A stretch of 64,000 bases of DNA from Arenicellales bacterium. Lineage in GTDB: Bacteria; Pseudomonadota; Gammaproteobacteria; Arenicellales; JAJDZL01. The translations under genes and the position numbers were made by a program. This document shows positions 1 through 64,000 of this stretch, piece after piece. The notes below the pieces were generated by a model, which ran no database searches, was not told where the DNA came from, and saw nothing but the letters and a program-made list of their open reading frames with translations. The DNA lies in assembly GCA_951813075.1 (NCBI GenBank), contig OX638343.1, positions 1,335,999 to 1,399,998 of the forward strand, written 5' to 3'. Within the stretch, counting starts at the first letter, position 1, and each line of letters begins with the position of its first letter.

Positions 1-708
1 AGAGCAGGAAAAATCCACTGCACAAACTCATCTGGATCAATCTGTTGCTCACTTACATATCCGTTTGTTTCCATGTACGTCCGCAATTTGTTGTCGAGAA
101 ATTCAGAATCGTAAAAAAGCGGCTTTGGATGTTTGGTCTGTCGATCGATAATAGCGTCCTCAAGTTCGTTGTTGCTCGCCAGATAGATGATCAGGGTATG
201 CTCCGCAAGATGCTCGAACACCCGCCTGTCGTTCAACTCGCATATGCTGCCACTCGAGTCATTGATAAAATGATCATACCCGTAGATTGACTTGGCTTTG
301 CCGATAAACTCGCCGACATCCAACATCGTCTGCACCTCTGCTTCACAGTGCAGTTTCTGGCGTTTCTTGAACTCGGCCAGTGCAAGCCCGCCCAAACTTC
401 GATTTCCCAACTTGCCAACATATTTGGATAACAGTTCCAGATTGTCAAACGTCATGGCGCTGCCGATGAATATCGAATCACTGCGTAAAAGATCACGCAG
501 AAAATCGATTTCCATGGCTTTTTCCTTGATATTGTCCAGTATCGGCTCAAGCAGATAACGTGTTCCTATCCGGTAGTCCGCAGAGAAATGAAACCATGAC
601 GTTGACGGCAGCTTGCGCGCCAAATTCGTTTTGCCGACACCCGACATTCCGATCAGCGTAACAACTTTCTGTTGCAAGTCTCGAAATTCGTTGCTTGATA
701 AATTCATG
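1..708 (-). CDS. P-loop NTPase of unknown function (C-terminal end lies beyond the window edge)
   Basis: Absent from the supplied ORF track because it has no stop inside the window. A reverse-strand ATG (708-706) opens a frame that stays open to base 1 (236 codons): MNLSSNEFRDLQQKVVTLIGMSGVGKTNLARKL... It carries a Walker A motif, GMSGVGKT. Confidence 0.6.
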
Positions 709-731
709 ACAATCTGACTCCTGCTAATGTC

Positions 732-995
732 TCAAACTCCGAGATCAAGTAACTCATCAAGTTTATTTTTTGATTGAAGGTCGTATAAATCGTCAAATCC
801 CCCGATACCGACTGAATCGATGAATATTTGCGGAACAGTCCACCTGCCGTTGCTTCGTTCTAACATTTCTGCTTTTCGGTCGGGATCAAACATCACATCG
901 TACTCGCTGTATTCAAGCCCTTTGGAATTCAGCAGTTGTTTTGCAGCATGACAATAACCACATAGTGGGTTCGTGTAGATTTCGATTTTTACCAT
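732..995 (-). CDS. grxC: glutaredoxin 3 with CGYC active site
   Basis: 87 aa, colinear with E. coli Grx3: VEIYT..C.YCH.AK.LL, TVPQIFID..IGG.DDLY. The active site reads CGYC rather than CPYC. Confidence 0.9.
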   Translation of the reverse strand: MVKIEIYTNPLCGYCHAAKQLLNSKGLEYSEYDVMFDPDRKAEMLERSNGRWTVPQIFIDSVGIGGFDDLYDLQSKNKLDELLDLGV

Positions 996-1004
996 GGCAC
1001 CGCT

Positions 1005-1460
1005 TCACTTCACGCCGGTATGTCCAAATCCGCCCTCGGCTCTGGTACTAGGATCGAACTCGCCGACCTCAACCAGTTGCGGACGAATTACCGGTACAAA
1101 AATCATCTGCGCAATCCTGTCGCCCGGCTGGACGGTAAACTCATCAGACCCCCTGTTCCAGCAGGAGATGAACACCTGTCCCTGATAGTCTGAATCAATC
1201 AGACCCACCAAGTTGCCCAGAACAATACCATGCTTATGTCCAAGCCCTGATCTTGGCAGAATCACAGCCGCGACGCCGGAATCACGAATGTCGATCGCAA
1301 TCCCGGATGGAATCAACTCACAGGCAGATGGTGCAATGACCAAAGATGCGTCAATACACGCCCTCAGATCCAATCCTGCTGCGCCTTCGGTTGAATATTC
1401 AGGCAGTGGTATTGAATTCCCAATCCGGTCATCGAGTATTTTGTAGTTTACTCTCTGCAT
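1005..1460 (-). CDS. dut: dUTP diphosphatase
   Basis: [35 protein letters not shown]... is colinear with E. coli Dut. I prefer the internal ATG at 1460 to the longest-ORF start at 1484. Sits in the classic coaBC-dut arrangement. Confidence 0.9.
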
Positions 1461-2652
1461 GAATCCGGATAGATATCTGTTCAATCAATTGCTTAGCAAT
1501 CACTTTCTTCAAAGCCGGACCGAGCGTGACGACTCCGCTACGATCAATCAATTCGAGAGTGTTTGTATCGGAGCCCAATGCCCCGTCCTCACCGCCAACA
1601 TCATTGGCAGCAATCAGATCGACACCTTTGGCCAGCAATTTTCGTTTGCCCTCGGCAACCAGATTGCCTGTTTCAGCAGCGAATCCAACCGCATATATTC
1701 CCGGATTGCGTTTCTTGACCTGCGCCAGAATGTCCGGATTCTTGACGAGTTCCAAGTGTATGGTGTCGTCATTTCGCTTTTTGAGCTTCTGAGACGATGC
1801 CGTCGCCGGTCGATAATCGGCCACTGCCGCTACAGAAATGAATATCTCAGCACCATCAATGTGTTCGAGAACAGCCTGCAGCATCTCTCTCGCACTCGTA
1901 ACGCGTATCAATCGATCGACATTTGTCGGAGAAGGTTCCTTGGCTGGCCCGGATATCAGAGTCACCTCCGCGCCTGCCTTCACTACAGCCTGCGCAATCG
2001 CATATCCCATTTTCCCGGAACTATGGTTGGTGATCCCGCGTACCGGATCAATTGCTTCCCAGGTGGAACCTGCGGTTACAACAACTTTGGCACCTTCCAG
2101 AAAATCGCTGGAGAAATGGGACTCCACCAAGCTTGTTATCTCGTCGGGCAGCAGCATACGCCCCGGCCCGAACTCCCCGCATGCTTGATCGCCGGTAGCT
2201 GGGCCTAAAATCTGAATCTCGCGATCTCTTAGAACACCCACATTGACCCGGGTCGCCGCATTTTTCCACATCAACTGGTTCATCGCCGGCGCAACAGCAA
2301 CCTGCGCCTGTGTTGCCAGACACAACGTAGATAGCAAATCGTCAGCGACTCCGTGAGCAAGTTTTGCCAGAAAACTCGCACTTGCCGGTGCAACCAAAAT
2401 CATATCGGCCCAGCGGGCTAGTTCGATATGACTCATACCGGCTTCCGCAGCTTCATCAAACAGATCAGTTCTGACCTGATTCCCACTGACTGCTTGCATC
2501 GTCAATGCAGTAATGAACTGTTGCGCATTTCGCGTCATGACGACTCGGACCTCAGCACCGTTCTCGCACAGGCGGCGAACGACTTCCGCCGCTCGGTACG
2601 CAGCTATGCCACCGGTCACGCCCAGCAGGATTTTTCGGTTTTCAAGTCCCAA
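1429..2652 (-). CDS. coaBC: bifunctional phosphopantothenoylcysteine decarboxylase / phosphopantothenate-cysteine ligase
   Basis: 407 aa. The N-terminal flavoprotein half has [13 protein letters not shown] and the C-terminal half is the synthetase domain. The 3' end overlaps the dut start. Confidence 0.93.
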
Positions 2653-2699
2653 GGTATTTCTCCAAGTGAATTATTCTCGCATGAAACGCAATGTTCGCT

Positions 2700-2728
2700 T
2701 TGAATTTGTTGACTCAATAGTATAGAAT
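2700..2728 (+). promoter_or_regulatory. sigma70-type promoter candidate for rpmB-rpmG
   Basis: TTGAAT (2700-2705), a 17-nt spacer, then TAGAAT (2723-2728). It lies 47 nt upstream of the rpmB ATG. Confidence 0.45.
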
Positions 2729-2774
2729 GTGGCGCTTTATCGTCCAAATCTCAATCAACCGTAGCGCAAACGCG

Positions 2775-3011
2775 ATGCCAAGAGTCTGTCAGCTTACTGG
2801 AAAGAAAACAACCAGCGGAAACAACGTTTCCAACGCAAAGAACAAGACGAAACGTAAATTCTGTCCGAATCTCCATTATCGTAGAATTTGGGTGGAGAGT
2901 GAAAACCGCTGGGTTAAACTTCGGCTGACCCAGAAAGCCATGCGTACTATCGACAAGAATGGAATCGATGCGGTGCTTGCCGAGCTGCGCTCGAACGGCG
3001 TTAAGGTATAA
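2775..3011 (+). CDS. rpmB: 50S ribosomal protein L28
   Basis: [33 protein letters not shown]... (78 aa). The start is moved from the longest-ORF position 2727 to the internal ATG. Confidence 0.95.
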
Positions 3012-3035
3012 ATTGAGTTCGGAGATCTATCGATC

Positions 3036-3221
3036 ATGAGTGAAGGCAAACAAGAGAGAAAACAAAAACGTGCGAACATCAGACTTGTTTCGTCCGCAGG
3101 AACAGGGCACTTCTATACGACTTCCAAAAACAATACCAACGCGCCAGATAAACTTGAACTGAAAAAGTACGACCCTGTCGCTGGTAAGCACGTCATCTAT
3201 AAAGAAAGCAAGATGAAATAG
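3036..3221 (+). CDS. rpmG: 50S ribosomal protein L33
   Basis: [17 protein letters not shown]...KLELKKYDP...HVIYKESK is colinear with E. coli L33. Confidence 0.93.
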
Positions 3222-3315
3222 TTGAATTTGATCTCGCCGGTTGAGGTCATATCAGCGATCTTCATCCCAACCCTCAACGGGTCACGCCAGTTGCGCGTTC
3301 AGCCCAGCAGACTGA

Positions 3316-4488
3316 TCACACACAGACACTGCTCTTGAGTCGCATTGAAAAACGCATCAGCGCATCTATTCCAGACTGTTCCGCAAGCTGGCACCACTCG
3401 TCCAGCGAATGACGTAAATTTTCATAGGAAGTCGAAGACTTCATGGCGATGCCTCGAAGTTTTTCCTTCATAACATAAACCTGATGCAACTTTTTATTTG
3501 ATGCGAGGAATTGACGCAACTGCTGGCGGTGCTTCTCGCTCAACTGGTGTTCTTCAGCTGATAGCAATCGCCTGGCATTCTTGATCATTTTTTTCGACTC
3601 CCCGGTAGCATGTCGAGACTCGTCCTTCAGCACATCCAATACCACTTCGCGTGCGTAATTTGACATGACCTGGAATCGATTTGTTGCAAAAGCCCTGGCT
3701 GTTTCAAAATCGCATTGTCTCTTTTCGCTTCGATATTCCAGAACCGGAATTTTGCGATTGATATTCAGTAAACGCAACAAACTGAAAAGGCGCACATACC
3801 ACCAGCCAATATCAATCTCCCACTTTCTTGCCGAAAACTGAGCAGACGACGCATACGCGTGATGGTTGTTGTGAAGCTCCTCGCCACCAATTATGATGCC
3901 CCATGGAACAATGTTCCGACTGGCATCCGGTAAATCGAAGTTGCGATAACCGGCAAAATGACCAACTCCGTTGATCACACCCGCAGCCCAGAATGGAATC
4001 CACAGCATCTGAATGACCCAGATCGCAGCACCCGCAACGATACCGAATAAAACGACATAAAGTGCAAAGAGAATGACGAGTCCACTGTAGTGATGCTTGC
4101 CATAGACGTGTGTTTCAAGCCAATCGTTGGGAGTACCTTTGCCATAAGTTTCCAGAATTCCCGGCAAACGGACTGCACGACGATACAGAAAGAATCCACC
4201 CCATAAAACAGAATTGATTCCGGTTTGCTGAGGACTGTGTGGATCGTCCTCGGATTCAACTGTAGCGTGGTGTTTGCGGTGAACCGCTACCCATTCCTTG
4301 GTAACAATTCCCGTCGTAAGCCAAAGCCAAAAGCGAAAGAAATGACTGAGAAATGGATGGAGCTTAAGTGCTAGATGCGCCTGACAACGATGCAGAAAGA
4401 CAGTGACAGAGACGATGGTAATATGCGTCAGCACCAAAGCGACCAATACATAACCCCACCAGGGAAGTTGAATAACTGAAAAACTCAC
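3316..4488 (-). CDS. membrane fatty-acid (acyl-CoA/acyl-lipid delta-9 type) desaturase
   Basis: N-terminal TM helices plus three His boxes: HRCQAH, HRKHH and HNNHH. It also has a soluble C-terminal extension of about 110 aa. Confidence 0.8.
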   Translation of the reverse strand: MSFSVIQLPWWGYVLVALVLTHITIVSVTVFLHRCQAHLALKLHPFLSHFFRFWLWLTTGIVTKEWVAVHRKHHATVESEDDPHSPQQTGINSVLWGGFFLYRRAVRLPGILETYGKGTPNDWLETHVYGKHHYSGLVILFALYVVLFGIVAGAAIWVIQMLWIPFWAAGVINGVGHFAGYRNFDLPDASRNIVPWGIIIGGEELHNNHHAYASSAQFSARKWEIDIGWWYVRLFSLLRLLNINRKIPVLEYRSEKRQCDFETARAFATNRFQVMSNYAREVVLDVLKDESRHATGESKKMIKNARRLLSAEEHQLSEKHRQQLRQFLASNKKLHQVYVMKEKLRGIAMKSSTSYENLRHSLDEWCQLAEQSGIDALMRFSMRLKSSVCV

Positions 4489-4508
4489 TGTTCTAGAGCG
4501 TGGCGATG

Positions 4509-4727
4509 TTAACGTTCCCGATAGACGATTCGCCCCTTGGTCAAATCATATGGCGTGAGTTGCACGACAACACGGTCTCCGCGCAAAATTCGAATGTAAT
4601 TCTTGCGCATCTTCCCCGAAATATGGGCTGTGATGATGTGATCGTTGTCCAATTTCACCCGAAACGTTGTGTTCGGCAGTGTCTCCAAGACAGTGCCATT
4701 CATTTCAATTTGATCTTCTTTCGGCAA
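4509..4727 (-). CDS. infA: translation initiation factor IF-1
   Basis: (M)[71 protein letters not shown] is nearly colinear with E. coli InfA. There is no ATG at the homologous position, so I place the start at the TTG (4727-4725). The longest ORF (to 4817) adds 30 non-homologous residues. Confidence 0.9.
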
Positions 4728-5085
4728 AATATACGATTCTTCCCCCGCCCAAGTAGTGTTATTCCGGGTGCAATCCAACCCGAACCAACATGTATTAAAG
4801 CATATTTTAAAGTTCACCTCTGTCCTAAAATTGGACTAACAAAATTGGCAATGTTTGTACAACTGACATTGAGAAATCGGTTCATCTCAAATTTGCAGGT
4901 GATTCGGGTTTATTGGTTGCTTGGATATCGTCGATTATTGCGTCCAATATTTCAATTTGTCCATGTTCAGTCGAATGTTCTCCTTTGCGGTCTGACTGGA
5001 CGTATTACAATTCCGTTGATTGAATTGATGGCTATTCATCCCAATTGGCACGGATAATTACACGCCCGACTGGTTCAAATCAAAG

Positions 5086-5499
5086 ATGCTCTGGACAAAA
5101 ACTTTCCATATCGTATTCGTTGTGACCTGGTTCGCAGGTCTGTTTTATCTGCCCCGTCTTTTCGTCTATCACGCTCAGGCAGATGATGAAATCAGCCTCG
5201 AACGGTTCAAGATCATGGAGAGAAAACTCTACTTTGGAATCTCAACTCCCAGTGCTGTACTCGCTCTTGCGACCGGATTGATGCTTTGGTTGCACTATGG
5301 ATTTGCAGGCACTTGGCTGGTCTACAAATTGGTGTTGGTGATCGTGCTGGTCGTCTACCATATCTGGTGCTGGAAATACCTGTTGGATTTCAAAAAAGAC
5401 CGCAATGAAAAATCGCATGTTTTTTACCGCTGGTTCAACGAAGCACCTGTCGTTCTACTGCTCGCTATCGTCGCTTTGGTTGTACTGAAGCCAATTTAA
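5086..5499 (+). CDS. hemJ: protoporphyrinogen IX oxidase HemJ (UPF0093 family)
   Basis: 137 aa with four hydrophobic helices. The N-terminal signature is HIVFVVTWFAGLFYLPRLFVYH. Confidence 0.75.
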   Translation: MLWTKTFHIVFVVTWFAGLFYLPRLFVYHAQADDEISLERFKIMERKLYFGISTPSAVLALATGLMLWLHYGFAGTWLVYKLVLVIVLVVYHIWCWKYLLDFKKDRNEKSHVFYRWFNEAPVVLLLAIVALVVLKPI

Positions 5500-5635
5500 A
5501 GACGAACCTGCATATGCGGGAACTACTCGGGTTGGTTAAGCAGACAATTTCGCGGTCGGTTTCGGGAATGCCCTCGACTCCAGCCAATCAAGAGACTATG
5601 CGCGCTGAACTGGTTATAAATAGAAAAAGTCAGAT

Positions 5636-6412
5636 TTAACCAAGTTTCTGGCAAACCGCGGCGCCGATGATCGGGCCGGACACAATCTGCCGGGCACTGT
5701 CATATTGCTGAACGATCACTGCGCAGTTCTGATTATCGTTCAATACCCCGATGTCGGTTTCGTATTCAAGCGGCATACCCCGCCATTTTCCGACTGATTT
5801 CAAATCACGCACCACGTTGAAGTTTTCAAGAGTCTTCCCCATATTCTCACCCGATGGCACATCGGTAACGTGTTTCATATCGTAGACCAGAACCCAGACA
5901 TCGCCATCTGATTCATGATTACTTTTCACGCGGATTGTCAGGTCGCCAGAATCAGATACCACAGCTTCCATGTCGAGTACAAGATCCGACTTTTGTTTGA
6001 TTCGCTTGTATGCCGTGCTCGCCTTGCTACCGACAAAAGCATATTTGCCATTAACGATAATCTGAGGAGTGTATACACCAATACGACCATTCAGTCTTAG
6101 CCGGTTGTAGTCTCTCTGGCGCTTGCTGTAGGCGCTCGAAGAAAATGGATCTCGCCATTTCCCAGCTGATCCATATACCAGATTATCCCAGTAGTCGACA
6201 TGGAATTCGAGACCGAGAATTTCATCATTCTGCTCTATGATTTCGCCAAGCAATTTTTCGGCAGGCGGGCACGAATAACAGCCTTGTGATGTAAAAAGCT
6301 CGAAGACATGCTTTATTTTGGAGTCGGCTGCTACATTAGTCGCACCCAACATCGCTGTCACGGCCATGCTCGCGACAATCAGTGTCTGGAAAAATACCCT
6401 TCCAATAAACAT
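5636..6412 (-). CDS. DUF1223 thioredoxin-like periplasmic protein
   Basis: A signal peptide (MFIGRVFFQTLIVASMAVTAMLGATNVAA) is followed by ELFTSQGCYSCPPAEKLL and YWDNL...WRDPFSS motifs. The start is set at the internal ATG to avoid overlap with the divergent trmL. Confidence 0.7.
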   Translation of the reverse strand: MFIGRVFFQTLIVASMAVTAMLGATNVAADSKIKHVFELFTSQGCYSCPPAEKLLGEIIEQNDEILGLEFHVDYWDNLVYGSAGKWRDPFSSSAYSKRQRDYNRLRLNGRIGVYTPQIIVNGKYAFVGSKASTAYKRIKQKSDLVLDMEAVVSDSGDLTIRVKSNHESDGDVWVLVYDMKHVTDVPSGENMGKTLENFNVVRDLKSVGKWRGMPLEYETDIGVLNDNQNCAVIVQQYDSARQIVSGPIIGAAVCQKLG

Positions 6413-6467
6413 AATATGATTCCGTTTCCCAAGCAAACTTTCAATCTTAACAATTCTACTGGAAATT

Positions 6468-6932
6468 TTGTTCAACGTCGTACTAGTTTCGCCTCAAATA
6501 CCGCCCAATACCGGAAACATCATCCGACTTTGCGCGAATTCCGGCTGCCGTCTCCACCTGATCGAACCACTAGGGTTCGAACTGGAAGATTCGAAACTGC
6601 GTCGCGCCGGTTTGGATTATCGGGAATGGGCTGACGTTCGGGTTCACAGCACGTATTCGGATTTCGTGGACAAATGTGGTAACGGTCGTAATTTCACTTT
6701 CTCGAAATTTCATTCAAAATTCTACACCAGCGTTGACTACACGCCGAATGACAATCTCATATTCGGTTCAGAGGTGTCAGGGCTGCCAAAATCCATCAGA
6801 TGCAGTGAAAATCCCGAACACCGACTGAAGTTGCCCATGTTGCCTGATAACCGGAGCCTTAACCTGTCAAACGCGGTCGCAATCGTAGTCTATGAGGCGT
6901 GGCGACAGAACGGATTCACAATGAATATCTAG
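6468..6932 (+). CDS. trmL: tRNA (cytidine/uridine-34 2'-O)-methyltransferase
   Basis: (M)FNVVLVSPQIPPNTGNIIRLCANSGCRLHLIEPLGF... is colinear with E. coli TrmL/YibK. The start codon is TTG. Confidence 0.88.
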   Translation: MFNVVLVSPQIPPNTGNIIRLCANSGCRLHLIEPLGFELEDSKLRRAGLDYREWADVRVHSTYSDFVDKCGNGRNFTFSKFHSKFYTSVDYTPNDNLIFGSEVSGLPKSIRCSENPEHRLKLPMLPDNRSLNLSNAVAIVVYEAWRQNGFTMNI

Positions 6933-6936
6933 CAAC

Positions 6937-7359
6937 TCACCATTGACCGGAGTTTTCCATCGACAACCAGGGCTCCTGTGGTGGAAGTGCCGCTCCTTTC
7001 TGTAAAAGCTCCACTGATATGCTGTCGGGCGACCTGACAAACGCCATTCGACCATCGCGCGGCGGACGGTTGATCGTAACACCACCTTCCATTAGTCTGT
7101 GGCAAATCTGATAGATGTCGTCGACTTCGTACGCAAGGTGGCCGAAATTGCGCCCACCGGAATATTGTTCCGAGTCCCAGTTGTAAGTGAGTTCAATCTG
7201 CGCATCCTCATCGCCCTCGGCTGCCAGAAATATCAACGTAAATCTGCCGACCTCGTTTTCGCTGCGTCGTATCTCTTTGAGTCCTAAATCATCAACGAAA
7301 AACTTAAGCGATCTATCGATATCCGATATACGCAACATAGTGTGCAGATACTTCATCAT
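6937..7359 (-). CDS. gloA: lactoylglutathione lyase (glyoxalase I)
   Basis: [18 protein letters not shown]...IELTYNW...FGHLAY...SVELLQ. The metal ligands align with E. coli GloA H5/E56/H74/E122. Confidence 0.8.
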
Positions 7360-7450
7360 TTACTCCAATCCAGTTGAAAATTTTGTCATGAGTTCAGGAA
7401 CTCCTTGCTGGCTATCGACACTTTGAGTCATGCAATCGATTCTGTCTCGC

Positions 7451-8359
7451 CTAATTTCGATCTGCCATCTCACGAAAAGTTGCCTCAAGTCCCTGTCTCG
7501 CGCTTGGAAATCGTAATTCGATGGATAATTCCCGTAGCATCCGATTGTTATCGATTTTACGTGACTCGCTCAGATATCGGACCAATGCGCTACTGTGAGA
7601 CTTCAGATCGGCCAGCTGGGATGATTCGATAACCTTGGGTAACCCGAAGATCTCTGCAACCAGGTTCATGTATTCGACCATTTTCAAGGGCTGTCCGTCG
7701 GACACGTTGAATATCCCCTCTGCATTCGAATTCGCTGCGGCGATACAGATAGCGGTCAAGTCATCAACATGAATGCGGTTGAGAAATCCGCTGCTACTGG
7801 CAGGCGGCAAGGTGATACCTTGGCGGAGTCTGTCGAGTGGTACTCTGTCCGGGCCATAAATCGCACCGACTCGCAGTGTCACCAGACTGACTGCATTTTT
7901 TCTGGCCCAGTCTGCCGCGAACAACTCACTGTCAAGCCGACGCTTGGCACGGTCTGTCCGTGGATTGACCGGAGAGTCTTCATCAACCCAAGCTCCCTGA
8001 AAATCTCCGTAAACACCCGTCGTGCTGATCAAAACGAATTTTTTGGGAACGTCACCCAAGATGTTGTTCAGAAAGTTCCGAATCCGAGTATCTTTGGTTC
8101 CGTCTGATGGAGGTGGAACCAGATATATGACAGACGCCTCATCCCCTGTCAACACAACCGGTGGCTGCAGTGTGTCGAAGTCGACTTGCACAGAATCGAT
8201 GTTTTGAATCGGAACTCGTGAGCTTGCCGTGATGGCAACTACACGTCTTTTACCAGTTGCGAATTTTGCCGCTATTCGGGTTCCGGTATATCCACAACCC
8301 GCAATAACGATTGGTCCGTAGCTTTCCCGATCTGATTTGGTTCCAACCATGACAGTCAT
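7451..8359 (-). CDS. NAD(P)-binding epimerase/dehydratase-like (atypical SDR) protein
   Basis: 302 aa with a Rossmann motif IAGCGYTGTRIA near the N-terminus. Its ATG (8359-8357) directly abuts the TAA stop (8362-8360) of the upstream antiporter gene. Confidence 0.7.
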   Translation of the reverse strand: MTVMVGTKSDRESYGPIVIAGCGYTGTRIAAKFATGKRRVVAITASSRVPIQNIDSVQVDFDTLQPPVVLTGDEASVIYLVPPPSDGTKDTRIRNFLNNILGDVPKKFVLISTTGVYGDFQGAWVDEDSPVNPRTDRAKRRLDSELFAADWARKNAVSLVTLRVGAIYGPDRVPLDRLRQGITLPPASSSGFLNRIHVDDLTAICIAAANSNAEGIFNVSDGQPLKMVEYMNLVAEIFGLPKVIESSQLADLKSHSSALVRYLSESRKIDNNRMLRELSIELRFPSARQGLEATFREMADRN

Positions 8360-9532
8360 TTAATCGCGACGCAATCGCTCAGAAGTTGCAACTGGACTCG
8401 GGTAGCGAAACACAACCAGATACGATGATCCGATAAACGTGAGTACAGTTGCGATGATCAGGAAATTAGCAGCACTATCGCCAATGATGCCTGATGTGAT
8501 AGCCACGAATACAACGAGTATGGAAAACTCACTGAGCTGACCTAGCCGGAAACCAGTCTCCCAGCCTGTTTCACTCTCCTCACCAAACGAACCAAGAAGA
8601 AATCTGTAGACCGTTGGCTTGATTGCGAGTACCAACGCGGCTAAAACGAGTGACGGGACAAAGACTTCAGCAAATGCAACACCGTTGAAATGCGCACCCA
8701 TTGCAACAAAAAACAGAACCATGAAAAAGTCACGAAGAGCCTGCAGACGTTCTGCGATATACCGCGCTATAGGGGATGCCGCGACTGCCACACCTGCTAC
8801 GAAAGCGCCAATTTCGTGCGACAATCCAAAAACAACCGCTGCCAGTTCTCCCAAACCCAGACACCAGCCGATGATAACCAAGAAGAGATATTCTCGAATC
8901 TGCTCGAATTTGCTGAGCAATTTGCGAATCACAAAGTACTCCATCAGAAAAGCAATGGCTACAAAAATCGGCAAGGTAAAAACCGGTAGAAAACTCCTGA
9001 AACCAATTTCGCCGGTGTGCCCGAGTCCTTGAATGATCACCAGTGCAAAAATTGCCAACAGATCCTGTAAAAGGAGAATTCCGATCACCAGTTCACCGAT
9101 ATGCCGGTGATGAAGCGCGGTCGTCGGCAAGAGTTTGATACCCATGATGGTACTGGAAAATCCCGTCGCGATACCGGTGATCACTGCTTCGATCGCAGAA
9201 AACCCGAATAGGAGAGCAACGATAAATCCAACAGAGAAAAATGCGACCGAAGAGATCAGGGTGACAGTCGAGACAGACTGGAATATCTTCAGCAGCTTCT
9301 GTGGATAAAGATCAATGCCAAGCAGAAACAAAAGGAAAATGATTCCGATGCTCGCGAGGTTCTCCACCTGCGTGAGTTCTGGGATCAATTTAAGACCGCC
9401 TGGACCGATAATCGCACCCAGAATTATGTATACGACCGGCAGGACTTGCCGCGTATAGAGCGCAACAGTTCCCAATAGCGCTGCGCCTACATAAATCAGG
9501 AAAATTGAATCTGCTATCAGCTCCTTCTCCAT
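8360..9532 (-). CDS. cation:proton antiporter, CPA2 (Kef/NapA-like) membrane domain only
   Basis: 390 aa, hydrophobic throughout (about 11-12 helices), Na+/H+-exchanger-family composition. There is no C-terminal soluble RCK/KTN domain. Confidence 0.8.
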   Translation of the reverse strand: MEKELIADSIFLIYVGAALLGTVALYTRQVLPVVYIILGAIIGPGGLKLIPELTQVENLASIGIIFLLFLLGIDLYPQKLLKIFQSVSTVTLISSVAFFSVGFIVALLFGFSAIEAVITGIATGFSSTIMGIKLLPTTALHHRHIGELVIGILLLQDLLAIFALVIIQGLGHTGEIGFRSFLPVFTLPIFVAIAFLMEYFVIRKLLSKFEQIREYLFLVIIGWCLGLGELAAVVFGLSHEIGAFVAGVAVAASPIARYIAERLQALRDFFMVLFFVAMGAHFNGVAFAEVFVPSLVLAALVLAIKPTVYRFLLGSFGEESETGWETGFRLGQLSEFSILVVFVAITSGIIGDSAANFLIIATVLTFIGSSYLVVFRYPSPVATSERLRRD

Positions 9533-9611
9533 CGCACCTACCTAGTGCCTGCTCGATTTGATTCGCTGCACCTGTCAACAGTGCGGCAATCGTGATTCAG
9601 TCAATACACGA

Positions 9612-10187
9612 TCACGAACCAGAGTTTCTCCATTTAATGTTGCAACCAACACTCGGAATTTGATCCAATGAAATCGCAGCACCCGCTAACAGCGCTTCGG
9701 AGGCGTTTCTCAAGTCTTCACCTGTAACCGGAATTTGATTGCCGGGGCGACTACTGTCGAACTGTCCTCGATAAACCAGTTTTAGATCTGAATCAAACAG
9801 ATAAATGTCTGGCGTGCAGGCAGCGTCATATACTTTTGCGACCGCCTGAGTCTCATCATAGAGATAAGGGAAAATATAGCCATGCCTGACGGCATCCGAA
9901 GCCATTTTATCCGGCCCGTCCTGGGGATGTGAAACGACGTCATTCGCGCTGATTGCGATCACTGAAATACCTTTACCCGCGTATTCGCGTGCGTAATCTG
10001 AAATGGCTTCCTTTATGTGGATTACATAAGGACAATGATTACAAATGAACGCAATCACGACCCCGCGTGATTGCTCAAAATCAGTCAACGACGTATTTCC
10101 AGAGGGGAAATTCGGGTTGGTGTTCGGTAGTGTGAAATCCGGTGCACGAGTTCCCAGTTCCAACATGTTTGAAGGTGTCTCAGCCAT
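9612..10187 (-). CDS. thioredoxin-fold thiol-disulfide oxidoreductase (AhpC/TSA-like)
   Basis: 191 aa. It has GVVIAFICNHCPYVIHI with a CxxC-type motif (CNHC) in a thioredoxin-fold context. Confidence 0.78.
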   Translation of the reverse strand: MAETPSNMLELGTRAPDFTLPNTNPNFPSGNTSLTDFEQSRGVVIAFICNHCPYVIHIKEAISDYAREYAGKGISVIAISANDVVSHPQDGPDKMASDAVRHGYIFPYLYDETQAVAKVYDAACTPDIYLFDSDLKLVYRGQFDSSRPGNQIPVTGEDLRNASEALLAGAAISLDQIPSVGCNIKWRNSGS

Positions 10188-10390
10188 AAATATTTGATTT
10201 ATAAAGAATCAGTTAATCAATGTTGATTCGGTTCGTAATCTTCGTTTGTTTGGAAGATTCTTGCACCTTAATTTTCTCAACCGGTTCGCGTCTCGCCCCT
10301 TGGCGAAATCACAAGCAGATAAATCGCCATCAGCTACTACTTGTAGCTCATGTTGCCAACTTCCATCAGCATTACGGTCTTGCACCAGTA

Positions 10391-10857
10391 GGCGATCAAT
10401 CTGACACACTTACCACGAGCAATAATTTGATGTTCAATCTGTTGCATCAGGCTAGGGATTCGCAATATTGGTTATTCCAATGAATATGAACGCTGATACC
10501 ACTGAAACTGGTTCATTCATTTTGCGAAAATGACACCCAGATGGCAGCGATTCGCACGTACTTCGACGGTGTTCAATTCTGTTTTGTGTTGTACCCCAGT
10601 TCACCTTGTTAAGTCAAGTTCGGCGGCGCTAGCTGATGACAGGGAAAGGCGTCACCGGGTGCGAGTTTTGATTCTTATATACTTAAAGAGGGCTGTTACA
10701 CAACGCTCGAAGTTGCCGTACGATGTGATGCGGCCGGTCAGTGGCGGCGATCAATCAGCGCACTGGCTTCAGAACCTGCAGACGGCAGCAGATGCCAAGC
10801 ACGAATATACTTTGGAAAGCAATGAAAAAAGTCATCACCTCAACACAGGCGATCAAC
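10391..10857 (+). repeat. three direct copies of GGCGATCAA in an ORF-poor gap
   Basis: GGCGATCAAT at 10391-10400 and at 10746-10755, and GGCGATCAAC at 10848-10857, all in the same orientation. Each copy contains a GATC. Confidence 0.5.
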
Positions 10858-10933
10858 ACCTGCGAGAATATCAGAGGAACAATCCGAAACTGCCCGGCGA
10901 ACCCCAGAGTCAGGCGTGGATAGTTAGTAGATC

Positions 10934-11731
10934 ATGAAAGCAATCAAAATCAGCGTTTTCTTTTTCTTATTTTCTCTCAATATCCCTGTATTTTCGGGAG
11001 ATTTGACAATTTTTCATGAAAAAGCATCTGATTCAAGATTGAAGATCGTCGACCATACGATGTGGAGTCGCTTGTTATCGAGCTACATAGACGAGCGTGA
11101 AGGATTGAATTACTTTCGCTACGGTGACGTGAGTGAGGAAGATTTGGAGATTCTCGACGATTACCTGCAGATGCTAGAGTCTGTTCAGGTCACCGATCTC
11201 AATCCCGATGAACAGTTTGCATACTGGATCAATCTCTACAACGCGTTGACGATTTGGGTGATTCTTGAACACTATCCAGTCGAAAGCATCCAAGATATTT
11301 CTTATGGACTGCTGACAAGGGGTCCATGGAAAGAAAATCTGGCGACAGTTGAAGGTGTTGATCTTAGTCTTGACGACATCGAACACGAGATTCTGCGTCC
11401 GGTTTTTCAGGACAACAGAATTCACTACGTGGTCAATTGCGCGTCAATTGGTTGCCCGAACCTGCAGTCGACAGCATTTACCTCGAATAACCTTGAAGAC
11501 CTTCTTGAGCACTCGGCTGTACAGTACATCAACCATCCCAGAGGGGCAAGAATTGAAGATGGAGAATTGATTGTTTCCAGCATTTATGATTGGTATGAAG
11601 AAGACTTCGGTGACAGCGAAGAGGATGTCATTGAACATTTGCTTGACTATGCGTCAAATACACTGGAGAAACAGTTAAGCGGATTTGATGATATCGATGA
11701 CTATGAATACGACTGGGCTCTCAACGAGTGA
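10934..11731 (+). CDS. secreted DUF547 domain protein
   Basis: The signal peptide is MKAIKISVFFFLFSLNIPVFSG. The motifs WINLYNALTI...ILRP...DNRIHYVVNCASIGCPNL are the DUF547 hallmark. Confidence 0.72.
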   Translation: MKAIKISVFFFLFSLNIPVFSGDLTIFHEKASDSRLKIVDHTMWSRLLSSYIDEREGLNYFRYGDVSEEDLEILDDYLQMLESVQVTDLNPDEQFAYWINLYNALTIWVILEHYPVESIQDISYGLLTRGPWKENLATVEGVDLSLDDIEHEILRPVFQDNRIHYVVNCASIGCPNLQSTAFTSNNLEDLLEHSAVQYINHPRGARIEDGELIVSSIYDWYEEDFGDSEEDVIEHLLDYASNTLEKQLSGFDDIDDYEYDWALNE

Positions 11732-11735
11732 CGTC

Positions 11736-12416
11736 ATGATCGATCAGCGGCATATTTCGGTGATCATTCCAGCATTAAATGAACAGGCATCGATTTCAAA
11801 GGTTATCAATGAAATTCCGATCTACGTTGACCAGATCATCGTTGTTGACAACGATTCTCAAGACGCGACGAGGGAGCTTTCTGAAAAAGCAGGCGCCCGG
11901 GTTGTCAGTGAACCGAAAAGAGGATATGGAAGAGCATGCCTGACGGGGATAGAGGCAGCGGGAAATACCGATATTTTCGCCTTTATCAATGGCAGCTACA
12001 GCGATTATCCAGAAGATCTAGACAAACTGATCAGACCTGTTGTTTCGGGAAATTGCGACCTCGCAATTGGTTGCCGACAGGATGATTCATCGTTTCCTCG
12101 TGGTCGATTTACCCACCAGAAGTGGGGTACTCAACTGGCTTGTTTAACCATTAAGTTACTACACGATTACAAATTCGAAGATTTGGGTCCTATGCGGTGT
12201 ATTTCACGCCCCGCTTTGCTGGCCTTGCAGATGCAGGATGAAGATTTTGGATGGACTACAGAGATGCAACTCAAAGCGGCAATATCAGGCCAGATCATTT
12301 TGCAAGTGCCTGTACAGTATCGAAAAAGGGTGGGCAAATCAAAAATTTCCGGTACTTTGGGAGGGTCTTTAAGGGCAGGTTGCAAAATCTTCTACTGGAT
12401 ATTCAGGTTGTCGTGA
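11736..12416 (+). CDS. family-2 glycosyltransferase, polyprenyl-phosphate sugar synthase-like (ArnC/DPM1-like)
   Basis: SVIIPALNEQASI...VVDNDSQD indicates a GT-A fold. The start is set at ATG 11736, 4 nt after the DUF547 stop; the longest ORF starts at 11685. Confidence 0.78.
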   Translation: MIDQRHISVIIPALNEQASISKVINEIPIYVDQIIVVDNDSQDATRELSEKAGARVVSEPKRGYGRACLTGIEAAGNTDIFAFINGSYSDYPEDLDKLIRPVVSGNCDLAIGCRQDDSSFPRGRFTHQKWGTQLACLTIKLLHDYKFEDLGPMRCISRPALLALQMQDEDFGWTTEMQLKAAISGQIILQVPVQYRKRVGKSKISGTLGGSLRAGCKIFYWIFRLS

Positions 12417-12804
12417 ATCGTCAATCACCCTTGGTTCATTTCGTTTTCTCACCGAACGAGGTTCTGACAACACGGATGTACTCTATCTCAATTCAGCCCC
12501 GATGCGTTCGACCACAGCTTATTTGCCTTGTCCGTGATGTGCCGACAATTCGCTCGATTGTCGTTACCCGCATATTTAACAGCATTCAATTTGATTTCCA
12601 AGTTGTCACCCATTGCAGATTCTAGTTCCGATCCCATGGACAAAAGATTCTCCCGTTGTTGTTCAGCCAACTGATCTGCCCAAACCGTGCGCTTTCAATA
12701 TTCCTCTCGGTCAGGTGGAAATCGCCCCCTATCGCAGTCCACTGTCAATCCGTTTGCCATGAATGCGGACTGGTCTTTGGCTTCATTCGATTTATCCGAT
12801 CGGA

Positions 12805-14124
12805 CTATTTGGATTCCGTGATTCTAAAACGCCCAGACCGATAGTCAACGAAAACGGCGATGGCGATGCATAGGATCTGGAATATTTGTGCGTATTGTGA
12901 GACCTGATAATCGGACAAATTTGATTGAGGCAAATGCAGACCGATGACATAGGAAAGCACGATAACGACTGAGGCCGTCCAGGCCCAAATACTTGGCCAG
13001 ATTACTGCAAAGGGTAGCACCCAAACCAAATACCACGCGTTCAGCACCGGGGAGAGTATCAGCATCAAGCCGAATATCCAGTCCATACGGGGTAAGTCGG
13101 CTGAAAAATGCGATTTCTGGTATTGAACAAAGTAATAAATGTACCACAATACAAACAACAAAGCGCTCGCGTATCGAGCTATTGGATCGGTTAGCAAATA
13201 AGCCAGCAAAGAAAATAGCGGCGCATTGAACAGCCAGTTTCTCGCGAAATATTCGAGAATTGCGAGATCCGTATGCTGTTGATTGAGTATGAATGGCAGA
13301 TACATCATCAATACAGTTGCAGCAATCAGAATCCAATAGCGAAAGCGCTGTCTGAAAAGAAAAAATGGCAACGCGGCAAGCGCAAAGATTTTCGAGCAGC
13401 AGGCAACTGCGATCAATATGCAACCCAGAGCTGAGCGGCCGGTTTTCCGAGCGAGCAGTGCAGCTAGCAGTAAACTAACGCCAATGACATCAGGATGCGC
13501 GGTGAAGGCAAACTCCTTGATCACCAGCGGACACCACGCGTAAAGCAACACGATTCGGGCGGGTGCCAGTTTCCCCAGCATACATATGATGGCAAGATCA
13601 AACAGAACGACGATGAATTGCAGGAGATCAAGATTGACCGGTGAGATGATGTGAGACAGTACGAATAGGTACTGCAAGACCGGTGCGTAAATCGTCGCAA
13701 GATGGGGATTGTTGACTCCTGTCAGCAATGCATTGCATTCTGCAGTGAGATCGTTGGCTAAAAACAAAGATTCCGGAGCAATACCATAAGGCGACCCGTA
13801 AGTGACAAAAAGGCAGGCGTCGAGCAGGTATCGATAGTAGTCGTCTTCTAAAACAGGCTCTCCCCATATACCGATCAATCGGAACACAACAGCCCAGAAA
13901 AAGACCGTTTTGAAATTCAGATCAAATTGATTTGCGGTCAGCCAGTACCAGTAAAGCAGGACAACTGTCGCAGTGAAGATGAAACCGACCAGGAAGGTGA
14001 ATAGATCGAAACCTGCAGAGTCTCTGGACAAAATTCCTTGGATAGCGTAAGCAATTGCGAGTACCGCGCCGACGAATATGGATGAAACAAAATTCTTTTT
14101 CGTTGGTCCTGAATGTTTGTCCAT
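12805..14124 (-). CDS. polytopic membrane protein, GT-C-type glycosyltransferase-like
   Basis: 439 aa with at least 10 hydrophobic helices. An acidic EDDYYRY motif sits after the early helices, where GT-C enzymes carry their catalytic acidic loop. Confidence 0.55.
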   Translation of the reverse strand: MDKHSGPTKKNFVSSIFVGAVLAIAYAIQGILSRDSAGFDLFTFLVGFIFTATVVLLYWYWLTANQFDLNFKTVFFWAVVFRLIGIWGEPVLEDDYYRYLLDACLFVTYGSPYGIAPESLFLANDLTAECNALLTGVNNPHLATIYAPVLQYLFVLSHIISPVNLDLLQFIVVLFDLAIICMLGKLAPARIVLLYAWCPLVIKEFAFTAHPDVIGVSLLLAALLARKTGRSALGCILIAVACCSKIFALAALPFFLFRQRFRYWILIAATVLMMYLPFILNQQHTDLAILEYFARNWLFNAPLFSLLAYLLTDPIARYASALLFVLWYIYYFVQYQKSHFSADLPRMDWIFGLMLILSPVLNAWYLVWVLPFAVIWPSIWAWTASVVIVLSYVIGLHLPQSNLSDYQVSQYAQIFQILCIAIAVFVDYRSGRFRITESK

Positions 14125-14345
14125 GCCAATGATTGTACAGACAGGTTATGTGCATTTTCGTTCTATAAAACTTTGAATTGCATGTGATCGTATGCGGAAA
14201 TTTAGCCGATACTCTGTCTGACAAGACTGTATCGCGTGCAATTTTCAATTTGTGACGGGTACCGGTGCGACAGAATTAATATCAATTTATCGCTAAAATA
14301 AAGGTAGGGTTCAATACAAAAAGCTTTGCTATCCTGAGGTAATCC

Positions 14346-14720
14346 ATGACTTGCTCAACCAAACAGACCACTCGAACTACCGCCATTGTTGTATTTTGCA
14401 GTTTATTCGTCAGTGCAGTTGCGTTTGCTTCCGGCGATGGTGGAGGAAAAGGCCAAAGCGGTGGCAATGGCGGCAATGGTCATCAGCCGGTGCTCTTGGT
14501 TTCAAAGGGAACTTACGAATTAGGAAAGAAAGTGTTCTTGGAGCATGTGGTATGTGATAGCTGCATTTATGCTGATCTGGAACTTACTCCTGAAAGTGTA
14601 AGCGCATCCTGGAAAGCAATCAAAAAGGATTTGCGCAGATCAGGCGACATCGGATCCAATTTGGCGCGCAAGGAACGAAAATCAGTCCAGTTGTTCATGC
14701 GCAAAAGATTTAACCTGTAG
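14346..14720 (+). CDS. hypothetical secreted protein with Gly-rich linker
   Basis: A signal-like segment AIVVFCSLFVSAVAFA is followed by SGDGGGKGQSGGNGGNG and then a roughly 85-aa domain containing CDSC. I recognise no family. Confidence 0.45.
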   Translation: MTCSTKQTTRTTAIVVFCSLFVSAVAFASGDGGGKGQSGGNGGNGHQPVLLVSKGTYELGKKVFLEHVVCDSCIYADLELTPESVSASWKAIKKDLRRSGDIGSNLARKERKSVQLFMRKRFNL

Positions 14721-15027
14721 TCCGAAACTGAATTCCAATCTGAAGGGGTGAGATGGCCAGAATGTCCGCCACGTCAAAAGACTTGATTTCTTGCGGTTTC
14801 GTTGCTTGATTCCAACCACTGAAGTCTTGCCCACTGCTCCACTCCCCCGGCATGGTGCTTTTTATCTCGTGCAAAAAAAAACCTTGGGTGACGTCGTCGG
14901 CTGGCAATCCCCACCAGCTGATGCTCCTTACTTGAATCGGCGTTGCGCTCTTGCCTCTGAAATTCAGTACTGGTCAGAAAATCCGCATCATTCTTAATAA
15001 TTGACGCTCTGATTTACCTCTATCGGT

Positions 15028-15798
15028 TCACCCAAAGACCTTGGCAGTTGATATCAGAGAACAACAAACGGGACATTGTTTGTCCTTTTGTATTCTGACT
15101 TCCTGCCATTCCAACCGGCTGGCATCGTACAGAAATAATTTGCCATGCGCACTGGTGCCAACACCTGCAATAATCTTTAAAACCTCAGTCGCCTGCAACG
15201 CACCGATGGTGCCACAAACTGAACCCAGAACTCCGGTTTCGCTGCAACGCTCGACAGGTTCATCTTCAGGAGCATACAAACACCGAAAGCAAGGGCTGTC
15301 CTCAAGATCAGGTCGATAGACAGCAAACTGACCATCCATGCGAATCGCCGCCCCTGAAACCAAAGGTGTCCGGGTCGCTACGCTGGCTTCGTTCAACGCG
15401 AATCGAATATCAAAATTGTCAGTTGCGTCAACGACAACATCAGCCAAGGCCACCTGATCATACAGTGCTTTATCTGACATCTTTCGGTCAATTCCTGTAA
15501 TCTTGATTTCCGGGTTCAGCGCGGTGAGCGTTTGCGTCGCTGACTCAACTTTCGAGATGCCAACAGATTGACTTGTATGCACAATCTGCCGCTGAAGGTT
15601 TGAGAGATCGACCTGGTCGAAATCATTTAATACGAGATGACCGATTCCGCTGCCTGCGAGATACATCGTAACAGCAGATCCCAAACCGCCCAGACCGACA
15701 ACTAAAACATTGGCATCGATGATTCTCTGCTGACCCTCGATACCGAATTCGGTCATCATGATCTGACGGTTGTAGCGCAATAAAATGGAATCGTCCAT
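15028..15798 (-). CDS. moeB: molybdopterin-synthase adenylyltransferase (ThiF/MoeB family)
   Basis: [17 protein letters not shown], a GLGGLGS nucleotide loop, and two Cys pairs (CFRC, CPVC). Confidence 0.85.
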
Positions 15799-15859
15799 CG
15801 TATCAGTTTATTATGTAATTAATAATCGATCACTCCCGAGATACTGCATTCTGACAACG

Positions 15860-16342
15860 ATGTCAAAGCTGACACATTTCAACGAACAAGGGGATGCGCA
15901 TATGGTTGATGTGGGCGAAAAGCAACCCACACCCCGTCGAGCTGTCGCAGAAGGGCAAATCCGCATGTCATTATCCACTCTTGAACAAATCATGTCCAGT
16001 TCCAACAAAAAGGGCGACGTGCTAGGGGTAGCTCGTCTGGCGGGTATCATGGCGACAAAAAGGACATCGGAACTTGTGCCGCTGTGTCATCCGCTATCCC
16101 TGACCCATGTCACTGTCGATCTCGAATGCAATACTGAAACCTCCAGCGTCCACTGCCGAGCAACCACCGAAACCCACGATCGGACCGGGGTGGAAATGGA
16201 GGCGATGACGGCTGTTCAGGTGGCACTGCTGACCGTGTACGACATGTGTAAAGCAACCGATCGCGGAATGGTTATCGAGTCTGTTCAACTGGTCGAAAAA
16301 TCCGGCGGGCGTTCGGGACATTGGAAACGCAAAGATGACTGA
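15860..16342 (+). CDS. moaC: cyclic pyranopterin monophosphate synthase accessory protein
   Basis: [21 protein letters not shown]...LCHPL... The start is moved to the internal ATG because the longest ORF would overlap moeB. Confidence 0.9.
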
Positions 16343-17600
16343 ATCTCATTTGAATGACAGCTGCATGGCGGATTTTGATGTTGCTTCAACGCCTTATGAG
16401 GAAGCACTGTCATCAATACTTCACAGAATCACACCAGTCGCTGAAACAGAACGATTGGCGATTCGGGATGCTATTCACCGTGTCGTCGCCGAAGACATCT
16501 ACGCAGATCAGAACGTACCGACCGACCGGAACTCGGCGATGGACGGTTACGCCTGTAGATATTCCGACCTGGCAGAAAAGAACGCCGAATCCAGATTGCG
16601 CCTGGTCGGGACGTCGGCCGCCGGCAGTCCGTTCACAGGCGAAATCGATAAAGGTTGTTGCATCCGAATATTTACTGGTGGTGTCGTGCCGGATGGACTG
16701 GACACGGTTGTGATGCAGGAAGACTGCAGTATCAGTGAAGATGTGGTGACAACAACCAATAGCCATCGGCTGGGGCAGCATATCCGGCAATCCGGTGAGG
16801 ATATCACCGCAGGTGAAATCGCATTGAGTAAAGGGCGGACAATCGGGACAGCTGAACTGGGGTTACTTGCATCGGTCGGTCGCGCAGAGGTATTGGTGCA
16901 CCGAAAACCCAGGGTCGCATTTTTCTCCACCGGTGATGAGTTACGCGCGGTCGGCGAGAAATTGAATCCGGGTGATGTCTACGACAGTAATCGCTACACA
17001 CTGTATGGAATGCTTCAAAGTGCCGGGGTTGAACCGGTTGATCTTGGTGTCGTTCGCGACGACCTGGAGCAGACAATCGCCGCATTGAGAGTGGGCGCAT
17101 CAAAGGCAGATGTGGTTGTCACATCAGCCGGTGCATCGGTGGGTGACGCTGATTTCGTCAAACAGGCACTCGAGAAACTGGGAGAACTTACGCTTTGGAA
17201 AGTCGCCATGAAACCAGGACGACCTTTGGCGTTTGGCAAGATTGACCAAACCTGGTTCTTTGGTCTACCCGGAAATCCAGTTTCGGTCATGGTCACATTC
17301 GACAAGTTCGTTCGGCCCGCTCTGAATCGACTCAAGGGCGAAAAACCATCGATCCCGATTCGATTGAATGCCAGAATTGCCAAACCAATCCGCAAACGAC
17401 CCGGTAGACTCGAATTTCAACGAGGAATCCTCAGTTTTGATTCAAGTGGAGAACCAGTGGTAGAGTCTACCGGCAATCAAAGCTCTGGTGTTCTGACTTC
17501 CATGAGCCGCGCCAACTGCTACATCGTTCTGCCTTTGGCGTCGGGCGACTTGGACGCCGGGACAACGGTTACCGTGGAACCGTTCGAGGCGCTTTTATGA
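16335..17600 (+). CDS. moeA: molybdopterin molybdenumtransferase
   Basis: 421 aa with MoeA domain order (...SAMDGYA..., ...GLPGNPVS...). It overlaps the moaC stop by 8 nt. Confidence 0.9.
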
Positions 17601-17616
17601 CATGGTTCGATGACTC

Positions 17617-18189
17617 ATGTCTGATATTGCCAAATGGGACCAGAAGTATCTGCGACGAGAGCACGGGAACGAATTGACGCCGGACCCGTTGCTCGTCGAG
17701 TACAGCAATCTATTCGACGCGACGCACACTGTCATCGACCTTGCGTGCGGAACCGGGCGCAACGCAATCTATCTAGCCAAACTCGGTTGCTTTACAGTGG
17801 CATTGGACTGCAGTCGGGAAGCGCTTCGTCTCTGTCAAAAATTCGCACAGGAATCTGATGTCCAGATACATGCCGTTGCAGCCGACTTGAATGAAACTCG
17901 CTTGCCAGCTGAATCAACCGATGCAATCGTATGTTTCAATTACCTCAACTTTGAACTGGCTGACGATCTTCAGGCGGCACTTAAGCCAGGTGGCGTATTG
18001 ATGATGAAAACATTCAATCAGAATTTTCTCAACGTCAACCCACGCTTCAACCCTGACTACGTACTCAAGCCGAGCGACTTGAAGAACATGTTCGACAAAT
18101 TAAAGATTGTTGCGCTCGATGATGAATGCGTTCCAGCTTCCAATACCAAGAGTTTCATTATCGCCCGCAAACCGGCTAGATCCTCTTAG
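17617..18189 (+). CDS. class I SAM-dependent methyltransferase
   Basis: 190 aa with SAM-binding motif I, VIDLACGTGRNAIYLAKLG. Confidence 0.72.
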   Translation: MSDIAKWDQKYLRREHGNELTPDPLLVEYSNLFDATHTVIDLACGTGRNAIYLAKLGCFTVALDCSREALRLCQKFAQESDVQIHAVAADLNETRLPAESTDAIVCFNYLNFELADDLQAALKPGGVLMMKTFNQNFLNVNPRFNPDYVLKPSDLKNMFDKLKIVALDDECVPASNTKSFIIARKPARSS

Positions 18190-18356
18190 TTCCAGCAAAC
18201 ATCGCCAATCGCTGTAATTGATGTTGTTGGCTTACCCAAAATGTTCACGCACTTGATAGCGAAAGTCCAATATCTGTGAATCTAGCGCCAGTCTAAAAAA
18301 ATTTTGAATTCCAAAAAAAGTCGCTACAATGTAAGTTTTAGTAGTCGATTCAAATT

Positions 18357-19592
18357 GTGAACTCAAAACACATCAGGCTCACATCACACCCTGAGAATCG
18401 CAACGACGTAGCTTTCCTCCACTGGGGTGCCGCATCTCCTCTTGAACGAGGACCAGTCGTTGGTACCCTCACGCCACAAAGAAACGCGATCGGGGCACAC
18501 TCCGGTTCCTATTCTGTATACCGAGCTCTGGCTATTGCTGCGGGAACACTTGATCCTGTTCATGTCCCAGATTTAACCGATACTGCGCCTACCGAGATAA
18601 TCGGACCTAATGTTCAGTGGGCGTCTGCGGAAAAAATTGTTTCGCTTGATCCTTACGGCCATTTGGTCAGCGAAGTGTGGACAGAGAGATTAAGTGAAGG
18701 CTGGGATATCAGACCAACAATTGCAGTTACAAAGGCACGACTGAATATGCCGGAGTTTAGCGGTGCGATTAATACTGGCAGAATGAAAATTGATGGAACC
18801 GTTCTGACCGAAAATGAAGAAGTCCGCGTTACCAAAGTCGCAATCGAGCCCGTCTGGTACCTTCCGGGTATCGCACAAAGGTTTCTGGTAAGCGAAAGCG
18901 AACTGAGACGTTCGCTCTTCGAACATTCAGGCGGAATGTTCACTGAGCTTGTTACACGCAACGACTTGAAGATTTTTCTGCCTCCGATTGGCGGTATTAC
19001 CGTTTATATCTTTGGCGATCTCTCCGCTATTGACAACCCTGACCGCGAAGTGGCTTGTCGCGTGCATGACGAGTGCAATGGATCAGATGTGTTTGGTTCC
19101 GATATATGTACTTGCAGACCTTATTTGGCACACGGCGTAGAGGTATGTGTAGAAACTGCTCAAAAAGGCGGTTGCGGAATTGTTGTCTACAACCGCAAAG
19201 AGGGACGTGCTCTGGGCGAAGTCACCAAGTTCTTAGTTTACAACGCACGCAAAAGACAGCCTGGTGGTGACCGAGCAGAGACATATTTCGAACGCACTGA
19301 ATGCATAGCGGGCGTTCAGGACATGCGTTTTCAAGATCTCATGCCTGATGTATTACATTGGCTCGGAATTGAGCGAATCGATCGGTTTGTTTCGATGAGT
19401 AACATGAAGTACGACGCCATCGTGGGTCAAGGAATTAACATCAGTCAACGTGTCGCGATTCCCGATGAACTGGTACCGGAAGACGCGAGTGTAGAAATCG
19501 ACGCAAAAAAAGCGGCTGGTTACTTCACTAATCAGCCAGTTACTGAAGAAGAGCTCATTGCACCAAAAGGACGAGAATTGCATGACTATTAA
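18357..19592 (+). CDS. GTP cyclohydrolase II-like protein with long N-terminal extension (yeast URC1-like)
   Basis: The C-terminal roughly 180 aa carry RibA hallmarks: CRVHDECNGSDVFGSDICTCRPYL (Cys cluster), VVYNRKEGRALG, and DMRFQDLMPDVLHWLGI. About 230 extra N-terminal residues are present, as in URC1. GTG start, uncertain. Confidence 0.72.
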   Translation: MNSKHIRLTSHPENRNDVAFLHWGAASPLERGPVVGTLTPQRNAIGAHSGSYSVYRALAIAAGTLDPVHVPDLTDTAPTEIIGPNVQWASAEKIVSLDPYGHLVSEVWTERLSEGWDIRPTIAVTKARLNMPEFSGAINTGRMKIDGTVLTENEEVRVTKVAIEPVWYLPGIAQRFLVSESELRRSLFEHSGGMFTELVTRNDLKIFLPPIGGITVYIFGDLSAIDNPDREVACRVHDECNGSDVFGSDICTCRPYLAHGVEVCVETAQKGGCGIVVYNRKEGRALGEVTKFLVYNARKRQPGGDRAETYFERTECIAGVQDMRFQDLMPDVLHWLGIERIDRFVSMSNMKYDAIVGQGINISQRVAIPDELVPEDASVEIDAKKAAGYFTNQPVTEEELIAPKGRELHDY

Positions 19593-20805
19593 TTCTGACT
19601 CTCAAGCGGTTGCATCCATACTTCGTAATCCGCAAGAGATTCGTAACCGTTGCAATGAAATTCTTGCGATGGGAGAACGCGGAGCGCTTCCACATTTTTA
19701 CGTTCACACAGATAAGCTGGATGACGTCGCCGGTATAGTTGCGGACGTGACCAGGCAACGATATCCCGGATGTGATATCCCGATTCACAGCCGCTGGCGT
19801 CACTTCGAAGTCGGCGGTATCGATCGTTGGAAGCAACTGGCGTCCGAGATTCCCACCGAAGAACGAGCTCGCGTCGCGTTAGATCTAGTCATACCAAGCG
19901 TGCTTCTCGACGCCGGAGCAGGAGATACTTGGTGTTACCATGACTCGGAAACTGACCTCGTGTTTTGTCGTTCAGAAGGAATCGCTGTTGCAAGCTTCCA
20001 CGCATTTGCAAGTGGTGGTTTTTCATCCGACTCTGATCAGCCTCTTCGTACTGATGCGGACGGCTTGCTCAACTTTGACATAATTCAACTGGCTAAACAT
20101 TTTCAAGTTGACGACACCAACACGATCGAAGGAATTGAAGGCCGAACACAACTACTTCATTCCCTCGGCCAATTGCTCAAAGCCAGAAAGGATATTTTCG
20201 GGGACCCTCCTCGACTTGGTTGCATGTACGATTATTTTCTAAACCGCGATAGCGCTCCTGTTGCAGCAGATGTTCTGTATGTGATATTGGATACCATTGC
20301 ACCGATCTGGCCAGGGCGTATCCAGTTGAGCAGCACCAATCTAGGTGATGTCTGGAGACACAGTGCAGTTCGCCGGGAAGATGAAACCGATCGACTTGTT
20401 CCATTTCACAAGCTCTCACAGTGGCTCACCTATTCGCTCCTCGAACCGTTTGCAGATGGCGGCATCCACGTACAAGAATTGGACGCTCTAACCGGACTTG
20501 CCGAATACCGTAACGGCGGACTTTTTATTGACGGAGATGTACTTGTACCACGCGATCCACAAGTCCTCGATATCGAACATCCCCCGGAATCTGAAATCAT
20601 TGTTGAATGGCGCGCACTAACGGTTGCTCTATTAGACAGATTGGTTCCACTTGTCTGCGATAAGTTGGCACTGAAAAAAACAACCCTATCGCTCGCGGCG
20701 ATGCTGGAAGGAGGAACATGGGCTGCTGGACGAAGACTTGCTAAAAGTTTTCGCAGTGGTGGGGGACCTCCATTGCGTCTGGTTTCGGACGGAACTGTGT
20801 TTTGA
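19582..20805 (+). CDS. DUF1688 family protein (yeast URC4-like)
   Basis: LRNPQEIRNRC...VTRQRYPGCDIPIHSRWRHFEVGGIDRW matches my recollection of the DUF1688 N-terminal signature. ATG 19582 overlaps the upstream stop by 11 nt. Confidence 0.68.
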   Translation: MTINSDSQAVASILRNPQEIRNRCNEILAMGERGALPHFYVHTDKLDDVAGIVADVTRQRYPGCDIPIHSRWRHFEVGGIDRWKQLASEIPTEERARVALDLVIPSVLLDAGAGDTWCYHDSETDLVFCRSEGIAVASFHAFASGGFSSDSDQPLRTDADGLLNFDIIQLAKHFQVDDTNTIEGIEGRTQLLHSLGQLLKARKDIFGDPPRLGCMYDYFLNRDSAPVAADVLYVILDTIAPIWPGRIQLSSTNLGDVWRHSAVRREDETDRLVPFHKLSQWLTYSLLEPFADGGIHVQELDALTGLAEYRNGGLFIDGDVLVPRDPQVLDIEHPPESEIIVEWRALTVALLDRLVPLVCDKLALKKTTLSLAAMLEGGTWAAGRRLAKSFRSGGGPPLRLVSDGTVF

Positions 20806-20812
20806 TTGTTGA

Positions 20813-21457
20813 TTGGAGGAAAGACCGTTGGAAAACGTCACAGTAATCGATCACCCCTTGGTGCAACATAAACTTTCTCTCCTTCGAAATAAGGAGACCG
20901 ATACATTTACATTCCGGTTGCTGTTGCGCGAAGTATCTTTACTGCTCGGCTATGAAGTGACAAGAGATTTGGAGCTTGAATTAAACACTATTGAAACGCC
21001 GCTGGCAGAGATGCAAGCACCATTTTTAGCCGGTAAAAAACTTGCCCTGATCTCAATACTGCGTGCCGGAAACGGACTGGTAGATGGACTTCTCGATTTG
21101 ATTCCCTCAGCACGTGTCGGTCACGTTGGACTGTATCGGGATCCTGACACATTGGTCGCCGTGGAATACTATTTCAAAGTACCCAGTGATTTGAGTGATC
21201 GACCCGTAATTGTTGCAGATCCGATGCTGGCGACCGCAAATACAGCAATAGCAGCCGTTGACAGAATGAAAGATGCCAACGCTAGCAAAATCAAAATGGT
21301 TTGTTTACTCTCTTGTCCAGAAGGCGTTGAGGCATTCACTACCGCCCACCCAGACGTACATGTATATACGGCAGCCATAGACGAAAGACTTAATGATCAT
21401 GGGTATATCATTCCTGGGATCGGGGACGCTGGTGACCGACTCTACGGTACCAAATAA
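20813..21457 (+). CDS. upp: uracil phosphoribosyltransferase
   Basis: [13 protein letters not shown], the PRPP loop [12 protein letters not shown], and the C-terminus [17 protein letters not shown]. The start is TTG, so the exact start is uncertain. Confidence 0.9.
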
Positions 21458-21720
21458 ATCTGATTAAATGACGAATGCGGGAATTGAAAAGAAATGAAAG
21501 CAAATTTATTGGCTCAATTATTCCGAAAATGCGGATCAATCGGAAGTATCGAAGTCAACCAATTCCTGAAGAGGCGCTATCACGATAAAAGTTTCACTTA
21601 CAACGGAATTTCTCTGTCACGTGTGAATCCGTTGTTGATTTTGAATATTGTTGACAGAGTGGGTAATAAACATTCTTAAGGCAATTCATCTAGCAATTAT
21701 GTACAACGGAGGGTATCAAC

Positions 21721-22719
21721 GTGTACAAGTCAACCAAGTTATTGATAGTTTCATTGGCGACGATCGCATGTACTGTATTCGGCATCGTCGAAGCGGTCGC
21801 TGACAAGATCAAAGTCGCGGGCATTTACACTCAGCCTATTCAGCAAAAGTGGGACGCGCGGTTGCATGAGGCACTTAGCAATGCAGAAGACCGCGGTGAC
21901 ATTGAATACGTCTATTCGGAAAAAGTGTCGAATACGGACTACATCCGAGTGTTAAGGGAATATGCTGAAAGCGGTGTCGCACTGATCGTCGGCGAGGCAT
22001 TTGGGATCAGCCGGGAGGCCAGAGAAGTCGCCGATGATTATCCAGATGTCGCATTTCTGATGGGCGACTCGTTTGGACCGCATGGTTCAAATTTTGCAGT
22101 GTTCGACAACTATATTCATGAGCCTTGCTACTTGATGGGAATACTCGCTGGATCAATGACCAGTTCTAACCGGATCGGAATGGTTGGAGGTTATCCAATC
22201 GGTGAGGTGAACCGTTTGTTTCATGCTTTTATGAATGGTGCTCGATCAGTCAATCCTGAAGTTGAGTTCAAGGTGACTTTTATCGGGTCATGGTACGATC
22301 CACCGAAAGCAAAAGAAGCTGCTTTTGCGCAGGTCGAAGCTGGTGTAGACGTTCTTTATGCTGAACGTGCAGGCGTGGTAGATGCAGCACGCGAAAGCGG
22401 TATCATCGCATTCGGTAATGTCAATGACATGAACAAGGAAGAAAACGGTACGGATGTCGTTGTTACCTCTGCATTGTGGCATATGGATGCTGCGATCAGC
22501 AACGCGATTCAAGAAGTCAAAGATGGTAGATTTGGTGCGGTCGATTACAAGGAATGGACAATGATGCAAAAAGGCGGTGCCAGTCTTGCGCCCTATTATG
22601 AATTTGAGGATCGAATCCCAGCTGACGCAAAAGCTAAAGTCGAGCAGATTGCAACGGATATTCTAGCTGGCAACTACGTCGTTGAAATTATCGACGATGA
22701 ACCAAAATCTACCTACTGA
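21721..22719 (+). CDS. BMP-family (PnrA-like) ABC transporter substrate-binding protein
   Basis: 332 aa with an N-terminal hydrophobic signal (LIVSLATIACTVFG) and a type I binding fold containing VTFIGSWYDPPKAKEAA. GTG start. Confidence 0.82.
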   Translation: MYKSTKLLIVSLATIACTVFGIVEAVADKIKVAGIYTQPIQQKWDARLHEALSNAEDRGDIEYVYSEKVSNTDYIRVLREYAESGVALIVGEAFGISREAREVADDYPDVAFLMGDSFGPHGSNFAVFDNYIHEPCYLMGILAGSMTSSNRIGMVGGYPIGEVNRLFHAFMNGARSVNPEVEFKVTFIGSWYDPPKAKEAAFAQVEAGVDVLYAERAGVVDAARESGIIAFGNVNDMNKEENGTDVVVTSALWHMDAAISNAIQEVKDGRFGAVDYKEWTMMQKGGASLAPYYEFEDRIPADAKAKVEQIATDILAGNYVVEIIDDEPKSTY

Positions 22720-24247
22720 GGATAATTCGGCAACTTTGGAAGAAATCCTCAAGCTTGACGGAATTACCAAACGATTCGGAAATCTGACAGCCAACGATGG
22801 CATCAGCCTGTCGTTGGCTGTTGGGGAGATACTTGCCGTACTCGGAGAAAACGGTGCTGGCAAGACAACATTGATGAACATCATATTCGGCCACTATGTG
22901 GCCGATGAAGGGAGCGTAGAAGTACGCGGACAGTCACTGCCACCAGGATCTTCAGAGGCAGCGATTAAAGCTGGTATCGGAATGGTTCACCAGCACTTTA
23001 CGCTCGCTGAGAATCTAACCGTGCTGGAGAACATCATTCTCGGGCGCGAACCTCTTTTTTCAATCCGACAAAAACTATCGGCTGGTCGGCGCAAATTGCG
23101 TGCTTTATCCGAACAGTTCGGACTTGACGTTCAGCCCGACACACTAGTCGGTGACCTTACCGTTGGTCAACGACAACGAGTCGAAATCCTAAAGGCGCTT
23201 TATGCAGACGCGCAAATTTTAATTCTTGATGAGCCGACTGCTGTATTGACGCCACAGGAAACAGAAAACCTTTTCGCTACTCTGCGTAGCTTGGTCAAAA
23301 AAGGAATGTCTGCAATCATAATTTCCCATAAACTCAATGAAATTCTTCGAATCAGTGATCGAATTGCTTTACTGCGGCGTGGAAAATTGATCGGTGTTGT
23401 AGATGCCAAAGATGCTGACCGAGATCAACTCGCAGAAATGATGGTCGGTCGAAAAGTAACCAGACCGAAAACACAGAGCCTGAAAGCTGGAGCAGCCGTC
23501 CTGAAATTGGAAAACGTCTCGACTTCCGGGGCAAGTAGCAGCGAAGACCTCAAAAACGTTAATTTGAGTATTCATGCGCACGAAATTTGTGGGGTTGCTG
23601 GGGTTGCTGGCAACGGACAGAATTCGCTCGCAGATTTGATTTGTGGTATCCGCGCTCCCTCGTCTGGAAGCATCGAACTTATGGGAAAGAAATTGACTCG
23701 ATTTGATTGCCGTACCGTCGTTAAAGCAGGGGTTGGTCGAATACCGGAAGATCGCCACGCGAAGGGAATCATTGGTGAGATGGCGGTTTGGGAGAATCTG
23801 GTGAGCGAAGACTTGCGACAGCCACCATTCATACGCGGTGCTTTTCTACTCGATAAATCCGCGGGTTGTGATCACGCTGCGTCAACTATTGAACGTTACG
23901 ACATCCGATGTCCTGGTCCACAAGCTGAAACCCGCTTGCTTTCCGGTGGCAATCTGCAAAAACTGATATTGGCTCGAGGATTGTCCCGACAACCTCGGTT
24001 AATCATCGCCAGTCAACCATCGAGAGGCTTGGACGAAGGTGCAATAGCCTATGTACACGGTCAGTTATTGGAAGCGCGAAAGCATGGTGCCGGGATACTA
24101 CTGATCTCAGAAGATCTTGACGAACTTCTATCTCTTGCCGATCGGATCGCAGTAATATTTCGAGGGCAGTTGCGCGAGATACCAGCCGAAGCGTCCCATG
24201 ACATTCGTCAAATAGGACTGATGATGAGTGGACAGGAAGCAGTGTGA
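22697..24247 (+). CDS. ABC transporter ATP-binding protein, fused double NBD
   Basis: The first NBD has GENGAGKTT, LTVGQRQRVEILKAL and ILDEPT. The second NBD has LSGGNLQKLILARGL. This layout is typical of BMP-type importers. Confidence 0.9.
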   Translation: MNQNLPTEDNSATLEEILKLDGITKRFGNLTANDGISLSLAVGEILAVLGENGAGKTTLMNIIFGHYVADEGSVEVRGQSLPPGSSEAAIKAGIGMVHQHFTLAENLTVLENIILGREPLFSIRQKLSAGRRKLRALSEQFGLDVQPDTLVGDLTVGQRQRVEILKALYADAQILILDEPTAVLTPQETENLFATLRSLVKKGMSAIIISHKLNEILRISDRIALLRRGKLIGVVDAKDADRDQLAEMMVGRKVTRPKTQSLKAGAAVLKLENVSTSGASSSEDLKNVNLSIHAHEICGVAGVAGNGQNSLADLICGIRAPSSGSIELMGKKLTRFDCRTVVKAGVGRIPEDRHAKGIIGEMAVWENLVSEDLRQPPFIRGAFLLDKSAGCDHAASTIERYDIRCPGPQAETRLLSGGNLQKLILARGLSRQPRLIIASQPSRGLDEGAIAYVHGQLLEARKHGAGILLISEDLDELLSLADRIAVIFRGQLREIPAEASHDIRQIGLMMSGQEAV

Positions 24248-25296
24248 TTAGACTCGAACCGCGAGAGCGAGTTCCAATCTGGCTCGCTGGAATCGCACCG
24301 ATTGTGGCCATCATTGTCACTCTGGTGCTGTGCTCGGCGCTGATCCTGTGGGCTGGTGAGCCGGTATTTCAATCGTATTTGTTGCTTGTCGAAGGCGCTC
24401 TAGGGTCAAAGTTCGCAATTTCTGAAACCCTATCGAGGGCAACTCCGCTGATTTTCACCGGTCTCGCAGCTGCTGTGGCATTTCGTGCAAAGTTCTGGAA
24501 CATAGGTGCAGAAGGACAGTTCTACTTTGGTGCCCTGGCGGTAACCTGGATTGGTACGGGTCTATTCTCACTCCCACCAGTGTTGATGATTCCCATACTG
24601 TTTCTGGCCGGTGCAGTTGCCGGTGGCGCGTTACTTTATGTACCGGTAGTGCTTAAAACGCGTCTGAACGTTGACGAAGTCGTTACTACCCTACTTCTCA
24701 ACTTCGTAGTGATATTGCTTGTGAGCTATTTGATTGAAGGACCATGGAAAGACCCGATGTCTTTGGGTTGGCCGCAAGCAGCACCGATTATCGAACAAGG
24801 AGAACTGCCGAAGCTTTTGGAGCGGACTCGTCTCCATCTGGGGTTTGTAGTCGCCATAGTCGCTGCTATCGCAGTGTGGTTTTTGATGAAACTGACAGTG
24901 TGGGGTTACGAAATTCGAGCCGTCGGATTCAATGCGGAAGGAGCATCCTTTGCTGGAATTTCGATCAACAGCACTGTAATCAGGACTGCACTCATCAGTG
25001 GTGGATTAGCTGGTATGGCGGGCGTATCTGAAGTAGCTGGGCTGAAAGGTTACCTGACATTGGATCTATCCCCCGGATTTGGATATGCCGGAATCGCTGT
25101 AGCGATGCTTGCCCAACTTCATCCACTCGGTGTAATCGCTTCGGCTATCTTTCTATCGGCGATTTTTATAGGCGCTGATTCGATGAGCCGATCGAGTGAT
25201 GTTTCAAGTTACATCGCGGATGTGGTAACCGCAGTTTCGTTGTTGCTCGTACTACTCAGCGTCATGCTTGTAAGATTTCGAGTCAGGTGGTCGTGA
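24244..25296 (+). CDS. ABC transporter permease
   Basis: 350 aa, polytopic. GTG start overlapping the ATPase stop. Confidence 0.85.
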   Translation: MIRLEPRERVPIWLAGIAPIVAIIVTLVLCSALILWAGEPVFQSYLLLVEGALGSKFAISETLSRATPLIFTGLAAAVAFRAKFWNIGAEGQFYFGALAVTWIGTGLFSLPPVLMIPILFLAGAVAGGALLYVPVVLKTRLNVDEVVTTLLLNFVVILLVSYLIEGPWKDPMSLGWPQAAPIIEQGELPKLLERTRLHLGFVVAIVAAIAVWFLMKLTVWGYEIRAVGFNAEGASFAGISINSTVIRTALISGGLAGMAGVSEVAGLKGYLTLDLSPGFGYAGIAVAMLAQLHPLGVIASAIFLSAIFIGADSMSRSSDVSSYIADVVTAVSLLLVLLSVMLVRFRVRWS

Positions 25297-25325
25297 ACGA
25301 ATCATGAATTCAGAGCCGGATTGAA

Positions 25326-26273
25326 ATGGCAGATATTTTCGAAATCTTAACGACCCTAGGGTTCTGGGCTGCGACTTTGCGAATCGTCAGCCCGCTAATC
25401 TTCGGAACCTTGGGCGAATTGCTTTGTGAGCGAGCTGGCGTACTGAATCTCGGTATTGAAGGCATTATGACGATTGGTGCGATGGCGGGTTGGATGTGGG
25501 TTTTTCAAGGAGGAGATCTGTGGACAGCGGTTCTTTTTGCTGCGTTTGTTGGTGGCATATTCGGTCTTTTGCACGCGAGCTTTACGGTTTACCTCGGTGT
25601 TTCCCAGCATGTGACAGGAATCGGAATTACTCTGCTTGCTGTCGCACTCAGCTCATACATTTTTCGAATGATGTTACCGGAAGTAACGACACCGCCTAAG
25701 ATTGTTCCTTTTCAAATTTATGAAGTTCCACTTTTACATGAGATTCCATTTGTAGGCCCAGTATTATTTAGCCAAACACCGCTGACGTATCTTGCTCTAT
25801 TGCTGGTTCCTGTCGTGTGGTACTTGCTCTATCGAACACCTATGGGTCTCGCCATTCGCATGGCAGGCGAAAATCCAGTGGCAGTTGAGGCGCAAGGCAT
25901 TGATGTATTGATGGTGCGAACCGCAGCAGTGGTTGCTGGCTCCGCAATGATGGCGATAGGAGGTGCTTTTCTTACCCTGTCGGCATTCGACGCTTTTTAC
26001 TTTGGAATGATTAACGGTCGAGGGTGGATATGTATTGCACTAGTGATATTTGCATCGTGGCGACCTGGTAAAGCACTCATCGCCGCATTGCTATTCGCGG
26101 GATTGGACGCGCTTCAAGTTCGTGCGCAACAAGTTGGAGGAGCGGTCATACCCTACCAGTTTTTCCTGGCACTGCCGTATTTACTCACCATAGCCGCCAT
26201 GGTGGTGATGTCGAGACGCACCGCCTATCCCAAGGCGTTACTCAAACCGTTTCGACGCGGTGATAGAATTTAA
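25326..26273 (+). CDS. ABC transporter permease
   Basis: 315 aa, polytopic; second permease of the BMP-type system. Confidence 0.85.
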   Translation: MADIFEILTTLGFWAATLRIVSPLIFGTLGELLCERAGVLNLGIEGIMTIGAMAGWMWVFQGGDLWTAVLFAAFVGGIFGLLHASFTVYLGVSQHVTGIGITLLAVALSSYIFRMMLPEVTTPPKIVPFQIYEVPLLHEIPFVGPVLFSQTPLTYLALLLVPVVWYLLYRTPMGLAIRMAGENPVAVEAQGIDVLMVRTAAVVAGSAMMAIGGAFLTLSAFDAFYFGMINGRGWICIALVIFASWRPGKALIAALLFAGLDALQVRAQQVGGAVIPYQFFLALPYLLTIAAMVVMSRRTAYPKALLKPFRRGDRI

Positions 26274-26293
26274 ATCCGAATGGAGGAAAATTC

Positions 26294-27571
26294 ATGATCG
26301 ACCTACTACTAAGAAATGCCAATTTATCTGACGGCCGACACGGAATCGACATTGCAATTGACGACGGCCGCATTATTGATGTCGCATTCGGGATCGAAGC
26401 GGTTGCGAACGAAACTCTCGAGTTGGATAACTGGTTAGTCTCACCACCCTTCGTCGATCCTCATTTTCATCTTGACTCTACCCTGGCCGCTGGACGACCT
26501 CGCGTCAACCACAGCGGTACGCTACTTGAAGGCATCGAAATCTGGGGTGATTTGGCGCCGACACTAACCGCGGACGACATCAAAAATAGAGCCCGTGAGC
26601 TTTGTCACTGGTCTATTGCCCGGGGTTGTCTTGCGATTCGTAGCCACATTGACGTTACCAATGACTCACTTCTCGCGGTTGATGCACTTCTTGATCTTCG
26701 AGAAGAAATGGCGCCTTGGATTGATTTGCAATTTGTAGCTTTCCCTCAAAACGGGTTCTACCGATATGCCAATTCACCTCAAAATCTTGTGCGCGCACTT
26801 GATAAAGGAGTGGATGTGGTCGGTGGTATTCCTCACTTTGAGCGAACAATGGCTGATGGTGCAGCCTCCGTAAAGGCACTTTGTGAAATCGCAGCAGAAC
26901 GCGGACTGTTGGTAGACTTACATTGCGACGAAACCGATGATCCGAATTCTCGCCACATTGAGACACTCGCACAGGAAACTCAACGACTGGGTATGCACGG
27001 GCGAGTTACAGGCTCGCATCTGACATCAATGCATTCGATGAACAACTACTACGTGAGCAAGCTACTTCCGTTGATGAAGGAAGCTGAAGTAGCCGCAGTT
27101 GCCAATCCGTTGATCAATATCGTCATTCAAGGCCGTCACGACACCTACCCCAAACGACGTGGGATGACACGTGTCAAGGAAATGGTTCAGATGGAGATTC
27201 CAGTTGCGCTTGGGCATGATTGCGTCATGGACCCTTGGTATGGACTCGGCAGTCATGACATGCTGGAAGTAGCGCATATGGCTGTTCATGTCGGTCAGAT
27301 GACGGGTGTAGACGAAATGAATACCATTTTTGACGGTATTACCAAAACCGCCGCTGAAACTCTTCACTTAGAAAACTATGGAATTGAACCCGGCTGCAAT
27401 GCGGACCTGTTAGTCCTTCAAGCTCGAGATCCCGTAGAAGCGATTCGATTGCGTGCAACGCGGCTTTTTGTGCTGCGTCGCGGTTCAGTTATTGCTCAAT
27501 CAAAACCTGAACAATCCACCTTGACATTCGGTGACAAAGAACAGACGGTCGATTTTCTCGCTAGACAATAA
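26294..27571 (+). CDS. codA: cytosine deaminase
   Basis: PPFVDPHFHLDSTL (HxH metal site) and SGTLLEGIEIW. The protein is colinear with E. coli CodA over its length. Confidence 0.8.
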   Translation: MIDLLLRNANLSDGRHGIDIAIDDGRIIDVAFGIEAVANETLELDNWLVSPPFVDPHFHLDSTLAAGRPRVNHSGTLLEGIEIWGDLAPTLTADDIKNRARELCHWSIARGCLAIRSHIDVTNDSLLAVDALLDLREEMAPWIDLQFVAFPQNGFYRYANSPQNLVRALDKGVDVVGGIPHFERTMADGAASVKALCEIAAERGLLVDLHCDETDDPNSRHIETLAQETQRLGMHGRVTGSHLTSMHSMNNYYVSKLLPLMKEAEVAAVANPLINIVIQGRHDTYPKRRGMTRVKEMVQMEIPVALGHDCVMDPWYGLGSHDMLEVAHMAVHVGQMTGVDEMNTIFDGITKTAAETLHLENYGIEPGCNADLLVLQARDPVEAIRLRATRLFVLRRGSVIAQSKPEQSTLTFGDKEQTVDFLARQ

Positions 27572-27612
27572 TTGTCGGATCAACCCGATTTGTCGACGCT
27601 ATAAGAAACTAG

Positions 27613-28103
27613 AATTTTTCGTACGTCTTTGCTCCAGCATCGAAATTCGGAAGTTACCTGATACCCCAATTAGCCGTAATGCTGGATGTCCAGCAGATTT
27701 CTGACACTAGTGAAATTTTCAGCGACGATACTTTCGTTGGTCCGATCTATGCTGGAAATGCGTTGGCCACGGTACGGTCATCTGAATTTGTAAATCTGAT
27801 CACCTTGCACACCACAGCTATGGATGCCACCATCTAACAGGATGGTACTGGAAATGTTGGGGATCTGGCATCATTGGAAAACTCCGGATTGGCTGCATTT
27901 GTCCGTCATGACCTCACCCGAATTGAACGATACGAATCAACTGCTGTGAGGGTCGTCTTATCCGGTGGACGGGGTATGCGAAGCGGCATAAATTCACCAT
28001 GCTTGAGAATGTGGTCGACAAACCAGGAGCAACGGTCGGCACTTCCAGAGCGGTGTTTGATGCAGAATATTTGCCGAATACTAACGGGGACCGGGCAGGA
28101 TGA
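27613..28103 (+). pseudogene. etfA: decayed electron-transfer flavoprotein alpha-subunit (etfA) relic
   Basis: Fragment 1 (frame 1) reads YVFAPASKFGSYLIPQLAVMLDVQQISD...TFVGPIYAGNALATVRSS..., ending at TAA 27835-27837. Fragment 2 reads ...RVVLSGGRGMRSG. After a frameshift near 27990, fragment 3 reads KFTMLENVVDKPGATVGTSRAVFDAEYLPN. The N-terminal roughly 100 aa and the C-terminal FAD-binding tail are missing, and there is no etfB upstream. Confidence 0.75.
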
Positions 28104-28106
28104 CAG

Positions 28107-28991
28107 TTACTCACCTGCAGAGTCAGGTTTTTCAGACTCAGACAGCGCTTTTTGAAATCTTACATCCCGGTAATAACCCAGTGCAATGATCAGTGACTGC
28201 GCAAGAACTATTGCACCGGACAAAGGACGAAATCGGTGTACTTTCGCATCACGGACTATAAAACAAAGACTCGAATTTCGAGCAAGAGGACTAGTCATCA
28301 AGTCGGTAATTGCGAGCACCGGGACGTTGCGGATGTATGCGTCGGAGACTGCATCGACAACCGGTTGCGCATATTCAGCAAAACTAACGGCAATCAACAG
28401 ATCTTTCGCGTTCAATGTGGCAATCTGTTGAGTAAGCATGCCGCCGACCGAATCAAGCAAGTGGCAACGGTACTCGAGTCTGGCCAATCCATAAGCGAGA
28501 TAAGCTGCGATTGGAAAAGCGCGTCGCTGTCCGATGACATAAATATCGCCTGTGCTGTCCATCATACGAATCGCCTCCTGCAACTTGTCTCCATCAATAT
28601 CATCTTTCAAGTGCTGCAGTGCCAGTATCGATGCATCAGCGAATTCTTTAAGAATAGCAGCGGAATCCGTTTCCGCTATTTCTTCCATTTTCTGACGGTG
28701 ATCGTAAATTTGATCACGAAACGTTGGAACCCCTTCAATCAAGCGCAATCTGAAGACTCGTTGCATCTCGGAGAAACCCGAATACCCGAATACTTTGGCC
28801 AGCCGAATCAGCGTGGATGGCTGCACACCAATTTGTTGCGCTATTTCTGCGACAGTGTACAAAGCAAAGCGATTTGGATCTTCAAGGGAGTACTGCGCAA
28901 CTTTTTTTAAATGCGGACTTAATTCCTCAAACTGGTGTTGAATAAGTTCACGCAATCGATCGAAGTCGAGTGGTGCTTCGTTGTCCATCAT
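28107..28991 (-). CDS. MurR/RpiR-family transcriptional regulator (HTH + SIS domain)
   Basis: The N-terminal HTH is YTVAEIAQQIGVQPSTLIRLAKVFGYSGFSEMQ. The C-terminal half is a SIS sugar-phosphate-binding fold. It is transcribed divergently from the operon at 29459. Confidence 0.85.
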   Translation of the reverse strand: MMDNEAPLDFDRLRELIQHQFEELSPHLKKVAQYSLEDPNRFALYTVAEIAQQIGVQPSTLIRLAKVFGYSGFSEMQRVFRLRLIEGVPTFRDQIYDHRQKMEEIAETDSAAILKEFADASILALQHLKDDIDGDKLQEAIRMMDSTGDIYVIGQRRAFPIAAYLAYGLARLEYRCHLLDSVGGMLTQQIATLNAKDLLIAVSFAEYAQPVVDAVSDAYIRNVPVLAITDLMTSPLARNSSLCFIVRDAKVHRFRPLSGAIVLAQSLIIALGYYRDVRFQKALSESEKPDSAGE

Positions 28992-29359
28992 GCAGCGCTC
29001 ATTTACATTTGATCCAAGTTGGATTCTATTCCGGTCATTACCTATCAGGAAGTGACTTCGATATATGGCAAATCAAAAAATTTATTCGTCAAAGTTCAAG
29101 ATTGCTGCTCAGTGTTGTCGCAGCTGAAACCCAATCGCTGTCAAACCCCATTTCTCATTCGCCTTGTCAGACTGTTAATTGTAGTGCAAGTTAAGCGAGT
29201 TCATTTTCCGCAAGTTTGCGCTGTCAAAGTTGAAAACATCAATTCTGATCAAATTGGAAATTCATCATCATCCCACAACGACGAATAGTCAAAATTTTCT
29301 CAGATTCTTCGCGTCTGAACGTGAAGTTCGATCATTTTCATTCAATTTAAAAGGAAGTA

Positions 29360-29412
29360 TTGACAAATACAGAATTTTTATTCTAAAATTTAGAAATAAT
29401 GAAATATTCATT
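29360..29412 (+). promoter_or_regulatory. promoter with two adjacent palindromic operator candidates
   Basis: TTGACA (29360-29365), an 18-nt spacer, then TAAAAT (29384-29389). The palindrome TTCTAAA-a-TTTAGAA (29381-29395) overlaps the -10 element. A second palindrome, AATGAA-ata-TTCATT, lies at 29398-29412. Confidence 0.5.
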
Positions 29413-29458
29413 TTATACTGTGTATAAGAAATAATTATTCAATTTGATGGGAGTGCAG

Positions 29459-30379
29459 ATGACAGTAGCAGTTGGTTTTGCCGGTCTGGGACTTATGGGT
29501 AGTGGAATAGCAAGAAATATTCTTTCTGCCGGTTATTCATTATCCGTCGTTGGCCATAACAAGCGGACCAATCTAGACGATTTGGTCAAGCGCGGGGCGA
29601 GAGAGTTTAACACTTACCGTGACTTGGCGGAGCACTGTGACCTGATCATTCTTTGCGTAACCGGAAGCCCTGAGGTTGAAAGCATTCTTTATCCCAAGGA
29701 TGGGTTGTTGGAAGGCATTCGCGAAGGCAAGATTGTCATTGACTGTTCAACGAGCGAACCTGGTTCGAGCGAACGAATCGCGAGTTCGCTGGAAAAACTG
29801 GGGGCATCTTTAGTTGATGCTCCTCTCGCACGTACGCCGGCCGATGCACAAGCCGGTCGTCTTAACACGATGGTTGGTGCATCAAACGACGATTTTGCGC
29901 GCGTTGAACCTTTGTTGCAAGAATTTTGCGAAAACATATTCCATATGGGACCTGTAGGTTCAGGCCACAAAACCAAACTCATCTACAACTTCATTACCAT
30001 GGGTTATGCCGCAATTATTTCCGAAGCCTTTTGCGCTTGCGCAGCTACCGGAGTCGATTTGAAGAATTTTTCCGATGTAGTGGCTTCAGGTGGAGCCAAC
30101 AGCGGAATATTTCAGCTGATCGCGCCAAAAGCCATAGAATCAGGAGATTGTTCCGGGCTCAACTTCAGTATGGCAAACGCAGCCAAAGACCTTCGCTATT
30201 ACAACCGAATGATGGATTCCATCCCTCTTTCGGGAAATTTGGGAAGAGCAGTACAGCATGCACTAATTCAAGGTCTTAACCTCGGTTACGCTGACGGACT
30301 GGTAGGAGACTTGCTACACGTCCAAGAAAAGCTCAACGGAGTGCAAATCTTGAATCAAGAATCCGGAAACAGCGCTTGA
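29459..30379 (+). CDS. beta-hydroxyacid dehydrogenase (3-hydroxyisobutyrate / tartronate-semialdehyde reductase family)
   Basis: GFAGLGLMGSGIARN Rossmann motif and GSGHKTKLIYNF catalytic-Lys motif. The start is set at ATG 29459, which lies behind a GGGAG. Confidence 0.8.
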   Translation: MTVAVGFAGLGLMGSGIARNILSAGYSLSVVGHNKRTNLDDLVKRGAREFNTYRDLAEHCDLIILCVTGSPEVESILYPKDGLLEGIREGKIVIDCSTSEPGSSERIASSLEKLGASLVDAPLARTPADAQAGRLNTMVGASNDDFARVEPLLQEFCENIFHMGPVGSGHKTKLIYNFITMGYAAIISEAFCACAATGVDLKNFSDVVASGGANSGIFQLIAPKAIESGDCSGLNFSMANAAKDLRYYNRMMDSIPLSGNLGRAVQHALIQGLNLGYADGLVGDLLHVQEKLNGVQILNQESGNSA

Positions 30380-30452
30380 CCTACAGCACTGCCTACTAAT
30401 CACATTGGATAAATTTTAAGAATTGAACCTAGTATCAAAAAGGAGAAAATCG

Positions 30453-31772
30453 ATGGACAATAAATCTGGTAAATCCAACTCAATTGTAAATTCAAAGCGA
30501 CGAACTTTGTTGAAAGGAGCGGGGGTTGTGTCAGCAGGCATTGCGTCCGGATTCATGGGCCCCTGGGTCTACAACCGAGTGTATGCCGCGGCTTCGGATA
30601 AACCAATTCTGATCGGTCTGACCTCCGATGCGTCCGGTCAGTACGCGAACTCTGGTGCGTCAGACCGTCGGGGAATGATGATGGCAGTTGCCGAATTCAA
30701 TGCAAAAGGCGGAGTGCTTGGGAGGCGTGTGGAAACCATACATTTCGATACGGAAACCACTCCAGCAACCGGCAGTCGCGTAGCTGAACGTCTCATTACT
30801 CGCCACGAATGTGCGTTTTTGATCGGCGCAGTCAGCTCAGGTGTTGCCAATGCAATTTCGCAAGTCGCGCAGAAATATGGCACTGTGTATCTCAACACCA
30901 ACTCAAGCTCGCCGACAGAATCTGGCAAGAACTGTCATCGAGTAAAGTTCGTGTGGGACGGAAATGGCACCAACTTCGCTCAAGCTGCAGTAAAAAATGC
31001 GATCGATACATATGGCAAGAAATGGTTGTTGATGACCAACGATTATGTCTGGGGTCACAACACTTCTGCAGCCACCCGTAGCTTGGTGGAGATGTTTGGA
31101 GGGGATATTGTTGACGAAATTCTCGTCCCGCAAGGAACTCGAGACTTCTCGGCCATGTTGCTCAAGGTACAGCAGGCTTCTCCGCAAGTCGTTGCTGCTG
31201 CAGTCGGCGGCGATGATCAAAAGGCGATGCGTCAGCAAGTCTCTCAACTGGGACTCGGACAAAACATGGCATGGATCAACAACCAGCAGGATTGGCCCGA
31301 TGTTTACGGTCTGCCGCTGGACAACCTTTTCGGCGTGTTTGGTACGACCTGGTATTGGAAATTGGACCTCCCCGGAGTCGCAGAGTTTGTAGAACGCTAT
31401 CAGGCTATGTATCCAGACACTCGTATGCGCGTTCCTGGAAACGTTTTCTATAACGGCTATATGGCCACTCGCGAGTTGCTTGGTGCGGTTGAACGGGCTG
31501 GTACCACAAATAACGGAAAGGTTATTATGGAACTGGAAAACCTCAAGGTGTCAGCGAGAGACAGAATGCAGCATCATGATGCATATATGAATCCCAATAC
31601 TCATCAGATGCAGCAGACTATTTATCTGGCCACTGCAAATCAAACTGCACAAGTTCCAGACGATATGTTTACCGTTCTCAGCCAGTCAAGCCCCGAAGAT
31701 GTTCGAGATAATGGCGCGGACATGACATGTAGTTTAGAATCTCTTGCAGATACCCCCACATACGAAATGTAG
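30453..31772 (+). CDS. Leu/Ile/Val-binding-protein-type ABC substrate-binding protein with twin-arginine signal
   Basis: The start is at ATG 30453, behind an AGGAG. The signal is SKRRTLLKGAGVVSAGIASG...VYA|AAS. The mature part is a type I periplasmic binding fold (PILIGLTSDASGQYANSG...). Confidence 0.8.
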   Translation: MDNKSGKSNSIVNSKRRTLLKGAGVVSAGIASGFMGPWVYNRVYAAASDKPILIGLTSDASGQYANSGASDRRGMMMAVAEFNAKGGVLGRRVETIHFDTETTPATGSRVAERLITRHECAFLIGAVSSGVANAISQVAQKYGTVYLNTNSSSPTESGKNCHRVKFVWDGNGTNFAQAAVKNAIDTYGKKWLLMTNDYVWGHNTSAATRSLVEMFGGDIVDEILVPQGTRDFSAMLLKVQQASPQVVAAAVGGDDQKAMRQQVSQLGLGQNMAWINNQQDWPDVYGLPLDNLFGVFGTTWYWKLDLPGVAEFVERYQAMYPDTRMRVPGNVFYNGYMATRELLGAVERAGTTNNGKVIMELENLKVSARDRMQHHDAYMNPNTHQMQQTIYLATANQTAQVPDDMFTVLSQSSPEDVRDNGADMTCSLESLADTPTYEM

Positions 31773-31787
31773 TTTCAATCTTTCAGT

Positions 31788-31828
31788 CTGCCGCTGCGAA
31801 TTTGGTGCGTGGCGGCAGTCGTTTTATT
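31788..31828 (+). terminator. intra-operon hairpin plus T-tract after the binding-protein gene
   Basis: CTGCCGCTGCG (31788-31798) pairs with CGTGGCGGCAG (31808-31818): 11 bp including 2 G-U pairs, with a 9-nt loop. It is followed by TCGTTTTATT. Confidence 0.4.
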
Positions 31829-31857
31829 ATGCAGCATCGAATTAGCTTGAGGTTCGT

Positions 31858-32784
31858 ATGACTGTTTCACACATTTTTCCTCATCTTCTTAACGGATTGA
31901 GTCTCGGATTGCTATTTGCTCTGATCGCACTGGGATTCATGCTAATAGTCGGTGTTATGGAACTGATCAATTTAGCGCATGGTTCTTTGTTCGCGCTCGG
32001 TGCCTATTTTGCATTGACTATCATTGATCCGAGTCTTTCCTGGTTCACAGCTGCTGAAGACTCGTACACCGCATTGCCGTTGATATATCGCTACGGATTG
32101 GCATTAATTCTAGCTCCCTTGCTGGTGGCAGTCGTTGGAATGGGACTTGAGTTGTGCATGCGGCGAACCTACGGTAAAAAAGCGGAATATGGGCTGCTGC
32201 TGACGTTCGGCGCCGCACTTGTCATTGAAGAATCGATCCGACTCACCTGGGGTCCCACCGAACGCTATTTGCAGGTTCCCGAATTCATGACCGGTGCCAT
32301 GCTGTTCGCTGGCTTAATCTATTCTAAATACAAACTGTATGCGGTGGTCTTGTCGATCATCACAATTTTTCTGGTCTGGTTGTTTCTGGAAAGATCACCG
32401 TATGGGGCAATTATCAAAGCCGGTGCCCACGACAGCGAGATGGTACGGGCACTTGGAATTAATTTAACCAAGCTTCGATTGCTTGTGTTTGGGTTTGGAG
32501 CGGGATTGGCCGGGTTTGCTGGAATTGTAATGACACCGATTTGGGGATTAAGGCCGCATGTTGGTATTGACGCTGTGATCCCGGCATTTCTGATTATTGT
32601 GGTAGGTGGCATCGGCAGTTTTTGGGGCGCAGTTATTGGAGGAATATTGGTAGGTCTTTCCGTCGGCATCACAGGAGCGTATGCTTCAGATTGGTCATTG
32701 CTCTCAATGTATTTACTTCTAATCATAGTTGTTACATTTCGTACCAGAGGGTTATTCGGCAAAAAAAGCATTCTGGAGAACTGA
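31858..32784 (+). CDS. branched-chain-amino-acid-type ABC permease (LivH-like)
   Basis: 308 aa, polytopic, with LivH-like composition. Confidence 0.85.
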   Translation: MTVSHIFPHLLNGLSLGLLFALIALGFMLIVGVMELINLAHGSLFALGAYFALTIIDPSLSWFTAAEDSYTALPLIYRYGLALILAPLLVAVVGMGLELCMRRTYGKKAEYGLLLTFGAALVIEESIRLTWGPTERYLQVPEFMTGAMLFAGLIYSKYKLYAVVLSIITIFLVWLFLERSPYGAIIKAGAHDSEMVRALGINLTKLRLLVFGFGAGLAGFAGIVMTPIWGLRPHVGIDAVIPAFLIIVVGGIGSFWGAVIGGILVGLSVGITGAYASDWSLLSMYLLLIIVVTFRTRGLFGKKSILEN

Positions 32785-32787
32785 CGA

Positions 32788-33816
32788 ATGATTGTTCGCA
32801 AGATCGCAGCTCAAGACTGGATTACAAAAGAGATGTTGCTGATATTTGTAATTCTGGTTACGCTTCCGCTTTGGATTGAGCAAATCGGTTTGTACCGATA
32901 TCTGGGTGTCGAAATTGTAATTTGGATGATTTATGGACTCGGCTTCAATTTATTGCTTGGTTATTCCGGTTTGCCGAGTTTTGGACATGGTGCATTTTTC
33001 GGAATCGGAGCATATGCCTTCGGACTTTTCCAGCTGTGGTTTTTCGAAAATTTGTGGTTAGCAATTGTTTTCGCGATTTTCGCATCGTTCATTGCAGGTG
33101 CTGCTGTGGCTTGTTTTGTTTCTCATCGACGAGGAATTTATTTTGCGTTGATGACGATTGCATTCGGACAGATTTTCTGGTTCATCGCAATCAAGTGGCA
33201 TTCGGTCACTGGTGGTGAGGACGGGTTGCTGAATATTCCCCGTGCAGCAGCAGATTTCGGCATATTCGCTTTCGATTTGGATTCGAATACAGAGTTGTTC
33301 TATTTCGTATTCATTGTTTTTGTTTGCATCGTTTTGCTGCTGTGGAGACTGGTCCACTCGAAATTCGGAAAAGTGTTGCAGGCCATTCGACAGAACGAAG
33401 AAAGAGCTCGCTTTATTGGATACAACGTTTGGTTGTTCAAATGGGTGGCATTTACGCTATCCGCGGCAATTGCAGGTTTGGCTGGGGTCTTGTTTTCGAT
33501 GGCACAGCAAGGCGCCTACCCTGACGTGATGGCACTTCATGCTTCTGGAATTATTGTCATGATGACCTTGATTGGAGGTGGATTCGTAAGTTTTTGGGGA
33601 CCGGTAATTGGGGTAACAATCTATTTTCTGGCACGTGATGTTCTTGGAATCATCACGGAAGCCTGGCTGCTATGGTTTGGGCTGGTTTTCGTTCTTACAG
33701 TGTTATTCAAGCCGGAAGGAGTAGCCGGAGCCTGGCAGGAATGGCGCAAGTCCAGAACTTCAACAGTTTCGGGATACCAAACCCTGCTGCAATTTCTATC
33801 GACGAAGAAGAGGTGA
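32788..33816 (+). CDS. branched-chain-amino-acid-type ABC permease (LivM-like)
   Basis: 342 aa, polytopic. It starts 4 nt after the LivH-like stop. Confidence 0.85.
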   Translation: MIVRKIAAQDWITKEMLLIFVILVTLPLWIEQIGLYRYLGVEIVIWMIYGLGFNLLLGYSGLPSFGHGAFFGIGAYAFGLFQLWFFENLWLAIVFAIFASFIAGAAVACFVSHRRGIYFALMTIAFGQIFWFIAIKWHSVTGGEDGLLNIPRAAADFGIFAFDLDSNTELFYFVFIVFVCIVLLLWRLVHSKFGKVLQAIRQNEERARFIGYNVWLFKWVAFTLSAAIAGLAGVLFSMAQQGAYPDVMALHASGIIVMMTLIGGGFVSFWGPVIGVTIYFLARDVLGIITEAWLLWFGLVFVLTVLFKPEGVAGAWQEWRKSRTSTVSGYQTLLQFLSTKKR

Positions 33817-33819
33817 CCT

Positions 33820-34566
33820 TTGGCACCAATATTTAAAGCGAGCGAAGTTCATAAACGATTCGGCGATCACGTAGTGCTCGAGAACATCAATCTCCAGTTC
33901 AAATCTGACTGCTTGAGTGGCATCATGGGACCTAATGGCGCTGGCAAAACAACTTGTTTCAATGTTCTGACTGGCAAATATAAACCCGACCGGGGACGGA
34001 TCGAATTTCAAGGAGAGGATATTACCGGATTAGCACCACACGAAATCGCACGGAAAGGAATTTCTCGATCGTTTCAGACCATGAATCTTTTCAATGAATT
34101 CACAGTGCTGGAAAATATTTTGATTGCACTGAAAGAAGTGCGGGAACATGGTTTTGATTTCATGCATTTGCTAGCACGAGAGAGTGAAGTCGCCGCCAAA
34201 GCAGAGAAAATTCTCTCCCTGGTGGGATTGTCAGGAAAAGAATACCATCGGACGTCCGATTTGGCTTACGGCGACCGCCGCAGTCTCGAAATTGGCGTCG
34301 CCTTAGCGGCTGAACCAAGCTTGCTGTTTCTTGATGAACCGACTTCAGGCTTGGGCGCAAAGGCAACGACCCAACTGCTTGACCTCATACATCGCCTAAA
34401 ACAGAAATACACCATTGTAATGATCGAGCACGACATGAATTTTCTTTTCGAACTCGCAGACTCAATATCGGTCATACATTGGGGTCAAGTAATTGCGTAT
34501 GGAACACCTGACACACTTCGCGACAATAAATGGGTAAAGCAATCAATGCTTGGAGAAGGAGCGTGA
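33820..34566 (+). CDS. ABC ATP-binding protein (LivG-like)
   Basis: GIMGPNGAGKTTCFNVLTG, a LivG-type signature LAYGDRRSLEIGVALA, and LLFLDEPTSGL. TTG start. Confidence 0.85.
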   Translation: MAPIFKASEVHKRFGDHVVLENINLQFKSDCLSGIMGPNGAGKTTCFNVLTGKYKPDRGRIEFQGEDITGLAPHEIARKGISRSFQTMNLFNEFTVLENILIALKEVREHGFDFMHLLARESEVAAKAEKILSLVGLSGKEYHRTSDLAYGDRRSLEIGVALAAEPSLLFLDEPTSGLGAKATTQLLDLIHRLKQKYTIVMIEHDMNFLFELADSISVIHWGQVIAYGTPDTLRDNKWVKQSMLGEGA

Positions 34567-35249
34567 TCCTCGAAATTAACAATATCGATACGTTCTATGG
34601 TGATACTCAAGTGTTGTTTGATGTCTCGATGAACGTGGCAGAGGGTGAAACTGTTGCCTTGCTGGGCCAAAACGGGTCAGGGAGAACGACTTTGCTACGC
34701 TCAATTTTGGGGTTGACGCCGCCTCGAACAGGAAAAATTCAGTTCGATGGAATCGACATTACTGCCAAAATGACTCATGAGATTGCGAGAATGGGAATCG
34801 GCTGGGTGCCAGATGATCGCCGAATTTTCCCCACTCTGACTGTGGCTCGCAACTTGTCGATCGCACGCAAATCAACCAAATATCGATCATGGTCTCTTGG
34901 TGAGATTTTTGAAATCTTTTCTGCTATTGAGTATTTGATGGAGCGGGAATGCGAAAATCTGTCCGGCGGTGAAATGCAGATGGTAGCGATTAGTCGAGCG
35001 TTGCTCGGTGCACCTGGATTGGTATTGTTTGATGAGCCGACTCAAGGACTTGCTCCCAAAATCGTGCAGGATGTGATGATGGTCATTTCACGCCTTAGGG
35101 AAGTCGGAATTTCAGCACTGATTGTGGAACAGAATACATCGACGGCGCTTGAGATCTGCGATCGCGGTTATCTGCTGCACCGAGGAAAAATCGTACACCA
35201 AGCCTCGGCTTCGGATCTGCTGAAGGACGAGCGACTATACACTGACTGA
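34563..35249 (+). CDS. ABC ATP-binding protein (LivF-like) with Walker A Lys replaced by Arg
   Basis: Walker A reads GQNGSGRTT, with an AGA codon where Lys is canonical. The signature LSGGEMQMVAISRAL and Walker B LVLFDEPTQGL are intact. The GTG start overlaps the LivG-like stop (GTGA). Confidence 0.82.
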   Translation: MILEINNIDTFYGDTQVLFDVSMNVAEGETVALLGQNGSGRTTLLRSILGLTPPRTGKIQFDGIDITAKMTHEIARMGIGWVPDDRRIFPTLTVARNLSIARKSTKYRSWSLGEIFEIFSAIEYLMERECENLSGGEMQMVAISRALLGAPGLVLFDEPTQGLAPKIVQDVMMVISRLREVGISALIVEQNTSTALEICDRGYLLHRGKIVHQASASDLLKDERLYTD

Positions 35250-35264
35250 TGGTGAATTGATTTC

Positions 35265-35900
35265 ATGACAGAGGCAATACTGGAAGTTCGCAACATTGTG
35301 AAGATTTATAAACGCGGACTGTTCAACCCAAGCGAGACATTCCGACTCGAAGCCAACTTCACAATTCGGGAATCCAATGTTATCGGTGTCATGGGGCCGA
35401 ATGGGTCTGGGAAAACCACGATTTTTGAATTAATTACCGGTTCAAATCAACCTAGTTCGGGTTCGGTAATGATATTGGGCAAAAACATTCATAACGTGAA
35501 ATACTCCGAGCGAGACCAACTCGCAATGCATTATCACCAATCATACCAAGTACGAAGATTCCGCAGAACCAAGCCTTCTTTCCTGCTATCACCTGCCTCA
35601 CGAAAAGCCCCAATTATTCATCTGTTTGATGAGCCACAATTCAATATTCAAGATGGCTATATCGGATTCATGCTTGATTTTTTCCGCAAGTTGAGAGCAC
35701 AAGACAAGCTGATTTTCGTTTGTCTACACCCAAATGAACTCTATCACGTTGAATTGATGCGAGAAATTTGTGAAAAATTCCTGTTTGTCATGAACGGTAA
35801 AATCTATGAATTTCCGAATTTCGATTCGATGCTTCAAATGCATGAATTTCGAGCGTATCTTGGAAAACTGGCTCCAGACAGCACCAGATCAAATGACTAG
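35265..35900 (+). CDS. third, truncated ABC-type nucleotide-binding protein lacking the LSGGQ signature
   Basis: 211 aa with Walker A GPNGSGKTT and Walker B IIHLFDEP. Only 72 residues separate Walker A Lys50 from Walker B Asp122, versus 116 in the adjacent LivF-like protein. No LSGGQ-like motif is present. Confidence 0.6.
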   Translation: MTEAILEVRNIVKIYKRGLFNPSETFRLEANFTIRESNVIGVMGPNGSGKTTIFELITGSNQPSSGSVMILGKNIHNVKYSERDQLAMHYHQSYQVRRFRRTKPSFLLSPASRKAPIIHLFDEPQFNIQDGYIGFMLDFFRKLRAQDKLIFVCLHPNELYHVELMREICEKFLFVMNGKIYEFPNFDSMLQMHEFRAYLGKLAPDSTRSND

Positions 35901-36633
35901 CAGGACCCGACTCTCAGTATTAACCGGTGCTGCGGGTGCGATCGGACTTGCAGTTGCACGTAGATTCGCCGCTGATGGCCATCGCGTAATCATGATCGAC
36001 ATCAATCGCGACAAATTGAGGGAAGACGCATCAGCAATAGGTGAATGCGCGGTCCCGTTCGTGCTCGACATAAGCGACTTCGCGGCTGTAGAACGTGCAT
36101 GCAAGGAAATTTCTGAACAATACGGAGAAGTCGATACGCTGGTAAACAATGCCGGTATTCTATCCAACGCAAAAACCGAAAATGTTTTGCTCGAAGACTG
36201 GAAGCAAATCATGGCAATCAATCTGGACGGTGCATTTTTTCTGACGCGTTTTTTACTTCCCGCGATGCGAAAGCGCAGATGGGGAAGAATCGTAAATGTG
36301 TGCTCGCTCGCTATGAAAACCGGCGGACTGACGGCGGGGACCGCATATTCGACTTCCAAAGGCGCTCTAGGGGCATTGACATTTTCGCTTGCACGAGAGG
36401 TGGCCCGGGACGGAATTACAGTCAATGCAGTGGCTCCCGCCTATGTCAAAACTCCAATGGTCACCGAGCAGCTTACTAATGAGCAACGTCAAAACATTGT
36501 TGATCAAATCCCAGTCGGTCGATTTTGCGAACCTGATGAAGTTGCACATCTAATAGCGTATTTGGCGTCATCACAAGCGGGATTCATTACTGGAGAGATC
36601 GTCGATATCAACGGCGGGCTGCACATGGATTGA
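35893..36633 (+). CDS. classical SDR oxidoreductase (FabG-like)
   Basis: TGAAGAIGLAVARRF, NNAG and YSTSK (YxxxK). ATG 35893 overlaps the upstream stop by 8 nt. Confidence 0.85.
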   Translation: MTSRTRLSVLTGAAGAIGLAVARRFAADGHRVIMIDINRDKLREDASAIGECAVPFVLDISDFAAVERACKEISEQYGEVDTLVNNAGILSNAKTENVLLEDWKQIMAINLDGAFFLTRFLLPAMRKRRWGRIVNVCSLAMKTGGLTAGTAYSTSKGALGALTFSLAREVARDGITVNAVAPAYVKTPMVTEQLTNEQRQNIVDQIPVGRFCEPDEVAHLIAYLASSQAGFITGEIVDINGGLHMD

Positions 36634-36651
36634 GACTACCGAAAATATACG

Positions 36652-37458
36652 ATGAAATCGCGTAATACAGAAAATTTAACCGAGGTTTCTGAACTCTTCG
36701 GTTTAAACGGAAAAACTGTTTTTATACCGGGAGGGTATGGCGGTCTCGGAAGCGCTATCGCATCAGCAGTTGCATCAGCCGGAGCGACTGTAATCATTGC
36801 TGGACGCCATAGGGAAAAGGCTGCAACTTTTGCAGCCAACTTAGTCACAAGACAGTTGAAGGTCGATAGCGTTTTGATGGACGCTAACAGTGTAGAATCA
36901 ATTAATTATGCTGTTGATGAGATTGCTGATCGATTTGGGCGAATCGATATTCTGATCAATTGTATTGGAATCCACAGGGAGCAGTCTTTGCTAGACGTGA
37001 CGGAGGATGTTTACGATGAAGTCTACCGGGCCAACCTGAAAGCTGCAATGTTTTTGGCGCAGGCAACGGCACGTCACCAAATTGCCGCTGGTAGAGGTGG
37101 ACGGCAAGTTCATTTGGCTTCAGTTCGCTCGCAACTCGGGTTAAGGAACCGCGGATATTCTGCATATTGCAGTAGCAAAGGAGGATTGATGATGCTAATC
37201 AAACAGCACTCGCTTGAACTGGCATCAGAGCAAATCACCGTAAATGGTGTTGCGCCGACTTTTGTTTATACCGAGATGATTCGAAATGTGATGGACAATC
37301 CAGAAATCCATGACGAACTGGTCGCAAGAATTCCACTAGGAAGAATCGCCTCTCCCAGCGATGTAATTGGACCAGTTCTGTTCTTCTGTTCGGATGCTTC
37401 AGGATTTGTGACCGGTCAAATTTTATATGTTGATGGCGGAATTACGGCAAGTCAATGA
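36652..37458 (+). CDS. SDR oxidoreductase (gluconate-5-dehydrogenase/KduD-like)
   Basis: GGYGGLGSAIASAVASAG, NCIG and YCSSK (YxxxK). 268 aa. Confidence 0.82.
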   Translation: MKSRNTENLTEVSELFGLNGKTVFIPGGYGGLGSAIASAVASAGATVIIAGRHREKAATFAANLVTRQLKVDSVLMDANSVESINYAVDEIADRFGRIDILINCIGIHREQSLLDVTEDVYDEVYRANLKAAMFLAQATARHQIAAGRGGRQVHLASVRSQLGLRNRGYSAYCSSKGGLMMLIKQHSLELASEQITVNGVAPTFVYTEMIRNVMDNPEIHDELVARIPLGRIASPSDVIGPVLFFCSDASGFVTGQILYVDGGITASQ

Positions 37459-39485
37459 ATGAGACTATCAAAATCGATGAAACAGCGCGTCTTGAACGCA
37501 CGAGTTCAATACGCGCATTAGCCGTGGACGCGGTTCAACTTGCCAACTCCGGTCATCCTGGAATGCCCATGGGAATGGCTGACATTGCAGAGATTTTGTG
37601 GCGAGAATTCCTAAACCACGATCCAAAAGATCCAAACTGGCCAGATCGTGATCGATTTGTCCTGTCGAACGGGCATGGGTCGATGCTGATCTATGCATTG
37701 TTACATTTAACCGGTTACGACCTGCCTCTGGATGAAATCAAATCTTTCAGAAAGCTCGGTTCCAAAACCCCCGGTCATCCGGAATTTGGAATCACACCTG
37801 GTGTGGAAGTGACAACAGGTCCGCTCGCACAAGGCTTTTCAAGCGCTGTGGGAATGGCGCTTGCGGAAAAAAGACTTGCAACTCAATTCAACCGCGATGA
37901 TTGCACGATTGTGAACCATCATACATACGTGTTCCTTGGCGATGGATGCTTGATGGAAGGACTCTCGCATGAAGCGGCTTCTTTCGCAGCTTACCATCAA
38001 CTCGGTAAATTGATTGCCATTTACGACGAGAATAAGATTTCACTTGATGGTGAAATAAGCGGATGGTTTTTGGATAACACTCCCGCTCGATTTCGTGCTT
38101 ACGGCTGGCATGTGGTGGAAAATGTCGATGGACATAACCCCGATCAAATCAGGTCGGCAATTAGAACCGCACAAAAGCAGGACGGGCGACCTTCTCTAAT
38201 TTGTTGCAATACAGTAATTGGCTATGGTTCTCCGAACAAACAGGGTACTGCACAAGTACATGGATCCCCACTTGGGGAAGTTGAAGTTTCTTTTGTTCGA
38301 GAAGCCCTAGACTGGAAACATCCACCATTTGTCATCCCCCAGTCCGTCTACGATTCATTCAGTTGTGTATCTAAAGGTGCAATGGCACATGAAAGATGGA
38401 ACGAGAAGTTAGATTTCTATTGCCAGAAGTATCCGAAACTTGCTGGCGAATTCAAACGTCGCATCGGTGGGGAATTACCAGACAGTTGGAAACAAACTAC
38501 AGATGAATTCATAAGATCAGTCAGTCGCAGCAATATAAATGCAGCGACTAGAGAGTCTTCGCAGATGGTACTCGAATTCTATGGACCAAGACTTCCAGAG
38601 TTGATCGGTGGATCAGCCGATCTGACAAACTCAAATTTGGTGTTTTGGAGCAAATCAAAACCTCTTGACCGCGACAATCCGGATGGAAACTACATCTACT
38701 TCGGGGTTCGAGAATTCGGAATGACGAGCATAGTTAACGGTTTGTCATTGCACGGCGGATTCATTCCCTACGGAGCTACCTTTTTAGTATTTTCTGAATA
38801 TGCACGCAATGCAGTTCGCATGGCGGCAATAATGGGTATACGTTCAATATTTGTTTACACCCATGATTCAATTGGTCTGGGTGAGGATGGTCCTACACAT
38901 CAAGCTGTAGAACAAGCGGCGACATTGCGTTTGATTCCGAATATGTCGGTTTGGCGTCCGTGCGATGCAACTGAAACTGCTGTTGCGTGGAAAGCTGCAA
39001 TTGAGCGTAAAGATGGGCCGACATGTCTGTTGCTAACGCGTCAAACCGTACCTGCGAATGAAATAGCATGTGACCGCCTGCCTTCAATTGAAAAAGGAGG
39101 GTATGTGATTGCGGAAAGCGATGAAGGCATGGATGCAATAATCATCGCAACTGGATCCGAAGTGCAATTGGCAATCAATGCAATGAAGTCGCTTGCAGAA
39201 AAGAACATTCACTGTCGAGTCGTCTCCTTACCGTCAGTGGATGTGTTTGAGTCGCAAAATCAGGAGTATCAGAATTCGGTGATTCCCCCTCATATGAATC
39301 GTCGAGTTATTATTGAAGCTGGAGTTTCTGCGCTGTGGCATAAGTATGCAGGTCCCTCAGGAATAACGCTCGGTGTCGACAGATTTGGTGAATCAGCGCC
39401 ACCAGAAGACGTTTTCAGGCACTTCAACTTAACCGCAGAAGCTGTCGAAAAAGCCGTACTGGATTTGTATTCATGCAGTCAGTAA
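37455..39485 (+). CDS. tkt: transketolase, accessory paralogue
   Basis: 676 aa and full length. It has [21 protein letters not shown] and [15 protein letters not shown]. The start overlaps the SDR stop (ATGA). Confidence 0.92.
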   Translation: MNETIKIDETARLERTSSIRALAVDAVQLANSGHPGMPMGMADIAEILWREFLNHDPKDPNWPDRDRFVLSNGHGSMLIYALLHLTGYDLPLDEIKSFRKLGSKTPGHPEFGITPGVEVTTGPLAQGFSSAVGMALAEKRLATQFNRDDCTIVNHHTYVFLGDGCLMEGLSHEAASFAAYHQLGKLIAIYDENKISLDGEISGWFLDNTPARFRAYGWHVVENVDGHNPDQIRSAIRTAQKQDGRPSLICCNTVIGYGSPNKQGTAQVHGSPLGEVEVSFVREALDWKHPPFVIPQSVYDSFSCVSKGAMAHERWNEKLDFYCQKYPKLAGEFKRRIGGELPDSWKQTTDEFIRSVSRSNINAATRESSQMVLEFYGPRLPELIGGSADLTNSNLVFWSKSKPLDRDNPDGNYIYFGVREFGMTSIVNGLSLHGGFIPYGATFLVFSEYARNAVRMAAIMGIRSIFVYTHDSIGLGEDGPTHQAVEQAATLRLIPNMSVWRPCDATETAVAWKAAIERKDGPTCLLLTRQTVPANEIACDRLPSIEKGGYVIAESDEGMDAIIIATGSEVQLAINAMKSLAEKNIHCRVVSLPSVDVFESQNQEYQNSVIPPHMNRRVIIEAGVSALWHKYAGPSGITLGVDRFGESAPPEDVFRHFNLTAEAVEKAVLDLYSCSQ

Positions 39486-39912
39486 CATTGAATGACGACT
39501 GAAGTGACTTTAAGGAGTTGCCAAGTTCACCGGCAATTTGTTTGTCGGTTTAAAAGCAAAGTTCGGATAAAAATTCGTTTCGGTACTACAACAATTTACG
39601 ACAAGAATCCTGCACCCTGATAGCGTCCGCTGTCAGTGAAACGCTTCTGGAACATCTCAAGCGATTGTGGGAAATGCCTCTGTTCATGTTTCAGTCGCAT
39701 TGTCCTACAAATCGACAAGCGGGTGATTGTCGGCGGCAAGCAGCCAATTAGGAGTTGGCTTTCCAAATGAAGACGATTGAACCGATAGACAAATTCGTAA
39801 TCGCACTCATGAAAGGACCTGCCGCTGAGACTCGCGCGTCTTGGCAGTACTACGTTGGCAGCCCCGTCAGCGCGCTGAACGTGTCGGAACAGATCAGGTC
39901 CATCTATCCACC

Positions 39913-41598
39913 TCAACAGAGATTTTGAAGTCTGCAGGCACAGGATGCATCGATTGTTACATCTGCTCTTGCCTTTGCGAGGTTTAACCTGGAGCGAAAC
40001 AACCGGGCCTGTTTGTTTTTACCCTGTCGTTCAAGACACTCGACCAGTCCATGCAGACTCCACGGATTTTCGATGTGCTGCGAGGTGCTAACCAGCGCAT
40101 CAGACAGACCCAGATCGTCCATATAGACTTGTCGGGCTTCTTCGCAATGTCCCTGCTCGAGCAGCAGAGCACCCAGCGCATGGCGAGCAGGTTGCATCCA
40201 GCCCCAGGGTTCATCGTATTTCAGATTGTCATCCAGATAGACGGCCCTGCGCAGGCACTTAAAAGCGACGTCATAATTCGCCTGTCGATATTCGAGTTCG
40301 CCATTTAGCATCTGCTCGGCAATTTTTAAAACATCCTTGCAAGTATTGTTGAACAAATACCGAGTTTCAGGTACTCGCTCGACCGCTTCGCGAAACTTCT
40401 GCCGTTCAGACTCCGCCTGCTGAATTTCACCACGCACAGCGTGAGTAATGCCCTTCGCGTAGCGCCATGTCGCAGTTGTCATTGAGTAAAGTGTTGAATC
40501 TTCGGGAAGTGGTTGATCAATAATTTCCTGCCAGCGTCCAAATCGAATGTAAACATGTGCCTTCACCGCGATATAGCCTTCCGCCCAGTCAGCCATGGCG
40601 GGGTTTTCGATTCTAAGTAACTCCTCCGGAGCAGTTTCAATTATCTTTTCGGCGGCATCCAAAGCTTCAGAATATTGTCCGAGAAACATCGCGGCGTAAA
40701 CTTTCAGATGCAGATTATGGATACGCGACAGTGCATTAAAGTTAATTACGCCTTCATTCTTGACATATTTCTGATCGGCAGAAACCGCTCTGTCGTTTGC
40801 AAGAACAGCCTCGTAGTAGTGACCGCATCGTACGTCAATATGGGAAGGCATGTGACACAAATGGCCTGAATCCGGGACAAGTTCTCGAAGCTGGTCACTG
40901 GCTCTAAGCGCTTTTTCCGGAACGGAAGACATTTCCATCACATGTATGTACATATGCAAGATGCCCGGATGCGGTATTTTTTTCGCTTTTTCGATTCGAT
41001 CGATGCCTTTTTCCAATACTTCAATCGCCTCTAAAGTCGATGCACCGTCGGATGGCTGACCAGTTCTCAAATTCCAAAGTTCCCATGGTGTGCGCGTCAT
41101 GAGTGCTTCCGCAAAAAGTGCTGATACGTCGTCATGCTCCGGGTAGGCCTCGTAGACGAGACGCATCTCATCGGCGTAGTCGTCGTTCCAGCGCTGATAG
41201 TGTGCGAAGTCAACCGGAGTGGGCGATTGATAACGTGCCTGTAATGCATTGATCATCATCGCCTGCCAGTCCGAAGCAAACGCAATTTTCTGTTTTGCTT
41301 CGCGTGAATAGTGATAGGATTGATTTAATTTTTCGACCAGTTCGTCTTTTTGCATTCGAGCCCAAGGTTTGTTGTAGTAAGTACCTGAGGTATAAGCCAT
41401 TCCCCAGTAAGCTAGAGCGTAATTCGAGTTAAGTTCAGCGACTCGTTTGAAGCATCGAAAGGACATTTCCAGATCAAACCCATAAAGCCAGATCATCCCG
41501 CGGTTCAGCCAGATTTCCGGTTCTTTGCTGGTTTTATTGATCGAGTCGAAATATGCGCCTAGGTTATACGGATGCTCCGTGTTCACTTCGTAAAGCAT
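39913..41598 (-). CDS. soluble helical-repeat (TPR-like) protein, function unknown
   Basis: 561 aa with no TM segment or signal peptide. The composition is helical-repeat (e.g. NSNYALAYWGMAYTSG, repeated A/Y/L-rich pairs). I recognise no catalytic motif. Confidence 0.55.
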   Translation of the reverse strand: MLYEVNTEHPYNLGAYFDSINKTSKEPEIWLNRGMIWLYGFDLEMSFRCFKRVAELNSNYALAYWGMAYTSGTYYNKPWARMQKDELVEKLNQSYHYSREAKQKIAFASDWQAMMINALQARYQSPTPVDFAHYQRWNDDYADEMRLVYEAYPEHDDVSALFAEALMTRTPWELWNLRTGQPSDGASTLEAIEVLEKGIDRIEKAKKIPHPGILHMYIHVMEMSSVPEKALRASDQLRELVPDSGHLCHMPSHIDVRCGHYYEAVLANDRAVSADQKYVKNEGVINFNALSRIHNLHLKVYAAMFLGQYSEALDAAEKIIETAPEELLRIENPAMADWAEGYIAVKAHVYIRFGRWQEIIDQPLPEDSTLYSMTTATWRYAKGITHAVRGEIQQAESERQKFREAVERVPETRYLFNNTCKDVLKIAEQMLNGELEYRQANYDVAFKCLRRAVYLDDNLKYDEPWGWMQPARHALGALLLEQGHCEEARQVYMDDLGLSDALVSTSQHIENPWSLHGLVECLERQGKNKQARLFRSRLNLAKARADVTIDASCACRLQNLC

Positions 41599-41753
41599 GT
41601 TTTTAGGTAATCCAACCGACTCAAAATCGTCTTCATCGCGCAGTATACTTCTTTACTGATCAATAGACGATCAGCCAATTTATCTAGTGCATCAGTACCG
41701 CGCATTACCGTAGATAGGTCTACAGGATTGATAAATCAAAAATATTACTGTTT

Positions 41754-42572
41754 ATGTTGACAGAACTTCTCGTCCAAGATAATTCGATTACAGATCCGTT
41801 CACGGTTCAGCCCGAGGTGTTGCGTGCTTACCATGAGGACGGCGCAATATTGTTGAAATCCGTATTTGGCGAGCCTTGGATTTCTGATCTTCGCGTTTCT
41901 GCGGACCGATCTCTCAGTCAATCGGATAATTATTTTCATCGCCAAAGGGTATGGGAAAATGATGACGTCTGCCGTGAATTTTGTCTTAATTCTTCGGCAC
42001 CAGCGATTGCTGCTGCGTTTATGGGGTCATCCAAGATCAACCTGCTCTACGATCAAATTTTTGCCAAAACTGCTGGCGATCCGGCAACCCCTTGGCACAA
42101 CGACCTGCCTTACTGGCCGGTACGAAACGGCCGCGCCATCACGCTCTGGCTGGCACTTGACGTGATCAGATTCAATTCCGGGCCGCTTGAATTTGTCGCT
42201 GGTTCACACTTATGGAAAAAATGGTATCAACCGTTCACTGTGAAAAAAGACGGCCGTCAGGCTGCATTTTACGAAGGTACTGAATCAGCATTCGAACCAC
42301 TGCCTGATTTTGAAGCAGAACGTAACAAACACAGAATTCTGTGCTGGGAGATGGACCCAGGTGATGTGATTGTGTTCGATGGAATGACAGTGCACGGTGC
42401 AAAAGCAAATAGCTCGGCCGTCATGCGCAGAGGTTACGCTGTCCGATTTACTGGAGATGGCATGACTTACCATTCTGATAGGGAAGTTAACAAGATCATT
42501 GTCAACCCACACCTGAAGGACGGGCAACCGCTGGACAGCGACCAGTACCCGGCTATAAACTTTCTCGAGTAA
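41754..42572 (+). CDS. Fe(II)/2-oxoglutarate dioxygenase, PhyH-like
   Basis: 272 aa. WHNDLPYW (HxD) plus the distal His in TVHGAKAN form a facial triad. Confidence 0.72.
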   Translation: MLTELLVQDNSITDPFTVQPEVLRAYHEDGAILLKSVFGEPWISDLRVSADRSLSQSDNYFHRQRVWENDDVCREFCLNSSAPAIAAAFMGSSKINLLYDQIFAKTAGDPATPWHNDLPYWPVRNGRAITLWLALDVIRFNSGPLEFVAGSHLWKKWYQPFTVKKDGRQAAFYEGTESAFEPLPDFEAERNKHRILCWEMDPGDVIVFDGMTVHGAKANSSAVMRRGYAVRFTGDGMTYHSDREVNKIIVNPHLKDGQPLDSDQYPAINFLE

Positions 42573-42819
42573 GAGTACTCCAGAACCCGCGCTGTTCTAG
42601 CAGCACTCTGATATAGAGTCGATCTTCAAGGTTACTTCGCGCAATTCATGTCGATAAATTTGAGCAGTTTGATTAAATTGCGGCATGATTTGAACCGGTG
42701 CGACCATTCACCTGGCTCGCCCATCAGAGCATCGAATCGATTCGACGTCAAAAGAATTCGATTTCCTCTCAATCGATACCGATTATCAGGTGCTCAAATG
42801 ATAGAAATGAAACCGGGCT

Positions 42820-43119
42820 TCAGTGGTTTGATTCGTGCCGGGCGTTGTACGCTGCCTTTTGCTCAGCGGTCGCCTCCATCTGATACTTGTCTTTCCATTC
42901 TGAGTACGGCATTCCATAGACGATTTCACGAGCCTCTTCATAACTGAGTTCGTGTCCGCGATCTTCGGCTGCTGATCGATACCACTTGGAGAGGCAGTTA
43001 CGGCAAAAGTTCGCAAGATTCATAAGGTCGATATTCTGCACCTCAGTGTGAGTGCGAAAATGTTCAACAAGACGACGAAATGCCGCCGCTTCTATTTCAA
43101 TCTGAGTATTCTCATCCAT
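42820..43119 (-). CDS. DUF1244 family protein
   Basis: 99 aa. AAFRRLVEHFRTHTEVQNIDLMNLANFCRNCLSKWY...VYGMPYSEWK matches my recollection of DUF1244. Confidence 0.75.
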   Translation of the reverse strand: MDENTQIEIEAAAFRRLVEHFRTHTEVQNIDLMNLANFCRNCLSKWYRSAAEDRGHELSYEEAREIVYGMPYSEWKDKYQMEATAEQKAAYNARHESNH

Positions 43120-43134
43120 AGTAAGATTTCCTTT

Positions 43135-43587
43135 CTAGTTCAGGACTTGTCTGGGGCCTGCGGTATTGTGCTCGACCCAGCGGTCCGCACCATCAGATAG
43201 TCGTTCTTTCTTCCAGAACGGCGCTTGTGACTTCAGATATTCAACAATCTTTTCACAGGCCTCAAATGCTTCTGCGCGATGCTCAGACCACACCCCCACC
43301 AACACAATCGGGTCACCCGGTGTTATAGTGCCGACACGGTGCAAAATCACGATATCCAGAATTTCATGGTCAGCCTGAACCTGCTGTGCCAATTGAGAAA
43401 GATGCCCCTCAGTCATTCCAGCATAATGCTCGAGTGTCATTTGAGTAACCGTGTCGCCTTCGTTCATGTCACGCATGGTTCCAACAAATACTGCCGTCGC
43501 ACCGAATGATCCAGGAGACAGTGACGACTCCTGTTTGAATACCTCCCGCCAAGGATCGAATGCGGATTCAAGTACCTCGATTCGCAT
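43135..43587 (-). CDS. moaE: molybdopterin synthase catalytic subunit
   Basis: 150 aa, MoaE-like. It follows moaD after a 2-nt gap. Confidence 0.88.
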   Translation of the reverse strand: MRIEVLESAFDPWREVFKQESSLSPGSFGATAVFVGTMRDMNEGDTVTQMTLEHYAGMTEGHLSQLAQQVQADHEILDIVILHRVGTITPGDPIVLVGVWSEHRAEAFEACEKIVEYLKSQAPFWKKERLSDGADRWVEHNTAGPRQVLN

Positions 43588-43589
43588 TA

Positions 43590-43823
43590 CTACCCTCCAG
43601 TGACTGGCGGAAAAAACGCGACTTCATCACCTTCCTTGATCGTGGCATCAAAATCCGAATACTCCTGATTTATCGCAACCAACGCATTGCCGGGGATCGG
43701 TATGTCGCTTACACAATGCATCCATGCGTCTCTCGCTGTATGGATACCTTCGTTTGAAATCAATTCCTCGCGTCGACCAACCCGGTCAGCCAGGCTTGCA
43801 AAAAATCGAACTGTGATTGTCAT
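43590..43823 (-). CDS. moaD: molybdopterin synthase sulfur-carrier subunit
   Basis: 77 aa, ThiS/MoaD-like, ending in ...FFPPVTGG. Confidence 0.85.
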   Translation of the reverse strand: MTITVRFFASLADRVGRREELISNEGIHTARDAWMHCVSDIPIPGNALVAINQEYSDFDATIKEGDEVAFFPPVTGG

Positions 43824-43838
43824 AGCAAACTCGCCTTT

Positions 43839-44864
43839 TCAGACAGTAAAACTACCCAATTCGCTAGTATATTCGCCCTTGGAAGCGAATGCATTGACCA
43901 TCGCTCGCTTCAATACCTCGCCGTGTACTTCCGCCTGTTTGCTGTTATCACCACTCCATGCCTTCATCGGCGCCTGTTGCAGAGCCCGCCCATAAGAAAA
44001 TGTCAGGCGCCATGGAAGATCAACTTCAAGTTGATTCATTCGGTTAAGGTGCAAAGTCGCCTGCTCGTCTGTCTGACCACCCGAAAGAAATGCGATACCA
44101 CCCACCTCCGAAGGCACTGTTGCCCGAAGACAATCAACAGTCTGCTCAGCAACTTCGTCGACATCAGCCTGTTCCAGACACTCCTTTCCTGAAAGAACCA
44201 TATTTGGTTTGAGCACTGTTCCGCCTAGCGCAACGCCTTGCTGGTCAAGCTGCTCATAAACAACGCTCAAAGTCTTTTCGGTTATTGCCCGACAGGTTGC
44301 GATGTCATGAGTTCCGTCCATCAACACTTCCGGCTCGACGATCGGTACTACACCTGCTTCCTGACACAGCGCCACATAGCGCGCAAGCGCATGTGCGTTG
44401 GCCATGATGCAGGCATCTGTCGGAATCCCGTCACCAATTGTAATAACCGCCCGCCACTTGGCAAATCTGGCACCAAGCGTGACATATTCTTCAAGGCGCT
44501 CCCGCAGCCCGTCCAAACCTTCGGTAACTTTCTCTTCAGGGTGTCCGGCCAAAACTTTGGCTCCCTTGTCTACCTTGATACCCGGAACGATTCCAATTCG
44601 ATCCAGATATGATGCGAAAGGTATTTCGCCATTCACCTTCTGACGAATTGTCTCGTCGAATAAAATCGCTCCGCTGATGTAGTCCGAAATTCCCGGAGCC
44701 GTGACCAGCATTTGGCGATAGCTCAGACGGTTCTGCTCGGTTGACACAACTCCGAGTTTCTCAAATCTGGAAGTGCACGTTCCGGTACTTTCATCCATAG
44801 CAAGGATGCCTCGTCCAGAGGCGACCATTTCGCGAGCCGTCGCTTCAAGTTTATCCAGTTGCAT
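43839..44864 (-). CDS. fba: fructose-bisphosphate aldolase, class I
   Basis: 341 aa with GILAMDESTGT and a Schiff-base Lys context, TVLKPNMV. Confidence 0.9.
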   Translation of the reverse strand: MQLDKLEATAREMVASGRGILAMDESTGTCTSRFEKLGVVSTEQNRLSYRQMLVTAPGISDYISGAILFDETIRQKVNGEIPFASYLDRIGIVPGIKVDKGAKVLAGHPEEKVTEGLDGLRERLEEYVTLGARFAKWRAVITIGDGIPTDACIMANAHALARYVALCQEAGVVPIVEPEVLMDGTHDIATCRAITEKTLSVVYEQLDQQGVALGGTVLKPNMVLSGKECLEQADVDEVAEQTVDCLRATVPSEVGGIAFLSGGQTDEQATLHLNRMNQLEVDLPWRLTFSYGRALQQAPMKAWSGDNSKQAEVHGEVLKRAMVNAFASKGEYTSELGSFTV

Positions 44865-44914
44865 ATCGTATTTTCTCCATTCCTTACATGCGTAAATGCG
44901 CTATTGAAATTAGT

Positions 44915-46339
44915 TTAGACCGTGATTATTTTCATTGTATTGGTTCCACCCTTGATGCCAGTGACTTCGCCACGCGTGACGATCAGGATATCACCTTTTT
45001 TGATGATTCCCCGATCTAGAAATTCACTCACCGCCTGATGTTCAATAGCGATGTCGGAATCCTCATTCATCTCGAAATCCACCGGATGAACACCTCTGAA
45101 CATCGTAACCCGCCGCTGGGTAGAGGCGTGCGAAGTCAGAGCATAGATAGGAATTCCCGATAACGATTGTGATAGCCATTTGGCAGTTGATCCTGATTCG
45201 GTTAAAGAGAGTATCGCGGTAATATCGTAGTGTCGCGCTGTATACATGGCTGCCATCCCAACCGCCTCTTCGGTACCCGAAAACTGATCATCTGCGCGTT
45301 CCACGCGATCCATCGTCCGATCAGTCGACTCCGAACCCCGACATATCCGATTGACCGCTGCCACGACTTTAGCCGGATGTTTGCCGATCGCGGACTCCTG
45401 AGAAAGCATGATGGAATCGGTCCCATCAAGTACAGCGTTGGCGACATCAAGTACTTCAGCGCGAGTCGGTGTGGTACTTGTGACCATTGAAGTCATCATC
45501 TGCGTCGCAGTGATCACGAATCGGTTGCGATTTCGGGCGGCTTTGATCAGACGTTTCTGCACTCCCGGTAGTTGGGCATCGCCGATTTCAACCGCAAGAT
45601 CTCCTCGTGCGATCATCACGCCATCCGAGGCCTCAACAATCTCATCGAAATTCTCGACTGCCTCAACACGCTCGATCTTCGAAACAATGCCGCCCTCGCA
45701 GCCGGTGGCCAGAAGCAGTTCGCGAGCAATATTCACGTCGACTGCGTTTCGTACGAATGATACCGCCATATAGTCGACATCGATCTCGCCAGCGAAACGA
45801 ATGTCTTGATGATCCTTGGGTGTGAGCGACTCGGCCGTCAACCCTCCACCTTGACGATTGATTCCCTTTGAATCGGACAATTCACCGCCCACCAACACTT
45901 CGGTAGTGATTACCGGGTCGAGAACTTCGGTAACCTTCAGTACGATATTACCGTCATCGACAACAAGAATATCTCCGAGTTTGGCATCGCGCGGAAGATT
46001 CTTGTACGTTACGCCGACGCGCTTTTTGGTACCGGCACTCTCGTCCATATCGACATCGAGTTTGAATTCTTTGCCTTCCTGCAGGTTGATTTTTCCGTCC
46101 TTGAATCGAGAGATTCGGATTTTTGGACCCTGCAGATCGGCAAGTATGCCGACTGGCTTGTTCAGTAAAGCAGCATGTTTTCGCACCAATGCAATGCGCT
46201 TTCGGTGATCGTCGTGCTTCCCATGTGAAAGGTTAACCCGAACGACGTTCAATCCCTTCTCGATGATTCTTTGCATTTCATGGTCCGAATCAGTCGCTGG
46301 ACCCAGCGTCGCCACAATTTTTGTCTGCCTTAATTCCAT
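44915..46339 (-). CDS. pyk: pyruvate kinase
   Basis: 474 aa with TKIVATLGPAT, MIARGDLAVEI and VITATQMMTSM. Confidence 0.92.
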   Translation of the reverse strand: MELRQTKIVATLGPATDSDHEMQRIIEKGLNVVRVNLSHGKHDDHRKRIALVRKHAALLNKPVGILADLQGPKIRISRFKDGKINLQEGKEFKLDVDMDESAGTKKRVGVTYKNLPRDAKLGDILVVDDGNIVLKVTEVLDPVITTEVLVGGELSDSKGINRQGGGLTAESLTPKDHQDIRFAGEIDVDYMAVSFVRNAVDVNIARELLLATGCEGGIVSKIERVEAVENFDEIVEASDGVMIARGDLAVEIGDAQLPGVQKRLIKAARNRNRFVITATQMMTSMVTSTTPTRAEVLDVANAVLDGTDSIMLSQESAIGKHPAKVVAAVNRICRGSESTDRTMDRVERADDQFSGTEEAVGMAAMYTARHYDITAILSLTESGSTAKWLSQSLSGIPIYALTSHASTQRRVTMFRGVHPVDFEMNEDSDIAIEHQAVSEFLDRGIIKKGDILIVTRGEVTGIKGGTNTMKIITV

Positions 46340-46345
46340 TTCCTA

Positions 46346-47542
46346 TCAAGCTGCCACATGCGTATCCGTGTACTTGTCGGCGTGACTCTCCAAAGCCCGG
46401 ATTGCAGGTAAATCGCCACCCTGCACATACTCGAGGAACGCCCCTCCTCCTGTTGAGACATACGAAATCTGATCCATCATTTCAAATTTTTCCAGTGCCG
46501 CCAGCGTGTCGCCGCCGCCGGCAACGGAATATGCCTCGCTCGCTATCACGGCTTCGGCAATACAACGTGTACCCGAATCGAAAGGGGCAACCTCAAATGC
46601 GCCTACCGGACCATTCCACACAATCGTTCCGCACCTGTCAATAATCGACCGATATTGTTCTTGTGTCCTGGTGCCGACATCCAAAATCATGTCGTCTGCT
46701 GAAACATCTTCAATCTGTTTCTCTCGACTCTCAACATTTTGCGCAAGAGATGGTGCTACAACCACATCTTGTGGTAAAGGCATATCACAACCCGTTTTCT
46801 CGGCTTCGGTAAGAATTTTTTCTGCAACCCCCAACAATTGTGGTTCATATAGTGACTTGCCAACATTAAAACCCCTGGCCGCCAGAAAGGTATTGGCAAT
46901 ACCACCTCCAACAATCAAGTGCTGGGACATTCCCGAAAGTCGTTCCAAAGTCTGCAGTTTGCCTTCAATTTTCGCGCCGCCTACGATCGATACAAACGGC
47001 AACACCGGTTCGTGAAGTGCTCGGTCAAGCGAGTCGACTTCATGTTGAACGAGCAGTCCGGCACAGGCGGTGTCGACATATTCAACTACCCCGGTCAGCG
47101 ACGCCTGGTTACGATGTGCGACACCGAACGCATCGAACACGAAAACATCACAAAGATCTGCAATTCGTCGGCTCAGTGATTGATCACAGGCTATTTCACC
47201 GCTGAGGAATCTGACGTTCTCACAAAGTGCGACCTGCCCGGGTTGTACGGATACACGATCAATCCAATCCTTGACGAACGTCACATCACGTCCGAGCAGC
47301 TCAGAAAGTGAACGGACCACAGGCTCAAGAGAGTAACGAGGGTCGAACACACCCTCCTCAGGACGACCGAAATGCGACACAATCAGAACTGAAGCGTTCT
47401 GGTCCAGCGCATATCTGACGGTATCCATCGAGGCGTGAATTCTCTCCATGCCAACAATATCGCCATCCTGCATTGATACGTTCAGGTCTGAGCGAATCAG
47501 CACCCGTTTGTCGCGGATGTCAACCTGCTGGAGCTTTAACAT
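46346..47542 (-). CDS. pgk: phosphoglycerate kinase
   Basis: MLKLQQVDIRDKRVLIRSDLNV...SHFGRPEEG. The start is set at internal ATG 47542, 8 nt after the gap stop; the longest ORF would overlap gap. Confidence 0.92.
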   Translation of the reverse strand: MLKLQQVDIRDKRVLIRSDLNVSMQDGDIVGMERIHASMDTVRYALDQNASVLIVSHFGRPEEGVFDPRYSLEPVVRSLSELLGRDVTFVKDWIDRVSVQPGQVALCENVRFLSGEIACDQSLSRRIADLCDVFVFDAFGVAHRNQASLTGVVEYVDTACAGLLVQHEVDSLDRALHEPVLPFVSIVGGAKIEGKLQTLERLSGMSQHLIVGGGIANTFLAARGFNVGKSLYEPQLLGVAEKILTEAEKTGCDMPLPQDVVVAPSLAQNVESREKQIEDVSADDMILDVGTRTQEQYRSIIDRCGTIVWNGPVGAFEVAPFDSGTRCIAEAVIASEAYSVAGGGDTLAALEKFEMMDQISYVSTGGGAFLEYVQGGDLPAIRALESHADKYTDTHVAA

Positions 47543-47550
47543 ATCCGGCG

Positions 47551-48561
47551 TCAGGAAGCGTTCATGAATGCTGCTGTCGTATCCAGCATTCGATTCGAGA
47601 ATGCCCATTCGTTATCGTACCAGCAACACACCTTGGCTGCCCGTTCGCCCACTACTCGGGTAGTCGATGCCTCAAAAACAGATGACACTGATGAATGATT
47701 GAAATCTACTGAAACCAATGGCTTGTCGTTAAATGCAAGTATTCCTTCAAGTGAGCCTTGGGCTGCTGATCTGACCGACTCGTGAATTGACTCAACACTG
47801 ACGTCCGACTCAGTTTCCACAGTCAGATCGACCAACGAAACATTCACTGTCGGTACACGTACGGCAAAACCATCCAATTTGCCGTCCAGTTCCGGCAGAA
47901 CCAGACCGATCGCGGCCGCCGCGCCGGTGCTTGTCGGAATCATGGATTGCGTCGCGGAACGGGCACGCCTCAGGTCGGTGTGAAAGACATCAGTCAGCAC
48001 CTGATCATTTGTATAAGCGTGGACTGTCGTCATCAATCCAGAGCGGATTCCAAATGCGTCATTCAGAACCTTGGCAATCGGTGCAAGACAGTTGGTGGTG
48101 CACGAGGCGTTGGAGACGACCGTGTGTGAAGCATCCAGGATATCGTGATTCACACCATAGACTATCGTTGCATCGACACCTTTTCCCGGTGCAGAAAGCA
48201 GTACTTTGGAAGCCCCCGCATCAAGATGTCCCGACGCTTTGTCCTTGCTCGCGAAAAATCCCGTACATTCCAGAACGATATCGACACCCAGCTCACCCCA
48301 TGGAAGATTTGCAGGTACTCTTTCGGAGAATGTCCGAATGAGGTTACCGTCAACCGTAAATCCGTCTTGCGCAGTTTCAACCGTTCCCGCAAATTTTCCA
48401 TGAACGGTATCGTATTGGAGCAAGTGCGCGTTGGTCTGTGTGTCAGCCAGATCATTGATCGCGACGACATTCAGATCGGAGTGCTTTGGTGATTCATAAA
48501 GTGCTCTCATGATGTTGCGACCGATTCGGCCAAATCCATTGATGGCAACTTTTACTGACAT
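47551..48561 (-). CDS. gap: glyceraldehyde-3-phosphate dehydrogenase
   Basis: [12 protein letters not shown] and the catalytic site [12 protein letters not shown]. Confidence 0.95.
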
Positions 48562-48614
48562 GGTTTGATTTACCTAAATTTCTGAATGGATGGAAATCTG
48601 TTCAACGCGAATTC

Positions 48615-50621
48615 TCAGTTGAGTAGTTGCAGAACCGTCTGCTCTACTGCATCGGTTGTCAGGTTAAACAGTTGATATACGTCTTTGGCAGGTGCGGATT
48701 CGCCGAACTGATCCACACCCAACACGCGCCCGTGAGGTCCTGCGTATTTCGACCAGATGGCGGTAACTCCGGCTTCGACAACGACACGAGCGGAAACATT
48801 CGGTGGGATGACCGCATCTTTGTATTGCTCGCTTTGTGCTTCAAATACATCGGTGCAGGGGATCGACACAACACGAATTCGCTTGCCAGCCTGTGATAGC
48901 GATCGAGCCGCCTCTACTGCCAGTGACACTTCGGTCCCGGTCGCAATAATCAAAGCTTCTGGAACCCCTTCACAGTCAACCAGAACATACCCGCCGTTGG
49001 CGATCTGATCGATCTGTGCCTGAATGCGCGACTGTTGCGGTACCCCCTGGCGGGATAACAACAGGCATGTCGGGCCGTCCCTTCTTTCGATCGCGGCCTT
49101 CCAGGCAAACAATGTCTCCTGTGAATCACAGGGACGCCAAACCGACAGATTCGGCATCAATCGCAGAGTTGCGGCCTGTTCGACCGCCTGGTGCGTCGGT
49201 CCATCCTCGCCAAGTCCGATCGAATCATGCGTCAGCACCATAATGGATTGCACGCGCATCAATGCGGCCATCCGAATTGCGTTTCTGGCATATTCGGAAA
49301 ACATGAGAAATGTCGCCCCGTAGGGAATGAACCCTCCGTGCAGTGCAAGTCCGTTGACGATCGCGGTCATGCCGAACTCCCGGACACCAAAATAAATATA
49401 GTTGCCTTGTGGGTTGGAGTTGTCATTCACGGTGGAACCACTCCATAGCGTGAGATTAGACCCTGTCAGGTCGGCCGACCCCCCGATGATTTCCGGCAGC
49501 ATGGGACCGAATGACTCCAGTGCAATTTTTGAAGACTGCCGTGTGGCGACGGCTGAATCACCAACCGCGTTAATTGCTTTCGTACTCTCGGATTCCCACT
49601 CATTGGGCAATTCACCATTGACCCGACGCATAAACTCGGTTGCAAGTTCCGGGTATGCCTCTTTATACGAAGCGAATCGTTCATTCCATTGAGATTCAAG
49701 CTGAGCACCACGAGTAGTGCAATCGAAAGCGTCATAAATTGAGTCGGGAACCTCAAAAGCGGGATACTCCCAACCGAGCTTCTTCCGGGTGAGTGCGACT
49801 TCATCGTCTCCGAGCGGTGCACCGTGCGCTGCTGCCGTTGCTTGTTTGTTCGGCGCTCCCCAACCGATGAGCGTCTTGCAGCAAATCATACTTGGCTGAT
49901 CAGTCTGCTGGAGTGCAGTGACAATGGCGTCTTTCACCTGCATCGGGTTATGACCATCAACATCGTCAATCACATGCCAGCCATAAGCACGGAACCGACC
50001 GGCAGTATTGTCAGTAAACCAACCAGAAACTTCCCCATCGATGGAGACGTTGTTATCGTCATAAATCACAATCAGTTTACCAAGTTTGTGAGTGCCGGCA
50101 AACGAAGCCACCTCATGAGAAAGTCCCTCCATCAGGCAGCCGTCTCCGACAAAAGCATAGGTGTAGTGATCGACAATCTGATGATTTGGTCGGTTGAACT
50201 GTGCCGCCAGCACTTTCTCTGCCATCGCAAAACCAACAGCGTTGGCAAACCCCTGTGCCAAAGGGCCAGTCGTGGTTTCGACTCCCGGTGTCAGTCCGTA
50301 TTCCGGATGGCCGGGTGTTTTTGAATGCAACTGTCGAAAGCTTCTGATCTCATCCAATGGCAGATCGTATCCGGTCAGATGGAGCAAGGCATAGATCAGC
50401 ATCGAACCATGCCCATTCGACAGTACAAATCGGTCGCGGTCGCACCACTTTGGATTTGTTGGATTATGTTTGAGTAAATCGCACCATAGCACTTCGGCGA
50501 TGTCCGCCATTCCCATCGGCATCCCAGGATGCCCGGATTTTGCAGCCTGAACGGCGTCCATCGCCAACGCGCGAATTGCGTTGGATTTTTCCAGACGTGT
50601 TGGAGTTATCGCGAGGTCCAC
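48615..50621 (-). CDS. tkt: transketolase (housekeeping copy heading tkt-gap-pgk-pyk-fba)
   Basis: 668 aa with [21 protein letters not shown] and [15 protein letters not shown]. Confidence 0.95.
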
Positions 50622-50714
50622 AGCATTCAGCCTGCTGCCCAGTTCACCAATAAATTAAAAGGGTTTACAGACGCTCATCCCGATGGATAAATTTATCAAG
50701 CGTCGATGGGAGAA

Positions 50715-51482
50715 TCATTGGACGCTGATTATACATTCTGCCTTGAAATTTGGGTTGCCATGCTCGTTTTGTATTCTTGCATAACCGCGCGGATTGGAAA
50801 CAATACGCGTTGCACCAATCTTGTAGTCAGCAGATTCGTGAGTATGCCCGTGAATCCACAAACTGGCGCCACTATGCTCGATCAAATCATCCATCGACGA
50901 TGCATAGAAGGGTGAGAATTCCGGCTCGACTCTTTCGTATCGCAGTGACGTCAATGACGGCGCATGATGAGTGACAACAACAGTCTTCATATCTGCGCGA
51001 GACGGGGCATTGAGTTCTGACTCAAGATAGCGACGCGATTCGAAGTGAAAGTTTTGCGTGTCGTCGGGGCTGAGCACCCGATCTCCGAATTTGATCAAAC
51101 GATAGTCATTCATCATATACCTCGCCAGATTCTTCAATTTCAACTCATCGCCACCACTTCGTAAATCGGTCCACAACGTCGCACATAAAAATCTCACGCC
51201 GTCGATGTCGACTGTTCGATTGTCGCAGAAGTAGATGTTGGAACCTTCAGCCTCCTCAATGATTGCCTGATGAACTGCGCCAACCTCACCGTGATAGTAT
51301 TCATGGTTACCACACAGGTAAATTACCGGCACATCCGTGAATTTGGCTTTGGCCCATGCGACACCTTGAGCGCCCAGGTGAATATCACCTGCCAGTACGA
51401 CGACATCGTACCCGGAGCAAGGGACATCGTAGTTTGAAAACTCCAGATGTAAATCTGAGTAAATTAATATTTTCATTGTCAA
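50715..51482 (-). CDS. calcineurin-like metallophosphoesterase
   Basis: Motifs YSDLHLE, AGDIH, GNHEYY, VTHHAP and IHGHTHES. Confidence 0.75.
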   Translation of the reverse strand: MTMKILIYSDLHLEFSNYDVPCSGYDVVVLAGDIHLGAQGVAWAKAKFTDVPVIYLCGNHEYYHGEVGAVHQAIIEEAEGSNIYFCDNRTVDIDGVRFLCATLWTDLRSGGDELKLKNLARYMMNDYRLIKFGDRVLSPDDTQNFHFESRRYLESELNAPSRADMKTVVVTHHAPSLTSLRYERVEPEFSPFYASSMDDLIEHSGASLWIHGHTHESADYKIGATRIVSNPRGYARIQNEHGNPNFKAECIISVQ

Positions 51483-51840
51483 TCAATGACTGGGGTCAAG
51501 TCACTGCGAATCGATTTGCTGGAAGGTGGTTGCGGAAAGATTGCAGGGCAATCACTTGCCCTCCCAATAGAATGTTCCAATAAAGACATGCGACTTTAAT
51601 CACATCTGTCAAGTATACCATTGCAAGTGGATAGACAACGAATGTCATAGGCGCATTCACAACAAATTCAGGGCTGAATTAGTTTTTGAATGGACTACAA
51701 ACAATCCGACAATTCGGATGCAATTGAACGATTGTCGGGTAGATTCCGCAGAAATATGAGCCTCTCATAAAAGATTGCTGCTGAATTCGTCCTGTATAAT
51801 GCAAACCTATGTCAAATCTCTTTGATCTCCCTCCTTTCGC

Positions 51841-52395
51841 ATGGCTTGGTTGACAAATCAATTTCTCATCGCAATGCCATCCCTGACGGATTCGATTTTC
51901 GATCGCAGTGTTGTTCTTGTTTGCCAGCATAACGAAGACGGCGCACTGGGAATAGTCGTCAACAAGCTGACAGACCTTTGCTTGAAGGACATACTGACTG
52001 AACTTGACTTGGAAGTCGATGACGTTCCAGAAAAAGAAACACCGGTCTATTTTGGAGGACCTGTTCAGGTTGAGAGAGGACTCGTTTTGCACGATTCCAG
52101 TAACAGCTGGGCGGCAACAATCGCAGTCGGTTCTGAACTGGGATTGACCATGTCAAAAGACGTTCTTGAGGCGATATCAGAAAAACGCGGACCATCGTGG
52201 TGCATTCCTCTACTCGGATTTTCAGGTTGGGAAAGCGATCAGCTTGAATCTGAAATGCAGGAGAATCTGTGGCTTACGACACCGGCTGACAGTTCTATTC
52301 TCTTCGATACCCCTATTCACGAACGCTGGCACAAAGCAGCATCGCTGGTCGGAATTGATATTGAGTCATTGTCAACTGTGGCTGGTCACGCCTGA
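51841..52395 (+). CDS. algH: YqgE/AlgH family protein (UPF0301)
   Basis: FLIAMPSLTDSIFDRSVVLVCQHNEDGALGIVVN. Confidence 0.85.
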   Translation: MAWLTNQFLIAMPSLTDSIFDRSVVLVCQHNEDGALGIVVNKLTDLCLKDILTELDLEVDDVPEKETPVYFGGPVQVERGLVLHDSSNSWAATIAVGSELGLTMSKDVLEAISEKRGPSWCIPLLGFSGWESDQLESEMQENLWLTTPADSSILFDTPIHERWHKAASLVGIDIESLSTVAGHA

Positions 52396-52458
52396 CCCCA
52401 AAATAATAAAATTTGATTGTCCGGATCGTCGTCCGATTCCTACGTTGATGGCAATTGA

Positions 52459-52968
52459 ATGACCAGATCAGCTAACAAACAGTTATCTGATTCAAGCACC
52501 TTGGATTCGACTGAAACCACATTGGAAAAATTGGATTCCGTGTTGGCTTTTGATTACGGCACACAGAGAATCGGTGTCGCCGCGGGCAATCGTCAAGTTG
52601 GAACCGCCCAAGGAATTGATGTCGTGATCGTTCGCGACGGAACACCAGACATGGATAAGATAAATAACCTGGTCGACGCGTGGAAGCCCGACTGCTTCGT
52701 TGTGGGAGTGCCGTTCACTGAATCGAAAAATAGTACGAGTCTGGTAAAAGAAATAAGGGAATTCGTGAAATTGCTTGAACAGCTCTACACGTGCCCCGTG
52801 TTTGAAACCAACGAGAGACTTAGTTCCGAAGAATCTTCAAATCGAATTAGTGCCTTGGAAAGGCGCGTCAGCAACAAAAAGAAATCTGACCTTAGGAATA
52901 TGATCGCAGCAGAAATCATTCTGGAAACATTTCTGTCGTCCACAGGCAAATTGAATCGTTTGTCATGA
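52459..52968 (+). CDS. ruvX: putative pre-16S rRNA nuclease / Holliday junction resolvase-like YqgF
   Basis: LAFDYGTQRIGVAAGN. An N-terminal extension of about 25 aa makes the true start uncertain. Confidence 0.8.
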   Translation: MTRSANKQLSDSSTLDSTETTLEKLDSVLAFDYGTQRIGVAAGNRQVGTAQGIDVVIVRDGTPDMDKINNLVDAWKPDCFVVGVPFTESKNSTSLVKEIREFVKLLEQLYTCPVFETNERLSSEESSNRISALERRVSNKKKSDLRNMIAAEIILETFLSSTGKLNRLS

Positions 52969-53133
52969 CCTCGACGCCTTTTGCAAATCGCTGGTCGCAC
53001 AACTGCTAGGCTAATTCGTATAATCTAGCCAACCAAAACAAATTCCTCTTGGTGGTGGACTCAAGCACCTTTGTAGCGAGAAGTTCATGGCTACATACAA
53101 TTTAGATCGGACGCGTACGCGAAGCCATAGGAA

Positions 53134-53640
53134 ATGAAAGAGGACCGCCTCGATCAACTACCTGTCGAAGATCTCCTTGGATCAATGGCTGAGTCGTTGA
53201 AAGCTTTGCTGGATAACCAACCACTGATTGTGGCTATCCAAACCGGCGGAGTATGGATAGCCGAGCATCTGCATCGGAAACTTCAGATTGAGGAATCAAT
53301 GGGAGCGCTCGATATTTCGTTTTACCGGGATGATTTCAGTCAGATCGACATGAATCCAAAAGTGCATGAGTCTTATTTACCGGAACCGATTGACGACCGA
53401 CATGTCATTTTGGTTGACGATATACTGCACACAGGTCGAACAGTGCGTGCAGCACTGAATGAACTGTTTGCATGGGGACGACCTGCGTCGGTCACACTGG
53501 CGGTTCTACTGGACAGAGGAAACCGGGAACTGCCTTTAAGTGCGGATGTCGTGGGTCATAGAATGTCACTCAGAAACGATCAGTTCGTTAAAATATCGCC
53601 ATCGGGCCAACTCACTTATTCCGACTTGAATTATCACTGA
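53134..53640 (+). CDS. pyrR: PyrR family pyrimidine regulatory protein / uracil phosphoribosyltransferase
   Basis: 168 aa with PRPP motif [17 protein letters not shown]. Confidence 0.85.
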
Positions 53641-53651
53641 ATTCCTACCTA

Positions 53652-54629
53652 ATGCCTCAGGACGTACAAATTGACACCGATGGACGACTGAAGCATTTTA
53701 TTTCCATTCAAGCCCTGCCCCGCAAACTCATAGAAGAAATTCTCGCGCTAGCGGAATCTTACATTGACTTTCCGACGCGCAACATCAAGAAGGTTCCCCT
53801 CCTCCGAGGAAAGACAGTCGTCAATCTTTTCTTCGAGCCAAGTACCCGAACCAGAACCACATTCGAAATTGCCGCGAAAAGATTATCTGCCGATGTTATA
53901 AATCTGCAGTCCGACAGCATGTCAACGGTAAAAGGGGAAACGATACTGGACACAGTAAAGACCCTGCAGGCGATGCACACCGATACATTTATCGTCCGAC
54001 ATAAAAATAGCGGTGCAGCCGATCTGATTGCCAGACACGTCCCTCCTCATGTTCATATCATCAACGGAGGTGACGGTCGTTATTCGCACCCTACCCAGGC
54101 TCTGCTGGACATGCTGACCATCCGCCAGCACAGGCACTCCTTCGAAAATCTTACCGTCGCGATCGTCGGCGACATTCTCCATTCCAGGGTTGCTCGCTCG
54201 GAAATCACGGCACTGAATGTACTGGGAGCCCGTGAGGTACGAGTCGTCGCGCCTAAAACCCTCATTCCGACCGGCGTGGAAAAATTGGGCGTGAAAATAT
54301 ATACGGACATGGCGAAGGGACTCAAAGACGTTGATGTAGTCGTGATGTTGCGACTACAAATGGAACGCATGGAAGGTCAACTGATTCCAAGCCCACGGGA
54401 ATACTATCAGTGTTACGGATTGACTGAGGAAAAACTCAAAAATGCAAAGCCGGATGCTATGGTCATGCATCCCGGTCCGATCAATCGCGGCCTCGAAATC
54501 GCGTCGTCGGTTGCGGATGGCCAACGCTCGGTCATTCTCTCCCAAGTCTCCAACGGTATTGCTGTAAGGATGGCTGTAATTGCAAAAATCATGGGCGGAT
54601 ACAGTAAGCAACCAAAACCAGCATCATGA
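53652..54629 (+). CDS. pyrB: aspartate carbamoyltransferase catalytic chain
   Basis: [22 protein letters not shown] and MHPGPINRG. Confidence 0.95.
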
Positions 54630-55897
54630 AAGTAACCGCCATACGAAATGGTCGGGTGATTGATCCCGCTAACGGAACTGACACGGTTGGTGACATCTTC
54701 GTAAAAGGTCGCCGAATTGTTGATTTATCCGAGGTTTCCAAGGTTTCGATTGATCAGGAAATTGATGCGTCAGGACTGATTGTCTGCCCCGGTTTGATCG
54801 ATATCAACGCAAAAATGGGCGAACGGGGTTCAAGTCAGTCATCGACAATGCTAACTGAATCCAACGCCGCTATTTCCGGTGGAATCACGACTGCCTGTAT
54901 CCAGCCCGACACCCAGCCGGTAGTCGATACGCCCGCAATGGCACATATGATTCGCACGAATACCGAACAGCAGATCGGTCCCAATATCCTGCCCCTGGGT
55001 GCACTAACCAAAGGACTTGAGGGTGAAACCCTGACAGAGATGGCCGCTCTTAAAGCGGCCGGTTGCGTCGGAGTCAGCAATGCACGCTCAGCGGTTCGCA
55101 ACACCTTGCTGATGCGCCGTGCAATGCAGTATGCATCGACGTTTGACATAACTGTTTTCATTCATTCATTTGATCCTTGGTTGACTGGCAATGGTCGTGT
55201 ACATGAAGGTGAAATAAGCACACGCCTGGGATTGCCTGCGGTCCCCGAGGCCGCTGAAACCGTCGCGATCGCAAGAGATCTTGCTTTGGTTGACACAACA
55301 GGTGTTCGAGCACATTTCAGTCAGCTTTCCTGCGCCAGATCAGTTGACATGATCGCGGAATCGAAACAGAGAGGACTGAATGTCAGTGCCGATGTAGCCA
55401 TTCACAATCTATTACTCACGGAGTTCGACGTAGACGGCTTCAATACAATGTGCCACGTTCAGCCGCCGCTGCGAAGCGAAAACGATCGTAGCGGATTGAG
55501 AAAAGGTTTGAAGGAAGGAACAATCTCTGTTATCTGCTCCGATCACCGACCCTGTCGAATCGACGACAAACTGGCACCATTTGTTCAGACGACAGCAGGC
55601 ATATCGGGATTGGAAACCCTGCTACCGCTTACCCTGAAGTTGGTTGAGGAAGAAGTGCTTGATGTTACAGAGGCAATCGCTTGCCTGACGTGCAATCCCG
55701 CCAGAGCACTGGGCATTAAAGCTGGCTCCCTGGCAGCGCGGTCAATCGCTGATATCTGCATATTTGATCCTGATCTGAGCTGGACGGTAGATCCGGAAAA
55801 TATGCTCAGCGGCGGACGTAATACACCTTTTGTCGGAATGGAAATGCGCGGCAAGGTCACGCACACTTTCATCAGCGGGAAGCTGGTTACGGGTTAG
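54626..55897 (+). CDS. pyrC: dihydroorotase-like protein lacking the HxH metal motif (PyrC'-type)
   Basis: 423 aa with an amidohydrolase fold. Where active enzymes have PGxIDxHVH, this protein reads [14 protein letters not shown]. The start overlaps the pyrB stop (ATGA). Confidence 0.78.
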
Positions 55898-56370
55898 GCT
55901 AGCGGCTCTGTGAAATCGTAAATTCTATCACCGGCCAGCGTATACAAATCACTGATTGATATGGGAAACAGAGTGTTGGGTGTACCAGCAGCAGCCCACA
56001 CCACTTCGTGTGCAAAGAGGTCCTGATCGAAAACAGTCTGAATTGGACCGGCAATGCCGACTGGCGCTACACCGCCGATAACAAAACCTGTTTTCTGACG
56101 AACAAAATCGGCATTGGCTTTACCGATAGATTTTCCGATAACAGCTGCCAGCAAGTCGGTGCGCACACGATTACCGCCGCTTGTCACAGCAAGTACTGCC
56201 TCACCGTCTGCGGTCGCGAATATCAGTGATTTTGCGATTTGTGAAGTCGAACACCCCAAAGTCTCAGCAGCCTGTGCAGAAGTTCGTGTGTCATGTTCGA
56301 GATAAGTGATCTCGCACGGAATACTCTTTTCTGCCAGAGCAGATTTGACGCGGACATTTGCGGGGTTCAT
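55894..56370 (-). CDS. YbaK/EbsC-type aminoacyl-tRNA deacylase domain protein
   Basis: 158 aa: ...SAQAAETLGCSTSQIAKSLIF...GGVAPVG... Confidence 0.72.
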   Translation of the reverse strand: MNPANVRVKSALAEKSIPCEITYLEHDTRTSAQAAETLGCSTSQIAKSLIFATADGEAVLAVTSGGNRVRTDLLAAVIGKSIGKANADFVRQKTGFVIGGVAPVGIAGPIQTVFDQDLFAHEVVWAAAGTPNTLFPISISDLYTLAGDRIYDFTEPLA

Positions 56371-56497
56371 TGTGATTGAGTGGTCATATATGGACTGGTC
56401 AGAAAATGTAGATCAAGAATTCCGGCAAGTATTAGACAACAAATTTCTGCAAGTTGCCTCTCTGAGTGCGGATAAAATATAGGCTCCCTGACGTGAT

Positions 56498-57358
56498 TTG
56501 CCTAATCATTCCGTGTCAAACCTATCCCAGAAATCTGAACTGTCGAAAACCATCGGGTTCATAGGCGGCGGCAATATGGCTCGCAGCCTTGTCGGTGGTC
56601 TGCTATCCAATCAGTTTGACCAATCATCAATCATAGTCTCTGACCCGATACTTCAAGCACGTCAGTACGTATCCGATCACTTCAAAGTTAGTGTTACCGC
56701 GGACAACAACAAGGTTATCGAAAATTCCGCAAGTGTGATTCTGGCGGTAAAACCGCAAGTTATGAAACAAGTACTTCAGGATGCTCAACAATCGTTGCGA
56801 CAACATCATCCGCTACTGATTTCGATTGCTGCCGGCATTACCACGGACAGCATCGATGCATGGTCCGGTGGAGGTTACGCTATCATACGCGTCATGCCCA
56901 ATACACCGGCACTGATCCAGAAAGGTATATCCGCATTGTATGCGAACGAACGCGTGTCTGCGGATCAACAACAGCACACCGAATCGATTCTTTCCGCGGT
57001 TGGGAAAACCGTATGGGTGGACGAGGAGAGCAAACTTGACGACGTGACCGCGGTTTCCGGCAGTGGTCCGGCTTATTTTTTCTACCTTATTGAAGCGGTA
57101 CAGGCAGGAGCCGAAAAACTCGGACTTGATACCGAAGTCGCAAAACTTCTGGCGACCGAGACCGCGGTGGGCTCCGCTCTGCTGGCTCAGCAAAGCACCG
57201 ATTCACCCGCCACACTCAGAAAGCAGGTAACCTCACCTGGTGGTACGACAGAAGCCGCGCTGAACGTGTTGGAATCGGCAGGCGTCAAAGACACGTTTAT
57301 TCAAGCAATTGCAGCCGCCAAGAACCGTGCGGTTGAAATGTCAAAATACTCTGACTGA
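56498..57358 (+). CDS. proC: pyrroline-5-carboxylate reductase
   Basis: IGFIGGGNMARSL, MPNTPALI and SPGGTTEAAL. The start is non-ATG (TTG), so the exact start is uncertain. Confidence 0.88.
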   Translation: MPNHSVSNLSQKSELSKTIGFIGGGNMARSLVGGLLSNQFDQSSIIVSDPILQARQYVSDHFKVSVTADNNKVIENSASVILAVKPQVMKQVLQDAQQSLRQHHPLLISIAAGITTDSIDAWSGGGYAIIRVMPNTPALIQKGISALYANERVSADQQQHTESILSAVGKTVWVDEESKLDDVTAVSGSGPAYFFYLIEAVQAGAEKLGLDTEVAKLLATETAVGSALLAQQSTDSPATLRKQVTSPGGTTEAALNVLESAGVKDTFIQAIAAAKNRAVEMSKYSD

Positions 57359-57370
57359 CTTCGTAATTAA

Positions 57371-57940
57371 ATGCAAATTCCGTTATCACTACAATTAATT
57401 TACCCGATTTTACTCATCTACGCATTCATTGCGATTATGCGCGCGCTGATGCAATATCTGGATGCCGACTTTCATAATCCGATATCGCAGTTTATTCATC
57501 GCGTTACTGCACTCCCGATAAAGTTCCTACGAATTTTTGTACCAAGATTGCAAGGATCAGATGCGTTGTCACCCATCGTTCTCGCTTTGCTGGTTTCAGG
57601 CGCCGAACGCCTGTTGTGGATACACTCAAATGGGATTGGAATTGATATTCCTGCAACTTCGGTTCTGACGATTGCAATCGTTTTGGAGCGGACCATCAAC
57701 ATTATGATCATCGCAATCTTGATCCGTGTCGTCATGAGTTGGGTACCGATAGGAATGCTGAACATAGAAAGATTGATCTACACCGCTACCGAACCGCTGA
57801 TGGCTATCGCGAGACGATTTCTTCCATCCTTTGGTGGATTGGATTTCACCCCGATTTTGATACTTTTGGGGCTTGAATTGATAAGCTGGATCGGCGTCGG
57901 ATCCATTCAAGCGCTCGGGTATCAAATATTGCGCTCATAA
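57371..57940 (+). CDS. yggT: YggT family membrane protein
   Basis: 189 aa, polytopic, in the conserved position downstream of proC. Confidence 0.78.
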   Translation: MQIPLSLQLIYPILLIYAFIAIMRALMQYLDADFHNPISQFIHRVTALPIKFLRIFVPRLQGSDALSPIVLALLVSGAERLLWIHSNGIGIDIPATSVLTIAIVLERTINIMIIAILIRVVMSWVPIGMLNIERLIYTATEPLMAIARRFLPSFGGLDFTPILILLGLELISWIGVGSIQALGYQILRS

Positions 57941-57973
57941 AGAAATATTGTTTTCTAAAGGTCAAGCGAAAAT

Positions 57974-59578
57974 ATGACCGAATCCAACAGCGCAACAAAT
58001 TCTCCTGGTTCCACTTCTTCTTCACTTCTTACAAAACACAACTGGTTTGAGTCTGTCAAAGGGCTCACTCATCCGCGTTCGGTATGTATGCTGTTTCTCG
58101 GATTTTCTGCTGGTCTGCCTCTGCTGCTTGTATTCGGCACCTTGTCGGTCTGGCTTCGAGAAGCAGGGATCGAGCGCGCGACTCTGACATTCCTGAGTTG
58201 GGCGGCACTCGGATATTCCTTCAAGTTTGTCTGGGCACCCATAGTCGATCGCATGCCGCTACCGTACCTGACGCGTAGACTGGGACGTCGGCGCGCATGG
58301 CTGCTTATTTCACAAATCGCGGTATTCGGAAGCTTGATGTGGACATCATTTTTCGACCCACAATCAGATCTGCTCGCATTGACTGTCATCGGGGCAGTCT
58401 GTATCGGGTTTTCATCAGCTACCCAAGATATTGTGATTGATGCTTATCGAATCGAATCAGCACCTCCCGACCTTCAGGCAATGCTGGCCGCGACGTATAT
58501 CGTCGGTTACCGGGTCGGCATGATAGTCGCGGGTGCCGGGGCGCTGTGGATAGCAGATGTTATTGGTGGTGGAGACTACAGTTTTCGAGCCTGGTCAACT
58601 GTTTACCAGATCATGGCGTGTTTCATGATAGTCGGGGTGATTACAACGTTGGTCAACCCCGAACCCAAAACTGACGAATCCTCAACTTCATTCTCCGGAA
58701 CTTCGGAGTACTTGCGATTCTTCGCCGTGTTTACGCTGGCGGTTGCTGCATTTGTCATCGGGTTTCTGACTACCGGCGACTTGGTCAAGTCAGCGAAGGC
58801 GATTGTTGTTGAAAATTGGAGCTTCGTCAATGCCACAACAGCACGACTGATACTCGAATCAATTCGGATGGTATTCAGCGTCGCTCTGGCGGCGGCAGCC
58901 GCCTGGGTATTGATTCGCATGCGCGTGGTTAATTTCTCGCATGTCCAGGAAACCTATGTTGCACCTGTTACAGATTTTTTCGTTCGATACGGGCGGCTCG
59001 CGCTGATCATTCTGGTTCTTGTCGGGACGTATCGCATTTCAGATATTGTTCTGGGAATCATCTCCAATGTGTTTTATCTTGATATGGGATTCACAAAAAC
59101 CCAGATTGCGAACTATTCGAAATTCTGGGGATTGATGTCATCTCTTGCGGGCGGGTTGCTTGGTGGTGTCCTGGCTCTGCGGTATGGCGTTCTCAGAACA
59201 TTACTGCTGGGTGCGGTCCTGGCACCGGCATCCAATCTGATGTTCATGCTTCTGGCGCACAATCCTGTCGAGTTAATGCTTCTATTCGTCGTTGTGGTCG
59301 ACAGTTTGAGTGCGGGTATTGCATCAGCGGCGTTTGTATCCTATCTTTCCAGCCTGACTAACGTACGATTTACAGCAATGCAATATGCGATTTTCACATC
59401 AATAATGCTGCTGCTCCCGAAACTTGTTGCAGGATATTCCGGTACGATTGTTGATGGTCTCGGCTATGAGACTTTCTTTGTCATCACGGCACTGATCGGT
59501 TTGCCGGTGATCGGCATTATTCTTGTCGTCGAAAGAATGGTCGCTGCTGATGAGTCAGGTGCTACATCTAAGGCTTAG
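57974..59578 (+). CDS. ampG: AmpG-family MFS muropeptide permease
   Basis: 534 aa: ...GYSFKFVWAPIVDRMPLPYLTRRLGRRRAWLLISQ..., with MFS topology. Confidence 0.75.
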   Translation: MTESNSATNSPGSTSSSLLTKHNWFESVKGLTHPRSVCMLFLGFSAGLPLLLVFGTLSVWLREAGIERATLTFLSWAALGYSFKFVWAPIVDRMPLPYLTRRLGRRRAWLLISQIAVFGSLMWTSFFDPQSDLLALTVIGAVCIGFSSATQDIVIDAYRIESAPPDLQAMLAATYIVGYRVGMIVAGAGALWIADVIGGGDYSFRAWSTVYQIMACFMIVGVITTLVNPEPKTDESSTSFSGTSEYLRFFAVFTLAVAAFVIGFLTTGDLVKSAKAIVVENWSFVNATTARLILESIRMVFSVALAAAAAWVLIRMRVVNFSHVQETYVAPVTDFFVRYGRLALIILVLVGTYRISDIVLGIISNVFYLDMGFTKTQIANYSKFWGLMSSLAGGLLGGVLALRYGVLRTLLLGAVLAPASNLMFMLLAHNPVELMLLFVVVVDSLSAGIASAAFVSYLSSLTNVRFTAMQYAIFTSIMLLLPKLVAGYSGTIVDGLGYETFFVITALIGLPVIGIILVVERMVAADESGATSKA

Positions 59579-59709
59579 TAGATAGCGATAGCGACTAACT
59601 GTAACTGATGTTGAGCCTTTCTGCAGAAATTGATCGGCCAGGTAGAATCTTGCGCAATAGGCTCAAGTTGCCGGAATAATTCAACGAGATTCTATTGGCA
59701 GCAGGCCTT

Positions 59710-60489
59710 CTATTCAAGACGACTGAAATCAAAGTCCGCGATCACCGGCGCGTGGTCGGAAAATTTTACTTCCCTGTAGACATCCACTGAATCCACTGCC
59801 GCCTTCAAACGGTTGGATACGATGTGATAGTCCAAACGCCATCCAACGTTCTTGGCGTAAGCGTCACCGCGATTGGACCACCAAGTGTACTGACCAGGCC
59901 GCGAATCAATTAACCGGAAAGCATCTACGAATCCTGCCGAACCGAAAAGCCAATCCATCCATGATCTCTCCTGCGGCAGAAATCCAGAGTTTTTTCGGTT
60001 GCCTTTCCAATTTCGCAGGTCAACTGGTTTATGGGCAATATTGATGTCACCACATATGATGTAGTCCCTGCCGTCGGTTTGAAATTGGAGCAATAACGGT
60101 TGAATACGATCCAAAATGACTTCTTTGAACTTTTGACGCTCATCCGAACTGGTTCCTGACGGCATGTAGATCGATATGATCGTCAATTCCTCGAAGTCCG
60201 CCCGTACACATCGTCCTTCTGAATCGAAATCATCCCAACCGAGACCGATTGAGACGTCGGAAGGCATTTCTCTAGTATAAATTGCTGTACCGCTGTATCC
60301 TTTTTTCTCAGCGAAATGAAAGTACCCTTGATAACCCTGCGGATGAAACAATTCGTCTGTCAACTGATCCCGCTGGGCTTTAAGCTCCTGGATGCAAACA
60401 ACATCCGGCGCACTAGCGGACATCCATTCGTAGAAGCCTTTTCTTGCCGCCGAGCGGATTCCGTTGGCATTGAAGGTAACAACTTTCAT
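59710..60489 (-). CDS. xthA: exodeoxyribonuclease III
   Basis: MKVVTFNANGIRSA...CIQE...SDHAPV. Confidence 0.9.
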   Translation of the reverse strand: MKVVTFNANGIRSAARKGFYEWMSASAPDVVCIQELKAQRDQLTDELFHPQGYQGYFHFAEKKGYSGTAIYTREMPSDVSIGLGWDDFDSEGRCVRADFEELTIISIYMPSGTSSDERQKFKEVILDRIQPLLLQFQTDGRDYIICGDINIAHKPVDLRNWKGNRKNSGFLPQERSWMDWLFGSAGFVDAFRLIDSRPGQYTWWSNRGDAYAKNVGWRLDYHIVSNRLKAAVDSVDVYREVKFSDHAPVIADFDFSRLE

Positions 60490-60535
60490 TGGTGTAAATG
60501 ATCGGGCATGTTGGTCGCAGAGAAGTCGAAAATTT

Positions 60536-61639
60536 ATGAATAAATTCAGTCAGGCAAAAACCGAATCTCGTCATTTTAACCAATTGTTACTTGGTTGGGA
60601 CTGCAAGTTGCCCGGTCGGGGATTGCCCTGGGCATTCAGTACCGACCCATATCGTATTTGGATTTCCGAAATCATGTTACAACAGACACAGGCAAAGACG
60701 GTTGTCGGCTATTTCGAGAGGTTCATTGACGAGTTTCCTGACGTAGTCTCGCTGGCAGACGCCTCAACAGACAATGTAATGAGATTCTGGGCTGGACTGG
60801 GATACTACACAAGAGCCCGAAATCTTCATGCGGCCGCAAAGATTGTCAGAGATCAGCATCACGGTAAGTTTCCAAGTAATTTTCAGGACGTACTTGCACT
60901 GCCCGGTATCGGTAAATCAACTGCCGGTGCAATTTGCGCACTTGCGTACGGATTGAGGACACCGATCCTGGATGGCAACGCTAAACGTGTGTACGCACGC
61001 TATCACTGTGTGGATGACGATTCCGAATCCGCGCGTACCCGTCGCTTGTGGGAAATCGCCGAAGAGCACACACCGGAGCATCGCGTTCAAAGATATACCC
61101 AGCTGATTATGGACTTGGGAGCGACTGTCTGTACTCCAAGGAACCCGAAGTGTACGATCTGCCCGTTAATTCGCCTTTGCTGTGCGCATCACAACAATCT
61201 AACTGATCAGTTACCGAGACGCAAAATTTCAAGAGATCGTGACATCCGACATGTAACCATGCTGATTATTACGGATGATGCCAACCGTGTTTTGTTACAA
61301 CGGCGCCCGCCCGAAGGAATCTGGGGTAATTTATGGAGTTTTCCCGAATTCTCGGGCACGACTGAAGATATCGAATCTTGGTGCCACTCTCAATTGAAAG
61401 TGCAAATCAAAGCTTATTCCCCATGGAGCAGCATTAATCATGACTTTACACACTTTCGGCTGGTCATCACGCCGCACCCTGCGAAACTTGTGGAATTCGA
61501 TCCAAAATCAATGAAAGAAATCGACACGGCATTGTTTGCCATATCAGAAGCCAGGGCGATGGGGATTCCCGCTCCGGTGCGCACTTTGCTGACAAGCATG
61601 GAGAATGAGCCGATGCAAAGTAGTCATATGCGCACATGA
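60536..61639 (+). CDS. mutY: A/G-specific adenine DNA glycosylase
   Basis: PYRIWISEIMLQQTQAKTV and LPGIGKSTAGAI (HhH). The Fe-S cluster Cys pattern is C-x6-C-x2-C-x5-C (CTPRNPKCTICPLIRLC). A NUDIX-like C-terminal domain is present. The start is set at internal ATG 60536. Confidence 0.9.
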   Translation: MNKFSQAKTESRHFNQLLLGWDCKLPGRGLPWAFSTDPYRIWISEIMLQQTQAKTVVGYFERFIDEFPDVVSLADASTDNVMRFWAGLGYYTRARNLHAAAKIVRDQHHGKFPSNFQDVLALPGIGKSTAGAICALAYGLRTPILDGNAKRVYARYHCVDDDSESARTRRLWEIAEEHTPEHRVQRYTQLIMDLGATVCTPRNPKCTICPLIRLCCAHHNNLTDQLPRRKISRDRDIRHVTMLIITDDANRVLLQRRPPEGIWGNLWSFPEFSGTTEDIESWCHSQLKVQIKAYSPWSSINHDFTHFRLVITPHPAKLVEFDPKSMKEIDTALFAISEARAMGIPAPVRTLLTSMENEPMQSSHMRT

Positions 61640-61655
61640 GTGGAATTGTCCCCTG

Positions 61656-61725
61656 TTCGTTGAGTTCGTATTGGTACGACAACGTTTAGCACTTACAACC
61701 CTTTCGGTTGTGATCCCCGAAACAG
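61656..61725 (+). repeat. copy A of an imperfect direct repeat of the mutY-yggX junction (decayed yggX 5' end)
   Basis: Aligns without indels to 62512-62581 (offset 856 bp) at 53/70 identical. Two blocks are better conserved, at 21/22 and 26/30. The position homologous to the yggX ATG reads ATC, and the frame stops after 5 codons. Confidence 0.8.
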
Positions 61726-61838
61726 GCTAATGCATGCCTATTGACGAGGATCGTTGAGGTGACGCTCAGACCGCAGCCAACTCAGCGCAGCGACTGGCAT
61801 ACTATTTTAATGGCACTGGGTTTTTTACCCGACGATCA

Positions 61839-62123
61839 CTACTCCGTGCTTTGCGAAACGACTGTACTGAGGGGATTGGTACCAGTTTCAAATTTCGAGG
61901 AATCCGCGGATTTTCCACTTTTTTTCCCTCGCATAACGACCATCCGTTCATGCAAATATGCAATCCGGCTACTACCGGTTGATACGAAGAGGCCCGGCGC
62001 AAAAGCGTGAATTGCGCAGGCGATCGCGCCAGTCAGCATGTGCCCGGCGAACGACAAAGCATTACCCATGTGGTCAAAATATGTTTCGTTCACGTCGTCA
62101 AGATGTTGAGACCATCGATTCAT
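61839..62123 (-). CDS. small hypothetical membrane protein (resembles the family I recall being labelled DUF6356)
   Basis: MNRWSQHLDDVNETYFDHMGNALSFAGHMLTGAIACAIHAFAPGLFVSTGSSRIAYLHERM... The family label is from memory and unverified. The longest ORF starts at 62150. Confidence 0.45.
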   Translation of the reverse strand: MNRWSQHLDDVNETYFDHMGNALSFAGHMLTGAIACAIHAFAPGLFVSTGSSRIAYLHERMVVMRGKKSGKSADSSKFETGTNPLSTVVSQSTE

Positions 62124-62511
62124 TGCATCAGTCCGATTTGAAGTAATCAATATAGGAATATAATAACGAATAAATATTGTAATTACAAACCATTCTTACA
62201 TCTATATGTACGATAAGTAAAATATTATTGCATATTTGTCAATAATATTAGAAATAGTTAGTCATTCACTTCAACTAAAAAAATTATCTGTCAAATAGCG
62301 GTGAGGGATGCTTTCGAATTCCGTGCTACCCGTATTGTTTTAACTGATGGGATTGAAGCCGGATTCAATTGAAGAACTCGGCTTGCATTGTCTGTTGTTT
62401 CAGCAACAGAACAGTCGGGGTTCCTGCTCCAGTGCCAAATTTGCTCACAATTATTGAGAACGAACTAACGCAAGACAGCTATCTGTCCATGTGAGAAAAT
62501 TTATTATCCTT

Positions 62512-62581
62512 TTCGTTGAATTCGTATTGGTACAATAGATCCAAACACCATCAACCCTTTCAATTGTTATGCCCGAAACAG
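62512..62581 (+). repeat. copy B of the direct repeat (functional yggX upstream region and start)
   Basis: See copy A. This copy contains an extended -10-like TGgTACAAT (62528-62536) and the real yggX ATG at 62569. Confidence 0.8.
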
Positions 62582-62838
62582 TAAAGTGCCTGCTTCTTGG
62601 CGAGGAACTGCCAGCAATGGCAATGCCTCCCCTTCCAGGCGAACTGGGTGAAAAGATTCAAACCCAAATTTCGCAGAAAGCGTGGCAGTTGTGGTTGGAA
62701 CATCAAACCATGCTGATCAATGAAAAACGACTCAGTATGGGTAAACCTGATCACCGAAAATATCTTATGGAACAGATGGAGAAGTATCTTTTCGGTGGCG
62801 ATTTTGATAAACCTGCTGGTTATGTTCCGCCTTCGTAA
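62569..62838 (+). CDS. yggX: Fe(2+)-trafficking / oxidative-damage protection protein
   Basis: 89 aa. PGELGEKIQTQISQKAWQLWLEHQTMLINEKRLSM is colinear with E. coli YggX. Confidence 0.87.
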   Translation: MPETVKCLLLGEELPAMAMPPLPGELGEKIQTQISQKAWQLWLEHQTMLINEKRLSMGKPDHRKYLMEQMEKYLFGGDFDKPAGYVPPS

Positions 62839-62874
62839 TTCAAGTGGAATTCTTCGACTACTGATGTAGCACTA

Positions 62875-62903
62875 TTGCCATTCCCCCGACTTCAATCTAT
62901 AAT
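62875..62903 (+). promoter_or_regulatory. sigma70-type promoter candidate upstream of tRNA-Phe
   Basis: TTGCCA (62875-62880), a 17-nt spacer, then TATAAT (62898-62903). It lies about 117 nt upstream of the tRNA 5' end. Confidence 0.4.
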
Positions 62904-63019
62904 TTTGCGGGTTCATTTCATTGTTCAGATGCAATTCTTAGCACTGCGTTTTTGCGGTAAATCAAAGGGCAACCCATAACAGTATTTCCAGCCGGAAATT
63001 GCCTTTTGTCTCTGATTCT

Positions 63020-63092
63020 GGCCAGGTAGCTCAGTCGGTAGAGCTGGGGACTGAAAATCCCCGAGTCGGCAGTTCGATTCTGTCCCTGGCCA
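63020..63092 (+). tRNA. tRNA-Phe (anticodon GAA)
   Basis: Hand-folded cloverleaf. Acceptor stem GGCCAGG/CCTGGCC; D arm GCTC-AGTCGGTA-GAGC; anticodon arm GGGGA-CTGAAAA-TCCCC; T arm GGCAG-TTCGATT-CTGTC; discriminator A. It is near-identical in layout to E. coli tRNA-Phe. The CCA end is not fully encoded (ACCT). Confidence 0.92.
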
Positions 63093-63228
63093 CCTGATTT
63101 TCAATTCGGTTGTTGATTTAGGTCGTCTATTCCATGAACACTTGGAATGCAACCATCCATAAGTGCAGTCGATCAATCACTAGCAAGAAGAAAAAGTTTC
63201 TACTTCAGAATATTTTCGATTCCTACGA

Positions 63229-64000
63229 GTGTATTTGAACCTGTTCAGCTGCCGGAATAGGAAATATCGAAAAAACTACGTCGACCCATGGTCCGGCTAC
63301 TCGCTGAACGTGCTCGGTGATGTGAACCTGGAGTTGCCGATTGACTTCAATGTGGTACCGACCTGTGATATTGAGAACACGCACTGTGAGGCACCGCTGG
63401 ATACGTTCGTTGATTCGGACCTGGGCGGTCGGTGCGAGACCTTTGTGGCCGACCGCGGTCTGGACAACGACGGGATTCGCAGGAAACTGCATGACAGGGA
63501 CATTCTGGCGCTGATTGACACCCGCAATCTGTGGCAGGAGGACCATCTTGATGCGGACCAGCTCAAGGCGCCGACGCGGCCGTTGCATTCGAATGTGTAC
63601 GACACGATGCTGCGTACCGAGTGCGGTGATCTTTATTGCCGCTGTCCTGAAATCGGCCGTATTCGGCTGATGCATTATCAGGGTCATGAGCAACAAAGAG
63701 GCACCTTGAAGTGGGTGTGTCCGGTGGCGGCCTTCGAGTTTGACTGTCAGGGCCGGGCCGAGTGCTATCGTCTGGGCCGGGTCAGAGCCGACGCCAGGTC
63801 CAGGTAGTGCGCACCAAAGTGGATAATCTTCGCCAGCGCCCGTCACTGTCGCCTTTGAGTCTGAAGTGGGCGCTTCTTTACCGCCAAAGAAGTGCGATGG
63901 AGCGAATCAATTCCAGAGTGGCCGATGGATTCATGCTGCACAGCCATTATCTGCGCGGCAGAAAGTCAATGGCACTAAAGATCACCATCTCGATGACGGT
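63229..64000 (+). mobile_element. 5'-truncated, frameshifted IS4/IS5-superfamily DDE transposase remnant (continues past window end)
   Basis: GYSLNVLGDVNLELPIDFNVVPT... and FVADRGLDNDGIRRKL (DDE aspartates). The frame ends at TAG 63805-63807. Reading continues in another frame from 63807 (VRTKVDNLRQRP...LLYRQRSAMERINSRVADGF), which carries a Y-x2-R-x3-E motif. There is no N-terminal domain. G+C is 72/120 in 63361-63480, versus about 42% in nearby backbone. Confidence 0.65.

Follow-up and report, generated by a model that had tools for sequence, protein, structure and literature searches.

What is the role of a bacterial gene cluster encoding a GTP cyclohydrolase II (GCH-II)-like protein, a DUF1688 protein and a uracil phosphoribosyltransferase (UPRT)? 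ORF and profile analysis revealed three tightly packed ORFs of these families, UrcA-type, DUF1688 and Upp, at 18357-21457 on the + strand of the window, which is the whole 64-kb stretch of DNA that was analysed. The same three families are clustered in yeasts, as URC1/URC4/URC6 in Lachancea kluyveri and as urg1-urg2-urg3 in S. pombe. URC1 and URC4 in yeast degrade uracil to urea and 3-hydroxypropionate (PMC3869809), and URC4 was assigned to the conversion of ribosylurea into urea (PMC7530994). The yeast urg1, urg2 and urg3 genes encode GCH-II-like, UPRT and DUF1688 proteins, respectively, and are clustered and uracil-induced (PMC2174524); urg3, with its DUF1688 domain, is the orthologue of URC4 (PMC3869809, PMC2174524). 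A passage of PMC3869809, citing Andersen 2008, describes the clustering of URC genes as conserved in bacteria.

The first-pass annotation, made from the DNA letters, proposed that the three genes are a compact bacterial URC operon. The ORFs and the Pfam and NCBIfam matches confirmed three co-directional genes, and the family matches and gene linkage agree with a URC-type cluster of URC1-like, URC4-like and UPRT genes. The unit is larger than three genes: five further + strand genes follow upp and reach 27571. Their profile matches identify a BMP/ABC importer and a cytosine deaminase. Compared with the yeast URC genes, this is a bacterial operon-like locus extended by an ABC importer and a cytosine deaminase, whereas counterparts of the urea amidolyase (URC3,5), the zinc-finger regulator (URC2) and the URC8-type reductase were not evident in the window. 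It is likely that the eight genes of 18357-27571 together take up and degrade pyrimidine bases by the known URC type of pathway, probably to supply nitrogen. The features of the region are as follows.

18304..18330, + strand: possible sigma-70 promoter, weak, TTGAAT-15 nt-TACAAT (hexamers read directly)
18357..19592, + strand: urcA, predicted URC1-type UTP cyclohydrolase, 411 aa (Pfam, NCBIfam, identity to PDB 7EEV/7EJ3)
19582..20805, + strand: URC4/urg3-family DUF1688 protein, 407 aa (PF07958; longest ORF from 19558)
20813..21457, + strand: upp, uracil phosphoribosyltransferase, URC6 equivalent, 214 aa (TIGR01091, PF14681)
21721..22719, + strand: BMP/PnrA-family ABC substrate-binding protein (PF02608, E 8e-35)
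22682..24247, + strand: ABC transporter ATPase with two ATP-binding domains (PF00005, two stretches)
24244..25296, + strand: ABC permease subunit (PF02653)
25326..26273, + strand: ABC permease subunit (PF02653)
26294..27571, + strand: codA, cytosine deaminase (NF005748)
28107..28991, - strand: RpiR-family regulator, HTH_6 and SIS domains (Pfam match)
29444..30379, + strand: HIBADH-like beta-hydroxyacid dehydrogenase (PF03446/PF14833)

The spacing of the first three genes depends on the start codons. The 11-nt overlap of urcA and the DUF1688 gene reported earlier is correct for the ATG at 19582, which is also the start called in a sister genome whose UrcA is 98% identical, but the longest ORF, from the TTG at 19558, gives a 35-nt overlap. 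Likewise, the 7-nt gap before upp follows from the TTG at 20813 and does not follow from the sister genome, where the called start of upp is 15 nt further downstream. A 263-nt gap containing a hairpin (21458-21720) separates upp from the transporter genes, so that a single transcript of all eight genes is putative. As for the promoter proposed at 18304-18330, TTGAAT (18304-18309), TACAAT (18325-18330) and the 15-nt spacer are all present in the sequence. Support from scanning was lacking: a consensus promoter scan, which takes spacers of 16-18 nt only, did not list the site, and promoter-like sites were not enriched in the region (11 found, compared with 14.1 +/- 4.4 in shuffled sequences). 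An Rfam search of 17500-30000 gave no match, and so neither a riboswitch nor a leader RNA that belongs to a known family. Inspection by eye of the upstream region showed no NtrC/sigma-54-type signal.

UrcA has two domains. Residues 4-190 match PF12471 GTP_CH_N (E 9e-78, Pfam) and residues 219-366 match PF00925 GTP_cyclohydro2 (E 2e-14, Pfam). This is consistent with the earlier description of a 411-aa protein with a C-terminal GCH-II part, although the extension ahead of it is about 190-218 aa and not about 230 aa. On NCBIfam NF005536, with its cutoff of 403, UrcA reaches 727 bits. It aligns along its full length with PDB 7EEV and 7EJ3 at 64% identity (404 aligned residues, E 4e-171); the title of 7EEV, released 2021-07-28, is 'Structure of UTP cyclohydrolase'. 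A passage of PMC12507026 gives Zhang et al., ACS Catal 2021;11:8895 as its URC reference. The solved bacterial UrcA has the two-domain architecture and the zinc and catalytic residues in common with the present protein; it comes from another organism, and the activity of the present orthologue is predicted from sequence. The first-pass statements that URC1 enzymology is unresolved and that the pathway is biochemically uncharacterised in bacteria are thus outdated for URC1. To judge from the name given to the solved enzyme, the substrate of UrcA would be UTP and not UMP. C240, C251 and C253 of UrcA align with the zinc cysteines C54, C65 and C67 of RibA, and Y295 and R324 align with RibA Y105 and R128. 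The cysteine triad and the catalytic Tyr and Arg are invariant among 32 homologues. Retention of the RibA Arg128 equivalent suggests release of pyrophosphate, so that the product may be a 5'-monophosphate. For UrcA, AF2 gave a poor model (pLDDT 56.5), which served only to retrieve PDB titles and carries no structural argument.

The second gene product matches PF07958 DUF1688 along its full length (profile positions 2-420 of 420, E 5e-142). Both profile searches that the first-pass annotation had named as checks, GTP_cyclohydro2 and DUF1688, therefore gave matches, and the DUF1688 assignment, on which its reading hinged, held. Bacterial homologues are named 'URC4/urg3 family protein' in RefSeq. 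An AF2 model of the DUF1688 protein (pLDDT 92.9, pTM 0.91) was searched with Foldseek, and the best 11 PDB matches were all Qng1 (DUF2419, PF10343), the queuosine 5'-phosphate N-glycosylase, with E ~1e-8, probability 1.00 and target TM-scores of 0.70-0.77 over the 11 chains; nothing else was significant. Profile-profile comparison by hhalign gave 90% probability and E 1.7e-6 over 279 columns. By both methods DUF1688 has the two-lobe helix-hairpin-helix (HhH) glycosylase fold with the insertions specific to Qng1. The relation is visible only to fold search and profile-profile comparison: the DUF1688 protein did not match PF10343 in a Pfam search at E <= 10, and a DUF1688 profile search of PDB sequences did not find Qng1 chains at E <= 10. 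In a literature search that covered the relevant papers only in part, we found no published link between DUF1688 and Qng1.

Residues of the two families were paired by profile alignment, not by structural superposition. The pairs, DUF1688 residue given first, are K277/K199, E308/D231, Y309/Y232, W380/W302, D110/D69 and R344/R271, and the DUF1688 residues of all six are invariant in 80/80 sequences. The roles of the Qng1 residues are described in PMC9881137. DUF1688 thus shares with Qng1 the HhH lysine, the dyad of an acid and Tyr, the Trp and, at the C-terminus, an invariant aromatic residue, which is Phe in all 80 DUF1688 sequences and Tyr in Qng1. Qng1 loses its activity when tagged at the C-terminus. 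Many Arg and His residues of DUF1688 are also invariant and suited to phosphate binding. In contrast, the residues of the Qng1 base-binding pocket are not kept, and DUF1688 is about 85 residues longer. In the hhalign alignment, the catalytic Asp231 position is the invariant Glu308 and the general acid Asn72 position is Ala113. Because both are replaced, the chemistry of DUF1688 may differ from that of Qng1, and we regard DUF1688 as a relative of Qng1 with likely similar chemistry rather than as a member of its family. DUF1688 is predicted to share the reaction type of Qng1, in which water splits the N-glycosidic bond of a compound carrying ribose 5'-phosphate, but the leaving group is a 7-deazapurine in Qng1 and would be urea in DUF1688. 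From the modelled fold and the residue pairs, we infer that DUF1688 could split ribosylurea 5'-phosphate with water into urea and ribose 5-phosphate. Our proposal that DUF1688/URC4 is an unrecognised branch of the Qng1/HhH glycosylases, acting on ribosylurea 5'-phosphate through an invariant Glu and the carboxylate tail of a C-terminal Phe, is tentative.

The third gene, the importer genes and codA fit uptake and breakdown of pyrimidine bases. Upp scores 266 bits on TIGR01091 (cutoff 208) and matches PF14681 (E 1e-71), in agreement with the earlier assignment as UPRT. CodA scores 728 bits on NF005748 (cutoff 438) and is 64% identical to the gene in the same position in Azospirillum, where the BMP-family gene likewise has the place that it has here. 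In NCBIfam the ABC ATPase comes closest to sugar/nucleoside-type ATPases, in every case under cutoff. The BMP/PnrA-family importer probably takes up pyrimidine bases or nucleosides. The RpiR-family gene, a candidate local regulator, was found in the sister genome too but was not adjacent to URC genes in other surveyed loci. The HIBADH-like gene is under every NCBIfam cutoff, and its place next to URC genes is not conserved in other surveyed loci; its assignment as a candidate malonate-semialdehyde reductase is speculative.

Gene linkage was surveyed in 79 other species with DUF1688 loci. In 67 of the 79 loci the DUF1688 gene is immediately preceded by the cyclohydrolase gene, and in 59 it is immediately followed by upp; the three genes are colinear in 57 of the species. 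A BMP-family gene is found within 5/79 loci. The identical eight-gene order is present on plasmid p4 of Azospirillum argentinense Az39 and in the sister genome. In ten loci of Myxococcota, Bdellovibrionota and 'Deltaproteobacteria', a CoA-acylating (methyl)malonate-semialdehyde dehydrogenase, which scores 499 bits on TIGR01722 (above cutoff), is encoded immediately before the cyclohydrolase gene, in keeping with a three-carbon product that is malonate semialdehyde. Clustering of neighbouring ORFs was noisy in high-GC genomes owing to antisense ORFs, and only clusters reverified by tblastn were used. The URC operon occurs in at least 600 species of Proteobacteria, Myxococcota, Cyanobacteria and Bdellovibrionota; Azospirillum and Cupriavidus are culturable carriers. 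The operon type is already known: a description of the cluster appeared in 2008, the crystal structure of its first enzyme dates from 2021 and its second gene is labelled URC4 in RefSeq. Our literature search found nothing on bacterial URC enzymology beyond the 2021 UrcA citation.

These assignments suggest the following pathway. The BMP-type ABC importer would admit cytosine and uracil or their nucleosides. By family assignment, CodA would convert cytosine to uracil and NH3, and Upp would convert uracil and PRPP to UMP, which housekeeping kinases would raise to UTP. UrcA, a zinc-dependent relative of GTP cyclohydrolase II, would then remove pyrophosphate and open the uracil ring hydrolytically, with malonate semialdehyde and ribosylurea 5'-phosphate as the expected products. 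This expectation follows from GCH-II chemistry, the yeast end products and the 2021 UrcA study of Zhang et al., whose products were reportedly consistent with these two compounds. The DUF1688/URC4 protein, a distant homologue of Qng1 with its HhH glycosylase fold, would cut ribosylurea 5'-phosphate at the N-glycosidic bond and so release urea and ribose 5-phosphate; Glu308 may act in place of Qng1 Asp231, and Lys277, Tyr309 and Trp380 may position the ribose. Urea and malonate semialdehyde would be processed by genes elsewhere in the genome; the annotated ORFs of the window include no urease, urea carboxylase, urea amidolyase or clear malonate-semialdehyde enzyme. The Rut pathway of E. coli (rutA-G) also releases nitrogen from uracil in bacteria, via malonate semialdehyde to a three-carbon product. 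Rut uses a flavin monooxygenase on the free base, whereas URC would use hydrolytic zinc chemistry on a nucleotide. There are no rut genes at the present locus.

Other readings of the locus differ in how they treat each gene. The 411-aa protein might be the GTP cyclohydrolase II of riboflavin synthesis (RibA), placed beside upp by chance. It does have a PF00925 domain with the zinc and catalytic residues of RibA, and public sources label it 'GTP cyclohydrolase II', but this reading is hardly credible. The NCBIfam models for RibA and RibBA reach only 36-58 bits on UrcA against cutoffs of 148-764 (the best is NF001591 with 57.7 bits, cutoff 148; TIGR00505 gives 45 against 205.85). With every such model far below its cutoff, UrcA was ruled out as a canonical RibA or RibBA. 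Furthermore, the GTP_CH_N domain is specific to URC1, identity to E. coli RibA is about 17-20% compared with 64% to the solved UTP cyclohydrolase, and the gene is linked to DUF1688 in 67/79 species. It is also unlikely, though less remote, that the operon mainly serves pyrimidine salvage, with UrcA and DUF1688 trimming excess UTP or clearing a damaged nucleotide rather than supplying nitrogen. Classical salvage genes, which feed UMP pools, do include codA, upp and those of a nucleoside-type ABC importer, and neither urea-degrading genes in the window nor an NtrC/sigma-54-type signal upstream, as judged by eye, was seen. However, yeast requires the homologous genes, which uracil induces, for growth with uracil as nitrogen source, and the malonate-semialdehyde dehydrogenase built into the operon at ten loci points to recovery of carbon from the broken ring.

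The choice is less clear for DUF1688 itself, which might act on unphosphorylated ribosylurea or on a ring-opened ureidoacrylate ribotide, or might be a non-catalytic partner of UrcA. We regard this as possible but doubtful. The urc4 mutants were reported to accumulate ribosylurea only, not its phosphate (PMC7530994), the general acid of Qng1 is not kept and the nucleophile is Glu instead of Asp, while the overlap of the urcA and DUF1688 genes is compatible with a complex. A phosphorylated substrate is nevertheless suggested by Qng1, the nearest structural relative, which uses a 5'-monophosphate (PDB 7U91 shows it with queuosine 5'-monophosphate), by the Arg128 equivalent of UrcA, which suggests a monophosphate product, and by the invariant Arg and His residues of DUF1688, which suit phosphate binding. 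Dephosphorylation of the blocked intermediate could explain the accumulation of ribosylurea.

As a URC-type locus for pyrimidine breakdown, the region has several implications. The public name 'GTP cyclohydrolase II' misleads for proteins of the UrcA type, for which UTP cyclohydrolase is the better name. The adjoining BMP-type importer and CodA widen the URC pathway to cytosine uptake. The Qng1-like hypothesis for DUF1688 names catalytic residues, and a DUF1688 homologue from any bacterium would serve to test it in vitro. If it is true, every enzyme of the URC pathway would have an assignment, the last of them after a gap that dates from 2008.

Profile searches bore out the first-pass annotation of three co-directional genes encoding GCH II-type, DUF1688 and UPRT proteins. 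The ORF listing and Pfam place them as follows:

18357-19592, + strand: gene 1 (urcA), PF12471 GTP_CH_N and PF00925 GTP_cyclohydro2
19558/19582-20805, + strand: gene 2 (DUF1688), PF07958
20813-21457, + strand: gene 3 (upp), PF14681 UPRTase

UrcA, the product of gene 1, matches PF12471 at residues 4-190 (E 9e-78) and PF00925 at residues 219-366 (E 2e-14). The gene 2 protein covers the whole PF07958 profile (E 5e-142), and the gene 3 protein matches PF14681 (E 1e-71) and is called upp by NCBIfam. With ATG 19582 as the start of gene 2, the proposed 11-nt overlap with gene 1 is obtained, and the equivalent start was called in a sister genome, whose UrcA shares 98% identity with that of the window. 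The hexamers of the promoter proposed upstream of urcA (TTGAAT-15 nt-TACAAT, 18304-18330) are present, but the 15-nt spacer falls outside the criteria of the consensus promoter scan, which showed no enrichment of promoter-like sites in the region; this putative promoter is a guess.

UrcA scored 727 bits against NCBIfam NF005536 and far under the cutoff for every RibA/RibBA model. It matches PDB 7EEV ('Structure of UTP cyclohydrolase', released 2021-07-28) and 7EJ3 ('UTP cyclohydrolase', released 2022-09-21) over its full length with 64% identity (E 4e-171). The family scores and this match exclude that UrcA is a canonical RibA. No separate ribA was found within the 64-kb window. Given these structures and the 2021 work on the enzyme, the earlier statements of an unresolved URC1 enzymology and of no characterisation in bacteria are out of date. 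The 2021 UTP cyclohydrolase paper reportedly describes UTP hydrolysis in two steps. PMC9499338 cites a mechanistic theory paper. The URC-type reading of the locus was correct; the locus is real and of an already known kind.

We mapped UrcA residues to E. coli RibA (PDB 2BZ0) by HMMER alignment. C240, C251 and C253 pair with the RibA zinc ligands C54, C65 and C67, and R284, Y295 and R324 correspond to R94, Y105 and R128. All of these UrcA residues are invariant among 32 homologues. Ren et al. (2005) are said to have connected RibA Arg128 with the release of pyrophosphate and Tyr105 with hydrolysis of the ring. UrcA would free pyrophosphate from UTP and hydrolyse the N3-C4 and N1-C6 bonds, and its predicted products are ribosylurea 5'-phosphate and malonate semialdehyde.

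In S. pombe, urg1 (GCH-II family), urg2 (UPRT) and urg3 (DUF1688) are clustered and uracil-induced (PMC2174524). According to PMC3869809, the urg genes are orthologous to L. kluyveri URC1 and URC4, and uracil is converted to urea and 3-hydroxypropionate; URC4 has been assigned to the step from ribosylurea to urea (PMC7530994). A protein database search gave at least 8000 clusters (90% identity) each for UrcA and DUF1688, and a scan of one genome per species gave at least 600 matches; those listed include Alpha-, Beta- and Gammaproteobacteria, Legionella, Myxococcota, Bdellovibrionota and Cyanobacteria. Among the best 80 of these at least 600 loci, the cyclohydrolase gene directly precedes the DUF1688 gene in the same orientation in 67 (75 had room to show an upstream gene), upp directly follows in 59 (76 had room downstream), and the three are colinear in 57; codA was seen in 3 and a BMP transporter in 5. 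Ten loci from Myxococcota, Bdellovibrionota or 'Deltaproteobacteria' (L010, L013, L019, L024, L025, L029, L031, L034, L035 and L080; about 7.1-8.7 kb in the full-length ones) carry a gene for CoA-acylating (methyl)malonate-semialdehyde dehydrogenase (MMSDH) immediately 5' of the cyclohydrolase gene and in the same orientation. The upstream MMSDH scores 499 bits with TIGR01722, over cutoff; in L031 the gene is seemingly broken, giving three tblastn pieces. Independently, this gene linkage supports malonate semialdehyde as the bacterial three-carbon product.

Downstream of upp, Pfam and NCBIfam revealed five further same-strand genes, for a BMP/ABC importer and cytosine deaminase:

21721-22719, + strand: BMP/PnrA-family substrate-binding protein
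22682-24247, + strand: ABC ATPase with two ATP-binding domains
24244-25296, + strand: permease
25326-26273, + strand: permease
26294-27571, + strand: cytosine deaminase (CodA), NF005748, 728 bits (cutoff 438)

The window copy is thus an ordinary member of the known locus kind, in an extended form with importer and CodA. The eight-gene layout is identical in the sister genome, and these eight genes stand in the same order on plasmid p4 of Azospirillum argentinense Az39, where the annotations read 'GTP cyclohydrolase II', 'URC4/urg3 family protein', upp, 'BMP family protein', two permeases and an amidohydrolase; the last is 64% identical to the window CodA and above the cytosine deaminase model cutoff. 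At 263 nt, the region separating upp from the BMP gene (21458-21720) is unusually long; it carries an 8-bp hairpin (ACAACGGA...TCCGTTGT) and, after it, a T-rich stretch. It may act as an internal terminator or attenuator or mark where a second transcription unit begins, so that the eight genes may form one or two transcripts. In its equivalent the sister genome has a called 61-aa ORF without a Pfam match, and Rfam gave no known RNA elements in the locus. Beyond the eight genes lie two candidates, neither of which recurs adjoining URC genes in other loci:

divergently oriented: RpiR-type regulator
beyond the eight genes: HIBADH-like dehydrogenase

The codA-RpiR spacer (27600-28100, + strand; 535 nt) holds what remains of an electron-transfer-flavoprotein gene, apparently decayed and lying between operon and regulator; at the equivalent position, a 58-aa fragment matching PF01012 (ETF) is called in the sister genome.

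Elsewhere in the window, de novo pyrimidine synthesis is represented by a pyrR-pyrB-dihydroorotase(-like) cluster (53134-55897, +), about 32 kb 3' of the pyrimidine catabolic operon. The components of a five-gene Liv/Urt-like ABC transporter (30423-35249, +) match urea transporter models best, though far under cutoffs (UrtA, for example, 104-122 bits against about 493), and its cargo may be an amide or urea-like compound; no urea-degrading system was found within the 64-kb window. Two transketolase genes are present (37455-39485, +; 48615-50621, -), the second heading a tkt, gap, pgk, pyk and class-I fructose-bisphosphate aldolase cluster (43839-50621, -). A single 390-aa ORF (3316-4488, -) joins a fatty-acid desaturase domain (residues 10-214) to an ISL3-family DDE transposase fragment (277-385), suggesting that the remnant of an insertion sequence truncates a desaturase gene. 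A 561-aa ORF (39913-41598, -) had no Pfam match at E <= 1e-8 and no NCBIfam match at E <= 1e-10.

Besides PF07958, the DUF1688 protein had no match in NCBIfam, in other Pfam families or among PDB sequences. Its AF2 model, from 38 sequences, is confident (pLDDT 92.9, pTM 0.91). Against the PDB, the best 11 Foldseek matches are all Qng1, the queuosine-5'-phosphate N-glycosidase (DUF2419), with E 1e-8 to 8e-7, probability 1.00, target TM-score 0.70-0.77 and 14-17% identity; those that follow have E > 0.4, with archaeal 8-oxoguanine glycosylase AGOG at E 1.6. We also compared the DUF1688 profile by hhalign with a 34-sequence profile built from Qng1 sequences in the PDB, and they aligned over 279 columns with 90% probability (E 1.7e-6). 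As described in PMC9881137, Qng1 has a helix-hairpin-helix (HhH) DNA glycosylase-like fold and releases queuine from queuosine 5'-monophosphate by hydrolysis. D231 serves as nucleophile or stabilises the oxocarbenium intermediate, the ribose is positioned by K199, contacts to ribose and base come from F75, Y232 and W302, N72 acts as general acid, and the C-terminal carboxylate extends into the active site.

Residues of DUF1688 and their StQng1 counterparts
D110, D69: invariant in both families
A113, N72: Qng1 general acid; not conserved in DUF1688
W117, W76: start of β2-β3 hairpin insertion
K277, K199: HhH lysine, ribose positioning
Q280, Q202: invariant in both families
T304, T227: invariant in both families
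E308, D231: catalytic acid in Qng1
Y309, Y232: ribose stacking in Qng1
R344, R271: invariant in both families
W380, W302: ribose and base contact in Qng1

K277, E308, Y309, W380, D110, W117 and R344 are invariant in 80 DUF1688 sequences 45-55% identical to the window protein. All 80 end in ...DG(T/S/A)(V/L/I)F, and this terminal Phe parallels the invariant terminal Tyr of Qng1. DUF1688 is a distant relative of Qng1, outside the Qng1 family.

The most economical reading is that DUF1688 would act as an N-glycosidase, cleaving ribosylurea 5'-phosphate to urea and ribose 5-phosphate. This would explain the near-constant adjacency of its gene to urcA, and the build-up of ribosylurea in urc4 mutants would come from dephosphorylation of the blocked intermediate. 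Qng1 has Asp as the acid and DUF1688 has Glu, and the two differ in their leaving-group machinery, which is to be expected if DUF1688 releases urea. The substrate could instead be the nucleoside or a ring-opened intermediate. A mainly salvage role is possible for the codA, upp and importer part, but it leaves UrcA, DUF1688 and the MMSDH linkage unexplained. The relationship between DUF1688 and Qng1 is the only potentially new element here, and it is not specific to the window but holds for the whole DUF1688 family.

Follow-up and report, generated by a model that had tools for sequence, protein, structure and literature searches.

Gene content and control region

We identified ten closely packed genes facing a divergent RpiR-family gene in a 64,000-nt stretch of DNA, here called the window, from an Arenicellales bacterium (GCA_951813075.1, contig OX638343.1, positions 1,335,999-1,399,998, forward strand). 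Genes were assigned from ORF calls and Pfam/NCBIfam profile scans, and coordinates are window positions. The regulator (HTH_6 and SIS domains) lies on the minus strand (28107..28991), and the ten genes lie on the plus strand. These encode a beta-hydroxyacid dehydrogenase (beta-HAD, 29459..30379), a Tat-signal Peripla_BP_6 binding protein of an HAAT-type ABC importer (30453..31772), two BPD_transp_2 permeases (31858..32784 and 32788..33816), two normal ABC ATPases, one LivG/UrtD-like (nbd1, 33820..34566) and one LivF/UrtE-like (nbd2, 34530..35249), a truncated third ABC-like ATPase (nbd3, 35265..35900), two SDRs and a canonical TktA-type transketolase of 676 aa (tkt2, 37455..39485). Intergenic gaps are 3-85 nt, and three gene pairs overlap, namely nbd1/nbd2, nbd3/sdr1 and sdr2/tkt2 (4 nt, ATGA). 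The scans confirm the divergent regulator and packed co-directional operon of the first-pass annotation as well as its report that the operon lacks a kinase, isomerase, aldolase or hydrolase; none was found in the operon or among the other window ORFs scanned.

Upstream of the beta-HAD gene is a predicted sigma-70-like promoter, TTGACA-18-TAAAAT (11/12 matches), the candidate promoter of the operon, which with its candidate operator occupies 29360..29399 on the plus strand. An AT-rich palindrome (29378-29399) overlaps this promoter, and ATATTC-type motifs are partly conserved in L001-L003, three related loci described below. The SIS loop of the regulator reads G-Q-R-R-A-F-P in the alignment where E. 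coli YebK and MurR show G-L-G-[SG]-S, and the Arg-Arg dyad that stands in place of G-x-G-x-S is at least 90% conserved among 73 orthologues.

Importer, oxidoreductases and orthologous clusters

The transport genes resemble the HAAT importers LivJHMGF and UrtABCDE in combining a Peripla_BP_6 protein, two BPD_transp_2 permeases and a LivG/LivF-type ATPase pair. Unlike these importers, however, the window system scores far under the Liv and Urt equivalog cut-offs (e.g. UrtA, 104 against 493), is tied to sugar-acid enzymes rather than nitrogen metabolism, and has an invariant additional truncated ATPase. The latter had been counted as a third NBD; three ATPase genes are indeed present, but nbd3 aligns with no more than the N-terminal half of ABC_tran and lacks both the helical subdomain and the LSGGQ signature. 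Walker A and the segments HYHQSYQVR, HLFDEPQFN..DGY and C.HPNE do not vary among its orthologues, and the gene is present in 73 of 84 loci. The binding protein ORF (30423/30453-31772) bears the twin-arginine motif KRRTLLKG. Identity in this protein ranges from 70 to 94% among Gamma-, Alpha- and Deltaproteobacteria and Binatia, and its closest solved structure, 3I09, was co-crystallised with acetoacetate.

The beta-HAD ORF spans 29444-30379, with a conserved ATG at 29459 and a GGGAG ribosome-binding site. Its top matches are tartronate-semialdehyde reductase models, all far under their equivalog cut-offs, and its substrate loop, DAPLART, shares 'x-R-T' with the DVPVGRT of YihU, while GarR has SGG. 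Between the transketolase and kinase/aldolase variants of the cluster, the beta-HAD shares 75% identity; since these variants would release aldehydes of different length, it may not act after cleavage. SDR 1 (about 35893..36633) is FabG/acetoacetyl-CoA-reductase-like, and its start was placed from orthologue lengths, the ORF opening at 35806. SDR 2 (36652..37458) is gluconate-5-dehydrogenase/KduD-like, and no other enzyme accompanies the transporter as consistently (64/84 loci).

A neighbourhood survey, in which 80 loci were fetched from 574 matches in species-representative genomes, found that the core order of regulator, binding protein to nbd3, and SDR recurs in the fetched loci, so the gene arrangement is not due to chance. 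An IolC-type PfkB+DUF2090 kinase/aldolase fusion is encoded in 11 of about 30 orthologous type-A clusters; it lies directly 3' of sdr2 in one locus (L081), adjoins rpiR in ten further loci, and in most of the 11 is co-directional with and downstream of the RpiR gene. The absence of a kinase is thus lineage-specific and does not stand as a trait of the pathway. Most type-A loci encode no C-C enzyme, and the module ends after sdr2. A TAL_FSA protein is found directly 3' of sdr2 in L066 and L073 and also in about ten metagenome loci, several of which comprise AKR + SDR + SDR + TAL without kinase and without transporter. The previously proposed kinase-free pattern of a reductase, two SDRs and a C-C enzyme recurs in other lineages with a transaldolase-family protein. 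The latter reaches 123 bits where the transaldolase model requires 367; K132, R181 and R228 are conserved in it, and Gln occupies the E96 position. Its wider family adjoins LacI regulators, permeases and ALDH, not pentose-phosphate genes. Type-B clusters encode GFO/IDH/MocA and SDR dehydrogenases, an L-arabinonate-dehydratase equivalog (1032 bits, cut-off 882), an HpcH/HpaI aldolase and ALDH, as in the non-phosphorylative Dahms/Weimberg pentonate pathways, and thereby constitute a Dahms-like route for aldonates fed by this transporter type, whereas the type-A operon of the window has no dehydratase, aldolase or ALDH. The alternation of kinase/aldolase, transaldolase-family protein and transketolase recalls sulfo-EMP, sulfo-TAL and sulfo-TK.

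Sequence and history of tkt2

The tkt2 product passes TIGR00232 (913 bits, cut-off 682). ATRESSQ, GGSADL, THDSIG and LTRQ are all found in it, and when aligned to E. coli TktA it preserves R358, S385, H461 and R520 together with the complete set of catalytic residues, in agreement with the first-pass annotation, which had named these four contexts as retaining the phosphate ligands. The GGSADL context is present, but S385 corresponds to the Ser in 'TNS', which lies four residues past GGSADL, rather than to the Ser within that motif. Conserved phosphate ligands carry no information here, as glyceraldehyde-3-phosphate (GAP), the acceptor, depends on them in any case. The nearest outside relative is a housekeeping transketolase (P0130) in a tkt-gap-pgk context. 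There are 14 lineage-specific replacements in tkt2, within the range of 3-20 for housekeeping lineages, and those near the substrate channel are I189L, T388V and S519T, which are mild, and G384N, which is not. The earlier interpretation gains no support here: the active site has no radical change, the score is canonical and tkt2 groups with a housekeeping transketolase.

A housekeeping tkt1-gap-pgk-pyk-fba cluster, identified by profile scans, lies outside the operon on the minus strand (43839..50621; tkt1, 48615-50621), 9 kb from tkt2, which is therefore a second copy. The tkt2 clade comprises nine protein clusters of 88-100% identity. The gene is under purifying selection, with dN/dS of 0.11-0.12, similar to neighbouring genes, at dS of 0.5-0.7, and L002, L003, L088 and L089 share its 4-nt overlap with sdr2. 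By tblastx, homology to L001-L003, from three other Arenicellales genomes, is confined to an 11.5-kb block with approximate limits 28084..39600, and the flanks are unrelated. The block is found in genomic surroundings of at least two kinds, tkt2 accompanying it each time; operon and transketolase gene travel horizontally between genomes as one unit. Translational coupling to sdr2, purifying selection and co-transfer uphold the earlier view of tkt2 as a true paralogue tied to the operon. It is no conserved component of the system, however: just 3 of the 83 related loci have tkt2 attached, all in one narrow Arenicellales lineage, and an IS1380 element splits it in L001, where the remainder of the operon gives full-length protein matches (83-94%).

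Proposed pathway and alternatives

The operon is a real, widespread, uncharacterised uptake-and-oxidation system, and its substrate is probably a small acidic sugar derivative. The acetoacetate of 3I09, the missed Liv/Urt cut-offs, the conserved Arg-Arg loop of the regulator, the likenesses of the beta-HAD and SDR 2 and the aldonate enzymes of type-B clusters all argue for the anionic substrate suggested earlier, which is probably not an ordinary amino acid. From these sequence relationships, a carboxylated sugar acid (an aldonate, keto-aldonate or uronate) appears most likely; the sulfonated option offered alongside it lost ground, since sulfosugar hallmark genes are absent from the loci and the window.

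In the pathway that we propose, a repressor of the RpiR type, marked by its unusual Arg-Arg effector loop, would control the operon, and the Liv/Urt-type ABC system would import a small carboxylated polyhydroxy compound. The beta-HAD, SDR 1 and SDR 2 would process it as NAD(P) oxidoreductases, in an order that we infer, to a fructose-like keto-acid with a CH2OH-CO-CHOH- head and a carboxylate tail, e.g. a 5-keto-aldonate. The chain-breaking enzyme would vary by lineage, being an IolC-type fusion, a divergent transaldolase-family enzyme or none encoded locally, and in the Arenicellales lineage it would be a captured housekeeping-type transketolase. Here tkt2 would move the C2 ketol of the unphosphorylated keto-acid onto GAP, giving xylulose-5-P and an acid semialdehyde, which may then be reduced by the beta-HAD or taken by general metabolism. 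We assign a probability of about 0.4 to this reading, a mobile catabolic block for a sugar acid in which tkt2 cleaves the unphosphorylated keto-acid directly, and consider it plausible that the ketose used by tkt2 is the one formed in this pathway.

Such a reaction is chemically feasible, since cleavage of 5-keto-D-gluconate to a C4 acid aldehyde is reported for ordinary, E. coli-type transketolases, which also gives precedent to the earlier idea of transketolase action on an unphosphorylated keto-aldonate (PMC13527115, PMC12016104). Exactly this reaction type underlies L-tartrate formation, where the enzyme splits the 5-keto-aldonate at C4-C5, semialdehyde oxidation follows, and dehydrogenases/reductases upstream interconvert keto-gulonate, idonate and 5-keto-gluconate (PMC13527115, PMC12016104). 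However, that route is described as a weak side activity of E. coli-type enzymes and from engineered or plant biosynthesis, with no dedicated bacterial catabolic operon known for it. The reported wild-type activity on 5-keto-gluconate is low and was raised by mutation of R358, H461 and R520 (PMC12016104); tkt2 retains these residues, which the improved variant lost, and this speaks against direct cleavage. The rarity of tkt2, its disruption in L001, its canonical score, its housekeeping relative and the many type-A loci without any C-C enzyme point the same way.

All of these but the rarity would also suit a pentose-phosphate booster, a possible though doubtful alternative in which tkt2 acts on standard sugar phosphates only and adds non-oxidative capacity under RpiR control upon induction, while the oxidoreductases yield D-gluconate or a pentulose that is phosphorylated by a kinase encoded elsewhere. 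The retention of every phosphate ligand, the absence of excess lineage-specific change and the dispensability of tkt2 in L001 fit this well, and the recruited transketolase and transaldolase are the two pentose-phosphate transferases. Pentose-phosphate and Entner-Doudoroff genes are common targets of RpiR-family regulators, and because most orthologous modules have no C-C enzyme, the pathway product must be able to enter general metabolism. However, the transaldolase partner is divergent, with a wider family beside LacI regulators, permeases and ALDH, kinase-free AKR + SDR + SDR + TAL cassettes exist without the transporter, tkt1 is already present 9 kb away, and no sugar kinase is among the window ORFs scanned. 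It is unlikely that a duplicated or transferred housekeeping gene simply hitch-hikes behind the operon with no functional link: the narrow distribution, IS disruption and canonical sequence would agree with this, but the conserved overlap with sdr2, the low dN/dS and the repeated attachment of tkt2 in different contexts would not.

We regard a sulfonate substrate (a sulfosugar product or DHPS) as quite improbable. In such a sulfoglycolysis-type scheme the beta-HAD would be a sulfolactaldehyde reductase and tkt2 the enzyme of a sulfo-TK pathway, for which the alternation of C-C enzymes (PMC9594981), the YihU-like 'x-R-T' loop and type-B enzymes mappable onto sulfo-ED could be cited. Sulfo-TK breakdown of sulfoquinovose by SqvB, SqvD, SqwGH, SqwI and SqwF (PMC9594981) likewise relies on a cluster-encoded transketolase, whose donor is an anionic, fructose-like ketose without phosphate and whose acceptor is GAP; it needs no kinase, and its sister pathways treat the same ketose with kinase plus aldolase or with transaldolase. 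In contrast, a sulfoquinovosidase, an isomerase, SqwI, SqwF and an exporter are all missing here, the place of the isomerase is taken by three oxidoreductases, tkt2 is single-chain and canonical, and the transporter and regulator are from different families. Homologues of YihQ, YihR, YihS, YihT, YihV, YihO and YihP are absent from 83 loci and the window, and no SqvB-, SqvD-, SqwI- or SqwF-type protein or sulfonate exporter is among the annotated neighbours. Furthermore, the beta-HAD scores 136 bits against an SLA-reductase cut-off of 348 and has Tyr and Thr for the YihU sulfonate ligands N174 and S178 (PMC8006165), and the type-B dehydratase passes the L-arabinonate model. An ordinary Liv/Urt-type amino-acid, amide or urea importer beside unrelated dehydrogenases is very improbable; Urt and Liv are its closest HMM families and source annotations label the binding protein 'branched-chain amino acid transport', but all scores are far under cut-off, sugar-type enzymes and an RpiR regulator are linked in 60-70 of 84 loci, and no amidase, urease or transaminase is. 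Import of an already phosphorylated compound (polyol phosphate or phospho-aldonate), with transketolase, transaldolase, SIS regulator and 6PGDH-fold beta-HAD all meeting ordinary phosphate esters, would remove the need for a kinase, account for kinase-free cassettes despite phosphate ligands in both transferases, and be compatible with the SIS domain. We know of no precedent for phosphate-ester import by the HAAT family, however, and Arg-Arg replaces the SIS phosphate loop, the kinase/aldolase variant would be redundant and the nearest solved binding protein holds a small carboxylate, so this too is highly unlikely.

The preferred sugar-acid pathway has further parallels. The PfkB+DUF2090 fusion exceeds the NF047869 cut-off in its 11 loci and resembles the IolC/IolJ step of myo-inositol breakdown (5-dehydro-2-deoxygluconokinase/aldolase), and IolC-type enzymes act on a keto-acid that is fructose-like and bears a carboxylate tail; however, the window has no IolC, the transporter type differs, and no IolG, IolE, IolD, IolB set was seen in the annotated loci. 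In two-dehydrogenase epimerisation of aldonates, L-idonate passes via 5-keto-gluconate, L-gulonate via fructuronate and L-gluconate via a 5-keto intermediate. Those routes end in a dehydratase or kinase of the same cluster, and the window operon has neither. The likeness lies in a dehydrogenase pair acting on an imported sugar acid via a 5-keto intermediate, as in the 5-keto-L-gluconate case (PMC12632266), and in the similarity of SDR 2 to gluconate 5-dehydrogenase.

Organisation and mobility of the operon

ORF listing together with Pfam and NCBIfam scans bore out the gene anatomy given in the first-pass annotation. The regulator gene rpiR (28107-28991, minus strand) encodes an N-terminal HTH_6 domain (PF01418, 44.9 bits) and a SIS domain (PF01380, 57.6 bits), and faces ten co-directional genes on the plus strand. 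The first encodes a beta-hydroxyacid dehydrogenase (beta-HAD) whose ORF opens at 29444, with a conserved ATG at 29459 preceded by a GGGAG ribosome-binding site. Next come a Peripla_BP_6 binding protein, which ends at 31772 and bears the twin-arginine signal KRRTLLKG, a pair of BPD_transp_2 permeases, two ATPases (one LivG/UrtD-like, one LivF/UrtE-like), a third and shorter ABC-like ATPase of 211 aa (nbd3, 35265-35900), two SDRs (sdr1 and sdr2), and the transketolase tkt2 (676 aa, 37455-39485). Neighbouring genes are separated by 3-85 nt or, in three cases, overlap; sdr2 and tkt2 share 4 nt, an overlap also found in two related Arenicellales loci (L002 and L003) and in loci L088 and L089. The first gene is preceded by a palindrome overlapping a strong sigma-70-like site (TTGACA-18-TAAAAT). 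ORF and profile scans also confirmed that the operon contains no kinase, isomerase, aldolase or hydrolase, and none was detected among the other window ORFs scanned. We class the block as a catabolic operon with an embedded transketolase.

Compared by tblastx with three other Arenicellales genomes, the window showed similarity only from 28084 to about 39600, corresponding to rpiR through tkt2, and the flanks were unrelated. Therefore, this 11.5-kb block travels as a unit; no convincing boundary repeats or terminator were found around it. The operon proteins of the window are 84-94% identical to those of the L002 and L003 genomes, whereas the transketolase candidates of those genomes, P0161 and P0159, are only 71% identical to the window's housekeeping copy, tkt1. 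This difference hints at exchange of the block between fairly distant Arenicellales. In a related Arenicellales MAG (L001), an IS1380-family transposase (L001:17527-19017, minus strand) lies inside the tkt2 region (L001:17018-20811) and interrupts the gene at about residue 87. The remaining operon genes of this MAG are full-length matches with 83-94% protein identity.

Upstream of the block, the window carries an apparent pyrimidine/nucleoside salvage cluster (18357-27571), seemingly unrelated to the operon, with a GTP-cyclohydrolase-II-like gene, uracil phosphoribosyltransferase, a BMP-family ABC importer ("putative B6"-like) and cytosine deaminase. In the near-identical contig L088, a gene fragment of 58 aa (210-386) matches ETF (PF01012) and lies between cytosine deaminase and rpiR, corresponding to about 27660-27840 of the window; it is a possible relic of the site at which the block inserted. 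Elsewhere in the window, a single ORF (3316-4488, minus strand) combines a fatty-acid desaturase match (residues 10-214) with an ISL3 transposase fragment (residues 277-385) and resembles a gene that an IS remnant has either cut short or been joined to.

The operon transketolase

Against the TktA-type model TIGR00232, tkt2 scored 913 bits (cut-off 682), and its match to E. coli TktA in the PDB had E = 1e-259. In the alignment, H26, H66, H100, D155, N185, H261, R358, S385, E411, H461, D469, H473 and R520 are the same in TktA, tkt2 and tkt1. These residues serve catalysis, ThDP or metal binding, and binding of the substrate phosphate. Their roles were taken in part from published work (PMC12016104). 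All sequence tests identify tkt2 as a canonical bacterial transketolase. The first-pass annotation had drawn attention to the retained contexts of the phosphate ligands; the residues are indeed kept, but they say little about the substrate either way because the acceptor glyceraldehyde-3-P occupies the same pocket.

The tkt2 clade comprises only nine protein clusters, 88-100% identical. Its next relative, P0130, is 72% identical and stands in a housekeeping tkt-gap-pgk context, while all other matches are at most 66% identical; the nearest relatives of tkt2 are housekeeping gammaproteobacterial tkt genes. Exact-match look-ups of tkt2 and of the protein P0003 returned no record. The window's own copy, tkt1 (48615-50621, minus strand), belongs to a tkt-gap-pgk-pyk-fba cluster. 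This housekeeping cluster, with a class I aldolase (43839-50621, minus strand), is only 9 kb from tkt2. A recent duplication of tkt1 was rejected as the origin of tkt2, since the two proteins are 65% identical and a neighbour-joining tree places tkt2 with P0130 and not with tkt1.

Fixed replacements in the tkt2 clade number 14, counting positions whose conservation across 113 other transketolases is 90% or more; four of these replacements lie near the substrate channel (I189L, G384N, T388V and S519T). As a control, comparably isolated housekeeping transketolase lineages carry 3-20 such replacements. The count for tkt2 falls within this range and therefore gives no evidence for a new specificity, so that neofunctionalisation of the active site is unsupported.

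A widespread module with variable enzymes

The binding protein has more than 3000 close homologue clusters and occurs in at least 574 species-level genomes, many of them from sponge and marine symbionts. Among the best 80 of 574 related genome loci, fetched with the binding protein as query, the constant core consists of the regulator, the binding protein, two permeases, three ATPases and an SDR2-type enzyme. The recurring 4-nt overlap, the dN/dS values and the shared block speak for a real link between tkt2 and the operon. Against an indispensable role, a transketolase adjoins the module only in L001-L003 among these best 80 of 574 loci, and the L001 copy is disrupted. The module is widespread and uncharacterised.

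Type A, represented by about 30 loci including the window, adds beta-HAD and SDR1 to the core, and many of these loci stop directly after sdr2. Absence of a kinase, noted for this operon by the first-pass annotation, is not a general trait of such operons: a PfkB+DUF2090 fusion, which passes the NCBIfam 5-dehydro-2-deoxygluconokinase/aldolase model, is present in 11 of the type-A loci. In L081 the fusion fills the exact slot held by tkt2 in the window, and in the other ten loci it stands beside rpiR, mostly downstream and co-directional. With respect to the iol pathway, the IolC kinase and IolJ/DUF2090 aldolase are absent from the window and present in these 11 orthologous loci. None of the best 120 IolC/DUF2090 matches listed fell on the contigs of 3,141,570, 3,189,264 or 3,544,205 bp; any more distant copies would lie beyond those 120. 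Literature searches on DUF2090 with RpiR, and on Arenicellales, sponges and inositol, found nothing relevant. In the Rhodospirillales locus L083, a LarA-homologue cluster (688-5694; Lar_N, AIRC, Ni_insertion and a HupE/UreJ nickel transporter) lies directly beside the IolC-type kinase/aldolase and the operon. This arrangement points to a nickel-pincer racemase or epimerase for 2-hydroxyacids that would work on the same class of acids.

A Desulfobacterales variant (L066 and L073) has an aldo-keto reductase in place of beta-HAD, an XRE-cupin regulator in place of RpiR, and a TAL_FSA-family protein after sdr2 (L066:8623-9717 and L073:10895-12058, with relatives in L093-L172). A metagenome scan with this TAL as query recovered the SDR1-SDR2-TAL trio in about ten more loci, some of which consist of an aldo-keto reductase, a regulator, two SDRs and TAL with neither transporter nor kinase. 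This TAL is divergent (123 bits against a transaldolase cut-off of 367). It keeps the Schiff-base Lys of TalB and its two phosphate-binding Arg (R181 and R228), and has Gln at the TalB Glu96 position, as does fructose-6-P aldolase. More distant relatives adjoin LacI regulators, permeases, ALDH or transketolase, and not pentose-phosphate clusters.

Type B (about 32 loci) has a small cupin and a GFO/IDH/MocA dehydrogenase instead of beta-HAD and SDR1. It often adds an IlvD/EDD dehydratase that exceeds the L-arabinonate dehydratase equivalog cut-off (1032 against 882 bits), as well as an HpcH/HpaI aldolase and an SSADH-like ALDH. Taken together, these enzymes correspond to a Dahms-like non-phosphorylative aldonate route.

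All parts of a HAAT importer are present, namely Peripla_BP_6, two BPD_transp_2 permeases and two LivG/F-type ATPases. Scores were 104 on the UrtA model (cut-off 493), 58 on the LivJ type (477), 172 on UrtB (250) and 210 on UrtD (304). The closest solved binding protein is 3I09 (E = 5e-30), which was co-crystallised with acetoacetate (bioRxiv 10.1101/251942). The third ATPase, nbd3, comes after the normal LivG/LivF pair; its alignment to nbd2 covers only the first ~75 residues, and it has neither an LSGGQ signature nor a helical subdomain. Nevertheless, its Walker A, HYHQSYQVR, HLFDEPQFN..DGY and C.HPNE motifs are invariant in 71 orthologues, and it is more conserved than most of the operon enzymes. 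A single-sequence structure prediction was unusable (pLDDT 36.5), and a PADLOC scan gave generic P-loop noise alone. It may act as an accessory ATPase or as a regulator, or it may even be a kinase.

Near residue 155, the SIS loop of the regulator (IYVIGQRRAFPIAAY) reads [GA]-x-R-R-x-x-P, whereas E. coli YebK and MurR have G-L-G-[SG]-S; it thus departs from the canonical G-x-G-x-S. Across 73 orthologous regulators from both type A and type B, conservation of the Arg-Arg pair is 90% or higher, suggesting a single class of anionic effector. As type B lacks a kinase, this effector may well be unphosphorylated, and the loop may define a distinct effector-binding subtype of RpiR regulators.

Among the oxidoreductases, beta-HAD is nearest to tartronate-semialdehyde reductases and under their cut-off (161 against 397), scoring 136 against 348 for SLA reductase and 124 against 350 for L-threonate dehydrogenase. 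SDR2 is closest to gluconate 5-dehydrogenases and stays below the cut-offs of the gluconate 5-dehydrogenase model NF006070 (185 against 279) and of the glucose 1-dehydrogenase subfamily (197 against 215); its best PDB match is 5u9p, a gluconate 5-dehydrogenase (E = 5e-43). The most economical reading makes the substrate a carboxylated sugar derivative, namely a uronate, aldonate or keto-aldonate. "Funnel" clusters that handle C4-C6 sugar acids and include SDR enzymes are known from marine Rhodobacterales (PMC12994016).

Candidate mechanisms and implications

With a probability of about 0.4, we favour a mechanism in which the oxidoreductases would convert the imported acid into a fructose-like keto-acid, in an order of steps that we infer, and the C-C step would vary by lineage. 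In the present lineage, a captured transketolase would pass the ketol to GAP. The transketolase mechanism put forward in the first-pass annotation thus ranks first in modified form, with tkt2 as an ordinary, captured enzyme and the C-C enzyme lineage-variable. Direct cleavage is favoured mainly because kinase-free cassettes of a reductase, two SDRs and TAL or TK recur; a kinase appears only as a fusion to an aldolase, which would need a phosphorylated substrate. The same alternation between kinase with aldolase and kinase-free cleavage separates sulfo-EMP from sulfo-TAL and sulfo-TK (PMC9594981). In addition, cleavage of 5-keto-D-gluconate into a C4 acid aldehyde has been reported for transketolases of the E. 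coli type (PMC13527115, PMC12016104), a weak activity improved by mutating R358, H461 and R520 (PMC12016104), all of which tkt2 retains. Direct cleavage faces a difficulty in that beta-HAD shares 75% identity across the transketolase and kinase/aldolase variants, two variants that would release aldehydes of unequal length.

The main rival, which we rate only a little lower, is that tkt2 would do no more than raise pentose-phosphate capacity by acting on normal sugar phosphates, the kinase being encoded elsewhere. The canonical tkt2 sequence, its IS-disrupted copy in L001 and the many clusters without any C-C enzyme all speak for it; the recurrent kinase-free cassettes weigh towards direct cleavage. 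Neutral hitch-hiking of tkt2 is a minor alternative; dN/dS of tkt2 is 0.11-0.12 at dS 0.5-0.7, similar to neighbouring enzymes (the nbd2 value against L002 was left out as a codon-alignment artefact). Import of an already phosphorylated compound is likewise a minor candidate, as is an ordinary amino-acid or amide importer; in the same-substrate test against Liv and Urt equivalogs, no transporter component reaches its cut-off.

A sulfonate substrate is also given minor weight. Beta-HAD shares the x-R-T loop of YihU and lacks the YihU sulfonate ligands N174 and S178 (PMC8006165), and E. coli YihO, P, Q, R, S, T and V have no match in the 83 loci or the window. Membership in sulfoglycolysis was rejected on account of these missing ligands and because those loci and the window have no yih homologue but beta-HAD, and the earlier option of a sulfosugar product is unsupported. 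Sulfo-TK would also call for the YihQ sulfoquinovosidase and an SQ isomerase; neither YihQ, YihR nor YihS was matched, and Pfam scans of the operon detected no FucI-like protein. Likewise, the SqwF alcohol dehydrogenase or sulfoacetaldehyde dehydrogenase, which deals with the C2 sulfonate product of sulfo-TK, and the exporter are absent from the operon.

The block would resemble, in its way of working, sulfo-TK and the transketolase step that leads from 5-keto-gluconate to tartrate, although it matches neither sulfoglycolysis nor the iol pathway, nor any equivalog model tried (tkt2 itself passes TIGR00232). A broader proposal, which we offer only tentatively and regard as less likely than not, is a carboxylate counterpart of sulfoglycolysis. 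Here, a widespread, mobile module would produce an unphosphorylated keto-sugar-acid, an analogue of F6P, to be split by TK, a TAL/FSA-like enzyme or a kinase-aldolase according to lineage, with a new Arg-Arg SIS sensor and a Liv-type importer that needs a signature-less third ATPase. If the TK, TAL and kinase-aldolase variants share one carboxylated ketose, the logic of sulfoglycolysis, namely kinase-free C-C cleavage directed by an anionic tail, would reach sugar acids. If true, this would also assign a function in nature to the weak action of transketolases on 5-keto-gluconate, now engineered for tartrate production. No component reaches a curated functional assignment, and therefore a common marine carbon source has probably been missed in annotation. 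Two further oddities, separate from each other and both testable, are the Arg-Arg loop of the SIS domain and the conservation of the third ATPase.

The divergent TAL_FSA family itself occurs widely in metagenomes from sediment and soil, with at least 566 matches. Its members often adjoin a LacI regulator together with an APC-type permease, or else ALDH (L168) or transketolase (L156). The family may represent a catabolic transaldolase or aldolase.

Follow-up and report, generated by a model that had tools for sequence, protein, structure and literature searches.

A DUF6356 gene between two copies of the mutY-yggX junction: an old duplication-insertion that probably arose in one step

The locus lies in a 64-kb stretch of DNA (hereafter the window) and consists, in order, of mutY, a spacer, a dead yggX start, inserted DNA, a dead mutY 3' end, a second spacer with a likely promoter, and yggX (Table 1). 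The MutY protein has full-length homologs at 98-49% identity; in a search of genome contigs the matches listed were relatives at 41-44% (Aliivibrio, Halioglobus). YggX was recognised over its full length by PF04362 (E 3e-35, 120 bits versus a cut-off of 27) and by the NCBIfam equivalog NF003817 (122 bits versus 74). Exact database look-ups found no record for the window's YggX or for P0006.

Table 1. Features of the mutY-yggX interval (positions in the window).
Feature	Position	Strand	Remarks
mutY (A/G-specific adenine glycosylase)	60536..61639	+	intact, 367 aa; Pfam HhH-GPD, NUDIX_4, Fe-S motif
Left copy of the duplicated target	61485..61752	+	from local alignment to right copy; live mutY 3' end 61485-61639, spacer 61640-61712, dead yggX start 61713-61752
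Block 1, left copy	61656..61677	+	TTCGTTGAGTTCGTATTGGTAC
Oxidoreductase relic, last 7 codons, at left edge of insert	61753..61776	+	from C-terminus comparison
DUF6356 gene	61839..62123	-	94 aa
AT-rich tract upstream of DUF6356	62124..62296	-	21-23% G+C; alignable to the upstream tracts of L016, L018 and L020
Zone holding junction a (right edge of insert / dead mutY 3' end)	62297..62341		between two alignment ends
Right copy of the duplicated target	62342..62608	+	dead mutY 3' end, spacer 62495-62568, live yggX start
Extended -10-like element, TGGTACAAT	62528..62536	+	32 nt before the yggX ATG
yggX (Fe(2+)-trafficking / oxidative damage protection protein)	62569..62838	+	intact, 89 aa

The inserted DNA measures ~590 bp (61753 to about 62341) and carries DUF6356 as its sole gene. 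An earlier note on this DNA had described a 0.86-kb islet with a reverse-strand membrane-protein gene; the figure of 856 bp turned out to be the offset of the flanking repeat. The gene is real, its product matching PF19883 (E 1.3e-23, 83.3 bits versus a gathering threshold of 24.4, profile positions 4-62 of 64), but the membrane label was not confirmed: the AlphaFold2 model, computed from 13 sequences, was poor (pLDDT 62, pTM 0.26) and consisted of one long helix. Its start codon was set by 12 homologs, all of which open with M(N/K)RWSQHLD, and 30 columns are invariant in an alignment of 13 homologs. An NCBIfam search gave no name for the protein, and a literature search for DUF6356 found one paper, which mentions it in passing only.

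G+C content falls to 21.2% at 62140-62290, versus 48.2% in the window, in line with the tract of about 21% pointed out before. Judged by sequence, this tract is probably the promoter of the DUF6356 gene, relocated together with it. A TTGTAA-17-TATTAT match occurs on the minus strand at 62188-62160, and such matches are no commoner here than in shuffled sequence. No transposase or integrase ORFs were found between the repeats in the window. Terminal inverted repeats were not found either, the inverted repeats detected being internal or scattered.

The insert is flanked by a long direct repeat. The ungapped match between 61656-61725 and 62512-62581 at offset 856 was reproduced (53/70 identical; over 30 shuffles the best 70-mer match had a mean of 35.5 and never exceeded 40), and a repeat search extended it to 99 nt at 74% identity (61652-61750 versus 62508-62606). 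A gapped local alignment reached much further, joining 61485-61750 to 62342-62606 with 179/264 identities (68%), three small indels and a score of 170 against a shuffle maximum of 39. The last two aligned bases of the repeat read TC in the left copy and AC in yggX, which places junction b at 61752/62608. That is, the duplicated target comprises 268 bp: 155 nt of the mutY 3' end, the spacer and 40 nt of the yggX start. The similarity had previously been taken to extend only ~20 nt towards mutY, with a repeat of ~70-120 nt in all, but the repeat is about 2.5 times longer than that, runs 155 nt into mutY and takes in gene ends on both sides. The duplication of the junction itself, as the earlier note had proposed, is borne out by this alignment.

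Identity between left and right copies is 66, 67 and 75% by partition. Both conserved blocks named in the earlier note occur at these two sites only in the 64-kb window (0 expected), and block 1 is identical at 21/22 positions between the copies. The longest identical run is 13 nt; with no longer run, homologous recombination can hardly excise the insert now, and decay on this scale could also have erased an original att core. An Rfam search of 60000-64000 detected tRNA-Phe alone, and neither copy contains a known RNA.

Each copy carries one living and one dead gene end. In the left copy the yggX start has changed from ATG to ATC and reads ATC CCC GAA ACA GGC TAA, a stop after 5 codons, exactly as first described. 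In the right copy, the dead mutY 3' end (62342-62494) contains one frameshift, retains its stop TGA at 62492-62494 and translates as RTVGVPAPVPNLLTIIENELTQDSYL, which matched MutY 340-365. About 150 of the ~220 bp that had been left as unassigned DNA are accounted for by this fragment. The formerly unassigned DNA, like the small ORFs predicted downstream of mutY in L009 and L010, consists of relics, not genes. A hairpin in the left copy (ACAACC-CTTTC-GGTTGT) was considered as a functional element and rejected, as it is kept neither in the right copy nor in other left copies.

The right-hand spacer holds an extended -10-like element, which is also present in L007 and in the empty-site spacer of L012; the L010 version is TGGTAAAAT. 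The element is degenerate in every left copy, and by our own reading its counterpart in the window's left block 1 is ruined (TGGTACGAC). This conservation suggests that it is probably yggX's own promoter, on which yggX most likely relies throughout the occupied clade. A scan for -35/-10 promoters and terminators did not pick up the element, and gave counts no higher than in shuffles. A literature search retrieved no paper on the mutY-yggX promoter in this group.

We compared occupied and empty sites, as the earlier note had proposed. Occupied sites, with the insert and remnants of both repeat copies, were found in four lineages (L007, L008, L009 and L010/L011; MutY 98-77% identical), whereas L012, L013 and L014/L015 (MutY 72, 62 and 54%) have empty sites with a single junction copy. 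In the outgroups L012, L013 and L014, yggX directly follows mutY at a distance of 51-75 nt. Upstream of xthA, L012 and L014/L015 have the same genes as the occupied L010, while L013 shares only xthA. The mutY-yggX arrangement is that of Escherichia coli and other Proteobacteria; the outgroups resemble it in keeping the pair adjacent, whereas a convergent gene separates the two in the occupied clade. An insertion between formerly adjacent genes is thus supported by outgroups at three successive depths, and the event is old, as had been suspected, being common to lineages down to 77% MutY identity. The earlier note would have preferred an ancestral arrangement had all relatives shared the spacer and no repeat-free empty site existed; close relatives do all carry the gene, but repeat-free empty sites appear one step further out.

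The occupied sites share one origin. The left breakpoint falls at the same base in the window, L007, L008 and L009; the dead yggX start can be recognised in the window and also in L008 and L009; and block 1 is present on both sides in L010. In a tree of DUF6356 proteins (94 residues, without support values), those from the mutY-yggX context group together as a single clade within those from a fumarase-oxidoreductase context. A dead mutY end could be detected only in the window and in L007: nothing above shuffle scores was found in L008, L009 and L010 (at most ~25 nt in L010), and the L009 contig stops before yggX. If one 268-nt duplication in the ancestor is assumed, L008, L009 and L010 must since have undergone deletions or replacements. 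L008 and L009 have further genes in the slot that separates the cassette from yggX: a FitA-like/PIN pair, HigB/HigA, an HTH protein and an OYE oxidoreductase. Since this toxin-antitoxin cargo is missing in the window, in L007 and in the early-branching L010, it was added later. No integrase or transposase was found between mutY and yggX in the window, L007, L008 and L010/L011, or in L009 up to the contig end. The window and L007, otherwise 98-99% identical, differ in a ~250-nt patch of clustered, mostly synonymous differences. Gene conversion between the two copies was considered and set aside, the differences between the right copies of the window and L007 matching the left copy both ways, so that a direction is unreadable.

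The source of the insert could be located. Window positions 62296-61753 align with positions 3840-4363 of L016 (363/516 identical, 70%), spanning the gene and its upstream tract, the intergenic DNA beyond the gene and the stop region of an oxidoreductase gene. The match ends exactly at 61753, so that it meets the repeat alignment at 61752/61753 with zero gap and zero overlap. On the other side, the match to L016 runs out at 62296 and the repeat alignment begins at 62342; the 45 nt in between, where junction a lies, gave no significant alignment to L016, with weak similarity on both sides. At the left edge, the relic of the oxidoreductase C-terminus is legible in three lineages: the window's GTTGAGGTGACGCTCAGA encodes VEVTLR, L008 reads VDVSLKQ-stop and L009 VIVMLQQ-stop, and the intact L016 gene ends in FVEVSLRQ-stop. 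The order fumarase, DUF6356, convergent molybdopterin oxidoreductase was found in L016/L017, L018/L019 and L020. L018/L019 and L020 have the same downstream oxidoreductase, and here the window DNA that aligns is limited to the upstream tract plus the first two-thirds of the gene. By these alignments, then, the insert is DNA of a chromosomal locus, as opposed to an element or plasmid; the donor locus was observed in other genomes, none of them from the occupied clade. The source of the fragment could be a close relative, with entry by transformation, instead of the same chromosome.

A metagenome scan with the DUF6356 alignment yielded 80 loci, all at <=52% identity, with no MutY, YggX, fumarase, SdhA or oxidoreductase within 3.5 kb. 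The fumarase-oxidoreductase context is thus specific to closer relatives. Among the matches listed, each large occupied-clade genome had one DUF6356 copy and none had the oxidoreductase, whereas several outgroup genomes showed both proteins. From these tallies among the matches listed we infer that the original DUF6356 copy was later lost, which would make the net outcome a relocation.

The divergence between the copies can be set against a neutral clock. At fourfold-degenerate sites of mutY, the window and L010 have an identity of 0.53, from which a Jukes-Cantor correction predicts ~0.59 for a neutral versus a constrained copy. The observed copy identity of 0.66-0.75 means that divergence lies slightly below the prediction for a duplication in place at the base of the clade. 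Left copies compared across lineages are 67-74% identical, versus 58-67% at fourfold sites. Copy divergence agrees with neutral decay after one event in the ancestor of the clade. The copies having diverged less than the clock predicts, no room is left for the suggestion that the incoming junction had already diverged on arrival.

We consider it probable that one old rearrangement explains the locus, in which a stretch with DUF6356 was copied in one step into the mutY-yggX junction with duplication of the target, relocation following later. In the ancestor of this group of uncultured gammaproteobacteria (one member of which is labelled Acidiferrobacterales), a chromosomal stretch of ~590 bp would have been copied into the junction, comprising DUF6356, ~170 nt of AT-rich upstream DNA and, downstream of the gene, intergenic DNA with the final 7 codons of the convergent oxidoreductase. 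The same event would have doubled 268 bp of target, namely the last 155 nt of mutY, the spacer with the probable yggX promoter and 40 nt of yggX. With the target present twice, the left copy provides mutY with its 3' end, and the right copy provides yggX with its promoter and start. The parts no longer needed, the dead yggX start on the left and the dead mutY end on the right, would have decayed roughly neutrally afterwards.

The geometry makes a one-step duplication-insertion by template switching or by staggered-break repair the most likely mechanism. Either a replication fork may have switched template at yggX codon 14 to the DUF6356 locus and returned 268 nt upstream, or a staggered break may have been filled in around a captured fragment. 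At junction b the alignments abut exactly and any microhomology amounts to 1-3 nt at most, after heavy decay that has left no signature peculiar to one mechanism. For junction a, a 9-nt match (ACCCTGCGA) between mutY (61475-61483) and the DUF6356 upstream region of L016 was tried as microhomology and rejected as chance: it is not colinear with the alignment, it is absent from L018 and L020, and the mutY site differs elsewhere, for example CAACCCGCGA in L008.

FoSTeS/MMBIR template switching has been described as producing insertions with small flanking copy-number gains in human complex insertions (PMC5120786). As in these, a segment from a non-adjacent locus lies here between two target copies, the joints appear illegitimate with little or no homology, and mobile-element features are absent. 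Unlike them, the present case is a fixed, ancient bacterial event of hundreds of bp, in which microhomology at the joints is no longer legible and the mechanism is read from the geometry.

A Campbell-type event, one of two routes suggested in the earlier note, would have brought in a small circle, possibly from a relative, with its own mutY'-yggX' junction and DUF6356, by one crossover with the chromosomal junction. The geometry is exactly that of a single crossover, both copies covering the same a-to-b segment in direct orientation; as in a merodiploid, direct repeats of one homologous segment leave each interrupted gene with one complete and one truncated copy. Recombination with relatives is also known at this locus from the ~250-nt patch. 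However, the insert derives from the fumarase-DUF6356-oxidoreductase locus, a chromosomal fragment with the relic of a neighbouring gene, and carries no vector, replication or integrase sequence that would represent the backbone of a replicon or element. The copies are no more diverged than decay in place predicts, so the clock gives no sign of a foreign copy. Moreover, a circle could not do without the two illegitimate joints either (oxidoreductase relic to yggX codon 14, and DUF6356 upstream region to mutY codon ~316), and thus adds a step while explaining nothing more. We regard this origin as unlikely.

Two or more steps could lead to the identical final layout: either the junction, or more than the junction, was duplicated in tandem and the cassette then entered at the joint, or a larger duplication was later reduced by internal deletions. 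Bacteria often form tandem duplications, which dedicated tools can classify, and L008 and L010 have visibly undergone deletion or replacement of pseudogene DNA at the site. Yet such a course demands either two independent rare events at one base pair or a DUF6356 gene originally near yggX, and L012, L013 and L014 carry other genes downstream, no outgroup having DUF6356 near yggX. Unselected tandem duplications also collapse fast. A multi-step history therefore appears improbable.

The direct repeat of target DNA around new DNA recalls the target-site duplication of transposons, which arises from staggered cuts and fill-in, but 268 bp far exceeds the 2-14 bp of transposon or IS insertions, and neither transposase nor terminal inverted repeats are present. 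Genomic islands that insert into gene ends supply a replacement gene end. Like islands in the ends of tRNA, tmRNA and protein genes, the locus has a dead displaced fragment on one side and the intact gene on the other, and some lineages have collected toxin-antitoxin cargo, which in L008 and L009 is typical island cargo between the cassette and yggX. An integrase island targeting the yggX 5' end, or a transposon, mostly deleted since, would leave such traces. No att core was recognised, with identical runs of <=13 nt, though decay could have erased one. Against a mobile origin stand the lack of integrase or transposase genes between the repeats at any of the loci compared (L009 up to its contig end), the partial duplication of both neighbours, the origin of the cassette beside the left copy in the group's own chromosome, complete with neighbour-gene relic, and the later arrival of the toxin-antitoxin cargo. 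A mobile-element remnant is accordingly very improbable.

Finally, an ancestral occupied arrangement, with the gene lost in the outgroups and the similarity held by selection (for example on a shared regulatory site) or gene conversion, would agree with the presence of the gene in every close relative and the near identity of block 1 between the window's copies, but is close to refuted by three successive empty outgroups, by the nesting of the occupied-clade proteins within those of the fumarase-oxidoreductase context, by the gene relic from another locus in the insert, by the nearly neutral decay of left copies between lineages, and by a similarity that extends over coding ends from two different genes, each of them dead on one side, which no regulatory model fits.

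The case is a fossil of a rearrangement, not a novel biological system. Under the preferred reading of a one-step duplication-insertion, it may represent, possibly rather than probably, a natural and fixed bacterial example of a replication-based event, in which two switches of template, 268 nt apart on the target, carried a gene and its promoter to a new site, no mobile element being involved and the long target duplication making the insertion harmless to both essential-looking neighbours; the slot would then have become a local hot spot for toxin-antitoxin cargo. Fixed gene-order changes for which source locus, empty site and polarity are available together at base-pair level are rare in bacteria. 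Here the history of DUF6356 is tied to a locus of succinate dehydrogenase, fumarase and molybdopterin oxidoreductase. On this reading, the case shows a gene relocated without mobile-element machinery, and how a long target duplication can protect both flanking genes. Paired dead gene ends offer a simple search signature for similar events. If such events are general, they would constitute an overlooked route of bacterial gene-order change, marked by such paired ends around relocated genes.

The earlier note had proposed a 70-nt direct repeat at a fixed offset of 856, and this repeat proved real: 61656-61725 and 62512-62581 are identical at 53 of 70 positions, versus a mean of 35.5 and a maximum of 40 for the best 70-mer match in 30 shuffles of the region. 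Its two conserved blocks have two occurrences each in the 64-kb window, with none expected. However, the repeat is much longer than was thought. Without gaps, a repeat search lengthened the match to 99 nt (74% identity), and gapped local alignment paired 61485-61750 with 62342-62606 (179/264 identical, three small indels; score 170, whereas 200 shuffles averaged 22.5 and peaked at 39). Two further aligned bases carry the copies to junction b at 61752 and 62608. Each copy comprises the terminal 155 nt of mutY with the stop codon, then the spacer and the initial 40 nt of yggX. Identity is 66% in the mutY end, 67% in the spacer and 75% in the yggX start, and no identical run exceeds 13 nt. In the left copy mutY is live and yggX dead (ATC in place of ATG and a stop following codon 5), while in the right copy mutY is dead and yggX live. 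Aligned with MutY 340-365, the dead mutY fragment gives RTVGVPAPVPNLLTIIENELTQDSYL; it has one frameshift, retains the stop at 62492-62494 and accounts for about 150 of the 220 bases formerly regarded as unassigned. The gene assignments made by eye (mutY, a 94-aa reverse-strand gene and yggX) were correct, and the 94-aa protein belongs to Pfam DUF6356. This family has no NCBIfam name, its structure model is poor, and a single passing mention was found in the literature.

Features of the mutY-yggX region in window coordinates
Feature	Position	Strand
mutY	60536-61639	
Left junction copy	61485-61752	
Insert	61753 to about 62341	
DUF6356 gene (94 aa)	61839-62123	reverse
Right junction copy	62342-62608	
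yggX	62569-62838	
tRNA-Phe	63020-63092	

The insert, whose boundaries had to be corrected to those in the table, spans roughly 590 bp. In relatives, DUF6356 homologues at 71, 54 and 72% identity (loci L016/L017, L018/L019 and L020) occupy a different, conserved neighbourhood: succinate dehydrogenase, two-subunit fumarase, DUF6356 and then a convergent molybdopterin oxidoreductase. One further contig, matched between two search lists, has a DUF6356 as well as the oxidoreductase. In nucleotide alignment, window 62296-61753 matched L016 3840-4363 at 70% identity (363/516), across 173 nt of an AT-rich upstream tract, the DUF6356 gene, the downstream intergenic DNA and the last oxidoreductase codons. 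The L016 gene ends in FVEVSLRQ-stop; the relic of this C-terminus reads VEVTLR in the window, VDVSLKQ-stop in L008 and VIVMLQQ-stop in L009. This alignment ends at 61753 and the left copy at 61752, that is, two independent alignments abut with neither gap nor overlap. Since the AT-rich tract is kept in every DUF6356 locus in both contexts, the gene moved with its own upstream region. No transposase, integrase or terminal inverted repeats were found in the insert.

Context was read from the contigs of MutY homologues, which form a graded identity series.

mutY-yggX sites in relatives
Locus	MutY identity to window	Site	Remark
L007	98%	occupied	full 268-nt duplication, like window
L008	84%	occupied	4.4 kb extra cargo before yggX
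L009	82%	occupied	contig stops before yggX
L010/L011	77%	occupied	labelled Acidiferrobacterales
L012	72%	empty	same genes upstream of xthA as L010; 75-nt spacer
L013	62%	empty	upstream, xthA alone shared
L014/L015	54%	empty	same genes upstream of xthA as L010

In the window, L007, L008 and L009, the left copy breaks off at one and the same base and is followed in each by the same oxidoreductase relic. Block 1, a conserved spacer segment (61656-61677 in the left copy), occurs once in the L012 spacer, with TGGTACAAT, and has survived at two places in L010, one directly behind the mutY stop and the other 5' of yggX. In L008 the right copy is down to 67 nt. Alignment searches detected no dead mutY end in L008, L009 or L010, which makes it necessary to assume later deletions or replacements in these lineages. 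A neighbour-joining tree (no support values) placed the DUF6356 proteins of the mutY-yggX context in one clade, nested among those of the fumarase-oxidoreductase context. Taken together, the occupied/empty series, the common breakpoint and the nested clade establish a gain, not a loss, with a single origin and vertical descent. The insertion that duplicated the junction, as originally suspected, is borne out by empty-site outgroups and two junction copies.

In our interpretation the target was duplicated on either side of a templated insert, a layout that a single event could explain. A fork replicating mutY would have reached yggX codon 14, changed over to the oxidoreductase end of a DUF6356 locus, copied 590 nt and returned to the original template 268 nt upstream. 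For human insertions, a replication-based form of template switching that leaves small copy-number gains beside the site of insertion has been described (PMC5120786). In a second scenario, the fragment may have been captured at a long staggered break that was then filled in; microhomology at the joints is no longer readable. Campbell-type entry of foreign DNA on a circle, the earlier suggestion, would yield the same geometry but is disfavoured as less economical, because the same two illegitimate joints would be needed beforehand and backbone DNA is absent from the insert.

The identity of the window to L008, L009, L010 and L012 at fourfold-degenerate mutY sites is 0.67, 0.58, 0.53 and 0.40. 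With Jukes-Cantor correction and one neutral plus one constrained branch, each from the clade base, the predicted identity of dead and live copies is about 0.59, versus 0.66-0.75 observed. Decay in place thus accounts for all of the divergence between the copies, with none remaining for a junction already different on arrival. This speaks against incoming DNA with its own diverged junction from a relative, while the proposed old age of the event holds. Between lineages, left copies share 67-74% identity, which appears close to the neutral expectation, allowing for the upward bias of local alignment, and the comparison gave no sign of selection keeping the left copy.

An extended -10-like element, TGGTACAAT at 62528-62536, is retained with the yggX start in the right copy; it is kept upstream of every live yggX in L007, L010 and L012, is ruined in all left copies, and represents a putative yggX promoter element. 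The event was tolerated because the duplication left mutY its end, and yggX its start and this element. The 25 nt 5' of the yggX ATG (62544-62568, CAACCCTTTCAATTGTTATG) lack a Shine-Dalgarno-like purine run. This pyrimidine-rich stretch is among the best conserved spacer parts (window and equivalents in L007, L008 and L012) and may point to a regulatory site or to an unusual start of translation. In L010/L011, about 150 nt of extra DNA (L010 6672-6822) separate block 1 and the -10-like element from the ATG; were yggX transcribed from the same promoter, its 5' leader would be long.

Individual lineages changed further. The window and L007 are 98-100% identical over mutY, the left copy and DUF6356; between window 62430-62690 and L007 2050-2310, identity is 80% in 62477-62576, 90% in 62577-62676 and then 99% again, with differences inside yggX mostly synonymous (2 amino-acid changes). 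Judged by its sequence, the patch resembles a short segment that one of the two lineages imported by recombination from a diverged relative. Two lineages gained cargo between the DUF6356 cassette and yggX (L008 6950-11020, L009 3041-3549), comprising a FitA-like antitoxin with a PIN-domain toxin, an HTH protein, an OYE-type FMN oxidoreductase and a HigB/HigA pair; this slot is a local accessory-gene hot spot. L008 alone among the loci carries an IS110-family transposase (2901-4082) just 5' of mutY, between a MarR-type regulator gene and xthA. Small ORFs after mutY that cross the dead yggX start and the relic of the oxidoreductase (window 61605-61730, 41 aa, and 61741-62010, 89 aa; gene-finder ORFs L009 2179-2376, 65 aa, and L010 6101-6208, 35 aa) are almost certainly not genes. 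Just 3' of tRNA-Phe, 63223-64000 has 55-62% G+C (48% for the window) and long ORFs overlapping on both strands; a plus frame resembles a frameshifted DDE transposase remnant (..FVADRGLDNDG..), with no Pfam or NCBIfam match, and the segment may be a decayed insertion beside the tRNA gene.

Among the matches listed, large contigs of the occupied clade have one DUF6356 each, and none of them appears among the oxidoreductase matches, whereas at least seven outgroup genome contigs are present in both the oxidoreductase and MutY lists. This weakly suggests that the old DUF6356 locus was lost in the occupied clade. Rather than a new kind of system, the locus is an instructive, searchable and well-resolved fossil of a gene relocated with no mobile-element machinery.
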